Assembly (NCBI GenBank): GCA_964385825.1
Contig: CAYLPX010000004.1
Span: 4,986-68,985 of the forward strand
Direction of reading: 5' to 3'
From: an uncultured Candidatus Saccharibacteria bacterium
GTDB taxonomy: Bacteria; Patescibacteriota; Minisyncoccia; Phycocordibacterales; JAKFXT01
DNA: 64,000 nucleotides
The notes below the pieces were generated by a model, which saw only the letters and a list, made by a program, of their open reading frames with translations, searched no databases and was not told the DNA's origin. Both the position numbers and the translations under genes were made by a program. This document shows positions 1 to 64,000 of this stretch, piece after piece. Each line of letters opens with the position of its first letter. Positions within the stretch are counted from its first letter, which is position 1.

Positions 1-267
1 CTGGTGCATGATAGTTGAGTGCCACCCGCGCTTTTTAAAATAGCCCTCATACATGTCGTAGAGCATACGAGCGAAGTCCTCCGCATCGTCCCCTCCAGCA
101 CCTGCAAAAAGCGTCATAATGGCTTCTTTACCATCATAGCCAAGACTGGGATTTTTGAGCACTTGGAGTTCTTTAATGAGTTCTTGGGCGCGATTCTTAT
201 CAAGCCAAAAATCGGGGTCACTCATTTGCCCCTCGATTTCCGCTATACGTTCCTCTCGTTCATTCAT
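1..267 (-). CDS. peptide chain release factor (RF1/RF2 family), N-terminal part; the gene continues past the window start
   Basis: Minus-strand translation from the ATG at 265-267 gives MNEREERIAEIEGQMSDPDFW...TLFAGAGGDDAEDFARMLYDMYEGYFKKRGW. This matches the conserved AG(S/T)GG..A..FA..L.RMY block of class-I release factors. There is no stop inside the window, so the ORF track shows only the plus-strand shadow at 19..276. Confidence 0.6.
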   Translation of the reverse strand, partial: MNEREERIAEIEGQMSDPDFWLDKNRAQELIKELQVLKNPSLGYDGKEAIMTLFAGAGGDDAEDFARMLYDMYEGYFKKRGWHSTIMHQ

Positions 268-297
268 AAAGAATAGTATAGCAAAATGAAAATTCTT

Positions 298-373
298 TGG
301 AGCCAGCGACGAGGATCGAACTCATGACCTTTTCGTTACGAGTGAAATGCTCTACCAACTGAGCTACGCTGGC
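298..373 (-). tRNA. tRNA-Thr (anticodon CGU)
   Basis: Reverse complement is GCCAGCG TA GCTC AGTTGGT AGAGC A TTTCA CTCGTAA CGAAA AGGTC ATGAG TTCGATC CTCGT CGCTGGC T CCA. It forms a canonical cloverleaf with a 7-bp acceptor stem, a GTTCGATC T-loop and an encoded CCA. The anticodon loop is CU-CGU-AA. Confidence 0.8.
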
Positions 374-398
374 ACTCCGAATCATTTTTTATGATTCC

Positions 399-667
399 TG
401 GAGCCGAGACCGAGGATCGAACTCGGGACCTCATCCTTCGCTTACACCTCTTCTTTATCTATACAAGAGGGCTAGACTGTATCTTACACTTACACAAAAG
501 TGCCCCTTGTCAGTCGTTCGGGCCCTAATTTTTATTAGTGCCACGGTCTTAACCATTTTTATAGGCCGTTAACCGTTATTCAGGATTCATCAAAGCGTCA
601 CCGCTTTAATGGGCAGGAAGCTGTGCGCCCCACCATGGATGTGCTCTACCAACTGAGCTATCTCGGC
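399..667 (-). tRNA. tRNA-Thr (anticodon GGU) interrupted by a ~193-nt intervening sequence in the anticodon loop
   Basis: The 5' half is GCCGAGA TA GCTC AGTTGGT AGAGC A CATCC AUGGU (revcomp of 632-667). The 3' half is AA GGATG AGGTC CCGAG TTCGATC CTCGG TCTCGGC T CCA (revcomp of 399-438). The two halves give a perfect cloverleaf only if 439-631 is removed. The 5' exon ends in U and the insert ends in G. Confidence 0.7.
439..631 (-). ncRNA. candidate self-splicing (group-I-like) intron inside tRNA-Thr(GGU), inserted after anticodon position 36
   Basis: The intervening sequence contains no ORF. Its boundaries are inferred from the reconstruction of a 7-nt anticodon loop AUGGU|AA. There is a U before the 5' splice site and a G as the last intron nucleotide. 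At ~193 nt it is short for a group I intron, so the class is uncertain. Confidence 0.45.
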
Positions 668-1275
668 ATATTAAATACTTCTAAGAACTTTCTTTCTCCC
701 AACAGATTTACTAGATTATCACGCATTTTCCTATTATGGAAATAGACGATCAAAACGCCATACTGCGTCTTTTTCCTATAAGTCCCAATAGATCTTTGTG
801 GGGTTATAGTTGTTTTATAAAACTGACTCTTGCTAATTTTAAGCTTTTTTGTCCAAAAATCTAGAGCTGCGCCCTCTCCCATATCAGAAAATATTTGCAA
901 GCTAAAATGTAATTGCTTTCTCTTTACTGTAAAAATCTTCTCGAGAAAAAGGATGAATGAAAGTATAAGCTCTGGATCTGTATTACCAAGTCGTACTGAA
1001 GTTTTGTTTGCCTTAGTTCCCTCACCCCAATACAAACCCAAACCCAATCCAAACAATACTGCATCCTCAATTGTTTTTGGTTTCGTGAAATTAAACGGAT
1101 CTCCTTTAGGATTTTTCTTAAGATACACAGCATCACTGATAGAGCGTGTTTTAATAAAATATTTCTCCATCCAATAACTAACTTTGTGCACAGAGCAATT
1201 AAGCTTATTTGCTATTTCCTGTTGGGAAAATTTCTCATTTATATATAATTCAATCAACACTTTTTTATCTATCAT
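658..1275 (-). CDS. HTH + LAGLIDADG-like protein; possible free-standing homing endonuclease. The 3' end overlaps the tRNA 5' exon by 10 nt.
   Basis: It is a 205-aa ORF. The N-terminus (EKFSQQEIANKLNCSVHKVSYWMEKY) is a sigma-70 region-4-like HTH. The central LFGLGLGLYWGEGTK followed by a hydrophobic strand resembles a single LAGLIDADG motif. It lies immediately upstream of the intron-containing tRNA. Confidence 0.4.
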   Translation of the reverse strand: MIDKKVLIELYINEKFSQQEIANKLNCSVHKVSYWMEKYFIKTRSISDAVYLKKNPKGDPFNFTKPKTIEDAVLFGLGLGLYWGEGTKANKTSVRLGNTDPELILSFILFLEKIFTVKRKQLHFSLQIFSDMGEGAALDFWTKKLKISKSQFYKTTITPQRSIGTYRKKTQYGVLIVYFHNRKMRDNLVNLLGERKFLEVFNMPR

Positions 1276-1352
1276 GCTTTAATTATATCAGTATCTATGG
1301 TTGAGTAAACTATTTACAGTATATAACTAATCCACAAACTACATAAACAAAA

Positions 1353-1387
1353 CCCCGCTGTCGCGAAGCGACAGCGGGGTTTTGTTT
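1353..1387. terminator. bidirectional rho-independent terminator
   Basis: Perfect 11-12 bp GC-rich stem CCCCGCTGTCGC-GAAG-CGACAGCGGGG. It is flanked by an A-run upstream and TTTTGTTT downstream. Confidence 0.75.
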
Positions 1388-1392
1388 ATAAA

Positions 1393-1635
1393 TTACTGAA
1401 CTTCGCAGTTCTTGCAGTTACCACAATTGCAGTTACACCCACCCCTGTGCCCACCTCGGCACCAACCCATAGAACATCCTACGCAATGCCCTTTTTTAAA
1501 GAGTGCACTAACACCGAGTAAGATAATAATAGATGGCCAAATAATGTCCCAGCTCACAAACGCCGTGAATCCAAGAGCCTTAGCGAGAAAAATTACACCA
1601 ATAAGAATAATAAGAAGTCCTCCAAACATAAACAA
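1393..1635 (-). CDS. small membrane protein with a Cys/Gly-rich C-terminal tail
   Basis: 80 aa with two predicted TM helices followed by CVGCSMGWCRGGHRGGCNCNCGNCKNC. Confidence 0.5.
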   Translation of the reverse strand: MFMFGGLLIILIGVIFLAKALGFTAFVSWDIIWPSIIILLGVSALFKKGHCVGCSMGWCRGGHRGGCNCNCGNCKNCEVQ

Positions 1636-1676
1636 AGTGTTACCTAAATAATATACCTATTATACGATGAAGCTTC

Positions 1677-2222
1677 CTATTTCAAAGTTTCCTGTAAGTA
1701 GGTGAACATAGTACTTGCGTCCGAAACCTCGAAAGGATCTTCTTCACAATTATCAGAAAACTGGTCCTCCACAAACATCTTCTTGATAACCCCATCATCT
1801 ACAAACATAGAGTACCTCCATGAACGTTCACCGAATCCAAGATTCTCTTTCTTCACCAGCATACCCATCTTACGAGTAAACTCACCGTTACCATCTGGTA
1901 ACATAAAAACTTTTTTGATCCCCAAATCATCGGCCCACTTTTTCATCACAAAAGCATCGTTAACCGAAAGACAAATGACTTCGTCCACACCAAGCTTTTT
2001 CATATCATCATAGTGGGCTTCGTATCCTGGGGCATGAGTTGAGGAGCAGGTTGGTGTGAAAGCGCCAGGGAGCGCAAAAAGAACGATTTTCTTGCCCTTA
2101 AAAATATCATCGGTAGTTTTGTCTTGCCAGCGGTAGGGGTTTGGACCTCCAACTGACTCGTCCCTTACACGAGTCTTAAATATAACATCAGGAACTTTCT
2201 GATTTACGAGTGTATGTGCCAT
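1677..2222 (-). CDS. peroxiredoxin (Prx5-like thiol peroxidase)
   Basis: LFALPGAFTPTCS peroxidatic-Cys motif, plus a resolving-region fold of ~180 aa. Confidence 0.8.
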   Translation of the reverse strand: MAHTLVNQKVPDVIFKTRVRDESVGGPNPYRWQDKTTDDIFKGKKIVLFALPGAFTPTCSSTHAPGYEAHYDDMKKLGVDEVICLSVNDAFVMKKWADDLGIKKVFMLPDGNGEFTRKMGMLVKKENLGFGERSWRYSMFVDDGVIKKMFVEDQFSDNCEEDPFEVSDASTMFTYLQETLK

Positions 2223-2285
2223 AGTTTTTTTAATTAATTTTTGTACCTAGAGTAAAACACAGAGAAACTTAAAGGGCAACTTATT

Positions 2286-2747
2286 TTAATCTATCCCCTT
2301 ATAACGAGTGAACTTACCCGCATAAATACCACCTGTTAAAACAATAGTGTCATTATCTATCACCATAAAAGCTTCATTACTTGAACCGCCCGACTTGTCA
2401 CAGACCACATGTAGTGTAGTAGAACTCAGGCTCCATGAACAATTACTGAATTCCGGCCTAGAATGGAGCCAAGAGTTAAACGCATGTCCCCCCTTACCAC
2501 TTTCAAAACTAATCTCCACCACTGTAGTGGGTACACAATCAGGATTGTGACCAGCTTTACAAGCAGGATCGTCGTTAGGAATTGTCATTTGCCAATTCCC
2601 GAGTAAATCTTGATCGGTGAATACCTTTGCACTGTGCATACGTTGTCCCCCTACATACTGTAATAACACATGCCCTACACCGAGTAACAAGAAAAGCGCA
2701 CCAAGACCGAGTAGTAGTTTAGCTTTACTTTGAGGGGTCGTAAACAT
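2286..2747 (-). CDS. hypothetical secreted/membrane-anchored protein
   Basis: N-terminal hydrophobic anchor and several Cys. No recognisable motif. Confidence 0.4.
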   Translation of the reverse strand: MFTTPQSKAKLLLGLGALFLLLGVGHVLLQYVGGQRMHSAKVFTDQDLLGNWQMTIPNDDPACKAGHNPDCVPTTVVEISFESGKGGHAFNSWLHSRPEFSNCSWSLSSTTLHVVCDKSGGSSNEAFMVIDNDTIVLTGGIYAGKFTRYKGID

Positions 2748-2777
2748 AGTACTAAAAATTATTTTATCGCATCAATA

Positions 2778-3305
2778 CTAGAGAAAACTAATTGACTTCA
2801 AATCCTCTGTTCTTTGTTTTGCTGACCTCCCCATACACCCAGCAATAATCATAGGTTGAGCTGATCCCCCCTCCCAGTTACGACCTTCAGCAGCGCATTG
2901 CTTTTCTCTATAGTTAGACCACGCCTGTTGTGAATCAAGTAATACCTTGATGTAGGTAGTTTTGAAACGACGGTATTCAGCGGAGGGGTCGTACCCATCT
3001 TTATCATTTTTCTTTGCCACTTCTTTAGCTTTTTCTAGTGTCGCAAGCATTATTTCTTCTTCCTTTGCTGCGTGTCGCACCGCACACTCATTAAGTTCAC
3101 CCTGCGTTACACCACAGTCATCATCAACGGTTGAAGTTACCGCCTTCGTTCCAGACAGCCCAGAAAGTAACTCGTTCTCCTTAGTAAGCGCTTGTATCTC
3201 CTCGTATCGAACTCCAATATAAAAAGTGAGAGCAGGTATAGCACCCACAAAAAGAAGGATGGCTCCTAGCTTTGAATACCATGTTACTTCGTGCCATTTG
3301 ATCAT
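2778..3305 (-). CDS. membrane-anchored DUF1311 (LprI-like, lysozyme-inhibitor-type) domain protein
   Basis: ELNECAVRHAAKEEEIM...YIKVLLDSQQAWSNYREKQCAAEG fits the DUF1311 pattern. The start is placed at MIKWHEV (3305), because the longer ORF would run across the island att repeat. Confidence 0.5.
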   Translation of the reverse strand: MIKWHEVTWYSKLGAILLFVGAIPALTFYIGVRYEEIQALTKENELLSGLSGTKAVTSTVDDDCGVTQGELNECAVRHAAKEEEIMLATLEKAKEVAKKNDKDGYDPSAEYRRFKTTYIKVLLDSQQAWSNYREKQCAAEGRNWEGGSAQPMIIAGCMGRSAKQRTEDLKSISFL

Positions 3306-3337
3306 GCACAAATAATAACATGGTTCTTTGTTGATTT

Positions 3338-3358
3338 TGCGCGGCTGACCGGACTTGA
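3338..3358 (+). repeat. attL-like 21-bp direct repeat (copy of the tRNA-Asp 3' end) at the left end of island 1
   Basis: TGCGCGGCTGACCGGACTTGA is identical to 12685-12705, which overlaps the 3' end of tRNA-Asp. Confidence 0.8.
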
Positions 3359-3620
3359 GGGTCAAGTTTCTAAGCTCGTAGACTCGCTAAGAACTTCCTC
3401 CCCGGGCTCGCCGTCGCTTTGCGACATGGCTCCGCCTGTTCAAGTCCGGACGAAAATGAAGCAGTTCATTTTCTTCAGCCGCGCAAGCAAAAATCCCCTT
3501 TCGGGGATTTGCTTGCGCGGACTAGTGGATGATGTTAGAACTGGATTTGAGAGTAGAAATGACGCTACAATCTACATTCCAAACTTCAAATCACTAGAGT
3601 TATCATAATTAAACTCTATT

Positions 3621-4022
3621 TTAACTTTGAAAGTTAACCTCAAATGGATACATACCCATTCCACAAGTTCCTTGAAGTATGCCGAGTTTTTGATTTCCTA
3701 AATCTATATCAGTTGAGCCAGAGTTAGGGAGAGCTTTCGTGATATTCATACTTGGAATACGGATTGATGATGAGCAGTCAAAAGTTCCATTCGTATCAAA
3801 CCGTAAAACAGTTGGTATGTTTGCTTTTGCAACGCTTACTCTTGGCGTATAACCACCCTTTGCTTTGATTTCAATGATTTGTTTTCCATCTACAATACTT
3901 ACATTCTGCACATTTCCAGCTTCTTGTGTTGTATTTTGAGTTGTCGTGCCACCACCTTTAGTGAGCAGAATACCTCCTCCAATAAATACTCCTGCGATGA
4001 TAATAGCTATGGTTGTTTTCAT
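3621..4022 (-). CDS. secreted cupredoxin-like (putative copper-binding) protein
   Basis: Signal/TM MKTTIAIIIAGVF, then a beta-rich domain with the Cys/Met cluster GTCGMGMYPF. It is the last gene of the cop operon. Confidence 0.4.
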   Translation of the reverse strand: MKTTIAIIIAGVFIGGGILLTKGGGTTTQNTTQEAGNVQNVSIVDGKQIIEIKAKGGYTPRVSVAKANIPTVLRFDTNGTFDCSSSIRIPSMNITKALPNSGSTDIDLGNQKLGILQGTCGMGMYPFEVNFQS

Positions 4023-4035
4023 AAATGTAATTATA

Positions 4036-5055
4036 CTAAAAATTAAATACTGGCGGTATAGCTCCAATAACAACCAGTGCGTTAACAAGATTAAACAGTG
4101 CAAATAATATCACAATAAGTCCTGCGGATTTGAAAAATACGCCAGACTTTTTGCTATTTTGGATACTAAATGAACTAAAACTAATAAGGGCAAGTACTGG
4201 TAATGTGCCTAGAGCAAATGAGAGCATTGTAAGACCGCCTTTCAAAAAACTACCTGTAGTGAGAGTGTAGAGTTGCATTGACTGGGTAAACCCACAGGGC
4301 AAGAAGAATGTCCCAATGCCAACCAACAGGGGTGTTAGTGTGTGGTTCAAGTTTGAAATACTGTGAGCACGCTTTGAAATAAACTTTGGCATTGATGGTT
4401 GTAATTGTTTTGCCCAAGGAAATACATCAAGCAAGTTGATACCAAGTATAATCATTACAACTGCGATAATAAGACCGAGTATAAATGTTCCTGTTGTGCC
4501 AAGTGTAAACGCAGAGCCAATCGCACCTATAACACCCCCAAGAATGAAAAAGGCGACAATACGCCCTCCGTGAAACATAAGCTGTGGTTTTATTTTGTCT
4601 CCCTCTTTAGCAAATGTTGCAGACATAGAAAGAACTAATCCTCCTACAACCGCCATACAAGTAGAAAGTGAGGCAATGATACCTACAAAGAATGCCGTGC
4701 CATAAGTTACATTACCACCACCAACAAGATTGACGATGCCAAGTTTTTGTAGAAGCACAAACAAGAACGCAAAACCCACCGCAATGGGTATCGCAATTTT
4801 GAAATCAGACCACCTCTTTTGAATTAAATGCTTCTCAACTGATATTGTATATCCGTTATCTTTAACAAGCATAGTAAGTTCTTCTGCAATTTCTATGTCT
4901 GTTTTGTCTCCAAAATCACCAACAATTTCTACTGAATGATTTTTGAGTTTTGATATAACTTTACTTACATTCGGCAAGTCGCCAATTTTACTCTCTGTCA
5001 GAATGACGCAAGCGTTACAATGCATACCGTGAATGTGAAATGTATATGTTTTCAT
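4036..5055 (-). CDS. HMA-domain fused to a DsbD_2/CcdA-like polytopic membrane protein
   Basis: N-terminal GMHCNAC metal-binding motif, then ~8 TM segments carrying STCMAV and FLPCGF Cys motifs. Confidence 0.55.
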   Translation of the reverse strand: MKTYTFHIHGMHCNACVILTESKIGDLPNVSKVISKLKNHSVEIVGDFGDKTDIEIAEELTMLVKDNGYTISVEKHLIQKRWSDFKIAIPIAVGFAFLFVLLQKLGIVNLVGGGNVTYGTAFFVGIIASLSTCMAVVGGLVLSMSATFAKEGDKIKPQLMFHGGRIVAFFILGGVIGAIGSAFTLGTTGTFILGLIIAVVMIILGINLLDVFPWAKQLQPSMPKFISKRAHSISNLNHTLTPLLVGIGTFFLPCGFTQSMQLYTLTTGSFLKGGLTMLSFALGTLPVLALISFSSFSIQNSKKSGVFFKSAGLIVILFALFNLVNALVVIGAIPPVFNF

Positions 5056-5057
5056 AA

Positions 5058-7349
5058 TTACAGTTTCATATTTTTAATTCGCAATGAGTTTACAACGACC
5101 GTTACACTCTCAAACGCCATAATTGCTCCTGCTATGGCAGGACTTAATGTCCAGCCAAAGAAAGGAAAGAGTATGCCACCTGCTATCGGTATACCTACAG
5201 AGTTGTATCCGAAGGACCAGATAAGGTTCTGCCAGATTGTTTTATTCGTTCTCTGTGCAAGGTGTATAGCTTCGGCGACTTTTACAATATCGCCCTTTAA
5301 TATAACAATGTCGGAACTTTCAATGGCAATGTCCGAGCCATCACTCATAGATATAGCTACATCGGCTTGAGCAAGTGCGGGGGCATCATTTACACCATCA
5401 CCAACCATCGCTACTTTGAGACCTTTCTTCTGCAATTCTTTTACAATGTTCAACTTATCTTCTGGTTTTACATCAGAATACACTTCGTCTATACCTAGAC
5501 CCTTGGCGATTGCCTCACTTGTCGCTTTATGGTCGCCAGTTGCCATCACTACTTTTAATCCCAGCCCTTTTAGTTTAGTGATTTCATCTTTTGCCTCTGA
5601 TTTTATTGTGTCGTGTATTTTAATCAAAGAAAGAACTTCATTATCATCAGCGAGATAAAGTTCACGACCGCTTTCAAAACGAGTGTCATCGAAATCTTTT
5701 TTTACGGTTTCCTCAGATTGTTTGAGTACACTTGCAATATAGGCACGAGAGCCGAGATAGTATTTTTTGCTTTGATATATTGCAGTTACTCCCTTACCAG
5801 CAATTTCACTCAAATCATTAATAGGGAGTGGGGAGATATTATTTTCTTTGAGCCATAGTGCGACACTTTCGGATACTGGATGTTTGGAAGATTTCGTAAT
5901 TGCATAAATAAGTGATTGATTAAATGAAATATGCTCTGGTTCACAAATATGATTTTTATCCCTACAATACACACCCTCAATAGCGAGTTTATTGTGAGTA
6001 AGAGTGCCTGTTTTATCAAATACAATCGCAGTAACTTTTGCAAGCTTTTCCAAGCTCTCTGCATTTTTAATGAGTATTCCTCTCTCTGCTCCACGTCCTA
6101 CGCCTGTAATGATAGCTGTTGGAGTAGCGAGCCCTAGCGAACACGGACACGCAATAACAAGCACCGCCATTGTCGTAGAAATTGCATAAGCAAATGCTTT
6201 AGTAAGCCCTAAACTGGCAGGTCCAAATATCATCCAAGAGGCGAAAGTAAGTATTGCAATTCCAATTACTACATACACAAACACTCCCGATATTCTATCT
6301 GCTGTACGTTCAATCGGAGCTTTTGAGTTTTGTGCGTTTTCAACGATTGAAATTATATGAGCAAGTGCAGTATCTTTCGGGTCTTTAGTTACTTTGATAT
6401 GCAATATACCTTGAAAGTTTTGCGTGCCTGCAAAAACAGTATCATTTACTCCTTTATCTACGGGAATTGCTTCACCTGTGAGCGTTGCTTCATCAATTGA
6501 ACTTGAACCCTCTATGACTATGCCATCAAGTGGTATGCGTTCATTTGGTTTTACAATTACAACGTCCCCGATGTTCACCTTTTCAACAGGAACTTCAATT
6601 TCTTTACCATCACGAACAACCAGTGCTGTTTTACTAGCAAGTCCTGCAAGTTTTTGTAATGCTTCGTTGGTTTTTTTCTTTGCTTTTGCTTCAAGGTGTT
6701 GCCCGAATGCAATCAAACCTATAACAACAATCACGACATCGTAAAAGTTAGAAGTAGTATTTATGTAGGGTGCGAGCACTTTATCAAAAGCAGTGATAAT
6801 AAATGAATATATAAAAGCAACGATAGTTGAAATACCAACTAAGGTATCCATATTTGCTGTGCGAGTTTTCAAGAATATCCAAACAGCCCTTATATATTTT
6901 CTGCCGATACCAAACAGTATAAAAGTGGCAAAGATGGGCATTAAATGGTGAAAAACCTCATACACATTTTCAGACATAGCCCCAATAACATTATTATCAG
7001 CTAGAACCTGCCAGAGCATCATAATGAATGAAAAACCAACCATTGGTAGCACAAACTTCATCTCAAGACCCATATCTTTTTGTTCGTTTTCGGCCATCAT
7101 TTTCATATGGTCGTGCACATCACTTCCATCTATTTTTTTATCGGTATCTTCAAGGGTATAGCCAAATGGAGAAATAACACTACTTAGTGTTTTTGTATCA
7201 ATCTGGTTATTTTCAAAATTAATAACCGCTTTTTCTTGAGCTAATTTTACCGATACAGTGCTAACCCCTGCAACCTTCTTAAGTTTATCTTCTATAAGCA
7301 CGACACAACTCGCACAGTGCATACCTTTTACTTTGTATATATGTTCCAT
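5058..7349 (-). CDS. copA: copper-translocating P1B-type ATPase
   Basis: GMHCASC HMA motif, CPC in TM6, DKTGTLT phosphorylation site, GDGVNDAP hinge. 763 aa. Confidence 0.9.
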   Translation of the reverse strand: MEHIYKVKGMHCASCVVLIEDKLKKVAGVSTVSVKLAQEKAVINFENNQIDTKTLSSVISPFGYTLEDTDKKIDGSDVHDHMKMMAENEQKDMGLEMKFVLPMVGFSFIMMLWQVLADNNVIGAMSENVYEVFHHLMPIFATFILFGIGRKYIRAVWIFLKTRTANMDTLVGISTIVAFIYSFIITAFDKVLAPYINTTSNFYDVVIVVIGLIAFGQHLEAKAKKKTNEALQKLAGLASKTALVVRDGKEIEVPVEKVNIGDVVIVKPNERIPLDGIVIEGSSSIDEATLTGEAIPVDKGVNDTVFAGTQNFQGILHIKVTKDPKDTALAHIISIVENAQNSKAPIERTADRISGVFVYVVIGIAILTFASWMIFGPASLGLTKAFAYAISTTMAVLVIACPCSLGLATPTAIITGVGRGAERGILIKNAESLEKLAKVTAIVFDKTGTLTHNKLAIEGVYCRDKNHICEPEHISFNQSLIYAITKSSKHPVSESVALWLKENNISPLPINDLSEIAGKGVTAIYQSKKYYLGSRAYIASVLKQSEETVKKDFDDTRFESGRELYLADDNEVLSLIKIHDTIKSEAKDEITKLKGLGLKVVMATGDHKATSEAIAKGLGIDEVYSDVKPEDKLNIVKELQKKGLKVAMVGDGVNDAPALAQADVAISMSDGSDIAIESSDIVILKGDIVKVAEAIHLAQRTNKTIWQNLIWSFGYNSVGIPIAGGILFPFFGWTLSPAIAGAIMAFESVTVVVNSLRIKNMKL

Positions 7350-7353
7350 AGAA

Positions 7354-7629
7354 TTATTTTCGCTTAAGCTTATACACTTTTAATACTTCTTCTTTTGCTT
7401 TACCGACCTGCCCAGAAGACATCTGATGATGCACACAATGACTCAGATGGTTTTCAAGAAGAGCATCCTCAATACTTGAAAGACCTTGCTTTACTGCAGA
7501 GGTTTGAGTTATGACATCTATGCAATAGGTATCATTCTCAATTAATTTTTGTAACCCTCTTACTTGACCTTCAATCAGCTTAAGACGGCGAGTCATTTTT
7601 GCTTTATCTTTTTTGTCCATATATTTCAT
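7354..7629 (-). CDS. csoR: CsoR/RcnR-family copper-sensing repressor
   Basis: 91 aa with the Cys/His/Cys W-X-Y-Z signature (C...HCVHH). It lies directly upstream of copA. Confidence 0.8.
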   Translation of the reverse strand: MKYMDKKDKAKMTRRLKLIEGQVRGLQKLIENDTYCIDVITQTSAVKQGLSSIEDALLENHLSHCVHHQMSSGQVGKAKEEVLKVYKLKRK

Positions 7630-7641
7630 ACGGACAAGTTT

Positions 7642-7659
7642 ATACCCCTAGGGGGTATA
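7642..7659. promoter_or_regulatory. candidate CsoR operator (GC-tract palindrome)
   Basis: ATACCCC-TAG-GGGGTAT is a 7-bp inverted repeat of the TACCC..GGGTA type bound by CsoR repressors. It sits 15 nt upstream of the csoR start, in the divergent intergenic region. Confidence 0.6.
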
Positions 7660-7749
7660 TGTCAAAAATCACTTTAAGAATAACAGAAGCGATGATTTTT
7701 TTGTTATAAAAATGCTAAAATGACTAGGTTTTTATGAATTACTATTACT

Positions 7750-9030
7750 ATGAATAAATCTGTCTACAGTTACAAAGTACTTGAACTTATAGCCAAAGAA
7801 GTTGGTGGTTACTTCACTGGTTACGAAATTGTAAAAATCTTGGAAAAGATGGGGATACCCCGTGAAAAGATACAGTACCCAAATACAAAGTGGTGGACAA
7901 TAAATGAAGCTTTCAAATACATTAAGGAAACTGACACTGACCCCGAGAACACAATATCAAAGCTGATAATGGATTTTCTCCATCCACTAAACCATAATCT
8001 AAATGAGGAAAGTGCTGGAAAGCTGGCAGACAAACTTCAAAAATATCTGAAGTATGACAATTTTTATATAGAAGATACGGGTAGTGAATATCTGGTGCTT
8101 TCTGATGAAGAGATGGAGGAAATGCACGCTCACTCCCCAGAGGAAGAAGAGCGAAGTGATAAAGACAGAAAACTCTATGAAAAAAAGATAAAAGAAAGTG
8201 GAGATATTATAAAAGAACTTAGAGATAGCCATCAGATGTATATGGATATTGTTGAGATTTTTTGCCAAAACATCAAAAAACCAACAAAGGACCTAAACGA
8301 TGCGTATCTATTTCTCTCAAAAAACATTGAGGATGCGGTCAATAATTTGAGCTTTAAGCATTTCAAGTTACCTTTTTATAAACCCTTCAAAAATGATTTG
8401 TATTCAGCAGAGCTTGAATGGAATGGTACTGGCAATTTATCCGACTTACGACTGGGACCTCGCCTATCTTGGGATGTAGTGAGACCCTCTTTATATAGAA
8501 TGCATAGTGAAATAATAAAAATACAAAATCTTTCTGAAAGAGACACAGTATTGACTGACGAGGAAAAGAGACGGGAGGAAATAATAGAACTAATTTCTCA
8601 AAAAAGAGTGCAGAAAATACCCACAAATGAAATTGTTAAAAAAATGGAGATTTTGCACAAGTACGAAAAAACTACCCCAAGTTCGTTTTACGTTACAAAA
8701 AAAGACGATGACTTTTATTATAAAGGTCTTCACGTACTCGCTTCCAAGAAAAAAAATGACTACTACAAGGTCTTCTGCGCCCTATATGCAAAACTTCCCG
8801 AAGGTGGAGAAGTGCAATATAAGGAACTTATCGCCGAAATAAAAAGTCGTATGCCTGAACAGAAGAATAAAACTGTTGATGAGATGCGGAAGTTCATCCA
8901 AAGAAACCTCACGGATAGAAGTAATGGATTTATGAGATACGCCAAAATAGCTGAAACAGAAGATAACGGGAAGCCATTGATTTCTATATCTCGTGGCTCT
9001 GGCGTTGTCTTTAACAACAAGATGGGGTAA
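7750..9030 (+). CDS. hypothetical protein (426 aa) of unknown function; island 1 cargo
   Basis: Long ORF with an acidic low-complexity linker (SDEEMEEMHAHSPEEEERSDKDRK) between two domains. No recognisable motif. Confidence 0.5.
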   Translation: MNKSVYSYKVLELIAKEVGGYFTGYEIVKILEKMGIPREKIQYPNTKWWTINEAFKYIKETDTDPENTISKLIMDFLHPLNHNLNEESAGKLADKLQKYLKYDNFYIEDTGSEYLVLSDEEMEEMHAHSPEEEERSDKDRKLYEKKIKESGDIIKELRDSHQMYMDIVEIFCQNIKKPTKDLNDAYLFLSKNIEDAVNNLSFKHFKLPFYKPFKNDLYSAELEWNGTGNLSDLRLGPRLSWDVVRPSLYRMHSEIIKIQNLSERDTVLTDEEKRREEIIELISQKRVQKIPTNEIVKKMEILHKYEKTTPSSFYVTKKDDDFYYKGLHVLASKKKNDYYKVFCALYAKLPEGGEVQYKELIAEIKSRMPEQKNKTVDEMRKFIQRNLTDRSNGFMRYAKIAETEDNGKPLISISRGSGVVFNNKMG

Positions 9031-9205
9031 ATCCAACCTTTTCCTTAAAAATAAATAACTTGCCCTGAAAATAACGCCCAAAACAATGGGTGTTTTTTCA
9101 TTTTCAAGAAATCAAAAGAAATACGCAGAACACCCTAAAACAGCAAAAATCAAGATAGTGCATTAGTCGTTATGCACTGTCATTACAAACAATTACCCAA
9201 CCTAT

Positions 9206-9496
9206 ATGGCGAACAGGAAAGCAAAAAAGTCATCGGGGAATAACCAGTCATACCTTGATGACCCGTCTGTTGTTTTTACAACTTACGACCTCGGAGTATC
9301 AACCGCACTTTTATGTGCGGGTTTTGAGCTTTTGTCAGTAGATAGAAAGAACCAAAAGAAAGCGTTGTTCATCTTCAAAAAAGAAGAAGGGATTGAGGAG
9401 ACGGCAAACCGCTACTTCTCGGATAGATTAGATGTCAAAGCAAGGTCGTTCTTTGACCACCTCAAAGCACTCAAGAATAAACTCTATAGCGAATAA
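9206..9496 (+). CDS. DUF5659-like small protein
   Basis: TYDLGVSTALLCAGFELLSVDR...ALFIFKK resembles the DUF5659 family that is common on Patescibacteria mobile elements. Confidence 0.45.
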   Translation: MANRKAKKSSGNNQSYLDDPSVVFTTYDLGVSTALLCAGFELLSVDRKNQKKALFIFKKEEGIEETANRYFSDRLDVKARSFFDHLKALKNKLYSE

Positions 9497-9500
9497 CTCT

Positions 9501-9701
9501 ATGGTGTTGTCGGACGAAAACATTGTTAAGTTCCAAGCTCTCTACAAAGAGCATTTTGGAAAAGAAATCGGCAAAGAAGATGCCTACGAGCAAGGTATGA
9601 AACTTTTGCGATTAACTTCACTTTCCTATCGTCCAATGACGCTCACAGAACTTGAAGCAGTAAAAGCACGGCAAGCAGAACTTTTGCAAAAACAAAAATA
9701 A
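9501..9701 (+). CDS. small hypothetical protein with a homolog on island 2 (35185..35388)
   Basis: MVLSDENIVKFQALYKEHFGKEIGKEDAYEQGMKLLRL aligns with MLSPQAIEKYREIYKAEFGTDLTFDEASEQAQRFLNL. The start is set at the ATG at 9501, so as not to overlap the upstream gene. Confidence 0.5.
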   Translation: MVLSDENIVKFQALYKEHFGKEIGKEDAYEQGMKLLRLTSLSYRPMTLTELEAVKARQAELLQKQK

Positions 9702-9747
9702 ACTGCCGTGCAGGATTCCTTGAAATCCACCGCCAACAAAAATTACT

Positions 9748-10935
9748 ATGGATACAGTCATTATCAAAATATACGGACCGCATAAGTTCAAGATTTTGGA
9801 TAAATCACAATTTGTCCCTGAAATCGTAAGGCGAGAATATAACGACCTTTCGGCTACGGAAAAAGTATCACCAGTAAACCGAACTTACTTACGCCGTTTT
9901 GTACTTCATCCGAATTGGCACGAGCAATATCTGCCACGCGTTGAGATTTTTGAAGCATTAACCGAGGACCGAAAAAACATACGTTATATTCTCAAAGCTA
10001 CGTTTTCTGTCGCAAAATTGCTCTATTGGAATAGCTTGCAAGAGGTAGGCGAGAATGACAAACAAAAGGTAGTTTCTGCCTTAAAATCTGCGCTTGAGAT
10101 GGTTGGCATCATTGTAGACGTTGAAATAATTGAAAATGCCACAGTAGAAGCTGTGCACGCTTGCAAGAATATACCCTTGCCAAAAACAATGCAGATGCGA
10201 GAGATAATCAATGAACTTGCAAAAATAGATATAAATAAAGCATTTGATATAAGCGAGAAACAATGCAAAAAAGGTGCGCGAGTGCTTAATATCTACTCTG
10301 GAACTATAGATTGGTCTTTTTACGATAAGATTTCTGACTCATTGCGACCAAAAAACAAACGGAACGATAAGAGCCATATAGGCCACGAAAGAAGCGTAAT
10401 TGAGCGATACAACTTACAAGAGCGAGAGGTATTTCGGTATGAATATCGCATAAAGAAAACTCAAACAACTAAGCGAGAGATAAATACCCTGCTCGGTAGA
10501 GAATACTCAACACAAGTCGTTTTCAAAGACCTCTTCACTCCAAATCTTCTGAAAACACTTGTTCTTAATTCTTGGCACGCGCTCATAGAAAGACCTGAAA
10601 ACCAGATTTCACTTTTTAGCACTATTGATAAACTTGGACTTTTCCTACACATACTCTCCGAAGCAAAGAAGCGAGGTGAAAAAGCCCACAGTATGAATAA
10701 TGCTCTTATATCCTACGGACTGGCAACGGCAATACGGGACCACGGAGCAAAGGAAGTGCGAGGGGCGATATTTGATGTGTGGAGTAACAGTCATTCCGAA
10801 CGATTGACCAAAAAAATAGAGCTATCATCAGAATTAACAAAGAGGTTGCCATATTCAAACAACATAACTTTCATTGATACAGCTCTTGAAAGATACGAGC
10901 TTATCACCTTAACTTCACTGGAAAATGGCGTATAA
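9748..10935 (+). CDS. hypothetical protein, possibly a rolling-circle replication initiator (Rep_trans-like)
   Basis: 395 aa. FYDK and FRYEYRIKK elements are reminiscent of the Tyr-containing catalytic motifs of Rep_trans proteins. The assignment is weak. Confidence 0.3.
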   Translation: MDTVIIKIYGPHKFKILDKSQFVPEIVRREYNDLSATEKVSPVNRTYLRRFVLHPNWHEQYLPRVEIFEALTEDRKNIRYILKATFSVAKLLYWNSLQEVGENDKQKVVSALKSALEMVGIIVDVEIIENATVEAVHACKNIPLPKTMQMREIINELAKIDINKAFDISEKQCKKGARVLNIYSGTIDWSFYDKISDSLRPKNKRNDKSHIGHERSVIERYNLQEREVFRYEYRIKKTQTTKREINTLLGREYSTQVVFKDLFTPNLLKTLVLNSWHALIERPENQISLFSTIDKLGLFLHILSEAKKRGEKAHSMNNALISYGLATAIRDHGAKEVRGAIFDVWSNSHSERLTKKIELSSELTKRLPYSNNITFIDTALERYELITLTSLENGV

Positions 10936-11084
10936 TGTACTTGTTGACCCAGTTAGGCATAATAAACGCGAGGTATTTTTATTGGACGAAATAGTACCCG
11001 AAAGGGGCGGTCTGCCAACTATCCGTTCAATCCTCGCGATTGCCTATAGCTGGGTCAACCAGACCGTCCCTTTCGGGTTTTTAT

Positions 11085-12695
11085 ATGAATACAGATAAAA
11101 CAAAAATTAAATACTTTCTCTATGCTCGGAAATCGTCCGAGAGTGAGGACAGACAAGTCCAATCAATCGGCGACCAAACAGACCGCATTACAAAACTTGC
11201 GGAAGACGAAAAGTTGGATGTTTTTGAAATCCTCTCGGAAGCTAAGTCAGCGAAAAATCCAAACAATCGTCCTATTTTTGACAAAATGCTTGAGCGGATT
11301 GAAAAAGGAGAAGCGAACGGCATTTTATGTTGGGAAATCAATCGTCTTTCACGCAATCCAGTTGATAGCGGAAAAATACAGTGGCTATTACAACAAGGAA
11401 TTATAAAATCAATCAGAACTATAAATCGTGAGTACAAACCAGACGATAATGCTCTACTTTTGAGTGTTGAGAGTGGGTCAGCTAATCAATTTATTCTGGA
11501 CTTAAAGAAAGGGGTAAAGAGAGGTATTGATAGCAAACTTGAAAAAGGGATGGCTCCTATAATGGCACCTCTTGGATACCTCAATACAAAGATAGAAATA
11601 CGCGGTGAGAATTACATTACAAAAGACCCAGAACGTTTCGCTATCTTGCGCAGAATGTGGGATATGATGCTTACAGGAAACTTTACTCCACCAAAGATAC
11701 GCGACATTGCAAATAATGAGTGGGGCTTACGAACACGCAAGATGAGACGAAGAGGTTCAAAGCCAATTTCCCGAAGTACCATTTATCGCATTTTCACAGA
11801 CCCATTCTATATAGGACTTTTTCAATACGGCGGAAAAACATATCAAGGAAAACATGAAGCGATGGTTACACTTGAAGAATATGACCGAGTGCAAATACTT
11901 CTTGGCAGAGAAGGCAGACCACGACCAAAGGTACACGAGTTTCCTTATACTGGCGTTATACGATGTGGCGAGTGCGGAAGTATGATTACTGCGATTGAAA
12001 AAACAAAGATAATAAAAAAGACGGGGGAACTAAAAACGTTTACTTACTATTATTGCTCCCGCAAAAAAGAAGGTGTGCCGTGTACACAGAATGTATACGT
12101 GAATGGTGAATTGATGAGTGAGCAAATTGAACGAGAAGTTATGAAGATTTCTATTCTGCCCGATTTCAAAAACTGGGCTTTGGAAATCCTAAACCAAAGC
12201 AACGATAAAGAAGTTGACGAGAGAGCCAAAGTATACGAAACGCAACAAAAAGCTCTTGCGGAAACTCAACGTCAACTGGATACGCTAACTAAGATGCGTT
12301 ATCGCGAACTTATTGATGACAACTCATTTATAAAAGAACGAGACGAACTAAAGGCAACAATCACCACACTCAAAAAGAACTTGCTTGAAACCGAAAGCCG
12401 AGCCGACAAGTGGTTAGAACTTACGGAAAAGACCTTTGTATTTGCCCTCTACGCACATAGCTCATTCCTAAACGGCGACATCCAAACCAAAAAAGAGATA
12501 CTTATGGCACTTGGGCAGAACTACACGCTAAAAGACCAAAAACTCGTTATAGTGCCTAACGAATGGCTGAAACCAATCATTGAACAGTATCCAGCGATGG
12601 AAAAAGAATATAAACGGCAAGAACTGAAAAATAACAAGAAACCATATAGACAAAAAGACGCTTTCGCGTCTCTTCGTCCCTTACTGCGCGGCTGA
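11085..12695 (+). CDS. large serine recombinase (resolvase N-domain + recombinase domain + zinc ribbon)
   Basis: YARKSSESEDRQVQSIGDQ catalytic-Ser N-terminus, ILCWEINRLSRN, and a CGECGS...YYYCSRKK zinc ribbon. The stop TGA lies inside the att repeat and the ORF overlaps the tRNA-Asp 3' end by 9 nt. Confidence 0.85.
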   Translation: MNTDKTKIKYFLYARKSSESEDRQVQSIGDQTDRITKLAEDEKLDVFEILSEAKSAKNPNNRPIFDKMLERIEKGEANGILCWEINRLSRNPVDSGKIQWLLQQGIIKSIRTINREYKPDDNALLLSVESGSANQFILDLKKGVKRGIDSKLEKGMAPIMAPLGYLNTKIEIRGENYITKDPERFAILRRMWDMMLTGNFTPPKIRDIANNEWGLRTRKMRRRGSKPISRSTIYRIFTDPFYIGLFQYGGKTYQGKHEAMVTLEEYDRVQILLGREGRPRPKVHEFPYTGVIRCGECGSMITAIEKTKIIKKTGELKTFTYYYCSRKKEGVPCTQNVYVNGELMSEQIEREVMKISILPDFKNWALEILNQSNDKEVDERAKVYETQQKALAETQRQLDTLTKMRYRELIDDNSFIKERDELKATITTLKKNLLETESRADKWLELTEKTFVFALYAHSSFLNGDIQTKKEILMALGQNYTLKDQKLVIVPNEWLKPIIEQYPAMEKEYKRQELKNNKKPYRQKDAFASLRPLLRG

Positions 12696-12705
12696 CCGGA
12701 CTTGA
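12685..12705 (+). repeat. attR-like 21-bp direct repeat (the genuine 3' end of tRNA-Asp)
   Basis: Identical to 3338-3358. Confidence 0.8.
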
Positions 12706-12760
12706 ACCGGCAACCTCTCGCGTGACAGGCGAGTGCTCTAACCAGTTGAGCTACAACCGC
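12687..12760 (-). tRNA. tRNA-Asp (anticodon GUC)
   Basis: GCGGTTG TA GCTC AACTGGTT AGAGC A CTCGC CTGTCAC GCGAG AGGTT GCCGG TTCAAGT CCGGT CAGCCGC G. CCA is not encoded. Confidence 0.85.
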
Positions 12761-12797
12761 ATTTTTTTCCGAATGCCCTATGCTTTCGCATAGCTCG

Positions 12798-12871
12798 GGT
12801 GCCGATGGGTGGAATCGGACCACCGTTTAGGGCTTATGAGTCCCTCGTTCTAACCATTGAACTACACCGGC
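12798..12871 (-). tRNA. tRNA with CAU anticodon (elongator Met or Ile2) and an unusual T-loop
   Basis: GCCGGTG TA GTTC AATGGTT AGAAC G AGGGA CTCATAA GCCCT AAAC GGTGG TCCGATT CCACC CATCGGC A. G1-C72 pairs, so it is not an initiator. The T-loop has C at position 55 and there is one A-G mismatch in the anticodon stem. Confidence 0.6.
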
Positions 12872-12967
12872 AAAGTAAAACAAAACTAACACGAAAATGG
12901 GGATAATTCAATTGGGCGGCTCAGCGACAAGCACTCGCTCCGCTCGTCTTGTATACCGCTTCCGTCT

Positions 12968-13081
12968 TGCAAGTCCAGTCGTAAAAAGCCTTAGCTTTTT
13001 ACTCCTCTCCGCAACAAGTATGTAAAATGCCTTCATGTTATGAAGGCATTTTACATACTTGTTGCGGGGGCTGGACTTGCA
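12968..13081. repeat. nested palindromic structure: an 11-bp outer inverted repeat enclosing a 9-bp hairpin and a 28-bp perfect hairpin
   Basis: TGCAAGTCCAG (12968-12978) pairs with CTGGACTTGCA (13071-13081). Inside are GTAAAAAGC-CTTA-GCTTTTTAC (12982-13003) and the 59-nt perfect hairpin at 13009-13067, with 28-bp arms and a 3-nt loop (arms CCGCAACAAGTATGTAAAATGCCTTCAT/ATGAAGGCATTTTACATACTTGTTGCGG). Confidence 0.8.
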
Positions 13082-13140
13082 CCAACATCTCAAGGTTATG
13101 AGCCTTACGAATTACTATTACTCTACCCCGCTATATGTGA
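13069..13140 (-). other. degenerate tRNA-like element (CAU anticodon stem-loop and T-arm intact; D-arm and acceptor not canonical)
   Basis: Revcomp is GCGGGGTAGAGTAATAGTAATTCG TAAGG CTCATAA CCTTG AGAT GTTGG TGCAAGT CCAGC CCCCGCAAC. Its T-arm forms one arm of the outer inverted repeat above. Confidence 0.4.
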
Positions 13141-13193
13141 GGACTCCCTCTTGAGAAGCCCATAGTAACAGAAAAGTGCGTTTTGGCAACCCT

Positions 13194-13814
13194 CTATATA
13201 TACTGAAACTCCCGAAACACCTCTTCGTATAGATTTAAAATATGTCGCATTTCACGCTCGGAAAGTTCAAATGAAGATCCCTCATGGGCTATGGCGTTAC
13301 GTGTACGATGGGCCTCCCAGGCCTTATCAATAGTCTTAAAATCTCCTCGATCAACCCTTTTCAAACGCTCGCCGAGCGTATCACCAAGTTCAGAAAAACG
13401 CTCATACACTAACTCATCTAGAATAATATCTGCCTCAAGTATGGCCAGTCTCCATTCATGGGGATTTTGCGAAGCCACGTGCCCTTGTACCTGCTGCCAC
13501 TTATGGAACCCTGGCGCAAAATTACTTTCTCCATGTGCCTCCAAACGATGCCAGTAATTATGCTCAGCATCGTGCATAGCTATATTTTCAGCAGTACGAA
13601 TCTGATACAACCTAAATAAGCTGTAGAAAATAGCAATAAGAAGAAAAATGGAAGCGCAGGTAGAAACAAAAGCAAAAGTAAGGTACGCGTTTTTCCAAAC
13701 CGCTACTATTTCTTCTTTGTGTGCGAGAGCGTCACTTCCACCTGTAGTGAAAAGACCGTAAATCCACACAAAAATAGATTCAATATCGAGGGACGGAACA
13801 TTGGTAATTTCCAT
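13194..13814 (-). CDS. membrane-anchored protein with a C-terminal DUF4145/HEPN-like domain
   Basis: Two TM helices, then a C-terminal region with the R-x4-H motif (HRTRNAIAHEG) that is diagnostic of the HEPN/DUF4145 fold. Confidence 0.4.
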   Translation of the reverse strand: MEITNVPSLDIESIFVWIYGLFTTGGSDALAHKEEIVAVWKNAYLTFAFVSTCASIFLLIAIFYSLFRLYQIRTAENIAMHDAEHNYWHRLEAHGESNFAPGFHKWQQVQGHVASQNPHEWRLAILEADIILDELVYERFSELGDTLGERLKRVDRGDFKTIDKAWEAHRTRNAIAHEGSSFELSEREMRHILNLYEEVFREFQYI

Positions 13815-13833
13815 ACCCCTATTCTACCAAGAC

Positions 13834-15258
13834 TTAGGCCTCTCCGAGAAATTTTTTACCCATATCAAAAAGGGTAGTTTCAGTAAGTGGAGCTCCCATA
13901 AGTTGAACTCCGAGTGGAAGTTGCTTGCCAGCAATTGCAGCAAAGCCAGAGGGCACGGAAAGAGCGGGGATACCAGCGATGTTTGCAGGCGTCGTGAATA
14001 TATCAGCCAAGTACATAGTTACCGGATCGTCGATCTTCTCCCCTATTTTAAATGCTGGAGCTGGAGTTGTAGGAGTGAGGACCACATCAACCCCACTATC
14101 AAACACTTTTTTAAAATCTTGCTTAATAAGTTCTCGCACCTGAAGAGCTTTGTAGTAATATGCATCATAGTATCCTGCCGACAGCACGTAGGTACCAAGA
14201 AGAATGCGTCGTCGCACCTCCTGTCCGAAACCTTCGCCGCGTGACTTTTTGTAATCATCTAGCAGTGTCTCGCTTTCAACATGAAGTCCATAGCGTACTC
14301 CATCAAAACGTGCCAAGTTAGTAGAGCTCTCAGCTGGCATAATGATGTAATACACTGGCAACGAATAATCTATATTTGGCAATTCAATATCACGCACCTC
14401 ACAGCCAAGCGCTTTAAAGCGGTTAATCGCTTCTTTAAAATTAAGTAGCACCTCTTCACTCAATCCCTTTTCCAAAAAATGCCAAGGCACTCCGATAGTA
14501 TACGAACTTTTAACTTGTGCCTTTTCATACAGACTATCACTAAGTGAAGTGCTGTCTTGTGGATCTTCCCCCTTCAAAATATCAAAAAGTAGTTCTGCAT
14601 CCGCCACACTAGTAGTCATGGGACCAATCTGATCAAGCGAAGACCCCATCGCCATAAGACCAAAACGAGAAATAGCTCCATACGTTGGTTTAAGCCCCAC
14701 AAGTCCACAAAAACTAGCTGGCTGACGTACTGACCCACCCGTATCTGAACCAAGTGCAGCGAGGGCTCCGCCCATAGCAACAGCCGCGGCTGATCCGCCA
14801 GAGGATCCCCCTGAAACCCTTTCTCTATCATGTGGGTTCCGAGTCACACCGTAGGCAGAGTTCTCTGTTGAGCCACCCATGGCGAATTCGTCCATATTTG
14901 TCCGCCCGATAAAAATAGCTCCCTCAGCCTTTAGTTTCTTAATAGCAGTAGCGTCATACGTTGCAACATAATTTTCCAAAATCTTGGAGGAAGCCCCTGC
15001 ATGCTTCCCCTCAATTAAAATATTGTCTTTAATAGCAAGTGGTATACCCAAAAGGCGCCCCTTATTACCCTCTTTCCTCTTTTGATCAGCCTCTATAGCC
15101 TGCTCCCTTGCATCAGCAAAAACTTCTCGGTACGCATTAATATCCGGATTATCTTTAGCAAGTACCTCAAGGTACTGCTCCATGAGCGAAAGCGCAGTAA
15201 GGCTACCTCCTTCAAGTAAGGCTTTTGCTTCAGTAATTGTCTTAGGAATCGTGGCCAT
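13834..15258 (-). CDS. gatA: Asp-tRNA(Asn)/Glu-tRNA(Gln) amidotransferase subunit A
   Basis: Amidase signature GGSSGGSAAAVA and Ser-cisSer-Lys triad context. 474 aa. Confidence 0.9.
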   Translation of the reverse strand: MATIPKTITEAKALLEGGSLTALSLMEQYLEVLAKDNPDINAYREVFADAREQAIEADQKRKEGNKGRLLGIPLAIKDNILIEGKHAGASSKILENYVATYDATAIKKLKAEGAIFIGRTNMDEFAMGGSTENSAYGVTRNPHDRERVSGGSSGGSAAAVAMGGALAALGSDTGGSVRQPASFCGLVGLKPTYGAISRFGLMAMGSSLDQIGPMTTSVADAELLFDILKGEDPQDSTSLSDSLYEKAQVKSSYTIGVPWHFLEKGLSEEVLLNFKEAINRFKALGCEVRDIELPNIDYSLPVYYIIMPAESSTNLARFDGVRYGLHVESETLLDDYKKSRGEGFGQEVRRRILLGTYVLSAGYYDAYYYKALQVRELIKQDFKKVFDSGVDVVLTPTTPAPAFKIGEKIDDPVTMYLADIFTTPANIAGIPALSVPSGFAAIAGKQLPLGVQLMGAPLTETTLFDMGKKFLGEA

Positions 15259-15261
15259 GGT

Positions 15262-15546
15262 TTACAATATTTTTTTCACTACCACATAGGATTCCCTACG
15301 CCGTGGGGCCTGTCCCACAATAGCCTCTGTATAAAGTCCTGCTTCATGGGGGTCAGTATCGTCCCGTAATACATTTTTAGGGATAATAGTATCTGTTATG
15401 GTAACCTCCGCACTTGGGGCATTTTGTAACATAGAAATATAGGCCACGATAGACTCAATGTCCTTGCGTAGTTTTTCCTTTTCCCCCTCTTCTATGTGCA
15501 ACCTTGAAAGGAGTGCTATTTTATCTAGTTCTTTTGGATCAATCAT
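15262..15546 (-). CDS. gatC: amidotransferase subunit C
   Basis: 94-aa protein immediately upstream of gatA with GatC-like MIDPKELDKIALLSRLHIEEGE. Confidence 0.75.
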   Translation of the reverse strand: MIDPKELDKIALLSRLHIEEGEKEKLRKDIESIVAYISMLQNAPSAEVTITDTIIPKNVLRDDTDPHEAGLYTEAIVGQAPRRRESYVVVKKIL

Positions 15547-15596
15547 TGTGGGCTATCATAGCGTACTTCAAAATATCTCGCTAGCTAGACCTCTAC

Positions 15597-17627
<2,031 letters not shown>

Positions 17628-17660
17628 TTAGCGAATTCAGAGACTAAGTGCCAGAAAGGA

Positions 17661-18206
17661 CTATTGAAGGATAATCTGAATCGTACGCTCCACACGTCGC
17701 GGGTTAGTGGTATCACAGGTGTTATAGCCACGGGAGGTTACGGTGGTTACCACCACTCCCCCTGTGTACTGCTTTAAAACCTCAACAGAAGCACAGTATC
17801 TACCAGTAATAAGATTAAAAGCTGAATTCGTAATAGTACCTTTTGAAGCGATAGCAATCGGTCCGCCAAGACATTGTATAGTTGGCAGGCTTGCGCCGAC
17901 TATTTTCTGTCGATTACTATTCGCGTAATCAATAGCTGTTCCCCCCGATGGTATACCTGGCTCTCCAGTAGCGTCTCCCACATTAAAAGCGCTACCTGAC
18001 CCATCGTCTCCCCCAGGGTAATACTTACGCTCCCAATAAAGAGCACATTCAGCTCCCGTATCAGCTGAGTAAAAAGCAGCTTGAGAATCTTTACCAATGG
18101 AAGAAAGGGTTAGTTGTGTGTACGCAATTTTAAAAATAGTAGCTCCAATAACCAAAAAGAGGCTGGAGGTCAGAATTGCAATAAGTAATGTAAAGCCTTT
18201 TTTCAT
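17661..18206 (-). CDS. pilin-like (minor pilin/pseudopilin) protein
   Basis: N-terminal MKKGFTLLIAIL resembles a class-III prepilin signal peptide (G|FTL) followed by a hydrophobic helix. Confidence 0.5.
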   Translation of the reverse strand: MKKGFTLLIAILTSSLFLVIGATIFKIAYTQLTLSSIGKDSQAAFYSADTGAECALYWERKYYPGGDDGSGSAFNVGDATGEPGIPSGGTAIDYANSNRQKIVGASLPTIQCLGGPIAIASKGTITNSAFNLITGRYCASVEVLKQYTGGVVVTTVTSRGYNTCDTTNPRRVERTIQIILQ

Positions 18207-18207
18207 A

Positions 18208-18828
18208 TTAATTCCATTTGAATATTTTTTCGCGAGCTGAAACCGTATGACTATAGTTGCCCGTCTTCCAAGTCACGATGGAAGAAACTTCCGCTTCTTG
18301 ATCTGCCACCTGCTCAACTACGCTAATAGAGCGAACAAAAGTAGTCTGACCCCAATTAGCATTCCCAGCAGCTGTATCATAGCCATACTCTCTTATACCT
18401 CCTTCCCCTGTTGAATCGAAGATATTGAGCGCAGGGCAGGTACTACTGTCGAGTGGGTTAGTACAAGCAGTGGCAGGGTTAGAGAGAATATTTTTCTGAT
18501 TGATGTAACAAAACTTTTCTTGTTCATTGTTATATGATTTAGCAACACAGTTACTAAACCCTGTATTTAAACTACTACTAAGCCAAGTACTCCCATTTAA
18601 AATATTTGAATCACGGATTAAGCGGACCATTTCAACCCCCTCTTGAGCCAAATACTGAGCGGTTACTTGATCCTTAGCCACATTCGCTGTTGCGATACTA
18701 TCTGACACCATGGTAAGTGGCGCCACCACCGCAAGCAGCAGTACTGAAATGGCAACCAATGTTTCAACTAAGGTGAAGGCTTTCTTATGCTGCGTTGGTG
18801 TTTTGAGCTTATACATATTAGATATCAA
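18208..18828 (-). CDS. prepilin-type N-terminal cleavage/methylation domain protein (minor pilin)
   Basis: KAFTLVETLVAISVLLLAVV prepilin signature. Confidence 0.65.
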   Translation of the reverse strand: MISNMYKLKTPTQHKKAFTLVETLVAISVLLLAVVAPLTMVSDSIATANVAKDQVTAQYLAQEGVEMVRLIRDSNILNGSTWLSSSLNTGFSNCVAKSYNNEQEKFCYINQKNILSNPATACTNPLDSSTCPALNIFDSTGEGGIREYGYDTAAGNANWGQTTFVRSISVVEQVADQEAEVSSIVTWKTGNYSHTVSAREKIFKWN

Positions 18829-19462
18829 GGTTACGCTGTGTAGCTCGTGTTTGAATTGCGAAATTTACGCGACGAGGATCACCACTCGCTGCGGAAGTTA
18901 CAAAAGCATAACCAGAAAGATTTATACGAACACTGGCTTGAATCTTATCGCCATTACCTGATCCCTGGAGGTCAAAATTAAGAAATTGAATTTTAATTTC
19001 AGGGGCAGTAATAGGCGCAAACACGCAGTTACCACTTGCTGGATCCTGCCTACATCGAAGTACTGTATTGTTAGTAGCATCAAACGCGTACGCAATAACA
19101 GGATTAGGAAAGGCTGCATTAGTAACATCATCTGACTTAAAAGCGAGGAGATTTCCGCCGACTGGATTCGCACAATTGTTAGGATTTGTTCCGCCAGTAT
19201 AGATAGAACCCGCAACGTAAGTTGCTCCTACTTCACAATGATAACTAGTTCCCGTACGAATATTGCGCACCATACTTTCCATAGTAGAACTTAAGTTATT
19301 AATAGCTGATTGTTGTGCCTGCGACTTTTTGTTTAAATTCACAATAGAAAGTAGTGCCCCCGTTGCTATAAACATAACGACCGCAAAAAGGCCGACCGCC
19401 ACAATGAGCTCAGCTAACGTAAAACCTCTTTGTTGTAACTGTTTACTCCACATACCTAACAA
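18818..19462 (-). CDS. prepilin-type minor pilin
   Basis: RGFTLAELIVAVGLFAVV prepilin signature. Confidence 0.65.
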   Translation of the reverse strand: MLGMWSKQLQQRGFTLAELIVAVGLFAVVMFIATGALLSIVNLNKKSQAQQSAINNLSSTMESMVRNIRTGTSYHCEVGATYVAGSIYTGGTNPNNCANPVGGNLLAFKSDDVTNAAFPNPVIAYAFDATNNTVLRCRQDPASGNCVFAPITAPEIKIQFLNFDLQGSGNGDKIQASVRINLSGYAFVTSAASGDPRRVNFAIQTRATQRNLDI

Positions 19463-20109
19463 TTACCACCCGACTTAACGGAAGTCTGTCCAATACTATT
19501 AATTATCACGCACCGGGACTCTGAAGCGCTTGAATCAGCTTTTAATACAATTTTAATACTTGAAATGCCGGCTATGTTCGTAGTGTTTTTAAACACCAGC
19601 GGTTCTGGGTTCGGGCGCCTAAAAATAATAGTAGCCTTATCGTACGTACCCACCGTGTTGCACTGATATGCTCCCCCATTAATAGAGAAGCAGATATCTG
19701 AGATACGTATATCGCGTACAAAAGTAGAAGTGGTCATAATTTCAGAAACATCATAGTTAGAGTCACTGTTTACATCAGCAAAGAGCGTAAAGCTTTTAGA
19801 ATTTGCCTTATCAAAATACATGCCATACCCGATCTGGTATGCAGTCCTACCACTGACTGTTGCTCCCTCAGTACCAAAGGCACCTATAGTTACTTTGCGT
19901 GAAGCCACACCGAACACCTGTGCCTGGCGGATAGTAAGCGCCACCTCATAAGCAGAGTTAGTAAGAAGAATGCTGGAATTAAACTTAGAGTTCTGATAGA
20001 GCACCACTGACGTAATAATCATAAAAATAGAGACCGTCACCATAAGCTCAACTAAGGTAAAAGCCTTTTTGTCTTTGTATGTGCGAAACATGGTTAGTGG
20101 TAGGTGCAT
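19456..20109 (-). CDS. prepilin-type minor pilin
   Basis: KAFTLVELMVTVSIFMII prepilin signature. Confidence 0.65.
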   Translation of the reverse strand: MHLPLTMFRTYKDKKAFTLVELMVTVSIFMIITSVVLYQNSKFNSSILLTNSAYEVALTIRQAQVFGVASRKVTIGAFGTEGATVSGRTAYQIGYGMYFDKANSKSFTLFADVNSDSNYDVSEIMTTSTFVRDIRISDICFSINGGAYQCNTVGTYDKATIIFRRPNPEPLVFKNTTNIAGISSIKIVLKADSSASESRCVIINSIGQTSVKSGGNC

Positions 20110-20118
20110 ATATACTAA

Positions 20119-20955
20119 CTAAAACCCAAGCGCATGAAGCGAGAAAATATCTAGCGGGTAGAAAAATACTAGTATCGTTGCACCAATAAGGAATGGCGCA
20201 AAGGGTACCTCACTTTTCATTGTAAGGTGTAAGCCCTGTAAGAACAAGAAAGATATCCTCCTTTTCTCACTTAGTTTAGCTAGGCCAAGAAAAGCAAGTG
20301 TCACAATCGCACCAACCCAAAAAGCTATAGCAAAAGCCGAGAGGCCTCCTGCAATTCCCAATAAGAATCCCATGCCAATGGCAAGTTTCCCATCCCCAAG
20401 TCCGATCAGCCGGCCGTTTGAAAAAAACCAGAGCAAGAAGAAGGGTAGGAAAAAGAGTGGACCAGCTATAAGCTGATCGTATTGCACAATAAAATCATAT
20501 CCACCACGATAAAAATAAACATTCCAAAGTGCTAACAATAAAGTTAGGCCATTAAAGGTCCAGACAAGTCCATCGGGTATTATTTTGTGCCGAATATCGT
20601 ACACAGTAATAACAATAAGAATCGGAAATATAATGAAATATAGTGGGGCAGTAAAAAGTGAAAAGCTGTGATAGGCCTCCCAAGCAAGCACATAAAAAAG
20701 AATCCCTGTTACAAGTTCAACCAAGGGGTACTGCCAAGAAATTTTGGCATGACAATTACTACATTTGCCTTGTAAAACTAAGAAGCTAAAGAGGGGAAAA
20801 AGCTCCCAAAAATGTAATATTTTGCCACAGGTAAAACATTGGGAGCGACCAGAAAAGAAAGACAGTCCAGTCCCGTAACGGAGTATGACCACATTAAGAA
20901 AGCTCCCCACACAAAGCCCGAGTGCAAAAAAGAATATATAGTAGATCGAAAGCAT
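20119..20955 (-). CDS. pilD: type IV prepilin peptidase (A24 family)
   Basis: N-terminal CxxC...CxxC zinc knuckle (CFTCGK...CSNCHAK), polytopic membrane protein, conserved Asp-containing motifs. 278 aa. Confidence 0.85.
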   Translation of the reverse strand: MLSIYYIFFFALGLCVGSFLNVVILRYGTGLSFFSGRSQCFTCGKILHFWELFPLFSFLVLQGKCSNCHAKISWQYPLVELVTGILFYVLAWEAYHSFSLFTAPLYFIIFPILIVITVYDIRHKIIPDGLVWTFNGLTLLLALWNVYFYRGGYDFIVQYDQLIAGPLFFLPFFLLWFFSNGRLIGLGDGKLAIGMGFLLGIAGGLSAFAIAFWVGAIVTLAFLGLAKLSEKRRISFLFLQGLHLTMKSEVPFAPFLIGATILVFFYPLDIFSLHALGF

Positions 20956-21010
20956 TGCCCTAAGTATAACCTTTAACCAACTACAAAAGAATATCTGTAA
21001 AAAAACAAAA

Positions 21011-21042
21011 ACCGAAGGGAATCCTTCGGTTTTTGTTTTTTT
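21011..21042. terminator. bidirectional rho-independent terminator between pilD and the pilin array
   Basis: ACCGAAGG-GAAT-CCTTCGGT stem followed by TTTTTGTTTTTTT and preceded by AAAAACAAAA. Confidence 0.75.
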
Positions 21043-21053
21043 AGACTTGAAGT

Positions 21054-21509
21054 TTAATCACAGACAGGCCCAGTTGGTCTATGATCAAGTGCAACCCCCT
21101 TACTTGACTCATCAACACACCAGAACTGTGCAGGATCCGTTTTAAGCGGCACTGCGATAGCATATGCTGAGTCAGTAATCTTACATGTCGCATCCCCCCC
21201 ACCACTCTTAGCCACCGCATCACCAATAGCACTACTTATATTTACCTGTTCTAGAATTGTATTGGCAGTTGTAAGTCCATTACAGGTATCAGTATCAACA
21301 TCAGTCCCTGATTTATTATAGGTGTTACCCATCTCATCGTACTTAAGAGTAGCAGAAGCCCGAATCCCTTCTAAGTTTGATTTAATATTAGCGTCAGCTC
21401 CCTTGTCACGCGCAGAATTAAGTGCAGAAAGTATAACCTGAGAAAGAATGCCAATAATAGCTATAACCACTAACAGCTCAATAAGTGTAAAACCTCTTCT
21501 CGAAGACAT
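21054..21509 (-). CDS. type IV major pilin paralog 1
   Basis: RRGFTLIELLVVIAIIGILS canonical prepilin leader plus N-terminal helix. 151 aa. Confidence 0.8.
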   Translation of the reverse strand: MSSRRGFTLIELLVVIAIIGILSQVILSALNSARDKGADANIKSNLEGIRASATLKYDEMGNTYNKSGTDVDTDTCNGLTTANTILEQVNISSAIGDAVAKSGGGDATCKITDSAYAIAVPLKTDPAQFWCVDESSKGVALDHRPTGPVCD

Positions 21510-21528
21510 ACTTCTAGATAATTAATTA

Positions 21529-21987
21529 TTAAGGGCAAAAAGTCTGGTTAGCAGGTATATAAGTAGTACCATTATTTCTAGAAACACCTGTACTGTCCAC
21601 ACACCATACATTTGTAGTATTGGACTTAAGTGGAGCCTCAGCTGCCCAAGCCCCCCCAGCATCATGACAAGTAGCAGTGCTTGCTCCACCCCCCACACCT
21701 ATAGCAATATTCATGCCAGCTCCAGTAACATTAGCCGCCGCCCGAAGCATGTTATTAATAGATTTAACGCCCCCAACCACTACTGCTGTACAAACAGTAC
21801 TGTAACTATTGCCATTAACATTATAGAAAAGCTCAGCTTGAGAACGAAGCGAAGCCATCTGACTTTTTACCGCCCCATCACCCCCCTTACCACGAGCATT
21901 ATTTAAGGCGCCCAAAACAATTGTGGACAATAACGTTATAATTGCCATAACCACCATCAACTCAATAAGCGTAAAGCCTCTATTCAT
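21529..21987 (-). CDS. type IV major pilin paralog 2
   Basis: NRGFTLIELMVVMAIITLLS. Confidence 0.8.
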   Translation of the reverse strand: MNRGFTLIELMVVMAIITLLSTIVLGALNNARGKGGDGAVKSQMASLRSQAELFYNVNGNSYSTVCTAVVVGGVKSINNMLRAAANVTGAGMNIAIGVGGGASTATCHDAGGAWAAEAPLKSNTTNVWCVDSTGVSRNNGTTYIPANQTFCP

Positions 21988-22032
21988 ATATTAAAAGTAT
22001 ACTACGTAGTACTAAAAAGGACTGTGGATAAA

Positions 22033-22509
22033 TTATGGACACTTATACTGATTAGTCCCCCCTGTTCCGTCTATGTTAACTGCACCGCTAGATTGAGAGA
22101 CACCTGAATTATCTACACACCACATAATGCTTGGATTGGACTTAAGAGGGGCTTCGGCTACCCAACTACCTACAGTGGCATGACAAGTCACTGTATTAGC
22201 CGCTCCAGCTGTTGCTGCGTTGGTAACAATGGATGAAGCTGTTATGTTAGCTGCTCCGACCAGCATAGTATAAATCCCCTTCGTGCCATTAGGGGCAGCT
22301 GCACCCAAATTACATACATTGGCGTAGCTGTTTCCGTTCGCATCATTATACAACTCGGCCTGTGACCTAAGGGTGGCCATTTGTCCCTTAATAGCAGAGT
22401 CAGCACTTTTGTTCCGAGCACTATTTAAAGATCCTAAAACTATTGTTGAGAGCAAAGTAATAATCGCAATAACCACAATAAGTTCTATGAGAGTAAAACC
22501 TTTCCGCAT
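22033..22509 (-). CDS. type IV major pilin paralog 3
   Basis: MRKGFTLIELIVVIAIITLLS. The start is moved to the internal Met that gives a normal prepilin leader. Confidence 0.75.
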   Translation of the reverse strand: MRKGFTLIELIVVIAIITLLSTIVLGSLNSARNKSADSAIKGQMATLRSQAELYNDANGNSYANVCNLGAAAPNGTKGIYTMLVGAANITASSIVTNAATAGAANTVTCHATVGSWVAEAPLKSNPSIMWCVDNSGVSQSSGAVNIDGTGGTNQYKCP

Positions 22510-22580
22510 AGAAAAATTATAACAGCTTATTAACCAGTAAAACAAGTTTTTAATGCACAGTGCTTTACTAAAAACAAAAA

Positions 22581-22605
22581 CTCCAAGCACATGCTTGGAG
22601 TTTTT
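22581..22605. terminator. rho-independent terminator between pilin paralogs
   Basis: CTCCAAGC-ACAT-GCTTGGAG stem followed by TTTTTGTT, with an A-run on the other side. Confidence 0.7.
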
Positions 22606-22625
22606 GTTACTAAACTAAGAAAAAT

Positions 22626-23129
22626 TTAGTTACAAGCAGCACCAGTGATAACACCAGTTACACCTGCCTGGTCTTGAGTAGCCATAGTCTCAGCCTTTGA
22701 AGCTCCAGTACTATCAGCACACCATGCCTGAAGAGCTGTCTTTGTAGGTACAGCCACAGCCCAAGCACCACCATTAACTGTTGCTGCACAAGAGTTGTAT
22801 GCAACACCCGAAGTAGTAATAGCAGCTTGGATCAAGCTATAAAACTTGGTATCAGCAAAAATAGTGTTTGCAGCTGCAGAACATACACCAGAAGCCTTAG
22901 CAACAGCAGCAGCACAAGTACCACCAGTTGCTACGTAACATTGTGGTGTGTCGTAAAGAATCTCGGCTTGAGCACGAAGACCAGCAAGCTGACTCTTAAT
23001 AGCAGCATCAGCACCCTTGTTACGAGCGGTGTTAAGACTAGCCAAAACTACTGAAGAGAGGATACCGATGATGGCAATAACCACCAAGAGTTCAATAAGG
23101 GTAAAACCTTTATTTGTTGTTTTTATCAT
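22626..23129 (-). CDS. type IV major pilin paralog 4
   Basis: NKGFTLIELLVVIAIIGILS. 167 aa. Confidence 0.8.
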   Translation of the reverse strand: MIKTTNKGFTLIELLVVIAIIGILSSVVLASLNTARNKGADAAIKSQLAGLRAQAEILYDTPQCYVATGGTCAAAVAKASGVCSAAANTIFADTKFYSLIQAAITTSGVAYNSCAATVNGGAWAVAVPTKTALQAWCADSTGASKAETMATQDQAGVTGVITGAACN

Positions 23130-23365
23130 AATTTACTAATACTAATAATTCTTTTGTGTCCAAAGGTTCATTGTTTCATTTCTAACAACTTTCGTGGGAA
23201 ATAAAGTGATTAGAAAATCAAAACGAAACTTTGTACTGACCCCGCTCCCCCAGTAACTAAGCTGCTAGTTGTTGCGGGGTGCATAGTCGTTTAAGACCTA
23301 TCCCGTATTATATACCACTCTAAGCTCCACAAGAAATAGGTTGTGGATATCCCAAAGTAAGAGAA

Positions 23366-24580
23366 TTACTGAATATTGTTGGTAATGTTGTAAATAGGGA
23401 TAAGTACAGACGCAAGAAGCGTTCCAACACCCAAACCAAGCATCACAATCATGACCGGCTCGATAAGGTCTACGAGCGTATCCACCGCATTCGCTACTTC
23501 ACGATCGTAGAACTTGGCCAATGTTTTCAAAATAGAATCGAGCTCTCCTGACTCCTCACCCACACGCATCATCTGTATCACTACCCCTGGGATTTCTGGT
23601 ATACGAGGAAAAGCATCCGAAAGCGTGGAGCCAGCGCGTACCTTATCTACTGCCACATGAATAATGTCGCCATATATTTTGTTATCCACCACCTCCCCCG
23701 TGATTTCAAGCGCTCGCACAATAGGAATACCGCTACTTAACATAGTACTAAGGTTGTCCGTAATACGTGCAAGATAGAGCTTCTTGTACAGATCTCCCAC
23801 ATACGGAATACCGAGCTTGAAGGCCGAGAGAGCAATTCCGCCACTTGTGGACTTGGCATACCGGAAAAGTACAAAGCCCATAAACACAAGGAGGGCAGCA
23901 AAAATGAGGCCGTAGTTTATGAGAAAATTACTGATTCCGATAACTATTTTCGTGTAGGTTGGAATCTCCTGACCTGATTCAGTCAAAATACCGCTAATTT
24001 TCGGAATAACTAACGTAAGCATGAGCACCATCACCGCAACGAAAGTGAAAATAACGAAGGCTGGGTAAATGAGGGCATTCTTAGCCTTAGAGGTTAGTTC
24101 GTAGTTACGATCAAGGTAATCAGCAAGGTAAGAGAATACGTCGTTAAGCTTTCCAGACTCCTCACCAGAGCGCACCATGTTCACATAAAAGGGGCTAAAA
24201 GCATCGGGATGCTTACTTAGCGCCTTAGAAATAGAACTACCCGCCTGCAAATCATCAGTAACCGTGGCAAGTCTCTTAGCAAGAGTCTTGTTAGGAGTTT
24301 CTGAGGCTAGCATACGAAATGTACGAAGTGCTGAAACCTGCGCCTCAAAAAGGGTGGCGATCTGCCGAGAGAGAATCACTATATCCTTGTTAGAAATCCC
24401 CTCAAAAAGAGAGAACTCCCCGCCACTGCTTAGGAAACCCTTTTTATCAGCTTCATTCACAGAAGAAACTACCAACCCTCGGCGCTGCAGTGAGGAAATA
24501 GCAACATCAACATTAAGCGCGTCTATTGAACCAACAGACTCGGTACCATTTCCATCAATTGCTTTATAGTTAAACAGCAT
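23366..24580 (-). CDS. pilC: type IV pilus platform protein (GspF/PilC family)
   Basis: Two T2SSF repeats, 404 aa, 3-4 TM. Confidence 0.85.
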   Translation of the reverse strand: MLFNYKAIDGNGTESVGSIDALNVDVAISSLQRRGLVVSSVNEADKKGFLSSGGEFSLFEGISNKDIVILSRQIATLFEAQVSALRTFRMLASETPNKTLAKRLATVTDDLQAGSSISKALSKHPDAFSPFYVNMVRSGEESGKLNDVFSYLADYLDRNYELTSKAKNALIYPAFVIFTFVAVMVLMLTLVIPKISGILTESGQEIPTYTKIVIGISNFLINYGLIFAALLVFMGFVLFRYAKSTSGGIALSAFKLGIPYVGDLYKKLYLARITDNLSTMLSSGIPIVRALEITGEVVDNKIYGDIIHVAVDKVRAGSTLSDAFPRIPEIPGVVIQMMRVGEESGELDSILKTLAKFYDREVANAVDTLVDLIEPVMIVMLGLGVGTLLASVLIPIYNITNNIQ

Positions 24581-24585
24581 AAGAA

Positions 24586-25704
24586 TTAAAGTAGACGATC
24601 CAAAATACGGGGGTTAGCACTATGCAGGTACGCACTCTCGGCCGTGATTTCTCCCCGACGCACAAGGTCAGCCAAGGCACGGTTAAGGTCAATCATACCC
24701 TGATCCATTCCTGTCTCAATCACCGTGTTAATCTCATGCGTGCGACGCTCGCGGATAAGGTTACCAACAGCGCTATTGTTGATAAGAAGCTCATAAGCCG
24801 GTACAAGACCTCCTGAAATGCGAGGAATAAGACGTTGGGAGAAAATACCCGTCATGGAGCTAGAAAGTTGAATGCGGATCTGATCCTGCTGCTCCGCAGG
24901 GAATGAGTCAATAATACGATCAATGGTCTGTGCTGCGTTGTTGGTGTGAAGCGTTGAGAATACTAAGTGTCCAGTCTCTGCAGCGGTTACCGCAGTTCCC
25001 ATAGTCTCAGCCCCGCGCATTTCACCAATAAGACCTACGTCCACATCCTGACGGAACATAGAATGGAGCGCAGTACCGAAATCAGCCGTATCCACACGCA
25101 CTTCACGCTGATCAATAATGCATTTCTTTTGCTCATAGATATACTCAATCGGATCTTCAATCGTAATGATATGCTCAGCCCGCTCGTTGTTAATCATTTC
25201 AATCAAAGCGGCGAGTGTTGTGGTCTTACCCTGTCCTACCGGTCCCACTACAAGGAAGAAGCCTTGAGGTTTGCGGGCAAAAGTTTCGAGGATGGGAGGA
25301 AGTGCAAGTTCTTGAAGTGTGCGAATACGCTTTGGAATGAGACGCATTGCAATACTGATGGTGCCCTGCTGGAAGTAAGCGTTACCACGAAAACGAGCCA
25401 CCTCACCATGCTGATAGGCGTAATCACATTCCTTCGTTTCTAGGAATTTTTCACGCACTTCCTTACTTACCATCGCGCTAAAAAGCCCAAGCGTGTGTTC
25501 TTTGGTCAAAACCGGCATTTTTACGAGTGGAACAAGGAATCCGGCTACACGAATAGTCGGGTTTCTACCTTCGGAGAGATGGAGATCAGAAGCGTTCTCT
25601 TGAACCACAATGGTCACAAGCTCATCGAGCTCTTTGCCATAATCAAGTGCTCCGCCACTTTTAACTGCTCGACCGATTACGCTATCAACATCTAGTTCTG
25701 CCAT
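24586..25704 (-). CDS. pilT: twitching-motility/retraction ATPase (PilT family)
   Basis: Walker A GPVGQGKTTT, Asp box, His box. 372 aa with no N-terminal GSPII_E_N extension. Confidence 0.85.
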   Translation of the reverse strand: MAELDVDSVIGRAVKSGGALDYGKELDELVTIVVQENASDLHLSEGRNPTIRVAGFLVPLVKMPVLTKEHTLGLFSAMVSKEVREKFLETKECDYAYQHGEVARFRGNAYFQQGTISIAMRLIPKRIRTLQELALPPILETFARKPQGFFLVVGPVGQGKTTTLAALIEMINNERAEHIITIEDPIEYIYEQKKCIIDQREVRVDTADFGTALHSMFRQDVDVGLIGEMRGAETMGTAVTAAETGHLVFSTLHTNNAAQTIDRIIDSFPAEQQDQIRIQLSSSMTGIFSQRLIPRISGGLVPAYELLINNSAVGNLIRERRTHEINTVIETGMDQGMIDLNRALADLVRRGEITAESAYLHSANPRILDRLL

Positions 25705-25712
25705 AATAAATA

Positions 25713-26102
25713 TTAGTTACCTTGCTTCTTTTTTAAAATATCGAGCACCTGGTCCAGTACTTCCGACGGAATGGTGTTAGCCTTCACGATATATCCATCT
25801 ACCCCTATCTTCTTAGCCTCATCAATATCACTCTTCTGGCCTTGATTAGAGAGCACCACGAGCGCCGCATTCGGTGCCAACTTCTCACGATGGATGGCTT
25901 CCAGAAGCTCAAGTCCGCTCATGCCCGGCATAATCATGTCAAAAAGGACAAGGTCGGGCGAAAATCCAGCTTTTAACTTCTCAAGGGCATCTTCGCCAGA
26001 GAAAGCTGGAGTTATTTCAAAATTAGCCGCCTTGAACTTGACGGTGTACATATCAAGGAGGAATTTATCATCATCAACTAATAAAACTTTTTTTGTATCC
26101 AT
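25713..26102 (-). CDS. single-domain response regulator (CheY-like receiver) embedded in the pilus operon
   Basis: LLVDDD acidic pocket, phospho-acceptor D in LVLFDMIMP, conserved K in GYIVKA. 129 aa. Confidence 0.8.
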   Translation of the reverse strand: MDTKKVLLVDDDKFLLDMYTVKFKAANFEITPAFSGEDALEKLKAGFSPDLVLFDMIMPGMSGLELLEAIHREKLAPNAALVVLSNQGQKSDIDEAKKIGVDGYIVKANTIPSEVLDQVLDILKKKQGN

Positions 26103-26127
26103 ATGAAGTATCTCTAGTATAACCTAC

Positions 26128-27864
26128 CTATGCGAGCGTGTTTACTTCTTCAAAGGGTATAAGTCCCGCAGCACATTTCATAATAGCGTCTTCTTGAAGA
26201 CTAATCATACCTTTCTTACGAACGAGTGCCCGAATTTCAAGTTCGGTCGCATGTTTAAGTACCGCCTCTTCTATTTCCTTGTCCATTTCATACATTTCGT
26301 ATACCGCCATACGACCACGCGTACCATTTGGACACTCTGGGCTCGGCTCTATCTCATAGAGCTTATCTGTTGGCATAATCTTCTCGCGCAAATTCTCTGG
26401 CAAATCATTAAAACGACTCTCCACGAAACTTTTAATGGAGCCTTCTATAGGGACCTCCTTTCCACTATGAGGGCAAAGTGTACGTACCAAGCGCTGTGCA
26501 ATAGTGAGCGTTAGGGTTGGCGCAATAAGGTACGGGTCTACTCCCATATCAATGAGACGTGGGATTACTCCCACTGCGTTATTAGTGTGGATGGTTGAGA
26601 ATACCAGGTGACCAGTTAGCGCCGCCTGTACGGCAAGCTGTGCTGTTTCCTTATCTCGGATTTCCCCCACCATTATCACGTCTGGATCCTGACGAAGTGT
26701 GGTTCGGAGTCCTGTTGCAAACGTATAGTTAATTTCAGGACGAATCTGTGACTGGCTTATGCCTTCAATGTTAAACTCCACCGGATCCTCAAGCGAAAGT
26801 ACGTTTTTTGTTTCTTTATCAAGCTCGTTAAGCATAGCGTACAGCGTTGTTGATTTACCGCTACCAGTAGGACCCGAAATAAGCACGATGCCGTACGGGC
26901 GCTTCAAAGCACGACGAACCATCGCCAAATGTTCGGGTGAAAGTCCTGAAGACTCGAGCTTACGCACACCTCGCTCTTTATCCAAGATACGCATCACCAC
27001 CTTCTCGCCGTAGTAAGTTGGAAATGTAGACACACGGAAATCAACGCCACGCCCATCAATTTTTGCTGAGAAACGGCCATCCTGTGGCTTGCGATGCTCA
27101 TCCAGTTTCATATTGGAAAGGATTTTAATACGCGCCACTACAGAACGATGAACGTTAGCTGGTAACACCAAACTAGTATGGAGCTCTCCATCAATACGGA
27201 AACGAACGCGCGTTTTTTCGGCCAACGCTTCTATATGGATATCTGATGCTTGTCCCTCAATCGCGTAGCGCAAGATAGTGGCTACGATTTTTGTAACCGG
27301 TGCATCTTCTATAATTTTCGCTTCCCCTGACTTCTTGGACCCCGTGAGATCCTGTGTCTGCTCCTTACCTAGATCAGCCTCTTCATTCCCAGCGTCTCCC
27401 GAAATTTCAGAAAGAGCCTTGGTTACTTCTCCCGAAAGCCCTTTGTACGTATCAAGTACTCCCTTAAAATCTTCTTCCGAAATAAGAAACAGTTTGAATG
27501 GCAGGTTTATCTTGGAGGAAATGAAATACAGGGCATCACGGGCCTCAATATTGTCTGGCTCCACAATTCCCACCTCAAGGGCGCCATCGGCAAGTCCAAT
27601 CGGCACAAACCCGTAATGCGCAGCTGACTCCTCTGGGATATAGCGCAAAATTTCAAACGGAATGTTCGTACTTTCTATGCTACGAGTAGGAATACGCAAA
27701 TACTCCCCCTTAGCAGCCAAAATATCAGTTTCTGCAACACCACGCTTACGCAGTGTTTCTTCTACAGAAACACCTGCTTCACGAGCCTCGGTTTCAATTG
27801 AAGAAACATCATTAGCACTAATGATGTTTTTGCCGGCCAATATAGAAAGTAAGGGTTGTGCCAT
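26128..27864 (-). CDS. pilB: type IV pilus assembly ATPase (GspE/PilB family)
   Basis: N-terminal GSPII_E_N domain, Walker A GPTGSGKSTT, CxxC...CPxG tetracysteine. 578 aa. Confidence 0.9.
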   Translation of the reverse strand: MAQPLLSILAGKNIISANDVSSIETEAREAGVSVEETLRKRGVAETDILAAKGEYLRIPTRSIESTNIPFEILRYIPEESAAHYGFVPIGLADGALEVGIVEPDNIEARDALYFISSKINLPFKLFLISEEDFKGVLDTYKGLSGEVTKALSEISGDAGNEEADLGKEQTQDLTGSKKSGEAKIIEDAPVTKIVATILRYAIEGQASDIHIEALAEKTRVRFRIDGELHTSLVLPANVHRSVVARIKILSNMKLDEHRKPQDGRFSAKIDGRGVDFRVSTFPTYYGEKVVMRILDKERGVRKLESSGLSPEHLAMVRRALKRPYGIVLISGPTGSGKSTTLYAMLNELDKETKNVLSLEDPVEFNIEGISQSQIRPEINYTFATGLRTTLRQDPDVIMVGEIRDKETAQLAVQAALTGHLVFSTIHTNNAVGVIPRLIDMGVDPYLIAPTLTLTIAQRLVRTLCPHSGKEVPIEGSIKSFVESRFNDLPENLREKIMPTDKLYEIEPSPECPNGTRGRMAVYEMYEMDKEIEEAVLKHATELEIRALVRKKGMISLQEDAIMKCAAGLIPFEEVNTLA

Positions 27865-27891
27865 AATGAACGTAACTCACCCCCCGAAAGC

Positions 27892-28269
27892 TTAATTGCT
27901 ACGAAAGGCTTTGATAACTATATTGTTGTTCCCAGTCGGCTGCGCAGGACCGATTAGGGGGGCGAAAGGATTATCCCTTCCTGCTTCCTCTGGAGTAAGC
28001 TGTACTCCAAAATTTTGTAACGAATTGAATGCGGGGTCAGTGAAAAACGAGTTGTCTAACCGAATGCTTTTTATAGCGAGTAATACAGGAAGTATATCAT
28101 CTCCTACCCCAGCCCCAGTACTCCCCATCAACTCACCCGAAGGGCTTGCCACAGTTACTACCTCACTCCCGCTTGGCGATCCGAAAAAGTAGCGGTAGCT
28201 GAAAAAAATACCGATAAGCAGCACTACGAAGATAATGATATTTTTTAATTCTGATTTAATAAAGTCCAT
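27892..28269 (-). CDS. hypothetical membrane-anchored protein (possible PilP-like pilus component)
   Basis: Single N-terminal TM helix. Its position is between pilO and pilB. Confidence 0.3.
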   Translation of the reverse strand: MDFIKSELKNIIIFVVLLIGIFFSYRYFFGSPSGSEVVTVASPSGELMGSTGAGVGDDILPVLLAIKSIRLDNSFFTDPAFNSLQNFGVQLTPEEAGRDNPFAPLIGPAQPTGNNNIVIKAFRSN

Positions 28270-28273
28270 ATAA

Positions 28274-28870
28274 TTAACGTAACCAATAGGTCTTAAGGGT
28301 CACACTGAAATCATAAAAATCAGTTTTATCAAGCGGTTTCATAGATACAATAGTAACATCTAGAAGACGCAAAGAACTTTCTAACTTCTTGATGAATTCC
28401 TTAAAGACATTGTACTGAGCCGTTACATTAAAACTGAGAGTAACACTACCTACAGTTTGGTCTCCTCCAATTGCAATTTCGCGGGAATCACCACTTCCTG
28501 ATGCTGTACTTCCTCCACCCTTACTGTCCCCACCGGTAAAACGTAGGTTCTTGAGTACCAACCCAAGTGGCTGAGCGATATTGTTAATATCAATAATAAG
28601 GCGGATGTTATCAATAGAGTCTGGAAGGAGTTTAGCGAGGTTTGCTAGCTGTGTAGCATCAATACTGTTCTTACTTGCTACTAGTTTATTCTTTGCATCA
28701 TTTAGTTGCTGCGACTTGTTGATAGCTTCATCATACTTAGCGATTTCCGCTTGGATGGCTTTAATACCAGGTTTTGCCGGATCTTCGCTAGTGTACAGTG
28801 GGTTAACTACAGTAAGGAAAAGCCCTACTGAGATAACTACCAACACGATTTGAAAAATAATATTGTTCAT
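28274..28870 (-). CDS. pilO: PilO-like pilus assembly protein
   Basis: N-terminal TM, coiled-coil, periplasmic domain. Size and position match PilO. Confidence 0.55.
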   Translation of the reverse strand: MNNIIFQIVLVVISVGLFLTVVNPLYTSEDPAKPGIKAIQAEIAKYDEAINKSQQLNDAKNKLVASKNSIDATQLANLAKLLPDSIDNIRLIIDINNIAQPLGLVLKNLRFTGGDSKGGGSTASGSGDSREIAIGGDQTVGSVTLSFNVTAQYNVFKEFIKKLESSLRLLDVTIVSMKPLDKTDFYDFSVTLKTYWLR

Positions 28871-28875
28871 AAAAT

Positions 28876-29604
28876 TTAGCGCGTAGTATTAGTTGGAGCG
28901 GGAATGGTAGGTGTTCCATCAGTAGTTGAACTGGCAGTTGTATTCTCTGGTGTAGCCTGTTTAATCGCAGCCCGCAGGTCATTAACGGCTCGGTAGCGCA
29001 AAACCCCTGGATCAATAAGCGCTGAAACGCTAAAAGTAATATTCCCCGCTTCGTTTAGGTTAATGTTAGAAAAAATTGGCTCCTTGATTCCCTTTGTTTT
29101 AGAGAGTAGATCTGACTGAAGCGCAACGCTGTTATAACTCTTAGCAATACCGTTCATTTTAAACTGTATACCCCCCGCTTCCCCTGCTGCACCAGAAGCA
29201 TCCCCTGCGTCACTATTGGCAGCTGAAGTTATATCAAAACTAGAATAACTAATAGTCTTAAGCGTAGCTTGCTGCAAAATATCAAACACGCCAGAAATTG
29301 CGATATGTTTATCAAGTAATCCCTTTGCGGTTTCTATACGAGTATCAAGACGCTTTAATTCCTTAATAGTATCAATATCAAATCCCTTACGCGCCTTTTC
29401 AAGAGTTTCCTTTTTACCAACGAGTACTCCGGTGAGGTAATTTTGATAAAAATACGAACCAGCTGAAAGCGCAATCGCCCCCAAAAAAAGAATAACCGTA
29501 ATAACCGTAACGACACTAACGCCACGGTGCTCATACGAGGAAGTTCCTTCTGAAGGAACAAGGGGTCGCTTTGGAATAAAAGATGTTTGAGCGTTTCCGT
29601 CCAT
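28876..29604 (-). CDS. pilN: PilN-like fimbrial assembly protein
   Basis: Bitopic protein with a TM helix at ~40 and a coiled-coil, immediately after pilM. Confidence 0.55.
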   Translation of the reverse strand: MDGNAQTSFIPKRPLVPSEGTSSYEHRGVSVVTVITVILFLGAIALSAGSYFYQNYLTGVLVGKKETLEKARKGFDIDTIKELKRLDTRIETAKGLLDKHIAISGVFDILQQATLKTISYSSFDITSAANSDAGDASGAAGEAGGIQFKMNGIAKSYNSVALQSDLLSKTKGIKEPIFSNINLNEAGNITFSVSALIDPGVLRYRAVNDLRAAIKQATPENTTASSTTDGTPTIPAPTNTTR

Positions 29605-29682
29605 TACTTATTAGTATAGCAACAAAATGCGAACTCTCTATAAAAAAAGGAGTGAATAACTCTATGCCAGAAATCAGAAGGG

Positions 29683-30843
29683 CTAATTGTTTGTGGAAAG
29701 TTTGCGCAAGGCTATTCCAACCGCCACGGCAAACTCCGGACCAACGATTTTTAGTGTCTGTGCCAAAAAAGCTGGAGCAACTGTCTTACTAAACGGATCT
29801 GCTGCTACCACACTAGCTTGGAAATGTACCTTGGCAGCTTCTGCGAATCCACGCATAACTGCCCCGCCACCACAGAGTACTACTTTAGAAATAGTTCGAT
29901 TGTACTTTTTCTCATAGCTAAGAAGCATTTGATTTGCTTCAGTGAAGACATAGTCAAGTGTGAAAGAAATACTATCACTCACCTGTCTATGAGCTGGGTC
30001 AGTTGAGAGACCGATGGTTCGCTTAGCCTCTTCAGCCTTTTCTACCGCCATACCGAGTGACTCAGCGATCGAGAGTGTGATGTCCTGCGAACCACGGTTA
30101 ATGATGTGTGAGTCTTTAATAATGCCATGCTCCACTAGGTAGAGTTTTGTGGAACCTGCCCCCATGTCTAAAATCATAACTGGTTCTATACCCTGATCGA
30201 GGGATGAACGAGTAGTACTGAAAAGCTCTATTTCATATACTGGGTCAACCAAATCTAGTTCTTGAACAATAGTACGATTTTTCTCAAGAGCATCATTAAG
30301 GATAGCAACAAGGAGCACGTTAACCTTTTTAACGGACTTGTCATTTTTGTCGTCTTTTGGCTTTTCACTTTCGGGACGCTCGCCAGGACTATGAAGCCCC
30401 GCATCTTCTTTCGGAATAATCCACCAATCAAGAGTTACTTCTGAGATAGCAACGGGAATATACCGACGAGCCTCAATCGGTATCATTTCAGCCATACGTT
30501 TTTCACCTAAGTCTGGCATTTCAACAAGTGAAGTGAGACTGGAGGAAAGTGGTATCGCAATGCCAACATCACGCGCTGTAATATTGGCCTCACGGAGTAA
30601 GTCACCGAGGGCTTCTTTGATCTTATCAGGTGGTAAGTTAGTGGCTCGTCCCAATTCAAGTCCAGCATAGGGGCCGAGCGCTATTTCTCCATAACTCTCG
30701 AGCACTGCTCGGTTAGCCTTTTTGCGGAGCTGCACAACCTTAATAGCTGAAGCCCCAATATCAATGCCAACCACACTACCCCCTCCTCCGCTATTTTTAA
30801 AAAGCCCACTTACTAGTTTTTTGAATGAAAAGTCTATAGCCAT
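29683..30843 (-). CDS. pilM: type IV pilus assembly protein PilM (actin-like ATPase fold)
   Basis: VGIDIGASAIKVVQL phosphate-1 motif and MILDMGAGSTKL phosphate-2. 386 aa. Confidence 0.85.
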   Translation of the reverse strand: MAIDFSFKKLVSGLFKNSGGGGSVVGIDIGASAIKVVQLRKKANRAVLESYGEIALGPYAGLELGRATNLPPDKIKEALGDLLREANITARDVGIAIPLSSSLTSLVEMPDLGEKRMAEMIPIEARRYIPVAISEVTLDWWIIPKEDAGLHSPGERPESEKPKDDKNDKSVKKVNVLLVAILNDALEKNRTIVQELDLVDPVYEIELFSTTRSSLDQGIEPVMILDMGAGSTKLYLVEHGIIKDSHIINRGSQDITLSIAESLGMAVEKAEEAKRTIGLSTDPAHRQVSDSISFTLDYVFTEANQMLLSYEKKYNRTISKVVLCGGGAVMRGFAEAAKVHFQASVVAADPFSKTVAPAFLAQTLKIVGPEFAVAVGIALRKLSTNN

Positions 30844-30891
30844 GCGACAAAATTACTGCGAAAATATGACTACAGTATAGCATAAGGCCCT

Positions 30892-31560
30892 ATGAAGGAT
30901 TTATTAAGCAAAGTGGTACTCGTGGGTAAAAGTACTTCGGAAGTACTGATCAATTTTGTTTTTCCACGAAGAGAAAGTGCTGCCCTTTTCGTGGCACTAA
31001 CTGAAACTGATATTGCTAAGCGGGCAAAACACTCTGAAAGCTCGTTTGCCCTCTTTGACTATCACGACCCACTTATTCACAGTCTCATCTGGCATGCCAA
31101 ATACAAGGGAGATGCTTTGGCTATCGAGCTGATTGGAGGGCTCATGCGAAACAACCTCTATGAAGAGATCTCCGAGCGACTAGCTTTCAACGGAGGTGGT
31201 AAGGCCCTACTTATTCCGATTCCAGAAAGCAAGAAACGTCATCTTGAAAAGGGATTCAATCAAGTGGCGCTCATTGGGGAGGTTATAGCGGCAAAAGAGG
31301 GTAAAGAAATTTTTGAGCTTAACACCACCCTTTTAAAGCGGCAAAAGGAGGTGGTGCGTCAAACCGATCTTAAAAAGCGCACAGAGCGCCTCAAAAATAT
31401 GAAGGATGTGTTCACCGTAACTGACCCTGCCGTACTAAAAGACCGTGTAGTTGTTTTGATAGATGATGTGACCACAACCGGTGCCACACTTAACGAAGCT
31501 AGAAAAGTGCTAGAAAAATGTAAGCCAGCCCACATAGAAGTACTGGCCTTCGCGCATTAG
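30892..31560 (+). CDS. comFC: ComF-family phosphoribosyltransferase-like competence protein
   Basis: C-terminal PRTase motif VVLIDDVTTTGATLNEA. 222 aa. Confidence 0.6.
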   Translation: MKDLLSKVVLVGKSTSEVLINFVFPRRESAALFVALTETDIAKRAKHSESSFALFDYHDPLIHSLIWHAKYKGDALAIELIGGLMRNNLYEEISERLAFNGGGKALLIPIPESKKRHLEKGFNQVALIGEVIAAKEGKEIFELNTTLLKRQKEVVRQTDLKKRTERLKNMKDVFTVTDPAVLKDRVVVLIDDVTTTGATLNEARKVLEKCKPAHIEVLAFAH

Positions 31561-31563
31561 AAC

Positions 31564-32388
31564 TTATTTTGCGTAAGCTTCCTTTTCAGCTTGTATTATC
31601 TTTATTTGCTCTGCCGCACTCACTCGCACTCCTGCCGAAGCGTCAGTGGCCATAACTGTTTTAGCTAATGCTTGGGCATCACTATTACCAGTTGCTAAAG
31701 CCCCATCTACGGTAACCACAACAAAATTAGAGTGAGTTATGGGGATAATGACATTAGCCCCGAAACGCTGTGAACCATAGAACAGCGGGAGGCCTCCCAT
31801 AGTAGTGTGTGAAATATCAGCTGGCCTTGGCCCTTCAGGAACCCCATCGCTTGGATAAGGATACTCAAGCATCCATATCTTTTGTTTTGTATCAAAATAA
31901 TAATGCATAACATTACAAACAGGGCAGGCTCCTACTCCACTACTATCAACGATAGAAAATTCTGGTGAAACTACTTCCTCTATGAAAATTCGCTTTGATC
32001 CATCGGTTACCACCAACTTCTTTTTAATCTTCCCGCCCGGTATCCCCATAGCCTCTGCATACTTATTATCCAAATCTCCTATCTCTGTCATGTTTGTGGG
32101 CTTCACTTCTTTGACCTGCCAAGTACTAGGGTAAGCGAAAGAAAAACCAAAGTCAGTGTCAGTATAAATATTCATACCAGCAACTGATGAGGTGCTTATA
32201 TTAGCCTCAGGAACTAGAACATCTGTGGGTGTATTAATGGTCTCTGTTTTTATAGTTTGGACAGTCAACTGCTCATTACTTGTTTTTAAAGATCGCGCAT
32301 ACAAAGTGGCAATTGCTCCCAGTACAAGTAGGACCAGAACCGTGGTTAACAAAATCTTACTCACAAACATTCCTTTTTGGTAATTCAT
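31564..32388 (-). CDS. hypothetical secreted protein
   Basis: N-terminal TM/signal anchor. No motif. Confidence 0.4.
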   Translation of the reverse strand: MNYQKGMFVSKILLTTVLVLLVLGAIATLYARSLKTSNEQLTVQTIKTETINTPTDVLVPEANISTSSVAGMNIYTDTDFGFSFAYPSTWQVKEVKPTNMTEIGDLDNKYAEAMGIPGGKIKKKLVVTDGSKRIFIEEVVSPEFSIVDSSGVGACPVCNVMHYYFDTKQKIWMLEYPYPSDGVPEGPRPADISHTTMGGLPLFYGSQRFGANVIIPITHSNFVVVTVDGALATGNSDAQALAKTVMATDASAGVRVSAAEQIKIIQAEKEAYAK

Positions 32389-32545
32389 AGATACAAAGTA
32401 AGTAACTTATAGTAACAATACAACACCTATTTGTTTTATAAAAGGAAACCAACCCCTCTTTGAAAGAGCCAATTTTTGGTGTAAAGTGGCCAAGTAAATT
32501 ACGTTTGGAGACATGGTTATATACGCCACGTCTCCGATGAAATAC

Positions 32546-32633
32546 GGAGACGTGGCTGAGTGGTCGAAAGCACCTCACTGCTAACGAGGCGTCCCTTTAA
32601 AGGACCGTGGGTTCGAATCCCACCGTCTCCGCA
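32546..32633 (+). tRNA. tRNA-Ser (anticodon GCU), long variable arm
   Basis: GGAGACG TG GCTGAGTGGTCGAAAGC A CCTCA CTGCTAA CGAGG CGTCCCTTTAAAGGACC GTGGG TTCGAAT CCCAC CGTCTCC G. Type-II variable arm. CCA not encoded. Confidence 0.85.
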
Positions 32634-34341
32634 AACTTGGAATATCTACCGCAAAAGGTAGATATTCTGCTTTATTAGAGCCATCATTTTTAGGTTCGAA
32701 CGCTTTTGTCGTGTTCGGGTATCTCACTGCTATCGCTGCGTAGAGATCGAGCGGATTCCTCAAGGAAATACTCAACTTTTTATCTTTTAGGATTATGTTC
32801 GATCGCGATAGTGATGCGAAGATGTCTCGCTTCTGTTCAGGAGCACCTTCTTCAAACCACAATCGTGCTGCTGTGGCGAAACTGAATGAGTTCTCGGCCC
32901 AGTCCACCCACTCGTCGATCTTGCGTCCGGTATTTTGCCGTGAAGCCTCAATCGCATGCTTTTCATCCATAAGCACTTTTCGTTGTGGCGTGTATTCCTC
33001 AAGAGATAGCAAAGACTGATCTGCGTTTTCCGGTGATGTGTAGAGTCGTGTGAGATTTTGGAGTTGCTGCACGATATCCTTGTAGCGCTTTTCCTGCACG
33101 TCGATTGTTACGTTTTGGTTTTTGATTTGCTGATCGTTATCTTTTGCAAGTTCTTCCAATGCCCATTTCGTAAATGCGCTAGAGAGTTCTATTTTTGAGA
33201 GAGCGGAATCGAGAAGAAATTCAAGATCTTCGGCTCGGACCGATGTTTGCGTACACTTTGGATTTTTACGCTTTGTACAGTGATAATAAACATAATGTAG
33301 CGTGGTTGGATTCACCATATCCGCGATCTTTCTTTTACACTTGGGGCAGGCGTCTTTATTTGGAGAGGCGAACTTATGTTTGCATGAATCACAGATGATC
33401 TGATGTTTTTCTTCTGCTGTAACCATTGAGCCGCATTCGCCGCACTCCGTTCTGCCTGTGAATGGAAAGAAGTGACCGTTGCGAGGGTGTGCTTTTCCTT
33501 TGCGACCCAGTTTCTGCTGTATAAGTTCAAATTGATCCATCGTGATCATCGGCTCATGCGCTCCTTTCACCAATTCCTTCTCACCGGTGTCATGATTCCG
33601 TGCCTCAAAGTATCCAGTGTAAAAGGGTTCGGTAAGTAAGCGATAGATGCCCGCCATGGATACTATTTTGCCGCCTTGCCGTTTTGTTTGCCGCGTTCGC
33701 AAGCCCCACTTCTTCGCTTGAAGATAGAGTTGTCGCACCGAATAGTGCCCGGCAAGATATTCCTCGAAGATCCGCTTCACTAGATCAAATCGCTCGGGAT
33801 CTGGAACGATTGTTTTCTCTCCCTTGAGAGTGTGGATATTGTTGAGATAGCCGATCGGTGCAACTCCATTTCTCCACCCTTGCAGCGTTTTTGCACGGAG
33901 TCCTCTCTTCACGTTCGTGCTCAAATCGCGGATGTACTGATTTGCCATGCCGAACTCGAGCGAGGCAAGAAGCACGTTGTCCTCCGGATAGTAATCGCGT
34001 TCGACTGTTTTGATGTGTTGGATGATACCTTTTTGAAGCATCCAACTTATGCGTCCGGCATCAACCGGATTGCGGGCGAGACGATCCATCTTCCAACAGA
34101 TAATGCCTCGCGCTTCACCTTTCTCGATCCGATCGAGTACGTCATTGAAGACCTTTCGTCCCGGGGCCTTCGCTGACATTGACTCAAAAAGAGGTTCACC
34201 GACTATCTTCAGATTGAGTCGCTTTGCTAGTTTTTTGAGTTCATCAATCTGCGAAGACAAACTCAAAACCTGCCGATCCTCGTCCTCCGTGGACTTTCGG
34301 CAGTAGATGAAGTATTTCAGATTTGGATTTGCTGTTTTCAT
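32581..34341 (-). CDS. large serine recombinase (homolog of the island 1 recombinase); ORF overlaps ~50 nt of tRNA-Ser
   Basis: YCRKSTEDEDRQVLSLSSQ, IICWKMDRLARNPVDAGRISWMLQKGI, a CGECGS zinc ribbon, and a second Cys cluster CDSCKHKF...CPKCKRK. 586 aa. Confidence 0.85.
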   Translation of the reverse strand: MKTANPNLKYFIYCRKSTEDEDRQVLSLSSQIDELKKLAKRLNLKIVGEPLFESMSAKAPGRKVFNDVLDRIEKGEARGIICWKMDRLARNPVDAGRISWMLQKGIIQHIKTVERDYYPEDNVLLASLEFGMANQYIRDLSTNVKRGLRAKTLQGWRNGVAPIGYLNNIHTLKGEKTIVPDPERFDLVKRIFEEYLAGHYSVRQLYLQAKKWGLRTRQTKRQGGKIVSMAGIYRLLTEPFYTGYFEARNHDTGEKELVKGAHEPMITMDQFELIQQKLGRKGKAHPRNGHFFPFTGRTECGECGSMVTAEEKHQIICDSCKHKFASPNKDACPKCKRKIADMVNPTTLHYVYYHCTKRKNPKCTQTSVRAEDLEFLLDSALSKIELSSAFTKWALEELAKDNDQQIKNQNVTIDVQEKRYKDIVQQLQNLTRLYTSPENADQSLLSLEEYTPQRKVLMDEKHAIEASRQNTGRKIDEWVDWAENSFSFATAARLWFEEGAPEQKRDIFASLSRSNIILKDKKLSISLRNPLDLYAAIAVRYPNTTKAFEPKNDGSNKAEYLPFAVDIPSLRRRWDSNPRSFKGTPR

Positions 34342-34667
34342 ACTTTTGTTTCGTTATCGTTATCAGGTAAATAGTCCGGAGAAGTCCAGAAATCTCCAGA
34401 TCGCATATCTTTTCGGATCTTGCGAATCATTGTCGACATTTCTGCAACGCTCTGCGTTTTCGACACATTATGCCCACTTTTCATTTTCCGATTTGGGAAC
34501 AAAATTGCCATTTTTTGTTCATATTCAAGGTTATTTTGCTCTCGCTCCTTCTTCAAGAGTAAAACCGCCTTATCTCCCAATCGGGAGATGGTCATTCCTC
34601 TTTCCGACATCTCCTTTAGGATCGCGTGCGACTCCCTGCTTATGCGTATTTGGACGGTATCTCTCAT
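34338..34667 (-). CDS. ribbon-helix-helix (CopG/Arc-like) DNA-binding protein; translationally coupled to the recombinase
   Basis: N-terminal TVQIRISRESHAILKEMSERGMT beta-strand plus two helices. A 4-nt overlap with the recombinase start. Confidence 0.5.
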   Translation of the reverse strand: MRDTVQIRISRESHAILKEMSERGMTISRLGDKAVLLLKKEREQNNLEYEQKMAILFPNRKMKSGHNVSKTQSVAEMSTMIRKIRKDMRSGDFWTSPDYLPDNDNETKV

Positions 34668-35200
34668 GTTTTTTGGCTTTTATTGATAGAAAACTTATTT
34701 GCTAAATCCTTGCTAGCGGCGCTTATATCGAAGTTTTGGGCGCGCCGCATTGTTTGTAAAACAAAATCTCTGGAAGTATTCTCATTGGTACTCTCTGTAA
34801 TAGAATGCTCGCCTGTGCAAGCCAGTTTGTTAGATTCGACAGAATGATTTGCTCGACCCGTTTCAAGGCATGCTAGAAGCCGGATGATTATGATTTTGAA
34901 GTGGCGTTTTTGTGGGATCCCTCGTTTCTCAACCACGAGCACACCCAACTCTTTCCATCGTCTTATTGCTCGATCTTGTTCGCTTCGGGTAAGGGAGGTT
35001 TCTTCCTGTATTTCGGCGATTGTTTTGTAAATCCAGTCCGGTTTACGTCCTTTGCCCCACCAGTAGAGAAGTTGCGACAGAAAGAGTCCTGCTCCTGCAC
35101 TTTTCGCAATCCGCGCTAATGCAGGATTGAAAGCAATCGGTCTTTCCGAGATATGTTCGATCAAAGCGGAGTTATAGTTTTTGCTTACTTTTTTGGACAT
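34664..35200 (-). CDS. winged-helix DNA-binding protein (DnaD/replisome-organizer-like); possible element replication or regulatory factor
   Basis: KTIAEIQEETSLTRSEQDRAIRRWKELGVLVVEKRG wHTH. 178 aa. Confidence 0.35.
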   Translation of the reverse strand: MSKKVSKNYNSALIEHISERPIAFNPALARIAKSAGAGLFLSQLLYWWGKGRKPDWIYKTIAEIQEETSLTRSEQDRAIRRWKELGVLVVEKRGIPQKRHFKIIIIRLLACLETGRANHSVESNKLACTGEHSITESTNENTSRDFVLQTMRRAQNFDISAASKDLANKFSINKSQKT

Positions 35201-35388
35201 GGTTTCTTTTGCTCTTTGAGCATCTCGAGATATCGGGGGAGCATACGCTTCGGCATCGGCTGCATCACGATCCGAGCCAAGTTCAAAAACCGCTGCGCCT
35301 GTTCCGACGCTTCATCGAAGGTGAGATCCGTGCCGAACTCGGCCTTGTAGATCTCGCGGTATTTTTCGATGGCTTGAGGTGAGAGCAT
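35185..35388 (-). CDS. small hypothetical protein, homolog of island 1 gene 9501..9701
   Basis: See 9501..9701. The start is placed at the internal Met (MLSPQAIEKY). Confidence 0.45.
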   Translation of the reverse strand: MLSPQAIEKYREIYKAEFGTDLTFDEASEQAQRFLNLARIVMQPMPKRMLPRYLEMLKEQKKPCPKK

Positions 35389-35525
35389 GTAAAACGAAAT
35401 CTGCACACTCACGGGGGTGAAATGTGCAGATTCCGTCCCCCGTGAACTGATTGATTCCGTACACTGATTGTCTGAAAAGTCTGGGGTGCTTGGTATCGCT
35501 AGTTTGTAGAAACACAAAATAAAAA

Positions 35526-35545
35526 AGCCCGCATTTGCGGGAGAG
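35526..35545. terminator. rho-independent terminator
   Basis: GCCCGCA-TT-TGCGGGA stem with an A-run on the plus strand (a T-run for minus-strand transcripts from 35592..36152). Confidence 0.6.
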
Positions 35546-35591
35546 AATTGATCGCGAAAAAAGTTATCCCCTAGCAGGAACTAGCGATGAA

Positions 35592-36152
35592 CTATCCGAC
35601 TGTAGGATTTCTCAAAATGACACCTTTTCCTTCGAGAATCTCAATCAGTTTTTCACCTGTCGGAACGGTCTTTGGTAGATCTGAATATCGATAGATATCG
35701 CGAATCATGTTTTGTATCCTTTTTATTCCTTGATCAGGCATATCCTTTGCCTTTACACCATGTGCTTGTAGGTGTCGTTCTATTTTTGTGTAAGGCGCAT
35801 ACCCAAGTCCCACATCTTGAGAACGGAAAATTGCGTGGAATGTTTTTGCGTAAATTGCGTCATTATTTTGGAAAGTAACGGGATTGCCGTTGTATTCGAA
35901 TATGCCATCGTTTCTCTGTATGAGTAATTGATGTGATTTTTTTCGAATCAAACCTATTTTCTTTTCTTCATCTTGCCTGATTTTATCCATTCGAACATTG
36001 AACCGCATTGCTGTTCCGGCTGGATCTGTTAGGTCGAACCAAGGTGATTTATTTTTCTTATTCCCCCGTGATTTCATGGGTATATTATGCGCGTTTTTTC
36101 TGTGATTTGAAACTTCCAATGGCGTCGCGATTGCGGTATTATTGAAAGACAA
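35592..36152 (-). CDS. hypothetical protein (186 aa)
   Basis: No motif recognised. Confidence 0.4.
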   Translation of the reverse strand: MSFNNTAIATPLEVSNHRKNAHNIPMKSRGNKKNKSPWFDLTDPAGTAMRFNVRMDKIRQDEEKKIGLIRKKSHQLLIQRNDGIFEYNGNPVTFQNNDAIYAKTFHAIFRSQDVGLGYAPYTKIERHLQAHGVKAKDMPDQGIKRIQNMIRDIYRYSDLPKTVPTGEKLIEILEGKGVILRNPTVG

Positions 36153-36360
36153 CTGAATAGCCCGTGAGGGCAGGACCTAACCCATCAAGAACAACTTGGC
36201 GGCACGGTCTAGTTAGTCGATCAAGCATAAAAAACCCGTCATGGGGTTGCTTGATCGCCGTATGGGGAAACCTGTACGAGAGGGTTCGCCCTCTACCCGT
36301 GGCGGGCTTTTTGTGTCTCGCTACAGGTTTTATCAGGTTGATCAGCGATCAAGCCAACCT

Positions 36361-36780
36361 ATGAAAACAAAACATGATGTCATTTTGCCCGGACGCGGGA
36401 TTTACTGGATTATCGGCTCCATTGTCGGAGTCTGCGCCCTACTCGCGTTTACGGGCCTAGTTTTGGTGAACACGCCCGATTCTCGAGATGGATATGTTCA
36501 GCCATCAGAGTCGAAGACGACCATAACGCCTGATCGTCAGCAGGAAGCGGTTAGAGCGATGGCAGATTTTATGGTGAAAGATAATAACGTGATCGGCCTT
36601 CGAATGTGGGCACGATCGCTTGGAATATCAAGCCCGGAGTTTTCAAGTACAGCAACCCTCCGTGAGGAGATTAGGCGTGCTTCAAGCGACTTTATGATTT
36701 ATCGCGACAAGAACGAGATGCTGCGTCTTGTTGAATTGTTAGGTAGTGATGCTGCTACTCTCAACGAAGTTGTTCGCTAG
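36361..36780 (+). CDS. hypothetical membrane-anchored protein
   Basis: One TM helix after MKTKHDVILPGRGIYWIIGSIVGVCALLAF. Confidence 0.4.
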   Translation: MKTKHDVILPGRGIYWIIGSIVGVCALLAFTGLVLVNTPDSRDGYVQPSESKTTITPDRQQEAVRAMADFMVKDNNVIGLRMWARSLGISSPEFSSTATLREEIRRASSDFMIYRDKNEMLRLVELLGSDAATLNEVVR

Positions 36781-39257
36781 CCAATCTTTGTGCGGATGCG
36801 GCGCTCCTCGTCTCCTTGCGGTACGAGTTCGAACTCAAAGTTCTCATTCAATTTCACGGTGGTTGTTTTTACTTTCACCTGCTCGATACTGCCTTTCATT
36901 GCTGTCATGCGATTGAGCACAGCGTCTTTGTACTCCGTATCTTCGTTACCCGCGAGTTGTTCTCCTTTGCTTTCGATAACGTACACAAACTCGAGTTCGT
37001 CTTTTTCATTTTTTCTTGCAATTACGAAGTCTGGGCGGATCTTGTTTCTTTGCCATCCTTGAATTGAGTACCAACCTTTTTGTGTTTTATTTCGTGCCCA
37101 CCAGATCACATTCGGACTCTGTTCGATGATCTTTGCGACGGTATGTTCGAGTGTGTTCATCGAGGCAATCTCGACGTCTTCATAGAGATTGAAAGAGAAT
37201 GCTGCTTGCACAGTGTTTGCAACAATATCTTTTTGCGGCATTTCGAAGCCGATTACATCATCATCAGACACAACAAGTATGAGAGTGTTACTTTTGACAA
37301 GATCTTCGAAGATCCCTTGTTCTTGTTTTCGTTTATGCTCGAGGAGGTGGCGCTCAAGTTCGCGAGCAACATATCCTGCATTTTGATCAAGGAGTTCTGG
37401 AGAGAACTTTTTGCCGAGAGTATCAGCAGCGATAGCGGCAATCGAGTGTGAGATAAAAGCATTGTCGATTGTTTCTGAAATACGGCGCGTTAGATAGAGT
37501 GTGTCGAACTTGAGTGATGCGAGAGATTCTGTCTGTCGTGCCACGCCCTTACCTTCAAGATCGATCACAATCTCAAGAGGATTTTCGCGTCGTTCTCCGA
37601 TCGTCGGCATGAGATCCTCGAGCCACTTGTTCAAGAGTTTACTAACGTCCCATGAGATCTTCGGCTTGATGTCGATATCGTATGAGAACTTACGATACTT
37701 GCGGGGGCCGTCTTTGATGAGCCATACGGGAAGGAAGAGTGACTCCGGGTATTTCTTACGGATATCTTTTTTGATTGAAACCACCTTCACAGGATTTACG
37801 ACGTTTCCTTGATGGTCGCGTATTTCGATACCCATCGATACATCGCCGAGTCCTTCGTCCTCAAATCCTTTTTTCACATTCTCGACGACTTCCTGCGTGT
37901 GTCCGGTGGCAAAGAAGACATAACTCTCGTCGAGATCTGCGACGCCGGTTTTCTTTGCGTAAGGTTGGCGGAGTACACGGCCAACGAGTTGTGTCATCGA
38001 TGAGTTTGTTCGAGCGTTCGGGATCACTCCGAGAATGTATGCGAATGAACAATCCCAACCTTCTTTGAGTGCTTCTTTCGTAATGATGTAGCGGATCTCG
38101 CTTTCGCGTGAGAGAAGTTTTTGCTGCTTTATTTCATCGATCGAACTCGATTTGACAGCGATCTCATGTTTTGGAACACCGAGATCGATCAAAAGTTCAC
38201 GGACATCTTCACTGTGAACGAGTCCTTGTCCGCGTTGATCTTTGCCCGTGCGCTCGACTTGAATGAGTGCGATCGGACGGATATAGGTGCCGTTATTTTG
38301 CTCAAGTTTCTTTGCCTTCTTTTGGAGATCATCGCGCTTTGTTTTGATTGCACCGATCATAGTGCGCCAATCCCCGGAGTGGATCGGGGGGATGAGGTGC
38401 ATATCAAGTTTGATCATATCCTCGGCCTTCAAGTCCTTTCCGGTAACGGTCGAAAGGATGTTCATACCACGTTTTGGGGTAGCAGAGAGGCCCATGATTG
38501 CCGTTGCGTTGAGGCCGTCGAGAGTAGACCGGGCAATATCCGTCCACATCGTGTGGAACTCGTCCACAATGATAAAAGGGTTGAGTGTGCGTATTACGTT
38601 GCCCAGAGAGGTTTTTACGAGGGTACGATCGAAAAGAGAGTCCTCGGTGCGGTCGAGATTCGGGACAAGTTTCAAAAGTTCGGCATGGAGGTCGTACCTG
38701 TTCTCCGGTGGAAAGAAATCCATATAGCCGCCACTATCTTCGAAGATCTTGTTTGTATCGCGTGTAGCCGACTGGATCATGAGCATGAGGACGACAAGGT
38801 TTTCTTGTACATCTTGCTGCCGGAGTGATTGACCCTTTTCGATGATAAGTGTGCGATTGCCGCTCGCTTGATCGAGGAGTTGTCGGTATGGATGACTTTT
38901 ATTTTGGAGATTCTCGATCGTTTGTCGGTAAATCTGATCGCGGTGTGTAATCCAAACCACAAGCCCGGTGCGTTTCTTTGCGAGAAGGTTTTGATATGAG
39001 CGGATTGCTTCGATAGCGACGAGCGTCTTTCCACCGCCGGTTGGCATTTTGATACACACGCGCGGATAGAGTCCATTAGCACCAGTTTTTGGACGATCTT
39101 GAAACTGTTCGTATTTCCCAACAAAGGCGACGTTGATCGGACTACCGAGCACTGATTGTAGATCCGGACTCGCGGCAAACTTTTGACGCGCAGAATCAAT
39201 GTCGCTGAAGAACGATTCGATATCACGCACTACACGTTGTTGATAGTTCTTGAGCAT
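36777..39257 (-). CDS. res: Type III restriction enzyme Res subunit (SF2 helicase-nuclease)
   Basis: Motif I MPTGGGKT and motif II VDEFH. 826 aa. Immediately downstream of the mod gene. Confidence 0.8.
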   Translation of the reverse strand: MLKNYQQRVVRDIESFFSDIDSARQKFAASPDLQSVLGSPINVAFVGKYEQFQDRPKTGANGLYPRVCIKMPTGGGKTLVAIEAIRSYQNLLAKKRTGLVVWITHRDQIYRQTIENLQNKSHPYRQLLDQASGNRTLIIEKGQSLRQQDVQENLVVLMLMIQSATRDTNKIFEDSGGYMDFFPPENRYDLHAELLKLVPNLDRTEDSLFDRTLVKTSLGNVIRTLNPFIIVDEFHTMWTDIARSTLDGLNATAIMGLSATPKRGMNILSTVTGKDLKAEDMIKLDMHLIPPIHSGDWRTMIGAIKTKRDDLQKKAKKLEQNNGTYIRPIALIQVERTGKDQRGQGLVHSEDVRELLIDLGVPKHEIAVKSSSIDEIKQQKLLSRESEIRYIITKEALKEGWDCSFAYILGVIPNARTNSSMTQLVGRVLRQPYAKKTGVADLDESYVFFATGHTQEVVENVKKGFEDEGLGDVSMGIEIRDHQGNVVNPVKVVSIKKDIRKKYPESLFLPVWLIKDGPRKYRKFSYDIDIKPKISWDVSKLLNKWLEDLMPTIGERRENPLEIVIDLEGKGVARQTESLASLKFDTLYLTRRISETIDNAFISHSIAAIAADTLGKKFSPELLDQNAGYVARELERHLLEHKRKQEQGIFEDLVKSNTLILVVSDDDVIGFEMPQKDIVANTVQAAFSFNLYEDVEIASMNTLEHTVAKIIEQSPNVIWWARNKTQKGWYSIQGWQRNKIRPDFVIARKNEKDELEFVYVIESKGEQLAGNEDTEYKDAVLNRMTAMKGSIEQVKVKTTTVKLNENFEFELVPQGDEERRIRTKIG

Positions 39258-39260
39258 GGT

Positions 39261-40871
39261 TTATGCAGTTCTCTCAAAGAGGTTATAGGGAATGCTCACG
39301 AACTTGATGTTGTATTGCTCGAGCGCTTCATCGTCCAAGAAACATGCCGGGGCATAGACGATCTTTTTCCCGGAATCTTTCTTATGCACTTTCTGTGCCC
39401 AGTCGAGAGTGATCGCTAGTTTTTTCAACTTCTCCGTGTCCTTTTCGTAAATGAGATAGATCGATTCACGATCTGCTGCACCAACGAACGAATCATCTTC
39501 CTTGATCTTTGATTCTGCCGGATGATTTTTGCCGGTTGCTAGGTAGTAGACGTACTTTGCAAACTCTTTGTATGTTGGGAGTTTGCCGGAGAGTATTGTT
39601 TCTGCATCGATTGCGGGGCCAAGTTTTGAGTAAGTGAATCCTGCTTTGTAAGAGTATTTCTTTGCGGCACGGCGAATCCGTTCTGCTGTTATTTCTTGAG
39701 CGTACTCCTCCATTTCAACAAGGATGAACTTCCTATCTCCTTGATCGGCTTTGTTGAGGTCGAGTACAGCGTGTGCTGTTGTTCCTGATCCTGCGAACGA
39801 GTCGAGGATGATTGAATCCTTGTCAGAAACAATCTCAATGAGGTGTCTTACGAGTTCTACCGGCTTCGGGTTGTCGAATATCTCTTGCTCGCCAAACAAA
39901 TCGGCGAGTTCGTCACCTGCTGATTTTGTTGTTCCGGCATCTTCCAAAACTAAAAGGAGTGGCTGTGCCGATTCTGTATCTTTGTCTTCAAAATCATAGA
40001 TCTTTCTTTTCACGACTCCTTCGTCGATAACAAGACGGCCTTTCGCTTCAAGATCTCGAGCGAGATCTTCACCGATCTGCCATCGCTTACCTTCACGAGG
40101 TTTTTGCCCCAAAATCTCAAATCGCATTGATTCTCTCCGGTATGAACCTGCGTTCTTTTTCTCAATGATTGCGAGGCGGTATTTACCCTCTGCATCGCTC
40201 AATGGATAACTGCGAGTTGTTGCGTACCTTACACGCGGCTTGATTCTGCCTTCCGGAGTTTTTGAGTAGCAAAGTGTGTAGTCAGTCAGACTGCTTACTT
40301 GTGCTCCCTCTACGTTTGTTGATGTTGACTTCTTTTTCCACTGAAAATCACCAATAAAGTTTTCTTCTTTGAAAATCTCATCCATCAATGAACGGGCATG
40401 GTGGACTTCGTTCGCATCAATGCTCACAAAAATCAAACCGTCAGATGCAAGCAATTCTCGCAAGAGTTTGAGTCGAGGTGTCATCATGCACAACCATTTA
40501 TCATGTCGTGAAAGATCGTCTTTTCCGACTGCCTTACCGATCCACTCTTGTATAGTTGGGCTGCTTACATTATCGCTGTATACCCACTCCTCGTTTCCAG
40601 TGTTGTAGGGAGGATCGATGTAGATACACTTTATTTTTCCTTGATACTTCGGCAGCAAACTCTTGAGTGCGAGGAGGTTGTCGCCTTCAATGATGAGGTT
40701 CTCGTCGGCATTATCGCCTTTGAGCGAGAGTTTGGCGTCCTTTTCTAGTGTATGATATGGCACCGAAAGGTGGTGGTTCCAGACTGCCGATTTTCCTTTG
40801 AAGTTTAGTGATGCCATATTGTTATTTGTTTTTTGCTTTGTTGATAAATTGTTCAAACTCACTACGCTCAA
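39261..40871 (-). CDS. mod: Type III R-M Mod subunit, N6-adenine (or N4-cytosine) DNA methyltransferase
   Basis: IYIDPPYNTG catalytic motif IV, FAGSGTT AdoMet motif I. 536 aa. Confidence 0.85.
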   Translation of the reverse strand: MSVVSLNNLSTKQKTNNNMASLNFKGKSAVWNHHLSVPYHTLEKDAKLSLKGDNADENLIIEGDNLLALKSLLPKYQGKIKCIYIDPPYNTGNEEWVYSDNVSSPTIQEWIGKAVGKDDLSRHDKWLCMMTPRLKLLRELLASDGLIFVSIDANEVHHARSLMDEIFKEENFIGDFQWKKKSTSTNVEGAQVSSLTDYTLCYSKTPEGRIKPRVRYATTRSYPLSDAEGKYRLAIIEKKNAGSYRRESMRFEILGQKPREGKRWQIGEDLARDLEAKGRLVIDEGVVKRKIYDFEDKDTESAQPLLLVLEDAGTTKSAGDELADLFGEQEIFDNPKPVELVRHLIEIVSDKDSIILDSFAGSGTTAHAVLDLNKADQGDRKFILVEMEEYAQEITAERIRRAAKKYSYKAGFTYSKLGPAIDAETILSGKLPTYKEFAKYVYYLATGKNHPAESKIKEDDSFVGAADRESIYLIYEKDTEKLKKLAITLDWAQKVHKKDSGKKIVYAPACFLDDEALEQYNIKFVSIPYNLFERTA

Positions 40872-41007
40872 TCCGGAACTCTTTGCCGATCTTGAACGCC
40901 TTGAGCCGTTTCGCCTTGATGTATCGGTAGATCGTCATGATGTTCACCGATAACATCTCCGCTAACTCTTTAGCGGTGTAATAGGGTTTGTCATTTTGCA
41001 TGGCCAT
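40822..41007 (-). CDS. excisionase-family / MerR-like HTH DNA-binding protein
   Basis: YYTAKELAEMLSVNIMTIYRYIKAKRLKAFKIGKEFRI. 61 aa. Confidence 0.65.
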   Translation of the reverse strand: MAMQNDKPYYTAKELAEMLSVNIMTIYRYIKAKRLKAFKIGKEFRIERSEFEQFINKAKNK

Positions 41008-41458
41008 TTTGATGTTTCTTGATATCTGCGGGCTTGTACCAAATCACTTTGCCGTTGTCATCGACTGAAAAAATGTGCAGGCATACTGCTACTGCAAACG
41101 CATACGGGATACGACGTATCGCGATATCAGCACTTTTTTTCGGAAGTGCGATACCGAAATAGTAACGTGCCTTCAAACTTTTCATTCGGGTAACTATCTG
41201 CCCGAGGGAATAGACGAAGGCAACCTCAAAACCCGATCGATAACTTGATGCACCTTTTGCTTCTATGAAAAAAGTCCGGCTGTATTGCGAGTTCGTTACC
41301 TTGATGTCGACCCCCGGCATTCGGAGGTCGTCATAGGTAAGGTTCTTGCTCCAACCGAGGTTCGCAAGATGCCGGATCACGGCCCGCTTCACAAACTCCT
41401 CGGATATGATTTTTGCCTTCACAGCCATGCTTTTATGATACTTTACTTTTGTTGACAT
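40991..41458 (-). CDS. PD-(D/E)xK nuclease-fold-like hypothetical protein
   Basis: PGVD...FFIEAKG (D...E-x-K) arrangement. 155 aa. First gene of the overlapping operon with xis, mod and res. Confidence 0.35.
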   Translation of the reverse strand: MSTKVKYHKSMAVKAKIISEEFVKRAVIRHLANLGWSKNLTYDDLRMPGVDIKVTNSQYSRTFFIEAKGASSYRSGFEVAFVYSLGQIVTRMKSLKARYYFGIALPKKSADIAIRRIPYAFAVAVCLHIFSVDDNGKVIWYKPADIKKHQNGHAK

Positions 41459-41496
41459 TACAATCCACAGAGGAGTACAATCAGGATGAAGAAACT

Positions 41497-43359
41497 ATGA
41501 AATACGTCGCTTTCAGTATCAAGAACTACAAAGGCATCGAGAAACTCGAACTCGATCTTTCAGGCAGCCAAAAGATCTTCACTCTAGTCGGACTAAACGA
41601 GAGTGGTAAAACTACCATTCTCGAAGCGTTGGATTTCTTTCAGGGGGATTTTGCAGATGGAGAGGAGCACACGATCATCCCCAAAAGTAAAAAGGGCAAC
41701 TTCAACGATTCTGTGTCAGTAACGGCCACCATTGAGGTTGATGCGGAGGACGAGAAGTCGATCAGGGAGGCAGCAAAGAAAGCAAACTTCAAGATAAAGG
41801 AAGGATACTTCCCGAAGACCATAAAAATCGAAAAGCGTTACGTTTTTGCTAGATCCAGTTTTGATACCACGAAACCCACTTCCTACTGGACGCTTGGAAT
41901 TGTGGGTGTAGATAAAGGAAAGAAGAAGGAGAAAAACGTGGACGGAGAAGCACTGAAGGCCATCATAAAACACATCCGTGAAAATTTACTCCCACCAATC
42001 ATCTACTATCCGAACTTTCTAACAAAGTTTCCACGGAGGATCTATCTTCAAGCGCAACCGAATGAAGATGACGAGCAGAGTTTTTATCGTGAGGTATTGC
42101 AAGATATTCTCGATTCACTCGAACAGGGCCTGAACATCGAGGAGCATATCGTCGCTCGTATCCATAGCACCGCGGAGCAAGATAAGGCATCGCTTGATGT
42201 CGTACTAAACAAGGTGGCCGCGAAGATCACCACGACTGTTTTCAAAGAGTGGGAGGAGTTGTTCGCATCACGGGGTAAAAAGATCGTAATTGAGAAAGGA
42301 AAAGAGAGGATCACTGAAACGGACTACCCCTATATCGATATCAAACTGGAGGAAGGATCTGATGTTTATTTTATTGCGGAGCGAAGTTTGGGATTCACTT
42401 GGTTCTTCTCTTTCCTGCTTTTCACAGAGTTCAGAAAGAACCGAGTGAAAGATCGCGGTGAGATTCTCTTCCTTATCGATGAACCGGCGTCGAACCTCCA
42501 CTCGACGGCGCAGTCAAAGTTACTTGGCACGTTTGATCGTATCGTTTCAAAAAGTAAATTGCTCTACACCACTCATAGCCACCACCTCATCAACTCCGCA
42601 CTACTCGAAGGTGCATACATTGTGAAAAATAAAGCCGTCGACTACGAAGAAACATCACTTGATTTTGATGCGCAGAAAACCGATATCACAGCGACTCCGT
42701 ACAAACAATTTGCGGCCGAGCATCCAGATCAACACACTTATTTTCAGCCGATTCTCGATACCCTTGAGTACCAGCCGAGCAACCTCGAACTAGTGCCAGA
42801 GATAGTAGTCGTGGAAGGAAAAAATGATTTTTACACTTTCAAATACATTCACGATTTCATATTGAGTGAGGAGAGCCGTAGTAAACTCAATCTACATTTT
42901 TATCCCGGAAACGGGGCCGGACAGAACGATCGCGTGATACGCCTATACACCGCATGGGGCAGAAAGTTTGCAGTGCTTATTGACGGAGACAAGGCCGGAC
43001 GAACTGCAAAAGCAAAATACATAGAGGAGATAGGAGTGTTCATGGAGAAGCGATGCCTACCACTGAACGACATCGATACTAAATGGAAGGATCAAAGCAC
43101 AGAAGACTTGTTCACTGATGCGGAGCGATTGAGAATCATAAAAACTGTATTCCCGAAGGAAACGAAATACACGAAAGGCCATTTCAATGAAGCCATTCAG
43201 AGTTTGATCGGGAGCCGGACCGTGGTATCGATAAATGAGGGTACGATCAAGAAGTTTGAAAAGGTATTCGCAAAAGCGCGAGAGGCACTTGATGTGGTCG
43301 ATCATGTGGCTCAAACAGTGGAGAAATCAGGGAACGCTTCCCAAGCGCCCACTGTATGA
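41497..43359 (+). CDS. OLD-family ATP-dependent endonuclease (ABC-type ATPase fused to Toprim), class-1-like
   Basis: Walker A GLNESGKTT, ABC signature/Walker B region ILFLIDEPASNLH, C-terminal Toprim (IVVVEGKNDF...LIDGDKAG). Transcribed divergently from the R-M operon. Confidence 0.7.
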   Translation: MKYVAFSIKNYKGIEKLELDLSGSQKIFTLVGLNESGKTTILEALDFFQGDFADGEEHTIIPKSKKGNFNDSVSVTATIEVDAEDEKSIREAAKKANFKIKEGYFPKTIKIEKRYVFARSSFDTTKPTSYWTLGIVGVDKGKKKEKNVDGEALKAIIKHIRENLLPPIIYYPNFLTKFPRRIYLQAQPNEDDEQSFYREVLQDILDSLEQGLNIEEHIVARIHSTAEQDKASLDVVLNKVAAKITTTVFKEWEELFASRGKKIVIEKGKERITETDYPYIDIKLEEGSDVYFIAERSLGFTWFFSFLLFTEFRKNRVKDRGEILFLIDEPASNLHSTAQSKLLGTFDRIVSKSKLLYTTHSHHLINSALLEGAYIVKNKAVDYEETSLDFDAQKTDITATPYKQFAAEHPDQHTYFQPILDTLEYQPSNLELVPEIVVVEGKNDFYTFKYIHDFILSEESRSKLNLHFYPGNGAGQNDRVIRLYTAWGRKFAVLIDGDKAGRTAKAKYIEEIGVFMEKRCLPLNDIDTKWKDQSTEDLFTDAERLRIIKTVFPKETKYTKGHFNEAIQSLIGSRTVVSINEGTIKKFEKVFAKAREALDVVDHVAQTVEKSGNASQAPTV

Positions 43360-43417
43360 AAGTAAGTTCTAACAGCATCTAACTCTCGCCGCAAAGTCTT
43401 GAGTGAAGCAAAAGCTT

Positions 43418-43466
43418 TGCGGAGACGAGGGATATGCATAAGCATATTCCGTGTGGGATTCGAAAG
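43418..43466 (-). pseudogene. fragment of tRNA-Ser 3' half (T-loop, T-stem and acceptor) with a 23-25 nt hairpin insertion, inverted relative to the intact tRNA-Ser
   Basis: Minus strand is TTCGAATCCCAC[ACGGAATATGCTTATGCATATCCCT]CGTCTCCGCAAAG. Two exact 12-nt matches to tRNA-Ser (TTCGAATCCCAC and CGTCTCCGCAAA) are in the correct order. The insertion contains the inverted repeat ATATGC-TTAT-GCATAT. Confidence 0.6.
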
Positions 43467-43562
43467 ACGGAGCTCGCAAAGGCGAGCGAGTCGGGGTCGC
43501 GGAAAATTTCACCGGAAATTTATCTGTGACCGACCCCCCCATCGTCCCCACCCGCCACACAA

Positions 43563-43593
43563 CCCCTCTTTTTTTATATACTGTAGCCATGAA
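43563..43593 (+). repeat. 31-bp perfect direct repeat, copy 1 (contains the start codon of 43589..43981)
   Basis: CCCCTCTTTTTTTATATACTGTAGCCATGAA is identical to 43995-44025. Confidence 0.9.
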
Positions 43594-43981
43594 ACTTACA
43601 CTTAATAAAAAGACACCGGTAAAAATTGCAACTTTTAAAAGAATTAAAACACTTTCTAAGCCAACAAAATCTTACATGCTGGGGACTATTTCTCTGTCAC
43701 CCGCAAAGATTATAGAAAACTTTGGCAAACCAACCTCATTGTTACCAGATACTTTCGGTGAGTTTATTTTTCTTTCCTCTGACAAAAAAACTATTTTCAC
43801 GATTTATGATTATAAAAGCAAAGAAGTGAACAAGCCCTCATCAAACCCCTGGACTAAAACACGGTCTCAAGAATTCTATTTTGGAGGAAAGAAAACATCA
43901 AAAACTGCAGTCAATATAGAAGCTTTTGTAAGTTTTTTAGCCTCACTTAGTATAAAAGCAACTGTCAAAACTAATTTTTAA
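43589..43981 (+). CDS. hypothetical protein (130 aa), flanked by the 31-bp direct repeats
   Basis: Lys-rich. No motif recognised. Confidence 0.4.
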   Translation: MKLTLNKKTPVKIATFKRIKTLSKPTKSYMLGTISLSPAKIIENFGKPTSLLPDTFGEFIFLSSDKKTIFTIYDYKSKEVNKPSSNPWTKTRSQEFYFGGKKTSKTAVNIEAFVSFLASLSIKATVKTNF

Positions 43982-43994
43982 CTAGGCGACAGTT

Positions 43995-44025
43995 CCCCTC
44001 TTTTTTTATATACTGTAGCCATGAA
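43995..44025 (+). repeat. 31-bp perfect direct repeat, copy 2 (contains the start codon of 44021..44266)
   Basis: Identical to 43563-43593. Confidence 0.9.
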
Positions 44026-44266
44026 GCCCGCTCTCTCGTTTAGCTTTGGCCTTGTACTTACCCTCCTTTTTGCAGGGGCTTTTTACTTCTATTTCAAAAC
44101 CCCCTCTCCTATTATTCCCGAGCAAATCACCGAAACATTGTTAAACCAAGTAGCGCCCACCACAACCTCAACCACAGTCTCTACTCCTTCAAAGGAAGAT
44201 TCCACTTCTACCGCCACCTCAACAGCAACTAGCACCAAAGCAACTACTACTAAAAAAACTAACTAA
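44021..44266 (+). CDS. small membrane protein with a Thr/Ser-rich tail
   Basis: TM helix, then TTSTTVSTPSKEDSTSTATSTATSTKATTTKK. Confidence 0.4.
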   Translation: MKPALSFSFGLVLTLLFAGAFYFYFKTPSPIIPEQITETLLNQVAPTTTSTTVSTPSKEDSTSTATSTATSTKATTTKKTN

Positions 44267-44271
44267 CCACT

Positions 44272-44802
44272 ATGGTAGACAATCCACGAATTTTTATTGT
44301 GATGATAATTGCGATTATCCTTGGTCTAAGCGGTCTACTGTTTGCTGGACGAACATACTTTAGTTTAGTTACAGAAAACAACTCATTTTCACTCTCACTT
44401 AAAGACGGGTTACCTAAAACCAAAAGTACAACCCCGATCTATAGTGGAACCAACCAGACAAACAATGGTGAAACGAGTTCTGTAAGTAAGCCTCCTACAA
44501 ACAATACCGTTACTCCAACAACCAAAGCTGACCTACTCATTACCTATACTGACAAAGGATTTACTCCTCAGCGCTCAACTATAAAAGCAGGGCAGATTGT
44601 TCGTTTTCTCAATCTTAATTCTAGTAAATCACTCTGGGTTGCCGCCGCCTCAGGTCCTTCTGGATTCCCGCTCACTGAATTTAATGAGGGACGCTCTATT
44701 GGTAACTATGGTACGTATGATTACACCTTTAGTAAACGCGGAACTTACGTCTATTACAATGTTAATTTTAAAAATGATGTTGGACTCATTGCAGTAGAAT
44801 AA
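44272..44802 (+). CDS. hypothetical secreted protein (beta-rich, cupredoxin-like C-terminal domain)
   Basis: N-terminal TM helix and a Thr/Asn-rich linker. No metal ligands recognised. Confidence 0.35.
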   Translation: MVDNPRIFIVMIIAIILGLSGLLFAGRTYFSLVTENNSFSLSLKDGLPKTKSTTPIYSGTNQTNNGETSSVSKPPTNNTVTPTTKADLLITYTDKGFTPQRSTIKAGQIVRFLNLNSSKSLWVAAASGPSGFPLTEFNEGRSIGNYGTYDYTFSKRGTYVYYNVNFKNDVGLIAVE

Positions 44803-44811
44803 CTCTATACC

Positions 44812-46971
44812 ATGGAAGGAGCGACTCCATTAAGTAAAGTCCTGCGACTTTCTGAAGATCAAAAGAAGGCTCTTACTAGGCTCAATCTAAATACCGTAGA
44901 AGACCTGCTCTATCATTTCCCCGCTCGCTATAGTCAGTATGTGGAAAGTAGCAATATCGCCGAGGCACCGCTTGGAGAAAAAGGCAGCTGGTATGGCGTG
45001 ATACGTGACCTCAAACTAGGGAGTACTTTCAAACGGCATCTGCGCAAGGCTGAAGGGTCACTTGAAACCGTGAACGGTAAGGTCCGGCTCATCTGGTTCA
45101 ACCAGCCCTACTTAGCCAAAATGTTTAAAGAAGGCGACACCGTCCGTGTGTCCGGTAAACTCCAAGAGTACAATGGTGCGCGGAGTATTAGTAATCCTGA
45201 AATAGAAACCGTTCCTGAATTACCCCCTGAAGAAAAAGGTTCACTTTTTGGAAAGAAAAGTAATGAGTACTTTGCTTTCCCTATCTACCCTGAAAGTCGC
45301 GGTATTACTTCCCGTTTTTTCTATCACCATATCCAAAAGATTTTAAAAAGTGGTGTAGTAGACACCCTTCACGATCCTATACCAACTGATATTTTAGAAA
45401 CCTACAATCTTCCAACTCTTAAAACCGCACTCATCTGGGTCCACAGTCCCAAAAAAGAAAAGGATGCTGAAGTGGCGCGCAAGCGGTTTGCTTTTGAGCA
45501 AGTTTTCTACATTCAACTCCAAAAACAAAAAGATAGGCAACTGTATGAACAGAGTAGTGGGTTCAAACTAGATGCCCCCAAGGCAGTTATAGACACCTTC
45601 CTCACCCGCTTCCCCTTCTCTCCTACCAATGCACAAAAGAATGCTATCGCGAATATTTTAACTGATATGAAAAGTGGTAACCCCATGTCGCGTTTACTTG
45701 AGGGAGATGTGGGGTCGGGCAAGACAGCAGTAGCTGCCACGACGGCGTACGCCGTCGTGGCAGGGGTCCCAGAAAAAGATAGCCGCCTTTCACGCCTCCA
45801 AGTAGCTTACATGGCACCAACTGAACTTCTGGCCACACAACATTTTGAATCCTTCATTGAATACTTCAAACATTTGCCTATCAACATTGGGCTACTTACA
45901 GGAAGTGGCTGCCGCAAATTCCCCTCCAAAGTAGATCCGAGTGGCCATACCGCTGTTTCGCGTGCACAGTTACTAAAGTGGGTCAAAGAAGGTGATATTT
46001 CTATCCTTATCGGTACACACGCACTCATTCAAAAAAGTGTGCATTTCAAAAACCTCGCCTACATCATCATAGATGAACAACATCGCTTCGGGGTGAAACA
46101 ACGAAAAGAATTAACTCGCAAAGACGATCGTCTCCCCCATTTATTATCCATGACGGCCACCCCTATTCCGAGAACCCTCGCGCTTACCATTTTCGGCGAC
46201 CTAGATATTACCCTGCTCGATGAAATGCCGGCCGGTAGAAAGAAGATTGATACCCGCATTGTGCCGCCGACAAAACGTAAAGAAATGTATGACCATATTA
46301 AACGTGAATTGAAAGAAGGACGGCAAGCATACATCATTTGCCCACGCATAGATGAACCGGATCCCGAAAAAGAATTGGCCATTCAAGCCAAATCAGTGAA
46401 GGCTGAAGCTATCCGCCTCAAAAGAGATATTTTCCCTGAAGCTCGCATTGAAATACTGCATAGCAAAATGAAACCGAAGGAGAAAGACGAGATCATGATC
46501 GCGTTTAAAGCGCACAAAATAGATATTCTCGTTGCTACCTCAGTGGTTGAAGTGGGGGTGAACGTGCCGAATGCGACGAATATTGTTATTGAAGGCGCAG
46601 AGCGTTTCGGCTTAGCCCAACTCCACCAACTGCGCGGTCGTGTTATCCGTAGCAACCACCAAGCCTACTGCTTCTTACTTAGTGAAAGTGCTGGGGATAA
46701 GACTATGGAACGCCTCAAGGCCCTTGTAGAGGCTGAAAATGGCTTTAAACTAGCCGAACTAGACTTAACTATGCGCGGCACAGGAGGCCTTCTTGATAGC
46801 AAGCAATGGGGTATGTCTGATATCGCCATGGAAGCCATTAAAAATATCAAAATGGTAGAAGCCGCCCGCACTGAAGCCTCCCGTATCATAAAGACTGACC
46901 CAGACCTTACAAACTACCCCGCTCTTAAGGCTACCCTTACTCAGAAACTCACGCATTTGCACTTTGAGTAA
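44812..46971 (+). CDS. recG: ATP-dependent DNA helicase RecG
   Basis: Wedge-domain N-terminus, Walker A GDVGSGKT, DEQHRFG motif II, TATPIPRT, and helicase C-terminal motifs. 719 aa. Confidence 0.85.
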   Translation: MEGATPLSKVLRLSEDQKKALTRLNLNTVEDLLYHFPARYSQYVESSNIAEAPLGEKGSWYGVIRDLKLGSTFKRHLRKAEGSLETVNGKVRLIWFNQPYLAKMFKEGDTVRVSGKLQEYNGARSISNPEIETVPELPPEEKGSLFGKKSNEYFAFPIYPESRGITSRFFYHHIQKILKSGVVDTLHDPIPTDILETYNLPTLKTALIWVHSPKKEKDAEVARKRFAFEQVFYIQLQKQKDRQLYEQSSGFKLDAPKAVIDTFLTRFPFSPTNAQKNAIANILTDMKSGNPMSRLLEGDVGSGKTAVAATTAYAVVAGVPEKDSRLSRLQVAYMAPTELLATQHFESFIEYFKHLPINIGLLTGSGCRKFPSKVDPSGHTAVSRAQLLKWVKEGDISILIGTHALIQKSVHFKNLAYIIIDEQHRFGVKQRKELTRKDDRLPHLLSMTATPIPRTLALTIFGDLDITLLDEMPAGRKKIDTRIVPPTKRKEMYDHIKRELKEGRQAYIICPRIDEPDPEKELAIQAKSVKAEAIRLKRDIFPEARIEILHSKMKPKEKDEIMIAFKAHKIDILVATSVVEVGVNVPNATNIVIEGAERFGLAQLHQLRGRVIRSNHQAYCFLLSESAGDKTMERLKALVEAENGFKLAELDLTMRGTGGLLDSKQWGMSDIAMEAIKNIKMVEAARTEASRIIKTDPDLTNYPALKATLTQKLTHLHFE

Positions 46972-46994
46972 CAGCCGTTTAGTATAGGACCATT

Positions 46995-47067
46995 GCGGGT
47001 ATAGCTCAGTTGGTAGAGCAGGCGTCTTATACACGCCCGGTCCTTGGTTCGAGTCCAAGTACCCGCA
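46995..47067 (+). tRNA. tRNA with UAU anticodon (predicted tRNA-Ile, rare isoacceptor)
   Basis: GCGGGTA TA GCTC AGTTGGT AGAGC A GGCGT CTTATAC ACGCC CGGTC CTTGG TTCGAGT CCAAG TACCCGC A. The anticodon loop is CU-UAU-AC. CCA not encoded. Confidence 0.65.
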
Positions 47068-47214
47068 CAAAGGATTTATCATCCATATACATAGACACCG
47101 AAGTCTCTAGTCAAATCCAGTACATACGATGCATAATTCTGTATTACTACTAATTAAATAGACCTCAATCAAACCTCGAGTAATAAAGTAGAGTTATTTT
47201 TAAATTTAAAAAAT

Positions 47215-48714
47215 ATGAAAAAAAGTCTTTTTTTTGAAGAAAATTTAGCAAAAGGAGGGGTTAAAAAATTTATTGAAACAGAAAAAAACGGTTCTTATAC
47301 CTACCTTGAAACAGAAATTTACACCAATCAAATTGCAAATTTTCTAAAAAACGAGGGTTTAAAAAAAGGTGATCGAATTTGTATCATAGCAACAAAATCT
47401 CCAGCAACAATCTTTTACTATCTAGCAATACTAAAAATAGGGGGGGTGTACACTCCTATTAGTCCAGATAGTAATATAGGAGAAATAGATTACATACTTG
47501 AAGATACTGAAGCAAGTGCTCTCATCTTTCCCTCTTCAGCAAAATCTTTTATTTTAAATAATTCCCGAAATACAAATACTGTAAAATATTTAGAACAAAT
47601 TAACCCCGGTTTAAAATTAGCTTTTTCATTTAGTCCCTTCTTTAAAAATAAAACTCCTACCCCCTCGGATACAGCACTTATTCTCTACACTTCAGGTACC
47701 ACAGGCAAACCTAAGGGGGTAATCCTTGATTATGCGCAAATAACCAGATTAGAATCATTAATAACAGTCTGGAAAGTTAGAGAGACTGATAAGATATTTT
47801 TAGCGCTTCAACTCAGCCATATTCATGGGATAATGCTAATCAATATTAGTCTTCATGCTAGATGTGGTCTTTTTCTTTATCCCAACCCTTTTTCCCAAGA
47901 TACGATAAAAATATTACAAAAAGTTTCGATCGTTTCCTTAAGCCCAACGCATTACAAAATTTTAAATGAATTATTTAAACAAACACCGATTAGAAATCCT
48001 ATCCCCCGGCTTTTTATTAATGGATCAAATAGCCTCCCCAACAAAACAGCTGAGGATTTCAAGATATTTACCAAAAAAAATATTGTTAATAGATATGGCT
48101 CGACAGAGCTAGGAATTCATACAACAAACATTCCTGATAAAGAAGTACTAGGAAGTTGTGGTAAACCATTATCGGATCTTTTAATGCGCATCGTGGACGA
48201 TAATGGAAAAATACTTCCTCCAGGAGTAATCGGAAACATTGAAGTAAAAAGTCCTCATATGTTTTCAGGATACTGGAGAAACAAAGAAAAAACCTCACAG
48301 TCAATAACACCTGATGGTTTTTTTAAAACTGGAGACATTGGCAAATTTGATAAAAATAAAAATTTATTTATTACAAGCCGAGCTATAGAAGTGATTACCG
48401 GGGAATTCGGCTTTAAAATTTACCCTAAAGAAATTGAATCCTATATTGAAGAGATAGAAGGACTTGAAGAAATCGCAGTAATTGGGATTCCTTCAAAAGA
48501 CAATTACGAAAAAATCTCTCTTTTTGTTTCAATCAAAAAAGGTTTTGAAAAAGTACTTCCTCCAGAAGTAATTAAAAATCTTATTGCGAAAAAGGTCTCT
48601 CGTAAAAAAATCCCTTCATGTGTACACATCCTAGATTCACTACCAAAAAATAAAGCTGGTAAAATTACAAAGGAAGAATTGAAAAAAATCCACTTAACTT
48701 TTCCGCTTCATTAA
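47215..48714 (+). CDS. AMP-dependent synthetase/ligase (acyl-/aryl-CoA ligase or adenylating enzyme)
   Basis: LYTSGTTGKPKGV AMP-binding motif, plus TGD motif FKTGDIG. 499 aa. Very AT-rich codon usage. Confidence 0.75.
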   Translation: MKKSLFFEENLAKGGVKKFIETEKNGSYTYLETEIYTNQIANFLKNEGLKKGDRICIIATKSPATIFYYLAILKIGGVYTPISPDSNIGEIDYILEDTEASALIFPSSAKSFILNNSRNTNTVKYLEQINPGLKLAFSFSPFFKNKTPTPSDTALILYTSGTTGKPKGVILDYAQITRLESLITVWKVRETDKIFLALQLSHIHGIMLINISLHARCGLFLYPNPFSQDTIKILQKVSIVSLSPTHYKILNELFKQTPIRNPIPRLFINGSNSLPNKTAEDFKIFTKKNIVNRYGSTELGIHTTNIPDKEVLGSCGKPLSDLLMRIVDDNGKILPPGVIGNIEVKSPHMFSGYWRNKEKTSQSITPDGFFKTGDIGKFDKNKNLFITSRAIEVITGEFGFKIYPKEIESYIEEIEGLEEIAVIGIPSKDNYEKISLFVSIKKGFEKVLPPEVIKNLIAKKVSRKKIPSCVHILDSLPKNKAGKITKEELKKIHLTFPLH

Positions 48715-48765
48715 ATAACTTAAAATTAAATTTCAAAATTTCTTGCAAATTTTTCAATAAAAAAA

Positions 48766-48787
48766 GAGGGGGATTGCTCCCCCTCAC
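48766..48787. terminator. rho-independent terminator for the GC-rich minus-strand gene
   Basis: GAGGGGG-ATTGC-TCCCCCTC stem with a run of 7 A on the plus strand (a T-run on the minus strand), immediately downstream of the 48801..49403 stop. Confidence 0.7.
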
Positions 48788-48800
48788 TTGTCGCGCCCGG

Positions 48801-49403
48801 CTATTCACCAGCCGAAGCGCTTTTCATCGGCGGCCAGACGTTGGTCTCGACGACTTCGTAGGTCTGGACCGGCCCGAACCGCGACACGCACTTGCCGGGC
48901 CGCTTCAGTTCCGGCACATACCAGCAGGTAACCGGGCCGCGGTCGTAGCCGTTGTCGAAGTTCACGACGACCTTCATGGCCGAGAACTTGCCGATGGACA
49001 GCACGACTTCCTCGACGCCCACAACCTCGGTTGCAACCTTGAGCTTCCCGGAAGCAGACCCGCGGTAGAACATCACCTCGTCGTTCTTCCACTTGTTCCC
49101 CGCAACGAGGGGGAACCGGAAGTACGGAATGTACGGGGAATACTGGGTGAAACTTTGCCCAGCCGCCCCCTTCATTTCCGCAGTGTTGGAAACGGGGTTC
49201 CATTCATTCGTGAGCACGTGACGATACCCGCCGTAGAGGATGTCGATCTTGGAGTCGTTGACCCCAGTCACCACGACCTCCTTGAAGGAATCGCCGACCT
49301 TGATTTTCCAGGCGTCACCCACCTGCACTTCAGGCCGGTTGAAATCTGCGGCCATTGCCACCCCCCCGACAAGGAGGAGCGCCAAAACAAAGCTCTTGAA
49401 CAT
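48801..49403 (-). CDS. secreted protein of unknown function encoded by a strongly GC-rich (~60%+) insert in an AT-rich region
   Basis: Signal peptide MFKSFVLALLLVGGVAMAADF. GC3-rich codons (GCC, GGC, CCG). The flanks return abruptly to AT-rich sequence. Confidence 0.6.
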   Translation of the reverse strand: MFKSFVLALLLVGGVAMAADFNRPEVQVGDAWKIKVGDSFKEVVVTGVNDSKIDILYGGYRHVLTNEWNPVSNTAEMKGAAGQSFTQYSPYIPYFRFPLVAGNKWKNDEVMFYRGSASGKLKVATEVVGVEEVVLSIGKFSAMKVVVNFDNGYDRGPVTCWYVPELKRPGKCVSRFGPVQTYEVVETNVWPPMKSASAGE

Positions 49404-49536
49404 GTCAATCTCCCTCCCCACTTAAGGGGTTAATACTACATTGAACTCCAACTTAAAGTATACATATATTTATAAAAAAAGCAAGTCCATGTGAATAAAG
49501 ATTGCGAAGCTTTACACCCTAAGATATCATGGATGC

Positions 49537-50436
49537 ATGTTAGTAAAATTCATAGCACACGCTGGAATAGCAATAGAAGAAGACGGATTTTTACTCCTCA
49601 TTGACCCCTGGTTTTTTGATAGTACCCCAGAAAATCCAATAATAGAAAGCATAGGTGGGGGATTTAAAACAATTGATTTTCAAATCCCAAAAACAACTGA
49701 AGATATTACCCTTTACAAACCTGATGCCATCCTTGTATCCCATTTCCATCCCCACCATTCCCCTGTACGTGATATTACGGAACTATTTACAAATACGTTG
49801 GATAGTAACAAGGAAATCCTAATCGGGTACCCTACGCCCAACGATGAAATGGAGCGTATGCTCATGAAAAATATTCCCTCTTCGGTGAAGAAAAAGGCTG
49901 TACGCCCCAATGATGAGATCCTCATCGGACCGTTTAAAATTACTGCCAAAAAACACACTGTCCCCTTTCATACTAGTTGGTACATCACCTCAAAAACTGG
50001 TTCCGTGTTGCATATCGCTGATGGGAGAATAAATAAAGATATTATGGACCGACGAATAGATGATACGTGGATAGAATTACAAGGCTTAAAACCATCGATT
50101 CTCTTTATAAGTAGCGGAGGTCATAGTCAACTTCAAAAAAATAAGGAGGGGGAACGAGTGGTAGTAGAAGCTGGTATTTTTACCGCAGTTGAAGCAGCGA
50201 AAGTAACAAGATTAATTAACCCTACCGCTGTAGCCCTAATAGGAATGTACAATCACAGTATTTGGAAAAATAGAGTTGAATACATACGACAGTCCTCTCA
50301 GGTTGAGGAGGAGTTTTTGTGGGCACTAACTTATCTTGACCCAAACATTAAGAAGCTTTTTATCAACCCGGGTTTTAGTATTGGATTATCAGAAAAGGAT
50401 CTAGAAGGAAAATGCAATTATTTCTCAAAAAACTAA
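49537..50436 (+). CDS. MBL-fold-like metallo-hydrolase (tentative)
   Basis: ILVSHFHPHHS resembles the HxHxDH metal-binding motif. 299 aa. Confidence 0.35.
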   Translation: MLVKFIAHAGIAIEEDGFLLLIDPWFFDSTPENPIIESIGGGFKTIDFQIPKTTEDITLYKPDAILVSHFHPHHSPVRDITELFTNTLDSNKEILIGYPTPNDEMERMLMKNIPSSVKKKAVRPNDEILIGPFKITAKKHTVPFHTSWYITSKTGSVLHIADGRINKDIMDRRIDDTWIELQGLKPSILFISSGGHSQLQKNKEGERVVVEAGIFTAVEAAKVTRLINPTAVALIGMYNHSIWKNRVEYIRQSSQVEEEFLWALTYLDPNIKKLFINPGFSIGLSEKDLEGKCNYFSKN

Positions 50437-50963
50437 AACTTAAGCTAATTTTATTTTTCTTAAAAGTACACCAAACCGACAAAATTGCACATAGAAAGAG
50501 CAGTTTTTTAGAGCATTTACTAGGTACTTATAACCTACTGGTAAGCTGGGAACTGGAGGAAAGTATTTGTCTTGCTGGTCTATTTCATAGTATTTATGGT
50601 ACAAAATTTTTCACTCACGCAACAGTAAGACAAGAGTTCCGTTTTTTGATTAAAATCTTGATCGGTGGAAAAGCTGAAAAACTTGCCTACCTTTTTTCTG
50701 TTTCAGAAAGACCTAGTGGATTTTTAAAAGGACTCGAAACTGGCTTTTTAGAAAATAGAATAACCCATAAACTTGAACAATTTCCACCTGAAATTATCCA
50801 TAATTTAGTTGCTATTGAGTGTGCGAACCTAATCGACCAAGGAGGTGGAGTTGAATTCCTAAAACAGATTATTCAAAAATTTTCAGCATTAAATAGCGGC
50901 TTCCTTAATGATAAAATTTTTAACACAATTAATGCTTTTTTAAACCAAAAACTAACTAATTGA
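50412..50963 (+). CDS. hypothetical protein (183 aa)
   Basis: His-rich helical protein. No firm assignment. Confidence 0.35.
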   Translation: MQLFLKKLKLKLILFFLKVHQTDKIAHRKSSFLEHLLGTYNLLVSWELEESICLAGLFHSIYGTKFFTHATVRQEFRFLIKILIGGKAEKLAYLFSVSERPSGFLKGLETGFLENRITHKLEQFPPEIIHNLVAIECANLIDQGGGVEFLKQIIQKFSALNSGFLNDKIFNTINAFLNQKLTN

Positions 50964-52532
50964 GTATCGATCCTTAGATAATATACCGTTCTTATCAAAA
51001 AATTTCTTTAATGCATCAACTAACTTCCAGTACTGAAGATTGCCCTCATTTCTTAGTCCAACATTCCTGATATCCCCCCTATTTAAGTAAAAATTCTTGA
51101 CTTCCCCCTCTTTTACTAGTGCCTCATAACACTCAAAGGCTTTCTTAGCTTCAGCATCATTCTTCTTATTAAAAGCGAAAAAGATCGTTGCTTTAAAATA
51201 GGTACTACGATAGCCTGTAAACTGAAAATTAAACGGAAATCCGTACTGTAAACAAATTTTCTCCATACTTTGTATCGCCTCAAAAGCTATTTCTGTATTT
51301 GCCGAAAAGGTACATGAGAAAAAAAGAAAACCGAGATTTTCATCTATATCAGGATTTAGATTTGACCGAAGAAAATTATTCCAAGAATCTGAAGAGTAAT
51401 CGTCTCTCACCCTAGATGAAAACACTACTTTGTTAGTCTCTCGTATGGGGAACCCCATGGCAAGCCTAAGTGACCCTAATAAAAAAATATATTTTTCTTT
51501 CAAAATAAATGGGAGCGGAAATCTAGCAGAACTCAGAATATTCAAATTTTTTTCTGAAAAGAAAAATAATGGTAACTCACTAATACTTTTAAATTTACTT
51601 TTTAGAACCTTCTCTGCCGCCCCCACTAGGACTGAATTAGCTGAAATAACTCCGACCACAAGCCATTTCCCCTTAGCGTCAGCAGTATAGAGGTTCGAAA
51701 AATAGTCCTTTTTAGCTTTTACTCGTTGCCTTCTACTCACTAATCTATCATCCGAGAAGATTTTTAAATAAACCAAAATATGAGGTAACTCCTCTAGGGA
51801 TTCCCTAATTTTAAAAATAACTTTCTTCAAATCTTTTCGTGAATCAAATTCGAAAGAAAATATTCTGCTTTTTTCAGTTTTTTTACTAAGCAATAATGTA
51901 GCATTTAAAACTATCCCAAAGTTACTCTGCATAAAGAGTCCGTCGAAATAGGGACCCAGTTTCCACTTAGAAGGAAGATTTGGTGAGTTACTTTCAAAAA
52001 TTTCTCCATTACCCAAAACAACGCGAAGGGAACAAACCGACTCAAAATGCTCCATATCAACGGATGATCCCATCCCATACTCAAGAAAATTACCTATAAT
52101 GCTACACGTCCCATGTGCCCCCGTTGTTGGAGTACTAAAGTTAAGATCCCTTTTTGCTAAAAAATCTGCGAGTAAATTTTGCGTCACCCCTGGCCCAACT
52201 GAAATCAGTCCCGTATCTTCATCAAGGATTTTAATGTCGAGCAACTGTGATAAATCCAAAATCACAGAATTTTGGCTTGTTGGCACGGCACTGCCATACC
52301 CCCAATTTTTTCCTGTACTAATAGTATAAAGAGAAATATGGTAACGATTCGCGATAGCTACAATAGATACAACCTGCTCTTCGCTCTTTGGTCTTAATGC
52401 TAAAAGAATTTCTTTTTTGATCCCCAAAGTTGAATTGCCATATTTATTTTGAGCAGTTACAGAGTCCAAAACACCCTCATTACCCAAAAGAAGCTTAAAC
52501 TCTGAAAGAGCCTGGTTGAAGCCCTCTTTCAT
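50952..52532 (-). CDS. FAD-binding PCMH-type oxidoreductase (FAD_binding_4 family)
   Basis: N-terminal FAD-binding domain pattern (...PKSEEQVVSIVAIANRYHISLYTISTGKNWGYGSA...). 526 aa. Confidence 0.55.
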   Translation of the reverse strand: MKEGFNQALSEFKLLLGNEGVLDSVTAQNKYGNSTLGIKKEILLALRPKSEEQVVSIVAIANRYHISLYTISTGKNWGYGSAVPTSQNSVILDLSQLLDIKILDEDTGLISVGPGVTQNLLADFLAKRDLNFSTPTTGAHGTCSIIGNFLEYGMGSSVDMEHFESVCSLRVVLGNGEIFESNSPNLPSKWKLGPYFDGLFMQSNFGIVLNATLLLSKKTEKSRIFSFEFDSRKDLKKVIFKIRESLEELPHILVYLKIFSDDRLVSRRQRVKAKKDYFSNLYTADAKGKWLVVGVISANSVLVGAAEKVLKSKFKSISELPLFFFSEKNLNILSSARFPLPFILKEKYIFLLGSLRLAMGFPIRETNKVVFSSRVRDDYSSDSWNNFLRSNLNPDIDENLGFLFFSCTFSANTEIAFEAIQSMEKICLQYGFPFNFQFTGYRSTYFKATIFFAFNKKNDAEAKKAFECYEALVKEGEVKNFYLNRGDIRNVGLRNEGNLQYWKLVDALKKFFDKNGILSKDRYSIS

Positions 52533-52541
52533 ACAAATAAC

Positions 52542-53624
52542 CTAAAAATTTTGTCCAATGGTCTGAAGATATTTCTTGAAATCAGGTGAAACTTTAGCCA
52601 AAATAAATACTTGCTGCTTTACAGGATAAGTATCAGGTTGCTTAAGTAAAGATTGGTAATAATTTTTAAGTGTATCGGAACTAATAGCCTCCTCAGTACT
52701 ATAGGGCTTTAGTATTTGAACAATATCATTTACCCTATCCTCTCCAAAATTTTTCTTAACGAAAGTAGCGTAGTAAAACCTAATTCGATACAAATTTTTA
52801 ACACCATACACACTTACAGCATATTTTTCCCCCTCTGATAAGGCCAATTTATAAGCATCCTCCTGCTCGGCGAGAGTATAGTTCTTTAATATCTTGGCTA
52901 CATTCCCGATACCAATGGCCCTATACATATACATCTCAATCATTCGAGAATTTTCATATATTTTATCCTTAAGCAATCCATTACCATCAACTATAGTTTT
53001 GTTGAGCTCATTTGCAAAGGCAATTTTATCAATACTTTTAGGAAGAGAATCACTTATGAAAAGATGGCTTTGAGTATAAACAATTGAAAACTTAGCGAGA
53101 GCATTCGGATAGAGCTCATCAGAATATTTCCAAAGTCCGATAGCAAATACTCGGGAATTAAAAGGCTCGCCTAATTTCGGAAAGTATGTTGAGTATGGTG
53201 CTTCATTAAAATTCTCGCGAATAAATTCTTCACTACTAAAAGCCAGTAAATCTGCCAAATCATCTAGCACAATAGCTCTAGCAAGAGGTGGATTTTTAAG
53301 ATCACCTATAAGGTCCTTATAAATTTTAACTGCTTCAGCTCTATCGGAACCTTCATTGCGAGCAAAAAGCTGGTAAGCAATCATGGCCTTAGCCCGAATG
53401 TTATCCATTAGGCTCAGTTTATCTACGAGCTTTTCATAGGTAGCAATCGTCTTTGAACGATCACCTGAATTATAAGCATCGAGCGCCTCTTTTCTAGCTT
53501 GTGTAATTTCAGCCTTTTTTGAATCTGTACCAGATTTGAAAAAAGTCAATTTATCTCTAAACATAAAAGTCCCCAGTATTAAAATCAATACAAAAATTAA
53601 ACCGAAAGTTTTTCTTAAATTCAT
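52542..53624 (-). CDS. hypothetical membrane-anchored helical-repeat protein
   Basis: N-terminal TM. TPR-like helical content. Confidence 0.35.
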   Translation of the reverse strand: MNLRKTFGLIFVLILILGTFMFRDKLTFFKSGTDSKKAEITQARKEALDAYNSGDRSKTIATYEKLVDKLSLMDNIRAKAMIAYQLFARNEGSDRAEAVKIYKDLIGDLKNPPLARAIVLDDLADLLAFSSEEFIRENFNEAPYSTYFPKLGEPFNSRVFAIGLWKYSDELYPNALAKFSIVYTQSHLFISDSLPKSIDKIAFANELNKTIVDGNGLLKDKIYENSRMIEMYMYRAIGIGNVAKILKNYTLAEQEDAYKLALSEGEKYAVSVYGVKNLYRIRFYYATFVKKNFGEDRVNDIVQILKPYSTEEAISSDTLKNYYQSLLKQPDTYPVKQQVFILAKVSPDFKKYLQTIGQNF

Positions 53625-53664
53625 AAATCAATTAAAATACTAAGGAACTAATTATCGCAAAATA

Positions 53665-53913
53665 CTAGCAGTCACTCCCACCTGGGTCTGGGTCTGGACA
53701 AGATGACCCACACGGGTCAGGGAATGGTGATGGGCCGCCAGGTACATCTGCAAATGCAGTTGGAACGGTCAGCGCATCTCTAATACTGAGACCCTTTTTT
53801 TGACTCTTAAGATTATCTGACTGGTTTTCCTCACCCTTTTGAAAGAAATTGATAAAAACCATAGCTAAGGTTAGGCCAAAAATATAGGTGAATTTAAATA
53901 TTTTTTTAAACAT
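53665..53913 (-). CDS. candidate RiPP precursor peptide (Cys/Ser/Gly/Pro/Asp-rich C-terminal core)
   Basis: 82 aa with a hydrophobic N-terminus and a C-terminal ...PGGPSPFPDPCGSSCPDPDPGGSDC. It lies directly downstream of ycaO on the same strand. Confidence 0.5.
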   Translation of the reverse strand: MFKKIFKFTYIFGLTLAMVFINFFQKGEENQSDNLKSQKKGLSIRDALTVPTAFADVPGGPSPFPDPCGSSCPDPDPGGSDC

Positions 53914-54013
53914 ATTCTTTACTTATTGAACTCATTTTACACCTCGACTCTTGTAAAAACAAGACCACTAATGTTGATAACAAAAAAACGGGTGACTTAA
54001 ATACTGTGCTAAT

Positions 54014-55585
54014 TTATGGGAATGGGTGTGGTAGCTTATTTATTAAATTTTCACACCCTGATGCGTCCTGACCCAACTCTTCCCACAGTCGTGGATGAGT
54101 TAACGGAGCATGTACTTCCTTTAAATACAGAGGGATGAGCGTAGGGATTATAACCCTAACAACATGATACCCCAACGCATCCAAAATTTTATTTTTTACT
54201 TCATATACATATATATCACTCTCACGATTCTGAGATCTCAGAATATATAAAACATGCTCTAACTCGCTCTTTGAATCCCCAAAAGACCTTTCTTCACCTA
54301 CTAGATCGACCTCTTTTCCTGAGATAAAAAAATTAATGTTTGAAGAAAAAGTTCCAGGCTCAGCCCAAAGTCTTTGTCTATTTAAATGATCAACTGAAAT
54401 GTCAAAAAATGGTTTGTAGTCCTGGGGTAGTTGAAACTTATTTTTGAAACCAACAGTTCGGTACCATTTTCTAACAGAAAGTGCTTCTACAACTGCCTTA
54501 TGAATCGCCTCCTGCTTATTCCAGCCACATCCTCCACCCATTGCAACTGCGACTCCATTAAGCGAAGTATCTAAAATTACAACAATAAAAGAGGGTACTT
54601 GCAGGTTAGTTGTCACATCCATAATCTCTACTTGAAGGCCGTAGCGTTTGCAATTTTCCAAAATCCTTTTCAAATTTTGGGCCGTTAGTGATTTGTGACT
54701 TATCCTAGGTGGAGTCTTAGTTTGCATCCAATACCAAAGAAATGAATCCCGCTGTATAACCTCATAAGCACCACTTAAAACTGCTTCCTCATAAGTAAAA
54801 TGCCCACTTGCTCCGTTTGTATTTGACTCTCGTATGAGCGGCTCCATACCCTCTCTTTTATAAGTCCAGAAAACTAATTGAGCAGGAATTAAAATCTTCT
54901 TCTTTGTCGCCAGAGAGTATCCTTCCACCCAACCAAAAGGACTATGTTCGTCGGAGACAAAATGTTTAAATTCTTTTTTCTGTATGTCAGAAAAGTTGTT
55001 AAGTATTTTGGGATTTAAAACATTTTTACCCTGCAGATTTAATTCCTTAAATGATCCATGTATTAATTTATTTCTTTTATATACTAGTAAAAAATACCTC
55101 TCCAAAAACTCACCTAATGCCTTTGATACTGAAATATCTGGATCATCAAAATGAGAGGAACATAAAACAGGTAAGTCCTTAGCGTACCCATCAGTAACTA
55201 CCTTTAATTGGAAAAGATTAAAGCCATAAAGTCTTGGCTCATCATTTAAATTTTCTCGACAAAAAAAGTGTGGGTCGCTAATTAACTGATTACTATGGAG
55301 ATAATTTAATACGGGCTGCCAATAGTAAAGGTTAGGGTAATGCGGATTATACGCAAATGAATACATGTTTCCTAATCTAAAAAAACTTAAGAAATACTCT
55401 TTAAATATCTTTACCATTTTTTCAGAAAAAGTAAGTGGTTGTTTAAACCTTCCTCGTCGTCCATTAAGTGACTCATTGAGTAGATGATCCGCCCTAAAAA
55501 AACCAATTTCATTGGTTAAAAAAAACATTTGACCATTTCTATCTTCTTTTTTTAATTCTGAACTCATATCTTTACCCAACAACAA
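54014..55585 (-). CDS. ycaO: YcaO-domain protein (ATP-dependent cyclodehydratase/amide-activating enzyme) with a ~160-aa N-terminal extension
   Basis: SKALGEFLERYF (ATP-binding E-x-x-E-R) and ESNTNGASGHFTYEEAVLSGAYEVIQRDSF, matching the conserved YcaO core. Confidence 0.75.
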   Translation of the reverse strand: MLLGKDMSSELKKEDRNGQMFFLTNEIGFFRADHLLNESLNGRRGRFKQPLTFSEKMVKIFKEYFLSFFRLGNMYSFAYNPHYPNLYYWQPVLNYLHSNQLISDPHFFCRENLNDEPRLYGFNLFQLKVVTDGYAKDLPVLCSSHFDDPDISVSKALGEFLERYFLLVYKRNKLIHGSFKELNLQGKNVLNPKILNNFSDIQKKEFKHFVSDEHSPFGWVEGYSLATKKKILIPAQLVFWTYKREGMEPLIRESNTNGASGHFTYEEAVLSGAYEVIQRDSFLWYWMQTKTPPRISHKSLTAQNLKRILENCKRYGLQVEIMDVTTNLQVPSFIVVILDTSLNGVAVAMGGGCGWNKQEAIHKAVVEALSVRKWYRTVGFKNKFQLPQDYKPFFDISVDHLNRQRLWAEPGTFSSNINFFISGKEVDLVGEERSFGDSKSELEHVLYILRSQNRESDIYVYEVKNKILDALGYHVVRVIIPTLIPLYLKEVHAPLTHPRLWEELGQDASGCENLINKLPHPFP

Positions 55586-56309
55586 GTGTATAGACTAAAG
55601 ACTCGCCAACACCGTCTATATCAAGTATTTCATCTTCTACCATGACATCCTCAGTTGCTGCCAGAGCGCAGCAGTTGAGCCCCAGTGCCTTTGAATTTAA
55701 ATAAAAACCCTGGCCGACATGCCCCGCCTCAATCAACACCATACGGTAGCCTCGTTCGCCATATTTTAATTGATTTCGTTCAAAAGTTGCTGTGATAAAA
55801 AAAATTAAGGAACCTCTTTCAATCCAAGAAACTCCTAAATATTTTGAAATTTCCGCCTTCTCAAAATCCCGCTCCCATAGAACTGTTGCTCTATGATTTT
55901 CTACATCATAATGATAAAGTCCTGGTGCTATATCGGTATCAATAGTCTCCGTTACTAAAAAATAGACTTCTAGAGGATAACGTGCCCCCCCAGAAGGGTA
56001 TGCTCGGTGATTCATCCCATTTACAAATGAAGTAATACCTGCACTATACTCCAAAAGGATGGAAAGTTGGTTTAATGTTATTTTTTTGCCATTAATTATC
56101 CTACTTGTAACCCTCTCTCTTATTGCATCAAACATATTAAAGGCGGGGTTTATTTTTAACAAATTTACCTGTCTAAACCTTGGATACTTTTTATAATAGA
56201 CAGTTCTCCATTCTTCAGGCCAATCCCGAAAATCTACGCTAATAGGGGGGTGTCCCCTACCCTTATCTTTTGAAATCTTGTGGAAAAAAGTAGAAAAAAG
56301 TTGATTCAT
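55572..56309 (-). CDS. SagB/ThcOx-type FMN-dependent dehydrogenase (nitroreductase superfamily)
   Basis: RAYPSGGARYPLEVY signature. 14-nt overlap with ycaO. Confidence 0.7.
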   Translation of the reverse strand: MNQLFSTFFHKISKDKGRGHPPISVDFRDWPEEWRTVYYKKYPRFRQVNLLKINPAFNMFDAIRERVTSRIINGKKITLNQLSILLEYSAGITSFVNGMNHRAYPSGGARYPLEVYFLVTETIDTDIAPGLYHYDVENHRATVLWERDFEKAEISKYLGVSWIERGSLIFFITATFERNQLKYGERGYRMVLIEAGHVGQGFYLNSKALGLNCCALAATEDVMVEDEILDIDGVGESLVYTLVVG

Positions 56310-56338
56310 TTTTAGTACAACATCTAATCAAAGGTTGG

Positions 56339-57124
56339 TTACCAAGTTGGATTAACATGAAACCACTGGACTATAGTTACTCTTGGTTTTTTATTACCCT
56401 GGAAAGCATGGAATGACTTAGGGCTAATGTGGAAACCAAAAAGTCTATTCTGTTTTGGATCTACAACTTCACATGGCTCAGAATTTTTTGAAAGGTATAT
56501 ACCTGTCCCTCCTCCATCCCCTTCCTGCCAATCATCACCAAAAAGATACATAATAATGGCAATAACCCTCCGAGCACCAAAACTTGCGCCCATCTGATTA
56601 TTTTCTTCTTTTGTGCGAGTGACTATAGGAACTACAGAATTTGGGAGGCTGTCGCCCTTAAAAAAATACTTTACGGCATAATCATGATGCACAAATCCGG
56701 TTCTGTCTCCCGATGGGTGATAGTGTATTGCCAAATCAGTAGCAAAACCAGTTGATTGATTAAAAATCTTTGAAATAAATTGATTCCAAGTAACTGAAAA
56801 GAAGAAATTCAAAACTTGATGTTCATCAGCCCTCGGGACATACAGATAACCATCATATGCAAATTCTCCAGTAAGACTAAAGGGGTGTAGTCGTGAAAGA
56901 TCTGCCTGTTCACCAAAACCACGGTCAATAACAGATTTCACATATGCCTCTATATCGCTATAAAAACTGGGGGTAAAAAAATTATCAACTACTATATGGG
57001 GAAACGGTTCTTGGTTAGGGACTACTATTTGTGGAGTAACATACTCCTCAAGGCGGATACTCTCTTTAAGTTCTGTGCTTTTTTTCTCAAGATTATTTTT
57101 GATTTTATCTAGAAAGGTAATCAT
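56339..57124 (-). CDS. putative 2OG-Fe(II) oxygenase-like tailoring enzyme (paralog A)
   Basis: PFPHIVVDNFF N-terminal motif and His/Asp clusters (HYHPSGD...HHD). Paralog of 58407..59276. Confidence 0.45.
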   Translation of the reverse strand: MITFLDKIKNNLEKKSTELKESIRLEEYVTPQIVVPNQEPFPHIVVDNFFTPSFYSDIEAYVKSVIDRGFGEQADLSRLHPFSLTGEFAYDGYLYVPRADEHQVLNFFFSVTWNQFISKIFNQSTGFATDLAIHYHPSGDRTGFVHHDYAVKYFFKGDSLPNSVVPIVTRTKEENNQMGASFGARRVIAIIMYLFGDDWQEGDGGGTGIYLSKNSEPCEVVDPKQNRLFGFHISPKSFHAFQGNKKPRVTIVQWFHVNPTW

Positions 57125-57168
57125 GTTGCTATAGTACCAAGACCAATACCATTCGCAAGTTTTGAAAC

Positions 57169-57873
57169 TCAGTAGCTTTTCTCTATTGAAAAATTAGAGT
57201 CACTTTCATCAACCATACTCCAAAAAGTGTCAACGGTTTTTTGTGCTGTTTTTTCATCCCTAATAGAACCAGGGGCCAGCACCTTGGTGGGAATTTTATA
57301 CGTATCAAAAAAGAAGTCGTGTGCATATGCGGCTAGGATATGAAGTGCAGCCTTAGCGGCACTATAACTAGCCAACTCTTTTCGTGCTGTTTTTCCAGTA
57401 CCAGCGCCACTACCAATAAATATAATCTTTTTATTATTTTTGGCATTCTCCTCACTATTATTGAAGAAAATTGGAGCGCACTGTTTTGAGAATTCGATGG
57501 GTACATATACATCAAGCAGCATTTCATACAAAAAAGATTCTTTCTTTAGATCTTGAATAGAGGCAAAACCGTTGTAATATGCTCCCAGCACCAAAACATC
57601 CACCCGACCTAAAACCTTACCCAAATAACTTACAGTTTTCCCAAGATCTTTACCTATATCGAAAAAAATATTAACTACACCCTCCCCGAGCAAGGGGGTG
57701 CGCCTTGAAATATTTACCAAAAGTACATCATTGGGTTTATGCTTTAAAAAAAGCCTGCCTAAAGCTCCACCAGCCCCGGTCATAAGAACAACCTTCCTGT
57801 ATCCATCAATATCAATTGATTTCAGGGGATTCTTTGTTGAAAAAGATGGCCATTTCATGCTTTTACTATACAC
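57169..57873 (-). CDS. short-chain dehydrogenase/reductase (SDR)
   Basis: TGAGGALG Rossmann motif. YSAAKAAL catalytic YxxxK. Confidence 0.7.
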   Translation of the reverse strand: MYSKSMKWPSFSTKNPLKSIDIDGYRKVVLMTGAGGALGRLFLKHKPNDVLLVNISRRTPLLGEGVVNIFFDIGKDLGKTVSYLGKVLGRVDVLVLGAYYNGFASIQDLKKESFLYEMLLDVYVPIEFSKQCAPIFFNNSEENAKNNKKIIFIGSGAGTGKTARKELASYSAAKAALHILAAYAHDFFFDTYKIPTKVLAPGSIRDEKTAQKTVDTFWSMVDESDSNFSIEKSY

Positions 57874-57920
57874 CTTTCACCCTCTCGCAAGTAATAAAAA
57901 TGATGTTATACTAATTTCAT

Positions 57921-58403
57921 ATGGAAAATACTATTGTACAAAACACCCCAAAAAAGTGGTTAATTATAGGCAAAAAAATAGCTCCTTTTTTCTTTACAGC
58001 GCTTATCACAGCTTTGGTAATTTATCTTACCCCGCTTAAACACATAGCGCTCATAGAACCAACTATCAGAGACATTGATGCGCAAAAAATCTACACCGAA
58101 ATGACGGCTAATCCCGACAAATATATTTTTATTGACGTCCGACCTGTTGCAGCTTATACCAAACTCCACGCACAAGGTGCCATGAATATTGAGCTATACA
58201 AAATGTATTATGAAAGAAAGAATCTTCCTAAGCATGGCAAAAAGATAGTACTTATCTGTAGTGGAGGCGTTGCTTCTGGCGTAGCGTTTAGTTATCTAGA
58301 ACACTATGGTTTTTTTAATATTTACCGAGTTGAGGGAGGAATAGAAAATTGGGTTAAAGCAGGACTACCTGTTGTAAGTGCTGCACAAAATCAGAGTTCA
58401 TAG
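57921..58403 (+). CDS. membrane-anchored rhodanese-domain sulfurtransferase
   Basis: FIDVRP...IVLICSGGVASG, with the active-site Cys in a CSGG loop. 160 aa. Confidence 0.65.
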   Translation: MENTIVQNTPKKWLIIGKKIAPFFFTALITALVIYLTPLKHIALIEPTIRDIDAQKIYTEMTANPDKYIFIDVRPVAAYTKLHAQGAMNIELYKMYYERKNLPKHGKKIVLICSGGVASGVAFSYLEHYGFFNIYRVEGGIENWVKAGLPVVSAAQNQSS

Positions 58404-58406
58404 CCC

Positions 58407-59276
58407 CTACCGATCGTTAAAAGTATATCCAATATTTTTTGAAGGGTCTCCGTAGAACCACTGTGTTACAGTTGAGCGTGGGGTGTTGTTTTCTTCAACA
58501 GCATGATACCCCCCTAAAGATACTTCGAAAGCAAGGATTCTATTTCGTAGCGGCTCTATCTTCTTAATAGGAGTTGATTTTTGCATTTTATCATAAAGTT
58601 CTTCTCCATTCCCTCGCGCCACCTCTTTGGTAGGACTAGAAATTATTTTTTTTATATCGCCAATTGGTGCCTTGTATAACAAAGTTCTTCCAGCATCTTC
58701 TTCTTTCCAATCATCATTAAAAATGTACATTACCAGAGCGATAATTCTAACCCCTCCCACTAATGAAATATCTTGGTTGTTAGTCTCAAGCAACTTTTTC
58801 TTTTTATAAATAACACCATTTGATAGACGGCTGCTCTCTAAAAAAGAGTCGTGAATAAAATCTGTATGAGCATGACTAGTTTTATCTCCCACCTTATGAT
58901 GATGAAGTGCAAATAAGGTCAGTAAATTTGTTTGTTTTTTAAAAATTTCGGCAAAATAATTATTCCACCCAACCGAATAAAAAAGGTCTAAAATTGAATT
59001 TTCACTAGGAGCCGGTGAATAGCCTTCTACGGTAAACTTCCCCTTGAAGCCTTCTAGGTTTGTAAATGAACCATTCTCATATTTCTGTTTATGGAATTTC
59101 TCTAATTGTGCTAGAAAATCCTCCTTAAAAAAATTGTCCACGACTATGTGCGGAAATGGCTCGTTAATTACCTCAATTGGCTGCTTGTTGATATATTCAA
59201 ATATATCGAAATCCTCAGCAAGAAGAGCTGCTTTCCTTTGCAACTTATATTTGAGTTCTGAAAAATCAGGAAACAT
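58407..59276 (-). CDS. putative 2OG-Fe(II) oxygenase-like tailoring enzyme (paralog B)
   Basis: EPFPHIVVDNFF, HHHKVGD...HTD. Aligns with 56339..57124. Confidence 0.45.
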   Translation of the reverse strand: MFPDFSELKYKLQRKAALLAEDFDIFEYINKQPIEVINEPFPHIVVDNFFKEDFLAQLEKFHKQKYENGSFTNLEGFKGKFTVEGYSPAPSENSILDLFYSVGWNNYFAEIFKKQTNLLTLFALHHHKVGDKTSHAHTDFIHDSFLESSRLSNGVIYKKKKLLETNNQDISLVGGVRIIALVMYIFNDDWKEEDAGRTLLYKAPIGDIKKIISSPTKEVARGNGEELYDKMQKSTPIKKIEPLRNRILAFEVSLGGYHAVEENNTPRSTVTQWFYGDPSKNIGYTFNDR

Positions 59277-59319
59277 GTCTCCAGTATATCAAACTCCAAC
59301 CGCCTTTAACTAAGACGGG

Positions 59320-60012
59320 TTAGACAACTATTTCTCCATCAGAAAGGCGGACAATACGATCGGCGAGGTGTCCGTATTCTTCTTCGTGGGTCACCATAAT
59401 AATGGTCTGGCCGTTTTTATTTAAATCAAGAAGAAGATCAAGTACAAGTTTGCCAGAATAAGTATCCAAGTTAGCTGTTGGCTCATCAGCAAAAATTATT
59501 TCGGGGGCATGTGCTACAGCGCGGGCTACCGCTGCACGCTGCTGCTCACCTCCTGAAAGGCCCGAGGGTAAATTATTCTGACGTGACTCAAGTCCAATAC
59601 GGGAAAGTGCTTGGAGGGCCTTCATACGCGCTACAGGAGTCTTATAACCCTGCATGAGTAGTGGAACCATGATGTTTTCAATGGCAGTCAATTCTGGGAT
59701 AAGCGCATAGTCCTGAAACACGTATCCAAGCTTATTGAGACGGAATGTTGTTTTCTCCTCTTCGGTAAGTGCACTTACTTCATGTTCTTCTATTTTAATA
59801 ACCCCTGAAGTAGGTTTATCGAGCAAACTCATCTGGTAGAGAAAGGTACTTTTTCCAGCCCCCGAGCGTCCCATGATGGCCACAAACTCTCCGCGATAGC
59901 AGGTGAAATTAAGTCCGCGTAGTACTCGTGTCTCTACCCCGCCCTTATCAGTATAGGTTTTAGTGAGCCCTGAAACTTCAATTATTTTTTTTGTTGTTGG
60001 AGTTGGAATCAT
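59320..60012 (-). CDS. ABC transporter ATP-binding protein (MacB/LolD-type)
   Basis: Walker [10 protein letters not shown], signature [14 protein letters not shown], Walker B IIFADEP. Confidence 0.9.
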
Positions 60013-60018
60013 ATATGT

Positions 60019-61281
60019 TTATCGGCCCAAAATGGCATTAAGGGTGTTACGGCGAACAATGAGTTTAGCGGGAATATATCCAGCGATAACCGTAGTCACC
60101 ACAAGAATTGCCACCCTGATCAAAGTCTCATCAAGTGGGGCGACCAAAATACCATCACTAAATGGGAAGTTGATAGGGTGCGCATCAAGTGCTGGTTTTA
60201 TAAGCCCATACACCACCACAAGTCCAAGCCCCGATCCTACCACTGCGTAAAAAATAGACTGAAGCACATAAGATATTTCAATAGCAGCTTCACTAATACC
60301 AATACCCTTGAGGATTCCAATATACCGTCTTCGAGTAATGGCGTTAATGAAAATCACAATAAAGAGCGTAACAGCTGCCACCACAAGACCAATACTGGAA
60401 ATCGCATTACCAAGGAGGGCGAATGTATTCTTAATATCTATCAGAAACTTCGGCTGAGCCTCTATCCACGTCTTAATATCTGCCCCTTTTGCAAAATCAT
60501 TATTAATAAGTACACCCTTTACATAATCAGCCTTATTAATATCGTTGAGGAATACCGCGATCTCAGACCCATCGAAATTATGTGCATTGGAAAGTGCACG
60601 AAGTTCGTGGTCGGTCATGAAGATTTTGAAAGCAATATCATCAACCTTAGCCTTCAGAATACCTTTCACGGTATATTCTTTAGTCACATTCCCAACTGTG
60701 AGCCTAACCTTACTTCCAATACTCACTTTTTTTAGCAGTGTAAAAACTTGATCAGGTACCACGCTATACTGCTCCAAAAAGTTATATCCAATAATAATTT
60801 GATCGCTATCCTTAGGATCTAAGTACTCCCCTTCAATGATGTGTGATGAGAGATTAGTTGCCTCATCTTCCGCCACAGGATCAATACCTGCTATATTTGC
60901 CCCGAGTCTATTAGGCGCCTCATCAAAATGTCGCTCACGATAGTTAGCTTCAACAGTTCCGCCTGAAATTAAGCGAACTGAATAATGCTTAACTTCGGGC
61001 AAACTCTGTAGTACCGCTGAGATCTCACTTGTATGTTCTATAGTTTCTTTGTTCTTAAGATTCTTCACATACACATGCCCTGAGTACTGTTCACGGTAGG
61101 CTGATACTGATCCTTCGATTAGCCCCACAAGCACCCCCGAAACCACTACCAAGTTAAGGAAGGTCAATGTCATTACGAAAATAATAAGTAATGTAGTCCA
61201 AAGACTCGCACGACGTATCTGTCGAAGCGCTAAGAAAAATCCTACCTTAAATATTACCCCTCTATTTTTTAGTGTCTGCAT
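60019..61281 (-). CDS. ABC transporter permease (FtsX/MacB-like, 4 TM with a large periplasmic loop)
   Basis: 420 aa. N-terminal TM, ~220-aa periplasmic domain, 3 C-terminal TMs. Confidence 0.8.
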   Translation of the reverse strand: MQTLKNRGVIFKVGFFLALRQIRRASLWTTLLIIFVMTLTFLNLVVVSGVLVGLIEGSVSAYREQYSGHVYVKNLKNKETIEHTSEISAVLQSLPEVKHYSVRLISGGTVEANYRERHFDEAPNRLGANIAGIDPVAEDEATNLSSHIIEGEYLDPKDSDQIIIGYNFLEQYSVVPDQVFTLLKKVSIGSKVRLTVGNVTKEYTVKGILKAKVDDIAFKIFMTDHELRALSNAHNFDGSEIAVFLNDINKADYVKGVLINNDFAKGADIKTWIEAQPKFLIDIKNTFALLGNAISSIGLVVAAVTLFIVIFINAITRRRYIGILKGIGISEAAIEISYVLQSIFYAVVGSGLGLVVVYGLIKPALDAHPINFPFSDGILVAPLDETLIRVAILVVTTVIAGYIPAKLIVRRNTLNAILGR

Positions 61282-62812
61282 TTTGTATCACAACTACTTG
61301 CCCTGCAACAAGCCCACTTAGTACCTCAACCTCCCCCTTATCACCATGCGCACCAATAGTAATTAAGACTTCCTTAGTTTGATCGCCCTCTTTCACATCC
61401 ACATATTTCTTACCATCGCGGCTCGTAAGCGCATTCGCTGGTACGGTGAGTACGCCTTCCTTAATAGCAGTTGTGATATACACATTAGCGGTGAGACCAC
61501 TCTTAATACGTGCGTCATCACTCTGTATAGCTAAAGTCACTTTATAAGTCGGCACATTATCAACCAATGTTTCAGCTGGATCCACAAGCGCTACCTCAGC
61601 AGGGAAAAGTGTCTCTGTTCCGAGTGCATCAAAAGAAATACTAGCCTTGTCCCCCTTCTTAATACCAGTACTATCAAGCTCCGGAACCTGCACTTCAATC
61701 TTGTAACTATTTTTTGAATTCACCGTAATAAGTGCTGTATTGGCATACGCAATCTCGCCACTCTTCGCATCCATCTTGGTCACTACTCCATTAAGTGGAG
61801 AGATAATCTGGTTAGTCCGAACTGTAGCTTCTGCATCTCGAACACGAGCTTCTTGTGCTGCGATCTCTTCTGGGTCAGATCCTGCTTTTATAAGCGCGAG
61901 GGCTGATTCACTCTTTTTAACCGCCACCTTAGCGCTCGCAATAGCATTTATCTTATCTGAGAGTGTGGCTAGAACTGTAGCAACACTATTGTTAGCTGTA
62001 CTTGCATTTGTTCTGTAGGTATCAAAGTTACTGTCCCCAAGCATACAATTCTCGTTGAGTAGCGCGGTGATATTCTTAAGCAAATCGCGAAATACAAGCA
62101 TCTGTAAACGTGCGTCACTCAACGCTGTCTCTCTATCTTGATCAGTAGTTGCGCTTGCTGCTGCACTAACTGAAGCACGGAGTGCAACTAGCGCATCTTC
62201 GCTTTTAGCGCGAAGCGTAAGTATGGTGTTAGTAAGATCATTATCACAGGTAGTAAAGTTAAGCTTGTAGCCACTTTTCATAGTCCCGTTGAACATACCT
62301 GAAAGCTTAACTCGCACCGCATCTTCTGATTTTGCAAGTGCATCATTAACCACATCAAACGATGTATTATACTCTGCAGTCAAAGCCTGCCTGGCTACAT
62401 CAACATCTGCTTGTTTTACACTGACTTCCTCGGGACGACTACCGCGCTTCAACTGATCTAGCTTAGATTGCTCTTCTTTAAGTTTTGCGAGCGCGGAAGA
62501 GAGGTCGAGGCTAGCGAGCGCAGTACCAACATATACCTGATCCCCCACGCTCACATACGCCCCCTGTATACGGCCAGTTTTTTCGAACGCAAGAGAAACT
62601 TCATCATAAGGCTTAACCCGACCAGTCACTGCTACCTGCTCACGAAGCTCTTGTGGAGCAACGGTAAAGTACTGATTGGTATCCCCCGTACTACTCTTAA
62701 ACCCAAAATAAAAAATGCCCAAAGCCACTACCACAATAAGTAATGTCTTCTTTTTATGCTCACGAACAAAAGCCAAAACCCCCGAACCGTATTCTTTAAT
62801 TTTTGTAAACAT
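61262..62812 (-). CDS. HlyD-family periplasmic adaptor (membrane fusion protein)
   Basis: N-terminal TM, long coiled-coil, C-terminal beta-barrel. 516 aa. Overlaps the permease gene. Confidence 0.75.
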   Translation of the reverse strand: MFTKIKEYGSGVLAFVREHKKKTLLIVVVALGIFYFGFKSSTGDTNQYFTVAPQELREQVAVTGRVKPYDEVSLAFEKTGRIQGAYVSVGDQVYVGTALASLDLSSALAKLKEEQSKLDQLKRGSRPEEVSVKQADVDVARQALTAEYNTSFDVVNDALAKSEDAVRVKLSGMFNGTMKSGYKLNFTTCDNDLTNTILTLRAKSEDALVALRASVSAAASATTDQDRETALSDARLQMLVFRDLLKNITALLNENCMLGDSNFDTYRTNASTANNSVATVLATLSDKINAIASAKVAVKKSESALALIKAGSDPEEIAAQEARVRDAEATVRTNQIISPLNGVVTKMDAKSGEIAYANTALITVNSKNSYKIEVQVPELDSTGIKKGDKASISFDALGTETLFPAEVALVDPAETLVDNVPTYKVTLAIQSDDARIKSGLTANVYITTAIKEGVLTVPANALTSRDGKKYVDVKEGDQTKEVLITIGAHGDKGEVEVLSGLVAGQVVVIQNADTKK

Positions 62813-62871
62813 AATGCTAGAAAAAAGTATTAGATACTATCTATCCTACTAAAAAATAATAAAATCCGCTA

Positions 62872-63423
62872 TCACTCGACTTTACCGCTCCCTATCCCAT
62901 ACCTTGTTAAGTACACTCCCTGTGCTACCACAAAGAAAACTAAGAGGCCCAGTATTCCAAAAACTTTGAAGTTAACCCACACTGCTGTCTCAAAGTGGTA
63001 CGCCACCACAATATTGAGTATCGAAACTATCAAAAAGAATCCAGCCCAAGCATAGTTCAATTTTCGCCACAGTATGTCAGGCAGTGCCAACTGCTCAGCC
63101 CCGGCTCCGGAGAGCATTTTAATAAAGTTCTTGTTATAAAACTTCTGCCCAACAAAAAGGATACTAGCAAAAAGTAAGTAGAGCACGGTGGGCTTCCACT
63201 TTATAAACCATTCATTATGAAGGAATAGCGTTGCAGCTCCTAAAACAACAATAATTCCCCCGTTTATATAAAGCGTAACTGGTACAGTGCGCTTCTGTAC
63301 TACGAAAAAACTTATCTGCAGTACTGAGAGCACCATAGCAACCCCCGTTGCAACGTAAATACCCCAAAACTTAAAAGCAATAAAAAAGGCAAATAGTGGT
63401 AAGAAATCAAAAAGTATTCCCAT
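62872..63423 (-). CDS. ispZ: intracellular septation protein A (YciB/IspZ family)
   Basis: 183 aa, 5 TM, LFDFLPLFAFFIAFK N-terminus. Confidence 0.65.
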   Translation of the reverse strand: MGILFDFLPLFAFFIAFKFWGIYVATGVAMVLSVLQISFFVVQKRTVPVTLYINGGIIVVLGAATLFLHNEWFIKWKPTVLYLLFASILFVGQKFYNKNFIKMLSGAGAEQLALPDILWRKLNYAWAGFFLIVSILNIVVAYHFETAVWVNFKVFGILGLLVFFVVAQGVYLTRYGIGSGKVE

Positions 63424-63436
63424 ACATGCACAATAA

Positions 63437-64000
63437 CTATGCCTGATGCTCTATATCAAGCTTCTTTTTTGGAGTAATGCCATTAGTGATAAGAATTTTC
63501 TCAAAGTCATCACGTTCTATAGTTTCAACATCCATGAGGACCTTAGCAATATGATCAAGGGCCTTACGATGTGTGGTGAGTATTTCTTCACCCTTTTTGT
63601 AGGCCTCATCGATAATACGTGATACTTCTGCATCGATTTCACTTGATACTTTCTCTGAATACGAACGCTCTTCAGCTCCCCGCCCAAGCAGAATCTGCCC
63701 ACCATCACTTTCCATAGCAACTGGTCCCATTTTCTCTGACATACCAAAACGAGTTACCATGCTCCGTGCGAGCGAGGTTAACACCTGCAAATCATTAGAA
63801 GGACCAGTAGTTAAATCACCAAAAACCATTTTCTCAGCAATATATCCACCGAGTGATACCGCAATGTCGTCCAAGAATTCACGTTTTGACTGCATCTTCC
63901 TATCCTCAAGTGGAAGGTGGAGCGTGTATCCAGCAGCACGACCACGAGAGATGATAGAAATCTTATGTACCGGATCAGCATACGGCAACACTGAAGCAAT
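63437..64000 (-). CDS. ftsH: ATP-dependent zinc metalloprotease FtsH, C-terminal (M41 peptidase) part; the gene continues past the window end
   Basis: ISIISRGRAAGYT...VTRFGMSEKMGP...EIDAEVSRIIDEAYK is characteristic of the FtsH protease domain. Confidence 0.8.
   Translation of the reverse strand: MASVLPYADPVHKISIISRGRAAGYTLHLPLEDRKMQSKREFLDDIAVSLGGYIAEKMVFGDLTTGPSNDLQVLTSLARSMVTRFGMSEKMGPVAMESDGGQILLGRGAEERSYSEKVSSEIDAEVSRIIDEAYKKGEEILTTHRKALDHIAKVLMDVETIERDDFEKILITNGITPKKKLDIEHQA

Follow-up and report, generated by a model that had tools for sequence, protein, structure and literature searches.

The window, the 64-kb stretch of DNA that was analyzed as a whole, changes in composition just beyond RecG (44812-46971). 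A tRNA-Ile with the anticodon UAU (46995..47068, plus strand; ARAGORN, Rfam and composition) marks the boundary between the core, with ~42-47% GC, and an island of 33-37% GC that follows RecG and the tRNA and reaches to ~59 kb. The gene that is the subject of this analysis is nested in the island on the minus strand (48801..49403) and encodes 200 aa plus the stop. An AMP-binding acyl/amino-acid ligase (47215..48714, plus strand; PF00501 at 6e-66, NCBIfam) with a GC3 of 0.23 is convergent with it. On its other side are plus-strand genes for an MBL-fold protein (49537-50436) and a DUF6817 protein (50412-50963), both assigned by Pfam, which their homologs and contexts identify as a conserved gene pair in this type of cluster.

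Minus-strand genes further along encode a FAD_binding_4 oxidase (50952-52532), a 360-aa membrane protein (52542-53624), an 82-aa Cys/Ser-rich peptide that ends in PDPCGSSCPDPDPGGSDC and may be a precursor (53665-53913), a SagD-type YcaO protein (54014-55585; Pfam YcaO at 5.5e-53), a SagB dehydrogenase (55572-56309; TIGR03605), two 2OG-Fe(II) oxygenases (56339-57124 and 58407-59276) and an SDR (57169-57873); a rhodanese is encoded on the plus strand (57921-58403). The membrane protein and the peptide were taken from the ORF list, and the oxidase, oxygenases, SDR and rhodanese were assigned by Pfam/NCBIfam. The SagB protein scores 131 bits against its TIGR03605 model, above the cut-off of 78.4. 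The gene content points to a peptide-antibiotic-type cluster, TOMM-type and RiPP-like, in the low-GC island. With the TOMM/azoline-type RiPP clusters (SagB-SagD/YcaO; microcin B17/streptolysin S type) it has in common the SagD-type YcaO, the SagB dehydrogenase and the short Cys/Ser-rich ORF that resembles a precursor, whereas the putatively exported YmcC-like protein described below, the MBL-DUF6817 pair, the FAD_binding_4 oxidase and the 2OG oxygenases are non-canonical, and the YcaO protein falls under the TIGR03604 cut-off (199 versus 219 bits).

Diverged versions of the cluster, with MBL proteins 31-62% identical, occur in other metagenomic contigs, some of them named Patescibacteria or Sungbacteria, and the related cluster in L018 lies beside the same tRNA-Ile(UAU). 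No homologs of the MBL protein were found in genome contigs. The LigA protein encoded in the window is 64-69% identical to proteins from Candidatus Lloydbacteria, Taylorbacteria, Parcubacteria, Paceibacterota and 'Patescibacteria group', and these matches identify the host as a Paceibacteria-type CPR bacterium, one of the ultra-small Patescibacteria.

Composition and expression signals of the GC-rich gene

GC was scanned at two scales. It is ~59% at 48766-49432 and 29-37% in the flanks; in 200-nt windows it rises from 0.29-0.33 (48500-48799) to 0.57-0.63 (48800-49399) and falls to 0.36-0.37 (49400-49699). A 400-nt scan of the whole 64 kb gave a median of 0.42 (sd 0.047), with values above 0.53 solely in windows starting at 48701-49051, which correspond to 48701-49450. 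The minus-strand gene has a GC of 0.589 and a GC1/2/3 of 0.57/0.39/0.80, compared with a GC3 of 0.23-0.35 for the four neighboring genes. Its codon choice is of the high-GC type (AAG, TTC, AAC, ATC, GTC/GTG and CGS, with AGR absent). These measurements bear out a preliminary description of the locus, which had reported an abrupt switch from AT-rich to GC-rich and back around one minus-strand gene with GC3-rich codons.

The interval assigned there to the feature, 48774-49433, is that of a 219-aa plus-strand ORF antisense to the gene. The GC1 of 0.79 in this ORF mirrors the true GC3, and because the ORF is interrupted by two stops in the diverged ortholog at locus L002 (see below), it is an artefact of high GC. 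The minus-strand frame 48801..49403, also named in that description, is therefore the coding frame; codon-position GC, conservation against L002, the AF2 model and Foldseek were used in its assignment together with the ORF list. A GTG start at 49421 was considered. The ATG at 49403 is preferred, with its Shine-Dalgarno-like site 6 nt upstream, and the gene callers and the L002 ortholog concur.

The Shine-Dalgarno-like element GGGGAGGGAG was read from the sequence at 49410..49419 (minus strand), and a small hairpin is possible between its first GGGG and the CCCC at 49426-49429. Codons 1-18 (49350..49403, minus strand) encode what appears by inspection to be a Sec-type leader. The N terminus is MFKSFVLALLLVGGVAMA followed by AD, with K3, the hydrophobic segment FVLALLLVGGV and the AXA cleavage motif AMA directly ahead of AD. 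Relatives in the family likewise begin with such leaders, and residues 1-20 of the AF2 model have a pLDDT of 61-64.

A predicted intrinsic terminator (48756..48785, minus strand) lies at the 3' end of the gene. It consists of the hairpin GAGGGGGA-GCAA-UCCCCCUC at 48766-48785 and a U7 run at 48759-48765; the 8-bp stem has 6 G-C pairs and a 4-nt loop, and the U7 comes next, in keeping with the hairpin plus U-run definition. The RNA fold has a centroid energy of -16.9 kcal/mol, with a z-score for the 61-nt context of just -1.4, and the segment is 98-100% identical at L002. The scan and the fold agree with the GC-rich hairpin and T-run noted in the preliminary description. At the other end, the composition reverts to AT-rich at ~49433, within an intergenic region shared with the divergent MBL-fold gene (49420..49536; delimited by composition) that is 85-88% identical to L002. 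Sigma-70-like matches in 49420-49536 were found on the plus strand only, with none on the strand of the GC-rich gene, whose promoter must be located in this region.

Family and predicted fold of the putatively exported protein

The window protein matches 0 Pfam families at E ≤ 0.01 and has no NCBIfam or PHROG-type match. A word-indexed search of 5.8 billion proteins returned P0001 (99.5% identical) and P0002 (69%) only. When 1.84 billion cluster representatives were searched exhaustively with a profile, 563 relatives reached E ≤ 1e-3, the best of those that are not orthologs at 8e-16; some of these relatives are separate exported proteins of ~200 aa, and the others are C-terminal domains within larger proteins. 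PF21347 (DUF3108_like) gives weak matches in 50 of the 88 members of alignment A2 (E ≤ 0.01; best 3.3e-9). The window protein did not reach the Pfam gathering score of PF21347/PF11306, and when ten top relatives were scanned singly, P0003 alone attained the 27-bit cut-off.

Comparison of the A2 profile with PDB sequences gave 4fvs_A (5.6e-7) and 3fzx_A (4.2e-5), both across the C-terminal 60-70 residues, which argues for profile-level homology to solved YmcC-fold proteins. The AF2 model computed from the family alignment is all-beta with a pLDDT of 90.8 and a pTM of 0.84. Foldseek placed the model closest to the E. coli lipoprotein YmcC (2in5; E 3.3e-5, TM 0.53), followed by 4fvs and 3fzx, with ranges of E 3e-5 to 2e-4 and TM 0.42-0.53 for the three structures; MucB, RseB and LolA are lower matches with weak scores. 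The model thus predicts a YmcC-like all-beta barrel. The window protein is a new, distant member of the YmcC/DUF3108-like family.

The likeness to the YmcC-fold/DUF3108-like proteins (2in5; 4fvs, BDI_3050; 3fzx, BF2203; PF21347/PF11306) consists of an all-beta half-barrel of ~180 aa behind a predicted signal peptide. Unlike YmcC, the window protein has no lipobox Cys and is therefore not a lipoprotein. It also differs from the YmcC-fold proteins in having its own pair of cysteines, Cys160 and Cys172, in giving no direct Pfam/NCBIfam match and in belonging to a CPR-type bacterium; CPR bacteria are not known to have an outer membrane. A Cys160-Cys172 disulfide is suggested because both residues are common to 23 of the 88 relatives.

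The pre-protein would be exported by Sec and cleaved after AMA18. Folding of the 182-aa mature protein would yield a half-open, all-beta barrel similar to those of YmcC/DUF3108 (LolA-like) proteins, with the putative disulfide pinning it. Outside the cytoplasm the protein may bind or carry a ligand that is hydrophobic or amphipathic, for which the likeliest candidates would be the membrane-anchored modified peptide of the cluster, if the protein is linked to the cluster product, or an envelope lipid. Judged only from fold and neighborhood, the role is probably extracytoplasmic ligand binding. The proteins of the YmcC/DUF3108 fold family are without an established function (PMC4364669).

Authenticity and age of the locus

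Twelve contigs encode precisely this 200-aa protein; they come from JGI, ENA and Logan assemblies and represent at least nine samples and three assembly pipelines. Among them are ENA ERZ4216102 NODE_40 (127,745 bp), contigs of seven JGI samples (3300045345/350/352/354/356/388, and 353, where one amino acid differs) and contigs of two Logan runs. Both composition junctions are 99.9-100% identical in the ten contigs aligned to window positions 48300-49900. Several contigs terminate at 48343-48403, which is inside the AMP-ligase gene and away from the junctions. A chimeric join had been one of the two explanations offered in the preliminary description. The abrupt composition switch, and nothing else, favors a high-GC fragment mis-assembled into an AT-rich contig; the recurrence of the exact protein and of both junctions across samples and pipelines, the position of the contig breaks and the same arrangement in a diverged lineage make such an error vanishingly improbable. 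The GC-rich gene is genuine and its junctions are authentic.

The diverged lineage is represented by L002, a 1,957-bp Logan contig from run SRR32910815. Its order is that of the window: the 3' end of the AMP ligase, the terminator, the GC-rich gene and the MBL-fold gene. Nucleotide identity is 82.6% overall and ~90% in the flanks. The L002 copy of the GC-rich gene has a GC3 of 0.79 between AT-rich flanks, and its product is 69% identical in amino acids. Identity along the locus is mosaic. The 3' end of the AMP ligase and the terminator are 93-98% identical (dS 0.30) and the MBL gene ~90% (dS 0.53, dN/dS 0.08). Within the GC-rich gene, codons 1-35, which include the putative signal-peptide part, are ~97% identical (dS 0.09), the part encoding aa 36-143 is 50-65% identical (dS 1.19, dN/dS 0.40) and the part encoding aa 144-200 is ~78% identical (dS 1.12, dN/dS 0.07). 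The whole-gene dN/dS is 0.31, and the divergence is biased to third positions. From its presence at the same site in L002, its divergence and its mosaic identity, it follows that the gene predates the split of the two lineages and is under purifying selection; the mosaic also points to past recombination at the locus.

The other explanation in the preliminary description was a very recent transfer from a high-GC donor, and it had proposed a check for the gene in related bins. The related lineage L002 has the ortholog at the same site, at 69% amino acid identity only. The GC3 of 0.80 and the full high-GC codon usage do look 'fresh', as they would after a strain-level transfer that left too little time for amelioration. 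This explanation is very unlikely. The gene occupies the same locus in L002, where the genes on either side have a dS of 0.3-0.5, the two copies have a gene-body dS of ~1.1-1.2, and a near-identical gene is absent from all high-GC genomes sampled.

Origin and maintenance of the GC-rich composition

The composition and codon usage of the gene deviate from the host genome in the manner of a horizontally acquired gene. The reading that is probably correct is an old, fixed single-gene horizontal acquisition from a high-GC lineage, in a Paceibacteria-type population, at the variable edge of the cluster next to the tRNA-Ile and under purifying selection. The donor would be of a high-GC type, and the acquisition would have taken place before the host lineage separated from its relative L002, in which the flanking genes are ~10% different at the nucleotide level. 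The gene appears to form its own expression unit, which comprises a Shine-Dalgarno-like site, the ATG start, a predicted Sec signal peptide and, at the 3' end, the intrinsic terminator. As a single event, such an acquisition by a symbiont with a reduced genome would be nothing out of the ordinary, if unusually clean. LolA/YmcC-like beta-barrel proteins are typical of double-membraned bacteria, and the acquisition would give a Paceibacterium such an exported protein within a peptide-modification cluster.

Members of the family were located in high-GC genomes. P0021 lies on the 63% GC contig L031, where its GC3 of 0.83 is similar to that of its neighbors; P0008 (L027, GC3 0.67) and P0004 (L029, GC3 0.62) lie on contigs of 56-58% GC, and P0011 is from an Azonexaceae MAG. 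Because family members are native to high-GC contigs such as L031, high-GC genomes able to donate such a gene exist. The foreign, high-GC origin put forward in the preliminary description finds support in these members and in the codon usage, but the donor itself was not found: among ~15 billion proteins there is no donor or close high-GC homolog, and the best non-ortholog is ~31% identical. The close homologs (100%, 99.5% and 69% identity) are all in the same or a related low-GC lineage, and all others are at ≤ ~31%. Nearest homologs in low-GC relatives had been named beforehand as an argument against recent transfer, and this was found in part, as the sole close homolog is in a related low-GC genome.

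Compositional outliers also occur among the more distant relatives. P0013 (L028, 31% identical) has a GC3 of 0.85 versus 0.46-0.55 for its neighbors and shares the high-GC-type codon usage throughout with the window gene and the L002 copy. It adjoins a SagB-like gene homologous to that of the window (tblastx 2e-30) in the same type of cluster. P0043 (L030, 39.5% GC) has a GC3 of 0.60 versus ~0.35, and P0027 (L032) is a reverse outlier with 0.57 between genes at 0.87-0.93. A rough NJ tree places the window/L002 pair apart from a P0013/P0043 clade, a topology that fits more than one acquisition by CPR-type genomes.

Horizontal transfer and genomic islands are documented in Patescibacteria (PMC12455944). 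The window gene resembles tRNA-adjacent, horizontally acquired genomic islets, including those of Patescibacteria (PMC12455944), in that the GC and codon deviation is confined to one gene, which lies near a tRNA gene within an accessory cluster and has a terminator to itself. It differs from them in that it is nested in an oppositely atypical island, of lower GC than the core, in that its composition is stationary over a dS of >1 with no decay, and in the marks of mobility that were searched for. The island genes that were scanned gave no integrase or recombinase; the 3' end of the tRNA is not repeated, no other tRNA-derived direct repeat bounds the island, and flanking repeats and integron or other cassette signatures were limited to chance matches. 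An empty site, with the AMP ligase directly beside the MBL gene, was seen in no relative, which counts against acquisition and makes the insertion event itself a presumed one. The 64-kb window contains no second copy of the GC-rich segment, and a search with alignment A1 found no relatives in genome, metagenome and viral contigs. Two other processes were rejected. For hypervariation by a diversity-generating retroelement, the template copy is absent from the 64-kb window; gBGC at a recombination hot spot was deemed too little to explain a gene in which GC1, GC2 and codon-family choice have shifted as well.

The two alleles constitute a natural test of amelioration, as they are more than one synonymous substitution per site apart and both have a GC3 of ~0.8 in a background of 0.23-0.35. 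The window and L002 were compared at four-fold degenerate sites whose codons agree in the first two bases. Of 71 such sites in the GC-rich gene, 29 differ, and C<->G changes account for 16 of these; the MBL and AMP genes beside it differ at 41 of 116 sites, with a single C<->G change among the 41 (Fisher p=3.6e-7). Taken across the entire gene, GC4 lies at 0.75-0.80 in both alleles, and for codons 36-200, which make up the gene body, it lies at 0.77-0.86. The divergence built up under a GC-rich stationary regime, unlike the AT-biased spectrum of the host, and since the synonymous differences between the alleles are mostly C<->G, the GC-richness is being maintained. A simple model of an old transfer in slow decay fails to predict non-ameliorated GC at a dS of >1 with C<->G-dominated differences.

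Two accounts of this maintenance were weighed. In one, the gene is a long-time resident whose GC-ending codons are kept by selection in situ, for example because they affect mRNA structure or stability, tune the kinetics with which an exported protein is translated or help to evade an A/U-specific nuclease; the composition would then be a maintained trait and not a relic. The excess of C<->G differences over the flanks and the persistence of GC4 at ~0.75-0.85 in both alleles argue for such selection, and the failure to sample a donor favors it. So does GC3 enrichment elsewhere, both in distant family members in other low-GC CPR-like contexts (0.85 in L028, 0.60 in L030) and in unrelated exported-protein genes of related clusters. 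Yet no mechanism is known for a gene-specific GC3 of 0.8 in a 33% GC context, and GC1, GC2 and the choice of codon families for Arg and Leu show shifts like those of a gene that evolved for long in a high-GC genome. The dS of the gene body is above, not below, that of the flanks, and the separation of the window gene from the P0013/P0043 clade in the rough NJ tree fits separate acquisitions. Selection in situ is an unlikely explanation.

The other account is repeated replacement of the allele, in which recombination with diverged GC-rich homologs from high-GC organisms would overwrite the gene body from time to time and so renew its composition, with the leader (codons 1-35) and the terminator as anchors. 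The mosaic against L002, in which a body at 50-78% identity lies between a conserved leader and a conserved terminator and AMP-ligase end, is the pattern that such replacement would leave, and the GC-stationary substitution spectrum agrees with it. A GC-rich pool of close homologs is nevertheless absent from every database searched, and just two alleles are available for comparison. Two paralogs in L025 provide a parallel: they share the N-terminal 51 aa alone (69% identity) and have unrelated bodies. Type IV pili are linked to DNA uptake, and type IV pilus machinery is encoded in the window (a PilB-like ATPase). Replacement of this kind is also unlikely. The mosaic identity and the conserved leader favor it, the absence of any sampled donor favors selection for GC-ending codons, and two alleles do not separate one from the other.

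In other cluster lineages, small signal-peptide genes beside MBL/DUF6817 have a GC3 clearly above that of their neighbors. The genes of L006/L019 (165 aa; 0.88 versus ~0.45) and L026/L025 (~167 aa; 0.80 versus ~0.40, with a second paralog in L025 at 0.69) show the largest values. L018 has a rhodanese-like gene (120 aa; 0.63) and a 156-aa gene (0.56) among neighbors at 0.31-0.33. L020 encodes a 158-aa protein with a CxxC motif (0.64 versus 0.47) and L005 a lipoprotein (0.68 versus 0.51-0.63); the 144-aa gene of L003 (0.70 versus ~0.63) is not an outlier. Among the small GC-rich exported proteins of different cluster lineages no homology was detected save for two leader-sharing L025/L026 paralogs, and Pfam matched only two of them, to rhodanese in L018 and weakly to thioredoxin in L020.

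The simplest reading of these genes is that the cluster edge is a hot spot for foreign genes, most environmental donors being GC-richer than these hosts. A more far-reaching reading is that Patescibacterial YcaO/SagB-MBL-DUF6817 clusters have a dedicated slot for exported-protein genes, in which high-GC coding is actively maintained by recurrent overwriting or by codon selection. Overwriting could draw on DNA from high-GC, possibly host, bacteria and be anchored on the conserved leader and terminator. Support comes from signal-peptide genes with raised GC3 that belong to unrelated families and adjoin the same conserved genes in at least six further lineages of the cluster (L006/L019, L026, L028, L020, L018 and L005), and from the C<->G-dominated divergence between the two window-type alleles. 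This reading is nonetheless improbable; if true, it would make the window gene one instance of a previously undescribed general rule and not a one-off transfer. Under the favored reading of a single old acquisition, the maintained GC-richness, with a substitution spectrum in both alleles unlike that of the flanks, and the recurrence in related clusters are the only aspects beyond routine. Recurrent compositional outliers beside the same conserved genes, if systematic, could indicate donor or host lineages of uncultured episymbionts, and could also indicate a cassette-like exchange of surface proteins tied to a RiPP-type product.

Composition of exported-protein genes in related loci

Small signal-peptide genes flank the conserved genes in diverged YcaO/SagB-MBL-DUF6817 clusters on metagenomic contigs, with GC3 values markedly above those of their neighbours. 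These genes lie at 4835-5332 in L006/L019 (L019 coordinates), 4713-5246 in L026, 6138-6737 in L025, 3625-4137 in L020, 7934-8296 and 8435-8941 in L018, and 2808-3338 in L005; L028 (1025-1621) and L030 (1022-1588), which are loci of distant relatives of the GC-rich protein, carry one each. The highest GC3 among them is 0.88, compared to 0.45 in the neighbours. The genes in the diverged clusters belong to unrelated families, and a 51-aa leader is the only part common to the two L025/L026 paralogs.

The reverse composition outlier occurs within the family of the GC-rich protein itself. In locus L032, the family member P0027 (478-1083) has a GC3 of 0.57 between flanking genes of 0.87-0.93, and the adjoining hydrolase (GC3 0.44) likewise sits between genes of GC3 0.87-0.93. 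The low GC3 of P0027 among GC3-rich genes means that the family seems to move in both directions between genomes of differing GC.

The TOMM-type island and its conserved pair

The TOMM-type cluster lies inside a low-GC (33-37%) island at 47100-59300 adjoining a tRNA-Ile with the anticodon UAU (46995-47068). The island encodes a SagD-type YcaO, SagB, an FAD oxidase, two 2OG oxygenases, an SDR, a rhodanese, an AMP ligase and the MBL + DUF6817 pair. A membrane-anchored, precursor-like peptide of 82 aa (53665-53913) has the C-terminal end PDPCGSSCPDPDPGGSDC. The related contigs L003, L026 and L006 encode similar peptides of 70, 87 and 103 aa, respectively. tRNA-Ile(UAU) is uncommon in bacteria, and its position beside RecG and the cluster is kept in two related lineages (window 46995-47068; L018 7601-7675).

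The DUF6817 and MBL-fold genes are invariably neighbours, in varying order (window 49537-50963; L025 914-2308; L026 5443-6837; also P0207 and P0211), and in some lineages form a single fused protein of 464-493 aa. This constant adjacency and fusion implies that they are a functional unit.

A variable segment in the AMP ligase

AMP ligase identity to the diverged ortholog locus L002 changes from ~93% to ~55% at about 48400. The low-identity segment spans 48100-48400 (codons ~295-395), where synonymous sites are saturated relative to L002. Five independent contigs from the near-identical population end at 48343-48403. The identity drop together with these end points suggests a strain-variable, recombining segment, possibly the substrate-determining part of the enzyme. 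Only three SNPs separate ten near-identical contigs, at 49024 (L001), 49797 (L008) and 48659 (L009); one changes Val127 of the GC-rich protein to Gly.

tRNA-associated features and LOOT RNA elsewhere

A 20-nt tRNA D-arm match, ATAGCTCAGTTGGTAGAGCA, on the minus strand at ~642-661 lies about 270 nt from tRNA-Thr. ARAGORN and Rfam call no tRNA at this site, and the match may be a tRNA remnant. Large serine recombinases at 11040-12695, beside tRNA-Asp/Met (12.7-13.1 kb), and at 32581-34341, beside tRNA-Ser (32546-32632), may mark integrated elements. A LOOT RNA (Rfam RF03000, 69.7 bits) at 36174-36294 is positioned between 186-aa and 179-aa ORFs and adjoins a defence-like helicase/methylase/AAA_15 block (36.8-43.4 kb).

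Follow-up and report, generated by a model that had tools for sequence, protein, structure and literature searches.

A likely azole-forming RiPP gene cluster with a signal-like precursor leader, of a form widespread in Patescibacteria

We find that the YcaO locus of the window, a 64,000-nucleotide stretch of DNA from an uncultured Candidatus Saccharibacteria bacterium, is very probably a genuine biosynthetic cluster whose product is a small ribosomal peptide (RiPP) with an 82-aa precursor. The overall best explanation, to which we assign a probability of about 0.7, is a LAP/TOMM-type RiPP cluster in a form widespread in Patescibacteria (CPR), and azol(in)e (thiazole/oxazole) chemistry of the product is likely from the genes encoded. 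A preliminary description had proposed a YcaO and SagB RiPP cluster acting on the adjacent 82-aa peptide; this core reading is upheld by profile matches and by conservation of the gene set and peptide architecture in dozens of loci, and all open reading frames then listed are present at their coordinates (Table 1). Four features escaped the same description: a leader that looks like a secretion signal, the A-x-A↓D site, P360 as a conserved partner, and how far the island really extends. It also recognized no characterized RiPP class, but the cluster can be classified because it resembles LAP clusters in CPR bacteria already reported by genome mining, as described in passages of that report (PMC7298704). 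Our comparison set comprises the window locus and 82 others, 83 in total, nearly all of which come from Patescibacteria/CPR metagenome-assembled genomes.

Table 1. Features of the cluster and its immediate surroundings (window coordinates)
Feature	Position	Strand	Evidence or remark
AMP-binding (acyl/aryl-adenylate-forming) enzyme, 499 aa	47215..48714	+	Pfam AMP-binding 6.4e-66 and AMP-binding_C; GC 0.32
sec206, 206-aa secreted protein	48801..49421	-	Matched at E 1.7e-12 by an HMM built on 14 homologs (12 related loci)
Weak metallo-beta-lactamase (MBL)-fold protein, 299 aa	49537..50436	+	Lactamase_B_3 22 bits, just below cutoff 24
DUF6817 protein, 183 aa	50412..50963	+	Pfam DUF6817 7.2e-22; fused with MBL-like domain in related loci
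FAD-linked oxidase, vanillyl-alcohol oxidase / p-cresol methylhydroxylase type, 526 aa	50952..52532	-	FAD_binding_4 1.4e-22
P360, 360 aa, all-helical, one N-terminal TM helix	52542..53624	-	Immediately downstream of precursor
82-aa precursor ORF	53665-53913	-	Ends in ...AFADVPGGPSPFPDPCGSSCPDPDPGGSDC; also called by public gene callers
Precursor leader, residues 1-55	53749..53913	-	MFKK, hydrophobic helix, 34-aa linker, end ...PTAFA
Precursor core, residues 56-82 and stop	53665..53748	-	DVPGGPSPFPDPCGSSCPDPDPGGSDC
YcaO, whole gene	54014-55585	-	Pfam YcaO, 180.8 bits
YcaO cyclodehydratase domain, residues ~151-523	54014..55135	-	C-terminal PxPxP motif PHPFP
YcaO clade-specific N-terminal domain, residues 1-150	55136..55585	-	Found in this YcaO clade
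SagB-type FMN-dependent azoline dehydrogenase, 245 aa	55572-56309	-	TIGR03605; Pfam Nitroreductase 2.1e-14
2OG/Fe(II) oxygenase 1, 261 aa, prolyl-hydroxylase-like	56339..57124	-	2OG-FeII_Oxy_4 38 bits, Oxy_3 34 bits; cutoff 27
SDR, 234 aa	57169..57873	-	adh_short 7.1e-11
Membrane-anchored rhodanese, 160 aa, N-terminal TM helix	57921..58403	+	Rhodanese 4.7e-14; loop CSGGVAS
2OG/Fe(II) oxygenase 2, 289 aa	58407..59276	-	2OG-FeII_Oxy_3 34 bits, Oxy_4 33 bits
MacB-type ABC exporter (ATPase, FtsX permease, HlyD-like adaptor)	59320..62812	-	ABC_tran, FtsX, HlyD_D23 matches

Profile searches confirm both central enzymes. The 523-aa protein matches the Pfam YcaO family over residues 155-483 (E 5.5e-53). 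Among PDB structures it is related to the YcaO domains of MusD, TruD, and LynD (E 1e-26 to 1e-24), and the YcaO profile also matches McbD. Its best NCBIfam match is TIGR03604 (SagD, TOMM) at 199 bits, under the cutoff of 219. Across 28 YcaO homologs, ExxER and the C-terminal P-H-P-F-P are fully or almost fully conserved, and a C-terminal PxPxP is typical of azoline-forming YcaOs; at the level of sequence, the protein matches azoline-forming enzymes best. The N-terminal extension noted earlier is real and conserved, with homologs spanning 92-99% of the query and W89, L96, D115, and P117 invariant within it, and this ~150-aa domain is confined to the present YcaO clade and matches no known fold. 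SagB scores 131 bits against TIGR03605 (cutoff 78), contains a Lys-Tyr motif (...LKYGERGYR...), and has homologs in 67/83 loci (window included). The 14-nt overlap described between the two genes holds with a TTG start for YcaO, but becomes a 4-nt gap with the ATG at codon 7 chosen by the ENA caller (517 aa). As first described, an E1-like partner is absent: Pfam, NCBIfam, and public annotation record no ThiF/E1-like, ocin-ThiF, or TfuA domain within +/-10 kb of the cluster.

The 82-aa ORF proposed as precursor is conserved in kind, with ORFs of the same architecture standing beside YcaO in related loci and a precursor-like ORF in 41 of the 83, counting the window. In this architecture, a Lys-rich N terminus leads into a hydrophobic helix of ~20 aa, a linker of 7-54 aa connects the helix to an A-x-A↓D site, and the core that follows is acidic. 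Among 43 unique leaders we count 2-6 Lys/Arg residues and a hydrophobic segment of ~20 aa, followed by a linker with a median of 20 aa; at the cleavage-type site, A or V occupies position -3 in 41/45 and D or E position +1 in 45/45, with A at -1 and P at +3. The earlier picture of the precursor needs correction at its N terminus, which is a signal-anchor-like hydrophobic helix. The positive-inside rule places 29 of 41 precursors N-in/C-out and 4 in the opposite orientation. Signal peptidase I normally cleaves 3-7 residues past the hydrophobic segment, and the A-x-A site of the window lies 34 residues past it (family median 20); we propose Sec/signal-peptidase processing tentatively, at somewhat less than even odds.

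The family cores after this site are acidic and rich in Gly, Ser, Cys, and Asp (G 33%, S 16%, D 11%, A 9%, C 8%, K 0.1%, R 0%), part of them lack Cys altogether, and some closely resemble microcin B17, for example, DAGGSAGCGGDGGSGGSGDGG... in locus L002. The window core, DVPGGPSPFPDPCGSSCPDPDPGGSDC, holds 3 Cys, 4 Ser, 8 Pro (30% Pro), 5 Asp, and no Lys or Arg. Cores are hypervariable and leaders conserved, which is a RiPP signature.

The genes first listed are real, but the unit is larger, including P360 (52542-53624) and probably everything from 47215. Per-gene GC content places the low-GC island at 47215-59276, beyond the extent first given; the AT-rich block itself is borne out, with cluster genes at 0.32-0.39 and flanks at 0.41-0.46, the exceptions inside the island being the 82-aa ORF (0.43) and an insert (0.59). 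Iterated HMM searches find the P360 family in 53/83 loci (window included), and 36 of 46 pattern-matching precursor-like ORFs lie directly upstream of it; in most loci, the peptide stands between YcaO and P360. P360 has no Pfam or NCBIfam match, and its AF2 model is all-alpha, of low confidence, with non-significant TPR-like matches and nothing else in Foldseek.

The left-most island gene, encoding the AMP-binding enzyme, has a homolog (E 4.8e-74) in the syntenic Peribacteria locus L033, where P360 is immediately followed by that homolog, and its product is a probable accessory enzyme of the cluster. The sec206 gene has no Pfam match and a GC of 0.589 within the 0.32-0.39 island. Homologs of the MBL-like protein are fused to DUF6817 in five related loci (L016, L052, L064, L071, and L077), and L014 has just the MBL part, where its contig ends. 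Pfam matches bear out the SDR, membrane rhodanese, and FAD oxidase as originally named. The order of 2OG gene then SDR gene recurs in L001; 10 related loci carry rhodanese orthologs (E 1e-36 to 1e-53), mostly adjoining P360, sometimes as three tandem copies, and with the active-site Cys conserved; and the FAD oxidase has PCMH, VAO, and eugenol oxidase as PDB relatives (E ~1e-34) and homologs in L033, L012, and L057. On the other side, a MacB-type exporter adjoins the cluster, and its membership is uncertain: its GC is 0.41-0.45, as in the flanking genome, and homologs lie near 1 of 82 other loci.

The two oxygenases are paralogous, as had been proposed: both score above the 2OG-FeII_Oxy_3/4 cutoff, they are 32% identical, and EPFPHIVVDNFF is common to both. 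Oxygenase 1 retains HxD...H, and its best solved relatives are of the OGFOD1/Tpa1 and collagen-type prolyl 4-hydroxylase kinds (OGFOD1 4nhx, E 2e-6, and P4H 6t8m), a likeness that covers just the C-terminal half of the fold, ~70 residues. Of the earlier suggestion of Asp/Pro hydroxylases, these relatives favor the Pro side and the Asp side is less likely; the enzymes look like prolyl rather than Asp hydroxylases, and a separate Asp/Arg hydroxylase family (PF05118) occurs in related loci but is absent from the window. CinX is a RiPP Asp hydroxylase, and by analogy CinX-like Asp hydroxylation by the window oxygenases is possible. Median core Pro content is 15% in loci with this type of oxygenase versus 2.5% in those without it (p = 0.002, n = 5 vs 42, a value that comes from five such loci and ignores phylogeny), and we put Pro hydroxylation of the core at just under an even chance.

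What we observe is the identity of the domains, synteny, and a conserved peptide family with its motif; from these we infer a pathway in which each chemical step, the sequence of events, the route of export, the cleaving enzyme, and the biological role are putative. The 82-aa peptide would carry a leader in two parts: a Sec/YidC-type signal anchor (Lys-rich N terminus and hydrophobic helix), then a linker of ~34 aa in which the enzyme recognition sequence probably lies. YcaO would act in the cytoplasm, ahead of translocation, using ATP to cyclodehydrate Cys (possibly Ser) residues of the core to azolines, which the SagB flavoprotein would oxidize to azoles. Because there is no E1-like/Ocin-ThiF partner, leader binding may fall to the private N-terminal domain of YcaO or to P360. 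The two oxygenases would hydroxylate the abundant prolines, and the SDR may oxidize the resulting alcohols. The acidic, Lys/Arg-free modified tail would then cross the membrane and be cut free at AFA↓D, for which signal peptidase I is the simplest candidate. Membrane-anchored P360 and rhodanese, whose sequences are compatible with either orientation, would bind the peptide or act on it at the membrane.

The same azole chemistry could operate on a leader that is not a Sec signal but a tether, anchoring the precursor to a synthetase complex at the membrane for which P360 is the scaffold; another protease would free the product and the adjacent MacB-type ABC transporter would export it. The unusual distance of the A-x-A site from the hydrophobic segment, the anchored, helical, TPR-like P360 encoded next to the precursor, and the abutting ABC/FtsX/HlyD exporter all fit this arrangement, and AgrD offers a precedent as a RiPP-like peptide whose membrane-associated N-terminal leader is removed at the membrane by the protease MroQ (PMC10885120). 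AgrD nevertheless differs from the window precursor in that its helix is amphipathic rather than a full hydrophobic signal anchor, in its processing by AgrB together with MroQ, and in its thiolactone chemistry. We judge tethering unlikely, given the flank-like GC and rarity of the exporter, the almost perfect adherence to the -3/-1 small-residue rule recognized by signal peptidase I, the lack of any protease conserved across related clusters, and P360 homologs with no conserved catalytic-type residues.

A different product is conceivable if YcaO installs backbone thioamides with the rhodanese as sulfur source, an alternative raised at the outset that now appears weak and highly improbable. SagB, for which thioamidation has no use, neighbors YcaO here and occurs in most loci, TfuA is absent from the recorded domains, the C-terminal PxPxP points to azoline formation, and the rhodanese is membrane-anchored and missing from most loci; these outweigh the shared lack of an E1/ThiF partner and the intact rhodanese Cys conserved in 11 loci (window included). 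The McrA-thioamidation YcaO model does match, weakly, at 91 bits, but the TOMM model scores twice as high. Least probable of all is that the 82-aa ORF encodes a small membrane or secreted protein while YcaO and SagB modify another peptide or protein. No Pfam or NCBIfam model matches the peptide, its nearest sequence-level relative among related loci is marginal (E 4e-4), and its tightest genomic partner is P360, not YcaO; yet it lies between the two in most loci, the Gly/Ser/Cys-rich cores are like known LAP cores and hypervariable against conserved leaders, and no other conserved small ORF is a substrate candidate in related loci.

As a LAP/TOMM-type system, the cluster shares with microcin B17 and other LAPs (plantazolicin, klebsazolicin, phazolicin, and streptolysin S) a YcaO with a SagB/McbC-type dehydrogenase and a Gly/Ser/Cys-rich core, but those systems need an E1-like (McbB/SagC) or Ocin-ThiF-like partner with a leader-binding RRE, of which the window has none. 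Known LAP leaders are soluble and removed by TldD/E or dedicated proteases, and the products are exported by ABC transporters; the window leader, in contrast, is signal-anchor-like with an A-x-A site. Across the family's precursors, an apparent ordinary secretion signal takes the place of the classical leader. Standalone YcaOs (bottromycin BotC/BotCD and thioamide YcaO/TfuA pairs) likewise have no E1/ThiF-type partner, but to our knowledge they are not paired with SagB and do not have this N-terminal domain, and the TfuA of the thioamide-forming pairs is absent from the window.

The closest reported clusters are the 110 CPR LAP clusters in 93 genomes of Sharrar et al. (2020, mBio; PMC7298704), 89 of them with an adjacent nitroreductase. 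In the passages of that report available to us, an antiSMASH-level description, YcaO adjoins both a nitroreductase/SagB gene and the gene of a putative ~84-aa precursor, as in the window, and there is no mention of a signal-anchor leader, an A-x-A↓D site, a P360 partner, a private N-terminal YcaO domain, or a missing E1/ThiF partner. Beyond what those passages describe, the window encodes a pair of P4H-like oxygenases along with an SDR, rhodanese, VAO-type oxidase, and adenylating enzyme; it has no peptidase, whereas the example cluster does. The window locus represents a little-studied cluster family that is common among the ultra-small bacteria of the candidate phyla.

Using the YcaO protein as bait, we scanned 185,579 species genomes and retrieved 80 related loci, nearly all from MAGs of Patescibacteria/CPR (Parcubacteria/Paceibacteria, Kaiser-, Adler-, Moran-, Sungii-, Lipton-, Peri- and Gracilibacteria, as well as entries labelled Saccharibacteria), with a few distant matches in Myxococcota, Bdellovibrionales and Acidobacteria. 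The whole analysis is computational, and gene calls in the related loci are crude. With the window counted in, the set comprises 83 loci, of which 67 have a SagB homolog, 53 have, by iterated HMM, a member of the family of P360 (a 360-aa membrane-anchored protein encoded directly downstream of the precursor), and 41 have a peptide ORF of the same design. The closest synteny is found in a Peribacteria MAG (L033), in the order SagB, another gene, YcaO, peptide, P360, AMP-ligase, ..., FAD oxidase, ..., rhodanese. Every ORF of the preliminary description was recovered where it had been placed (Table), including the SDR, the FAD_binding_4 oxidase, and the rhodanese with its N-terminal hydrophobic helix. 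This kind of cluster is already known, since Sharrar et al. (2020), in the passages available to us, describe an antiSMASH "LAP" cluster from a CPR genome with a YcaO, a nitroreductase, a peptidase, and an 84-aa precursor, and 110 clusters like it across another 93 CPR genomes, the nitroreductase adjoining YcaO in 89 of the 110 (PMC7298704). The earlier view that this gene combination matches no characterised RiPP class needs qualifying; term searches of the literature, including those passages, returned no signal-anchor leader with an A-x-A↓D site (↓, proposed leader/core cleavage), no mention of a P360 partner, no private N-terminal YcaO domain with a missing RRE partner, and no tailoring-enzyme set like that of the window.

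Table. Positions of features in the window and in related YcaO loci (L numbers)
Feature	Sequence	Position	Strand
Type IV pilus genes PilB and PilC, type III restriction enzyme	Window	23366-27864; 36777-40871	-
LOOT RNA (RF03000)	Window	36174-36294	+
tRNA-Ile	Window	46995-47068	+
Low-GC island, AMP-binding gene to oxygenase 2	Window	47215-59276	
Hairpin terminator	Window	48766-48785	
206-aa secreted protein	Window	48801-49421	-
Flavin oxidase	Window	50952-52532	-
P360	Window	52542-53624	-
Precursor, 82 aa	Window	53665-53913	-
YcaO, 523 aa	Window	54014-55585	-
SagB	Window	55572-56309	
Oxygenase 1	Window	56339-57124	-
Rhodanese	Window	57921-58403	+
Oxygenase 2	Window	58407-59276	-
MacB-type ABC exporter	Window	59320-62812	
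~610-650-aa protein	L001	4782-6638	
Precursor missed by public gene caller	L002	7163-7531	-
PRTase-beta-propeller fusion	L002	7555-9201	
PRTase-beta-propeller fusion	L055	7484-9142	
Rhodanese triplet	L004	6343-7881	
Rhodanese triplet	L008	12619-14156	
Rhodanese triplet	L011	4069-5567	

The HMM check bears out the assignment of the 523-aa protein to YcaO (Pfam PF02624, 180.8 bits against a cutoff of 25.7, E = 5.5e-53, residues 155-483). Its best NCBIfam model is TIGR03604 (TOMM cyclodehydratase, SagD family) at 199.4 bits over residues 150-523, which is below the curated cutoff of 219.25 bits and leaves the protein outside that subfamily as curated. In an alignment with 28 homologs the ExxER motif, E275/R279, and other charged positions, both acidic and basic, do not vary, and the C-terminal N-P-W-P-H-P-F-P is conserved almost perfectly; the window protein ends in ...KLPHPFP, with P519, H520, F522, and P523 invariant and P521 kept in at least 90% of homologs. 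A PxPxP C-terminal tail marks azoline-forming cyclodehydratases. The neighboring gene passes the SagB-type dehydrogenase model (TIGR03605, 131.2 bits against 78.4), in agreement with its earlier naming, and the 14-nt overlap described between the two genes holds with a TTG start of YcaO but not with the ATG six codons later chosen by the ENA gene caller, which gives 517 aa and a 4-nt gap.

When searched against the PDB, the YcaO family profile recovers McbD and, at E = 1e-26 to 1e-24, the YcaO domains of MusD, TruD, and LynD; in these three the alignment is confined to the YcaO half (residues ~421-681) and leaves out the E1-like/RRE half. As had been noted for E1-like and Ocin-ThiF partners, domain matches reveal no ThiF/E1-like, Ocin-ThiF, or TfuA protein in any ORF of the island or within ±10 kb. 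The ~44 YcaO homologs found in a large protein collection (30-38% identity) are almost all 500-535 aa long, with 92-99% of the query covered, which shows the N-terminal extension to be genuine and conserved. That it hides an RRE or E1-like domain is not supported: PDB profile searches found nothing, and neither an RRE-like fold nor an RRE-like sequence match was detected in the domain, whose AF2 model, from a 27-sequence alignment, is of moderate confidence (pLDDT 70).

The reading of the 82-aa ORF as the precursor is strengthened by the survey: the architecture recurs in the 41 loci with hypervariable cores, and 36 of the 46 pattern-matching ORFs are followed immediately by a P360 gene in the same orientation. 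No curated Pfam or NCBIfam family recognises these peptides. For L002 the public annotation calls a 56-aa product in the wrong frame and misses the true precursor, ...LAHA↓DAGGSAGCGGDGG...; precursors of this family are probably under-annotated. Across 43 unique leaders, 2-6 Lys/Arg and essentially no acidic residue precede a hydrophobic segment of ~20 residues (mean Kyte-Doolittle 2.25), and a linker of 7-54 residues (median 20) follows. Position -3 of the proposed site is A (33) or V (8) in 41 of 45 cases, -2 is bulky (H16, Y6, K5, F4), -1 is A, +1 is D (40) or E (5), +2 is A/V, and +3 is often P. The window leader (residues 1-55) reads MFKK, then FTYIFGLTLAMVFINFF, then ...A-F-A↓D, and has the positive n-region, the h-region, and the small residues at -3/-1 of a Sec signal peptide. 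In Sec signal peptides a c-region of ~3-7 residues separates the h-region from the cleavage site; the linker is 34 residues in the window, and this long distance argues against a textbook signal peptide. The positive-inside rule favors N-in/C-out for 29 of 41 precursors and the reverse for 4.

The window core (residues 56-82, ...PTAFA↓DVPGGPSPFPDPCGSSCPDPDPGGSDC) contains 3 Cys and 4 Ser in 27 aa and is 30% Pro. Other cores differ widely, for example, ...EAKA↓DLYVAPPACDPYTGAGCGYSGGYSCCGPCCPSGG... in L001 and ...LAHA↓DAGGSAGCGGDGGSGGSGDGGDGGGGGG... in L002, the latter resembling microcin B17. Cores of the family have a median length of 34 aa and are composed of G 33, S 16, D 11, A 9, C 8, E 5, P 4, and T 4%, with K at 0.1% and R at 0%; some of this composition is imposed by the ORF search pattern, but the virtual lack of Lys/Arg is not.

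Both PFPHIVVDNFF proteins match PF13640 and PF13661 above cutoff and are thus 2OG/Fe(II) oxygenases, paralogous as suspected (32% identical), with the iron triads HHD...H and HTD...H visible in their alignment. The closest PDB entries to oxygenase 1 are OGFOD1, a ribosomal prolyl hydroxylase (E = 2e-6), and a prolyl 4-hydroxylase, which favors the Pro side of their earlier candidacy as Asp/Pro hydroxylases, a predicted activity; the PF05118 Asp/Arg hydroxylases of some related loci are a different family. Oxygenase homologs occur in four other loci (L016, L057, L014, and L001), and cores in the five oxygenase loci are richer in Pro (median 15% vs 2.5% elsewhere; Mann-Whitney p = 0.002, n = 5 vs 42, without phylogeny correction). 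The flavin oxidase is of the VAO/PCMH type (PDB relatives at E ~1e-34) and falls in the 4-alkylphenol-oxidising group, which is also found in L012, L033, and L057; the cores of these loci contain Tyr (many in L012), and the window core has no Tyr and one Phe.

The rhodanese (PF00581, 53 bits against a cutoff of 22) has the loop C-S-G-G-V-A-S, keeps its catalytic Cys in all orthologs, and is more conserved than YcaO (10 related loci, E = 1e-36 to 1e-53). It usually adjoins P360, sometimes in three copies; one subclade has three tandem membrane-anchored paralogs directly after P360 (Table), the second and third with a divergent active-site loop (IFCEEN...). Cores ending in Cys are enriched in rhodanese loci (5/13 vs 1/31, Fisher p = 0.006, a small comparison without phylogeny correction, the lineages not being independent), which we regard as a lead, not a result. 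The positive-inside rule is ambiguous on the membrane orientation of both the rhodanese and P360.

P360 consists of one N-terminal hydrophobic helix and an all-helical body, and conserves only structural residues, including a C-terminal PEFKxWLxxxGW motif. A word-indexed homolog search with P360 alone returned only P360, so its relatives had to be found with a profile. Its AF2 model is of low confidence (pLDDT 62), and its Foldseek matches, all TPR-like, fall short of significance (best E = 0.04). With no family match and no conserved His/Ser/Cys/Asp/Glu, it was rejected as a candidate leader protease; we read its sequence as that of a putative non-enzymatic peptide-binding or scaffold protein.

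Comparison across loci shows four protein families that are common among the relatives but have no member in the window. These are a TPR protein with a TM anchor, a secreted Ig-like protein, a fusion of a PRTase with a beta-propeller, and an AMMECR1-like protein of ~620 aa. The fusion, a phosphoribosyltransferase-like domain joined to a PQQ/BamB-type beta-propeller (~550 aa), occurs in 33 related loci and is among the most frequent neighbors of the YcaO cluster. The AMMECR1-like protein (~610-650 aa across loci) lies directly upstream of YcaO in ~15 loci (L033, L001, L006, L007, L034, L038, and others) and shows, by eye, QxxDG-type repeats in its C-terminal half. BLAST clustering had suggested that it is a YcaO-like paralog, but this was an artefact of single linkage: YcaO is matched by only 3 of the 18 members, and the remainder appear to be a different protein with a weak AMMECR1 match. 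It could be the missing partner protein in the loci that carry it.

Per-gene GC delimits an island of 0.32-0.39 (flanks 0.41-0.46), so the AT-rich block described earlier is real but larger than claimed and takes in further genes left of the cluster: an adenylate-forming enzyme, a 206-aa secreted protein, a weak MBL-fold protein, a DUF6817 protein, the VAO/PCMH-type oxidase, and P360. Exceptions are the 82-aa ORF (0.43) and one insert of 0.59; the MacB-type ABC exporter has a GC like that of the flanking genome. The gene of the 206-aa protein (GC 0.589) is followed by a strong hairpin terminator, and homologs stand beside P360 in ~12 CPR loci that are related and richer in GC; this suggests that a high-GC relative donated the cluster-associated gene very recently. 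Inside the cluster, no convincing terminator follows the precursor gene. The tRNA-Ile (TAT anticodon; UAU) at the left edge, between RecG and the AMP-ligase, fits a tRNA-associated island, and a search for tRNA-derived direct repeats or att-like sites bounding the island found none. The window lies within a 127.7-kb metagenomic contig (ENA ERZ4216102), and the arrangement next to RecG recurs in several other samples. Presence/absence polymorphism beside RecG was considered and rejected: all six contexts retrieved carry the left end, with the AMP-ligase directly after RecG, two of them ending within the AMP-ligase gene. Elsewhere in the window are an Rfam LOOT RNA match (69.7 bits against a gathering threshold of 46.4), unrelated to the cluster, and PilB, PilC, and a type III restriction enzyme, named by the source annotation of identical proteins, the last adjoined by an N6/N4 methyltransferase (Pfam matches). 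Type IV pilus and restriction genes are typical surface and defence equipment of CPR bacteria.

From the observed domain identities, synteny, and peptide-family conservation, we infer every step of the following route. In the cytoplasm, YcaO would turn the Cys, and perhaps Ser, residues of the core into azolines, which SagB would convert to azoles; the oxygenases would hydroxylate core Pro, and the SDR may carry out a further oxidation. The acidic, Lys/Arg-free tail would then cross the membrane behind its signal-anchor and be cut free at AFA↓D, for which signal peptidase I is the most economical candidate, with P360 and the rhodanese acting at the membrane.

The chemistry and the export step each have a rival. 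The preliminary description had raised thioamidation, with the rhodanese as a possible sulfur donor, but thioamides are an unlikely product of this YcaO, given the SagB dehydrogenase, the PxPxP tail, the absence of TfuA from the cluster ORFs and ±10 kb, and a higher score with the TOMM model than with the McrA-thioamidation model of NCBIfam (TIGR03266), against which the protein reaches 91 bits, far below the cutoff of 365. Appreciable weight goes to a leader that is simply a membrane tether, with cleavage by some protease and export by an ABC transporter, mainly because of the long distance from the hydrophobic segment to the site; the positive n-region, h-region, and small -3/-1 residues are those expected of the secretion signal that we propose instead. 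Signal peptidase I is not among the RiPP leader proteases listed in a 2023 review, which describes AgrD/MroQ as a case located at the membrane (PMC10885120).

Release of a signal-anchored peptide by signal peptidase I is the first of four departures that, taken jointly, would make these loci a distinct, lineage-wide azole-peptide class of CPR bacteria, a tentative reading to which we give a probability of roughly 0.3. The leader is proposed to serve also as a signal anchor for general secretion, with its export and removal left to Sec/YidC and signal peptidase I, which would make a dedicated transporter or protease unnecessary and would suit reduced genomes. Substrate recognition is proposed to pass through the private N-terminal YcaO domain rather than an RRE-bearing partner, and P360 to handle the acidic modified tail at the membrane, where in one subclade the rhodanese would act on a C-terminal Cys. 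Rather than a classical antibiotic, the product may be a cell-surface/host-interaction factor or a metal binder.

At ~12 kb, the window cluster is a compact test case, with one precursor, prolyl-hydroxylase-like tailoring enzymes, and a sequence available for synthesis. If its YcaO truly works without an E1/ThiF partner, two enzymes would make up a minimal system for installing azoles, and a new domain for leader recognition would be at hand; if the leader is truly a secretion signal cut by signal peptidase, it would offer an unusual, portable form of RiPP export and maturation. CPR/Patescibacteria are abundant, uncultured episymbionts with reduced genomes and are thought to be poor in natural products, and their few candidate pathways to specialised metabolites include this YcaO/SagB system, which many of their lineages conserve.
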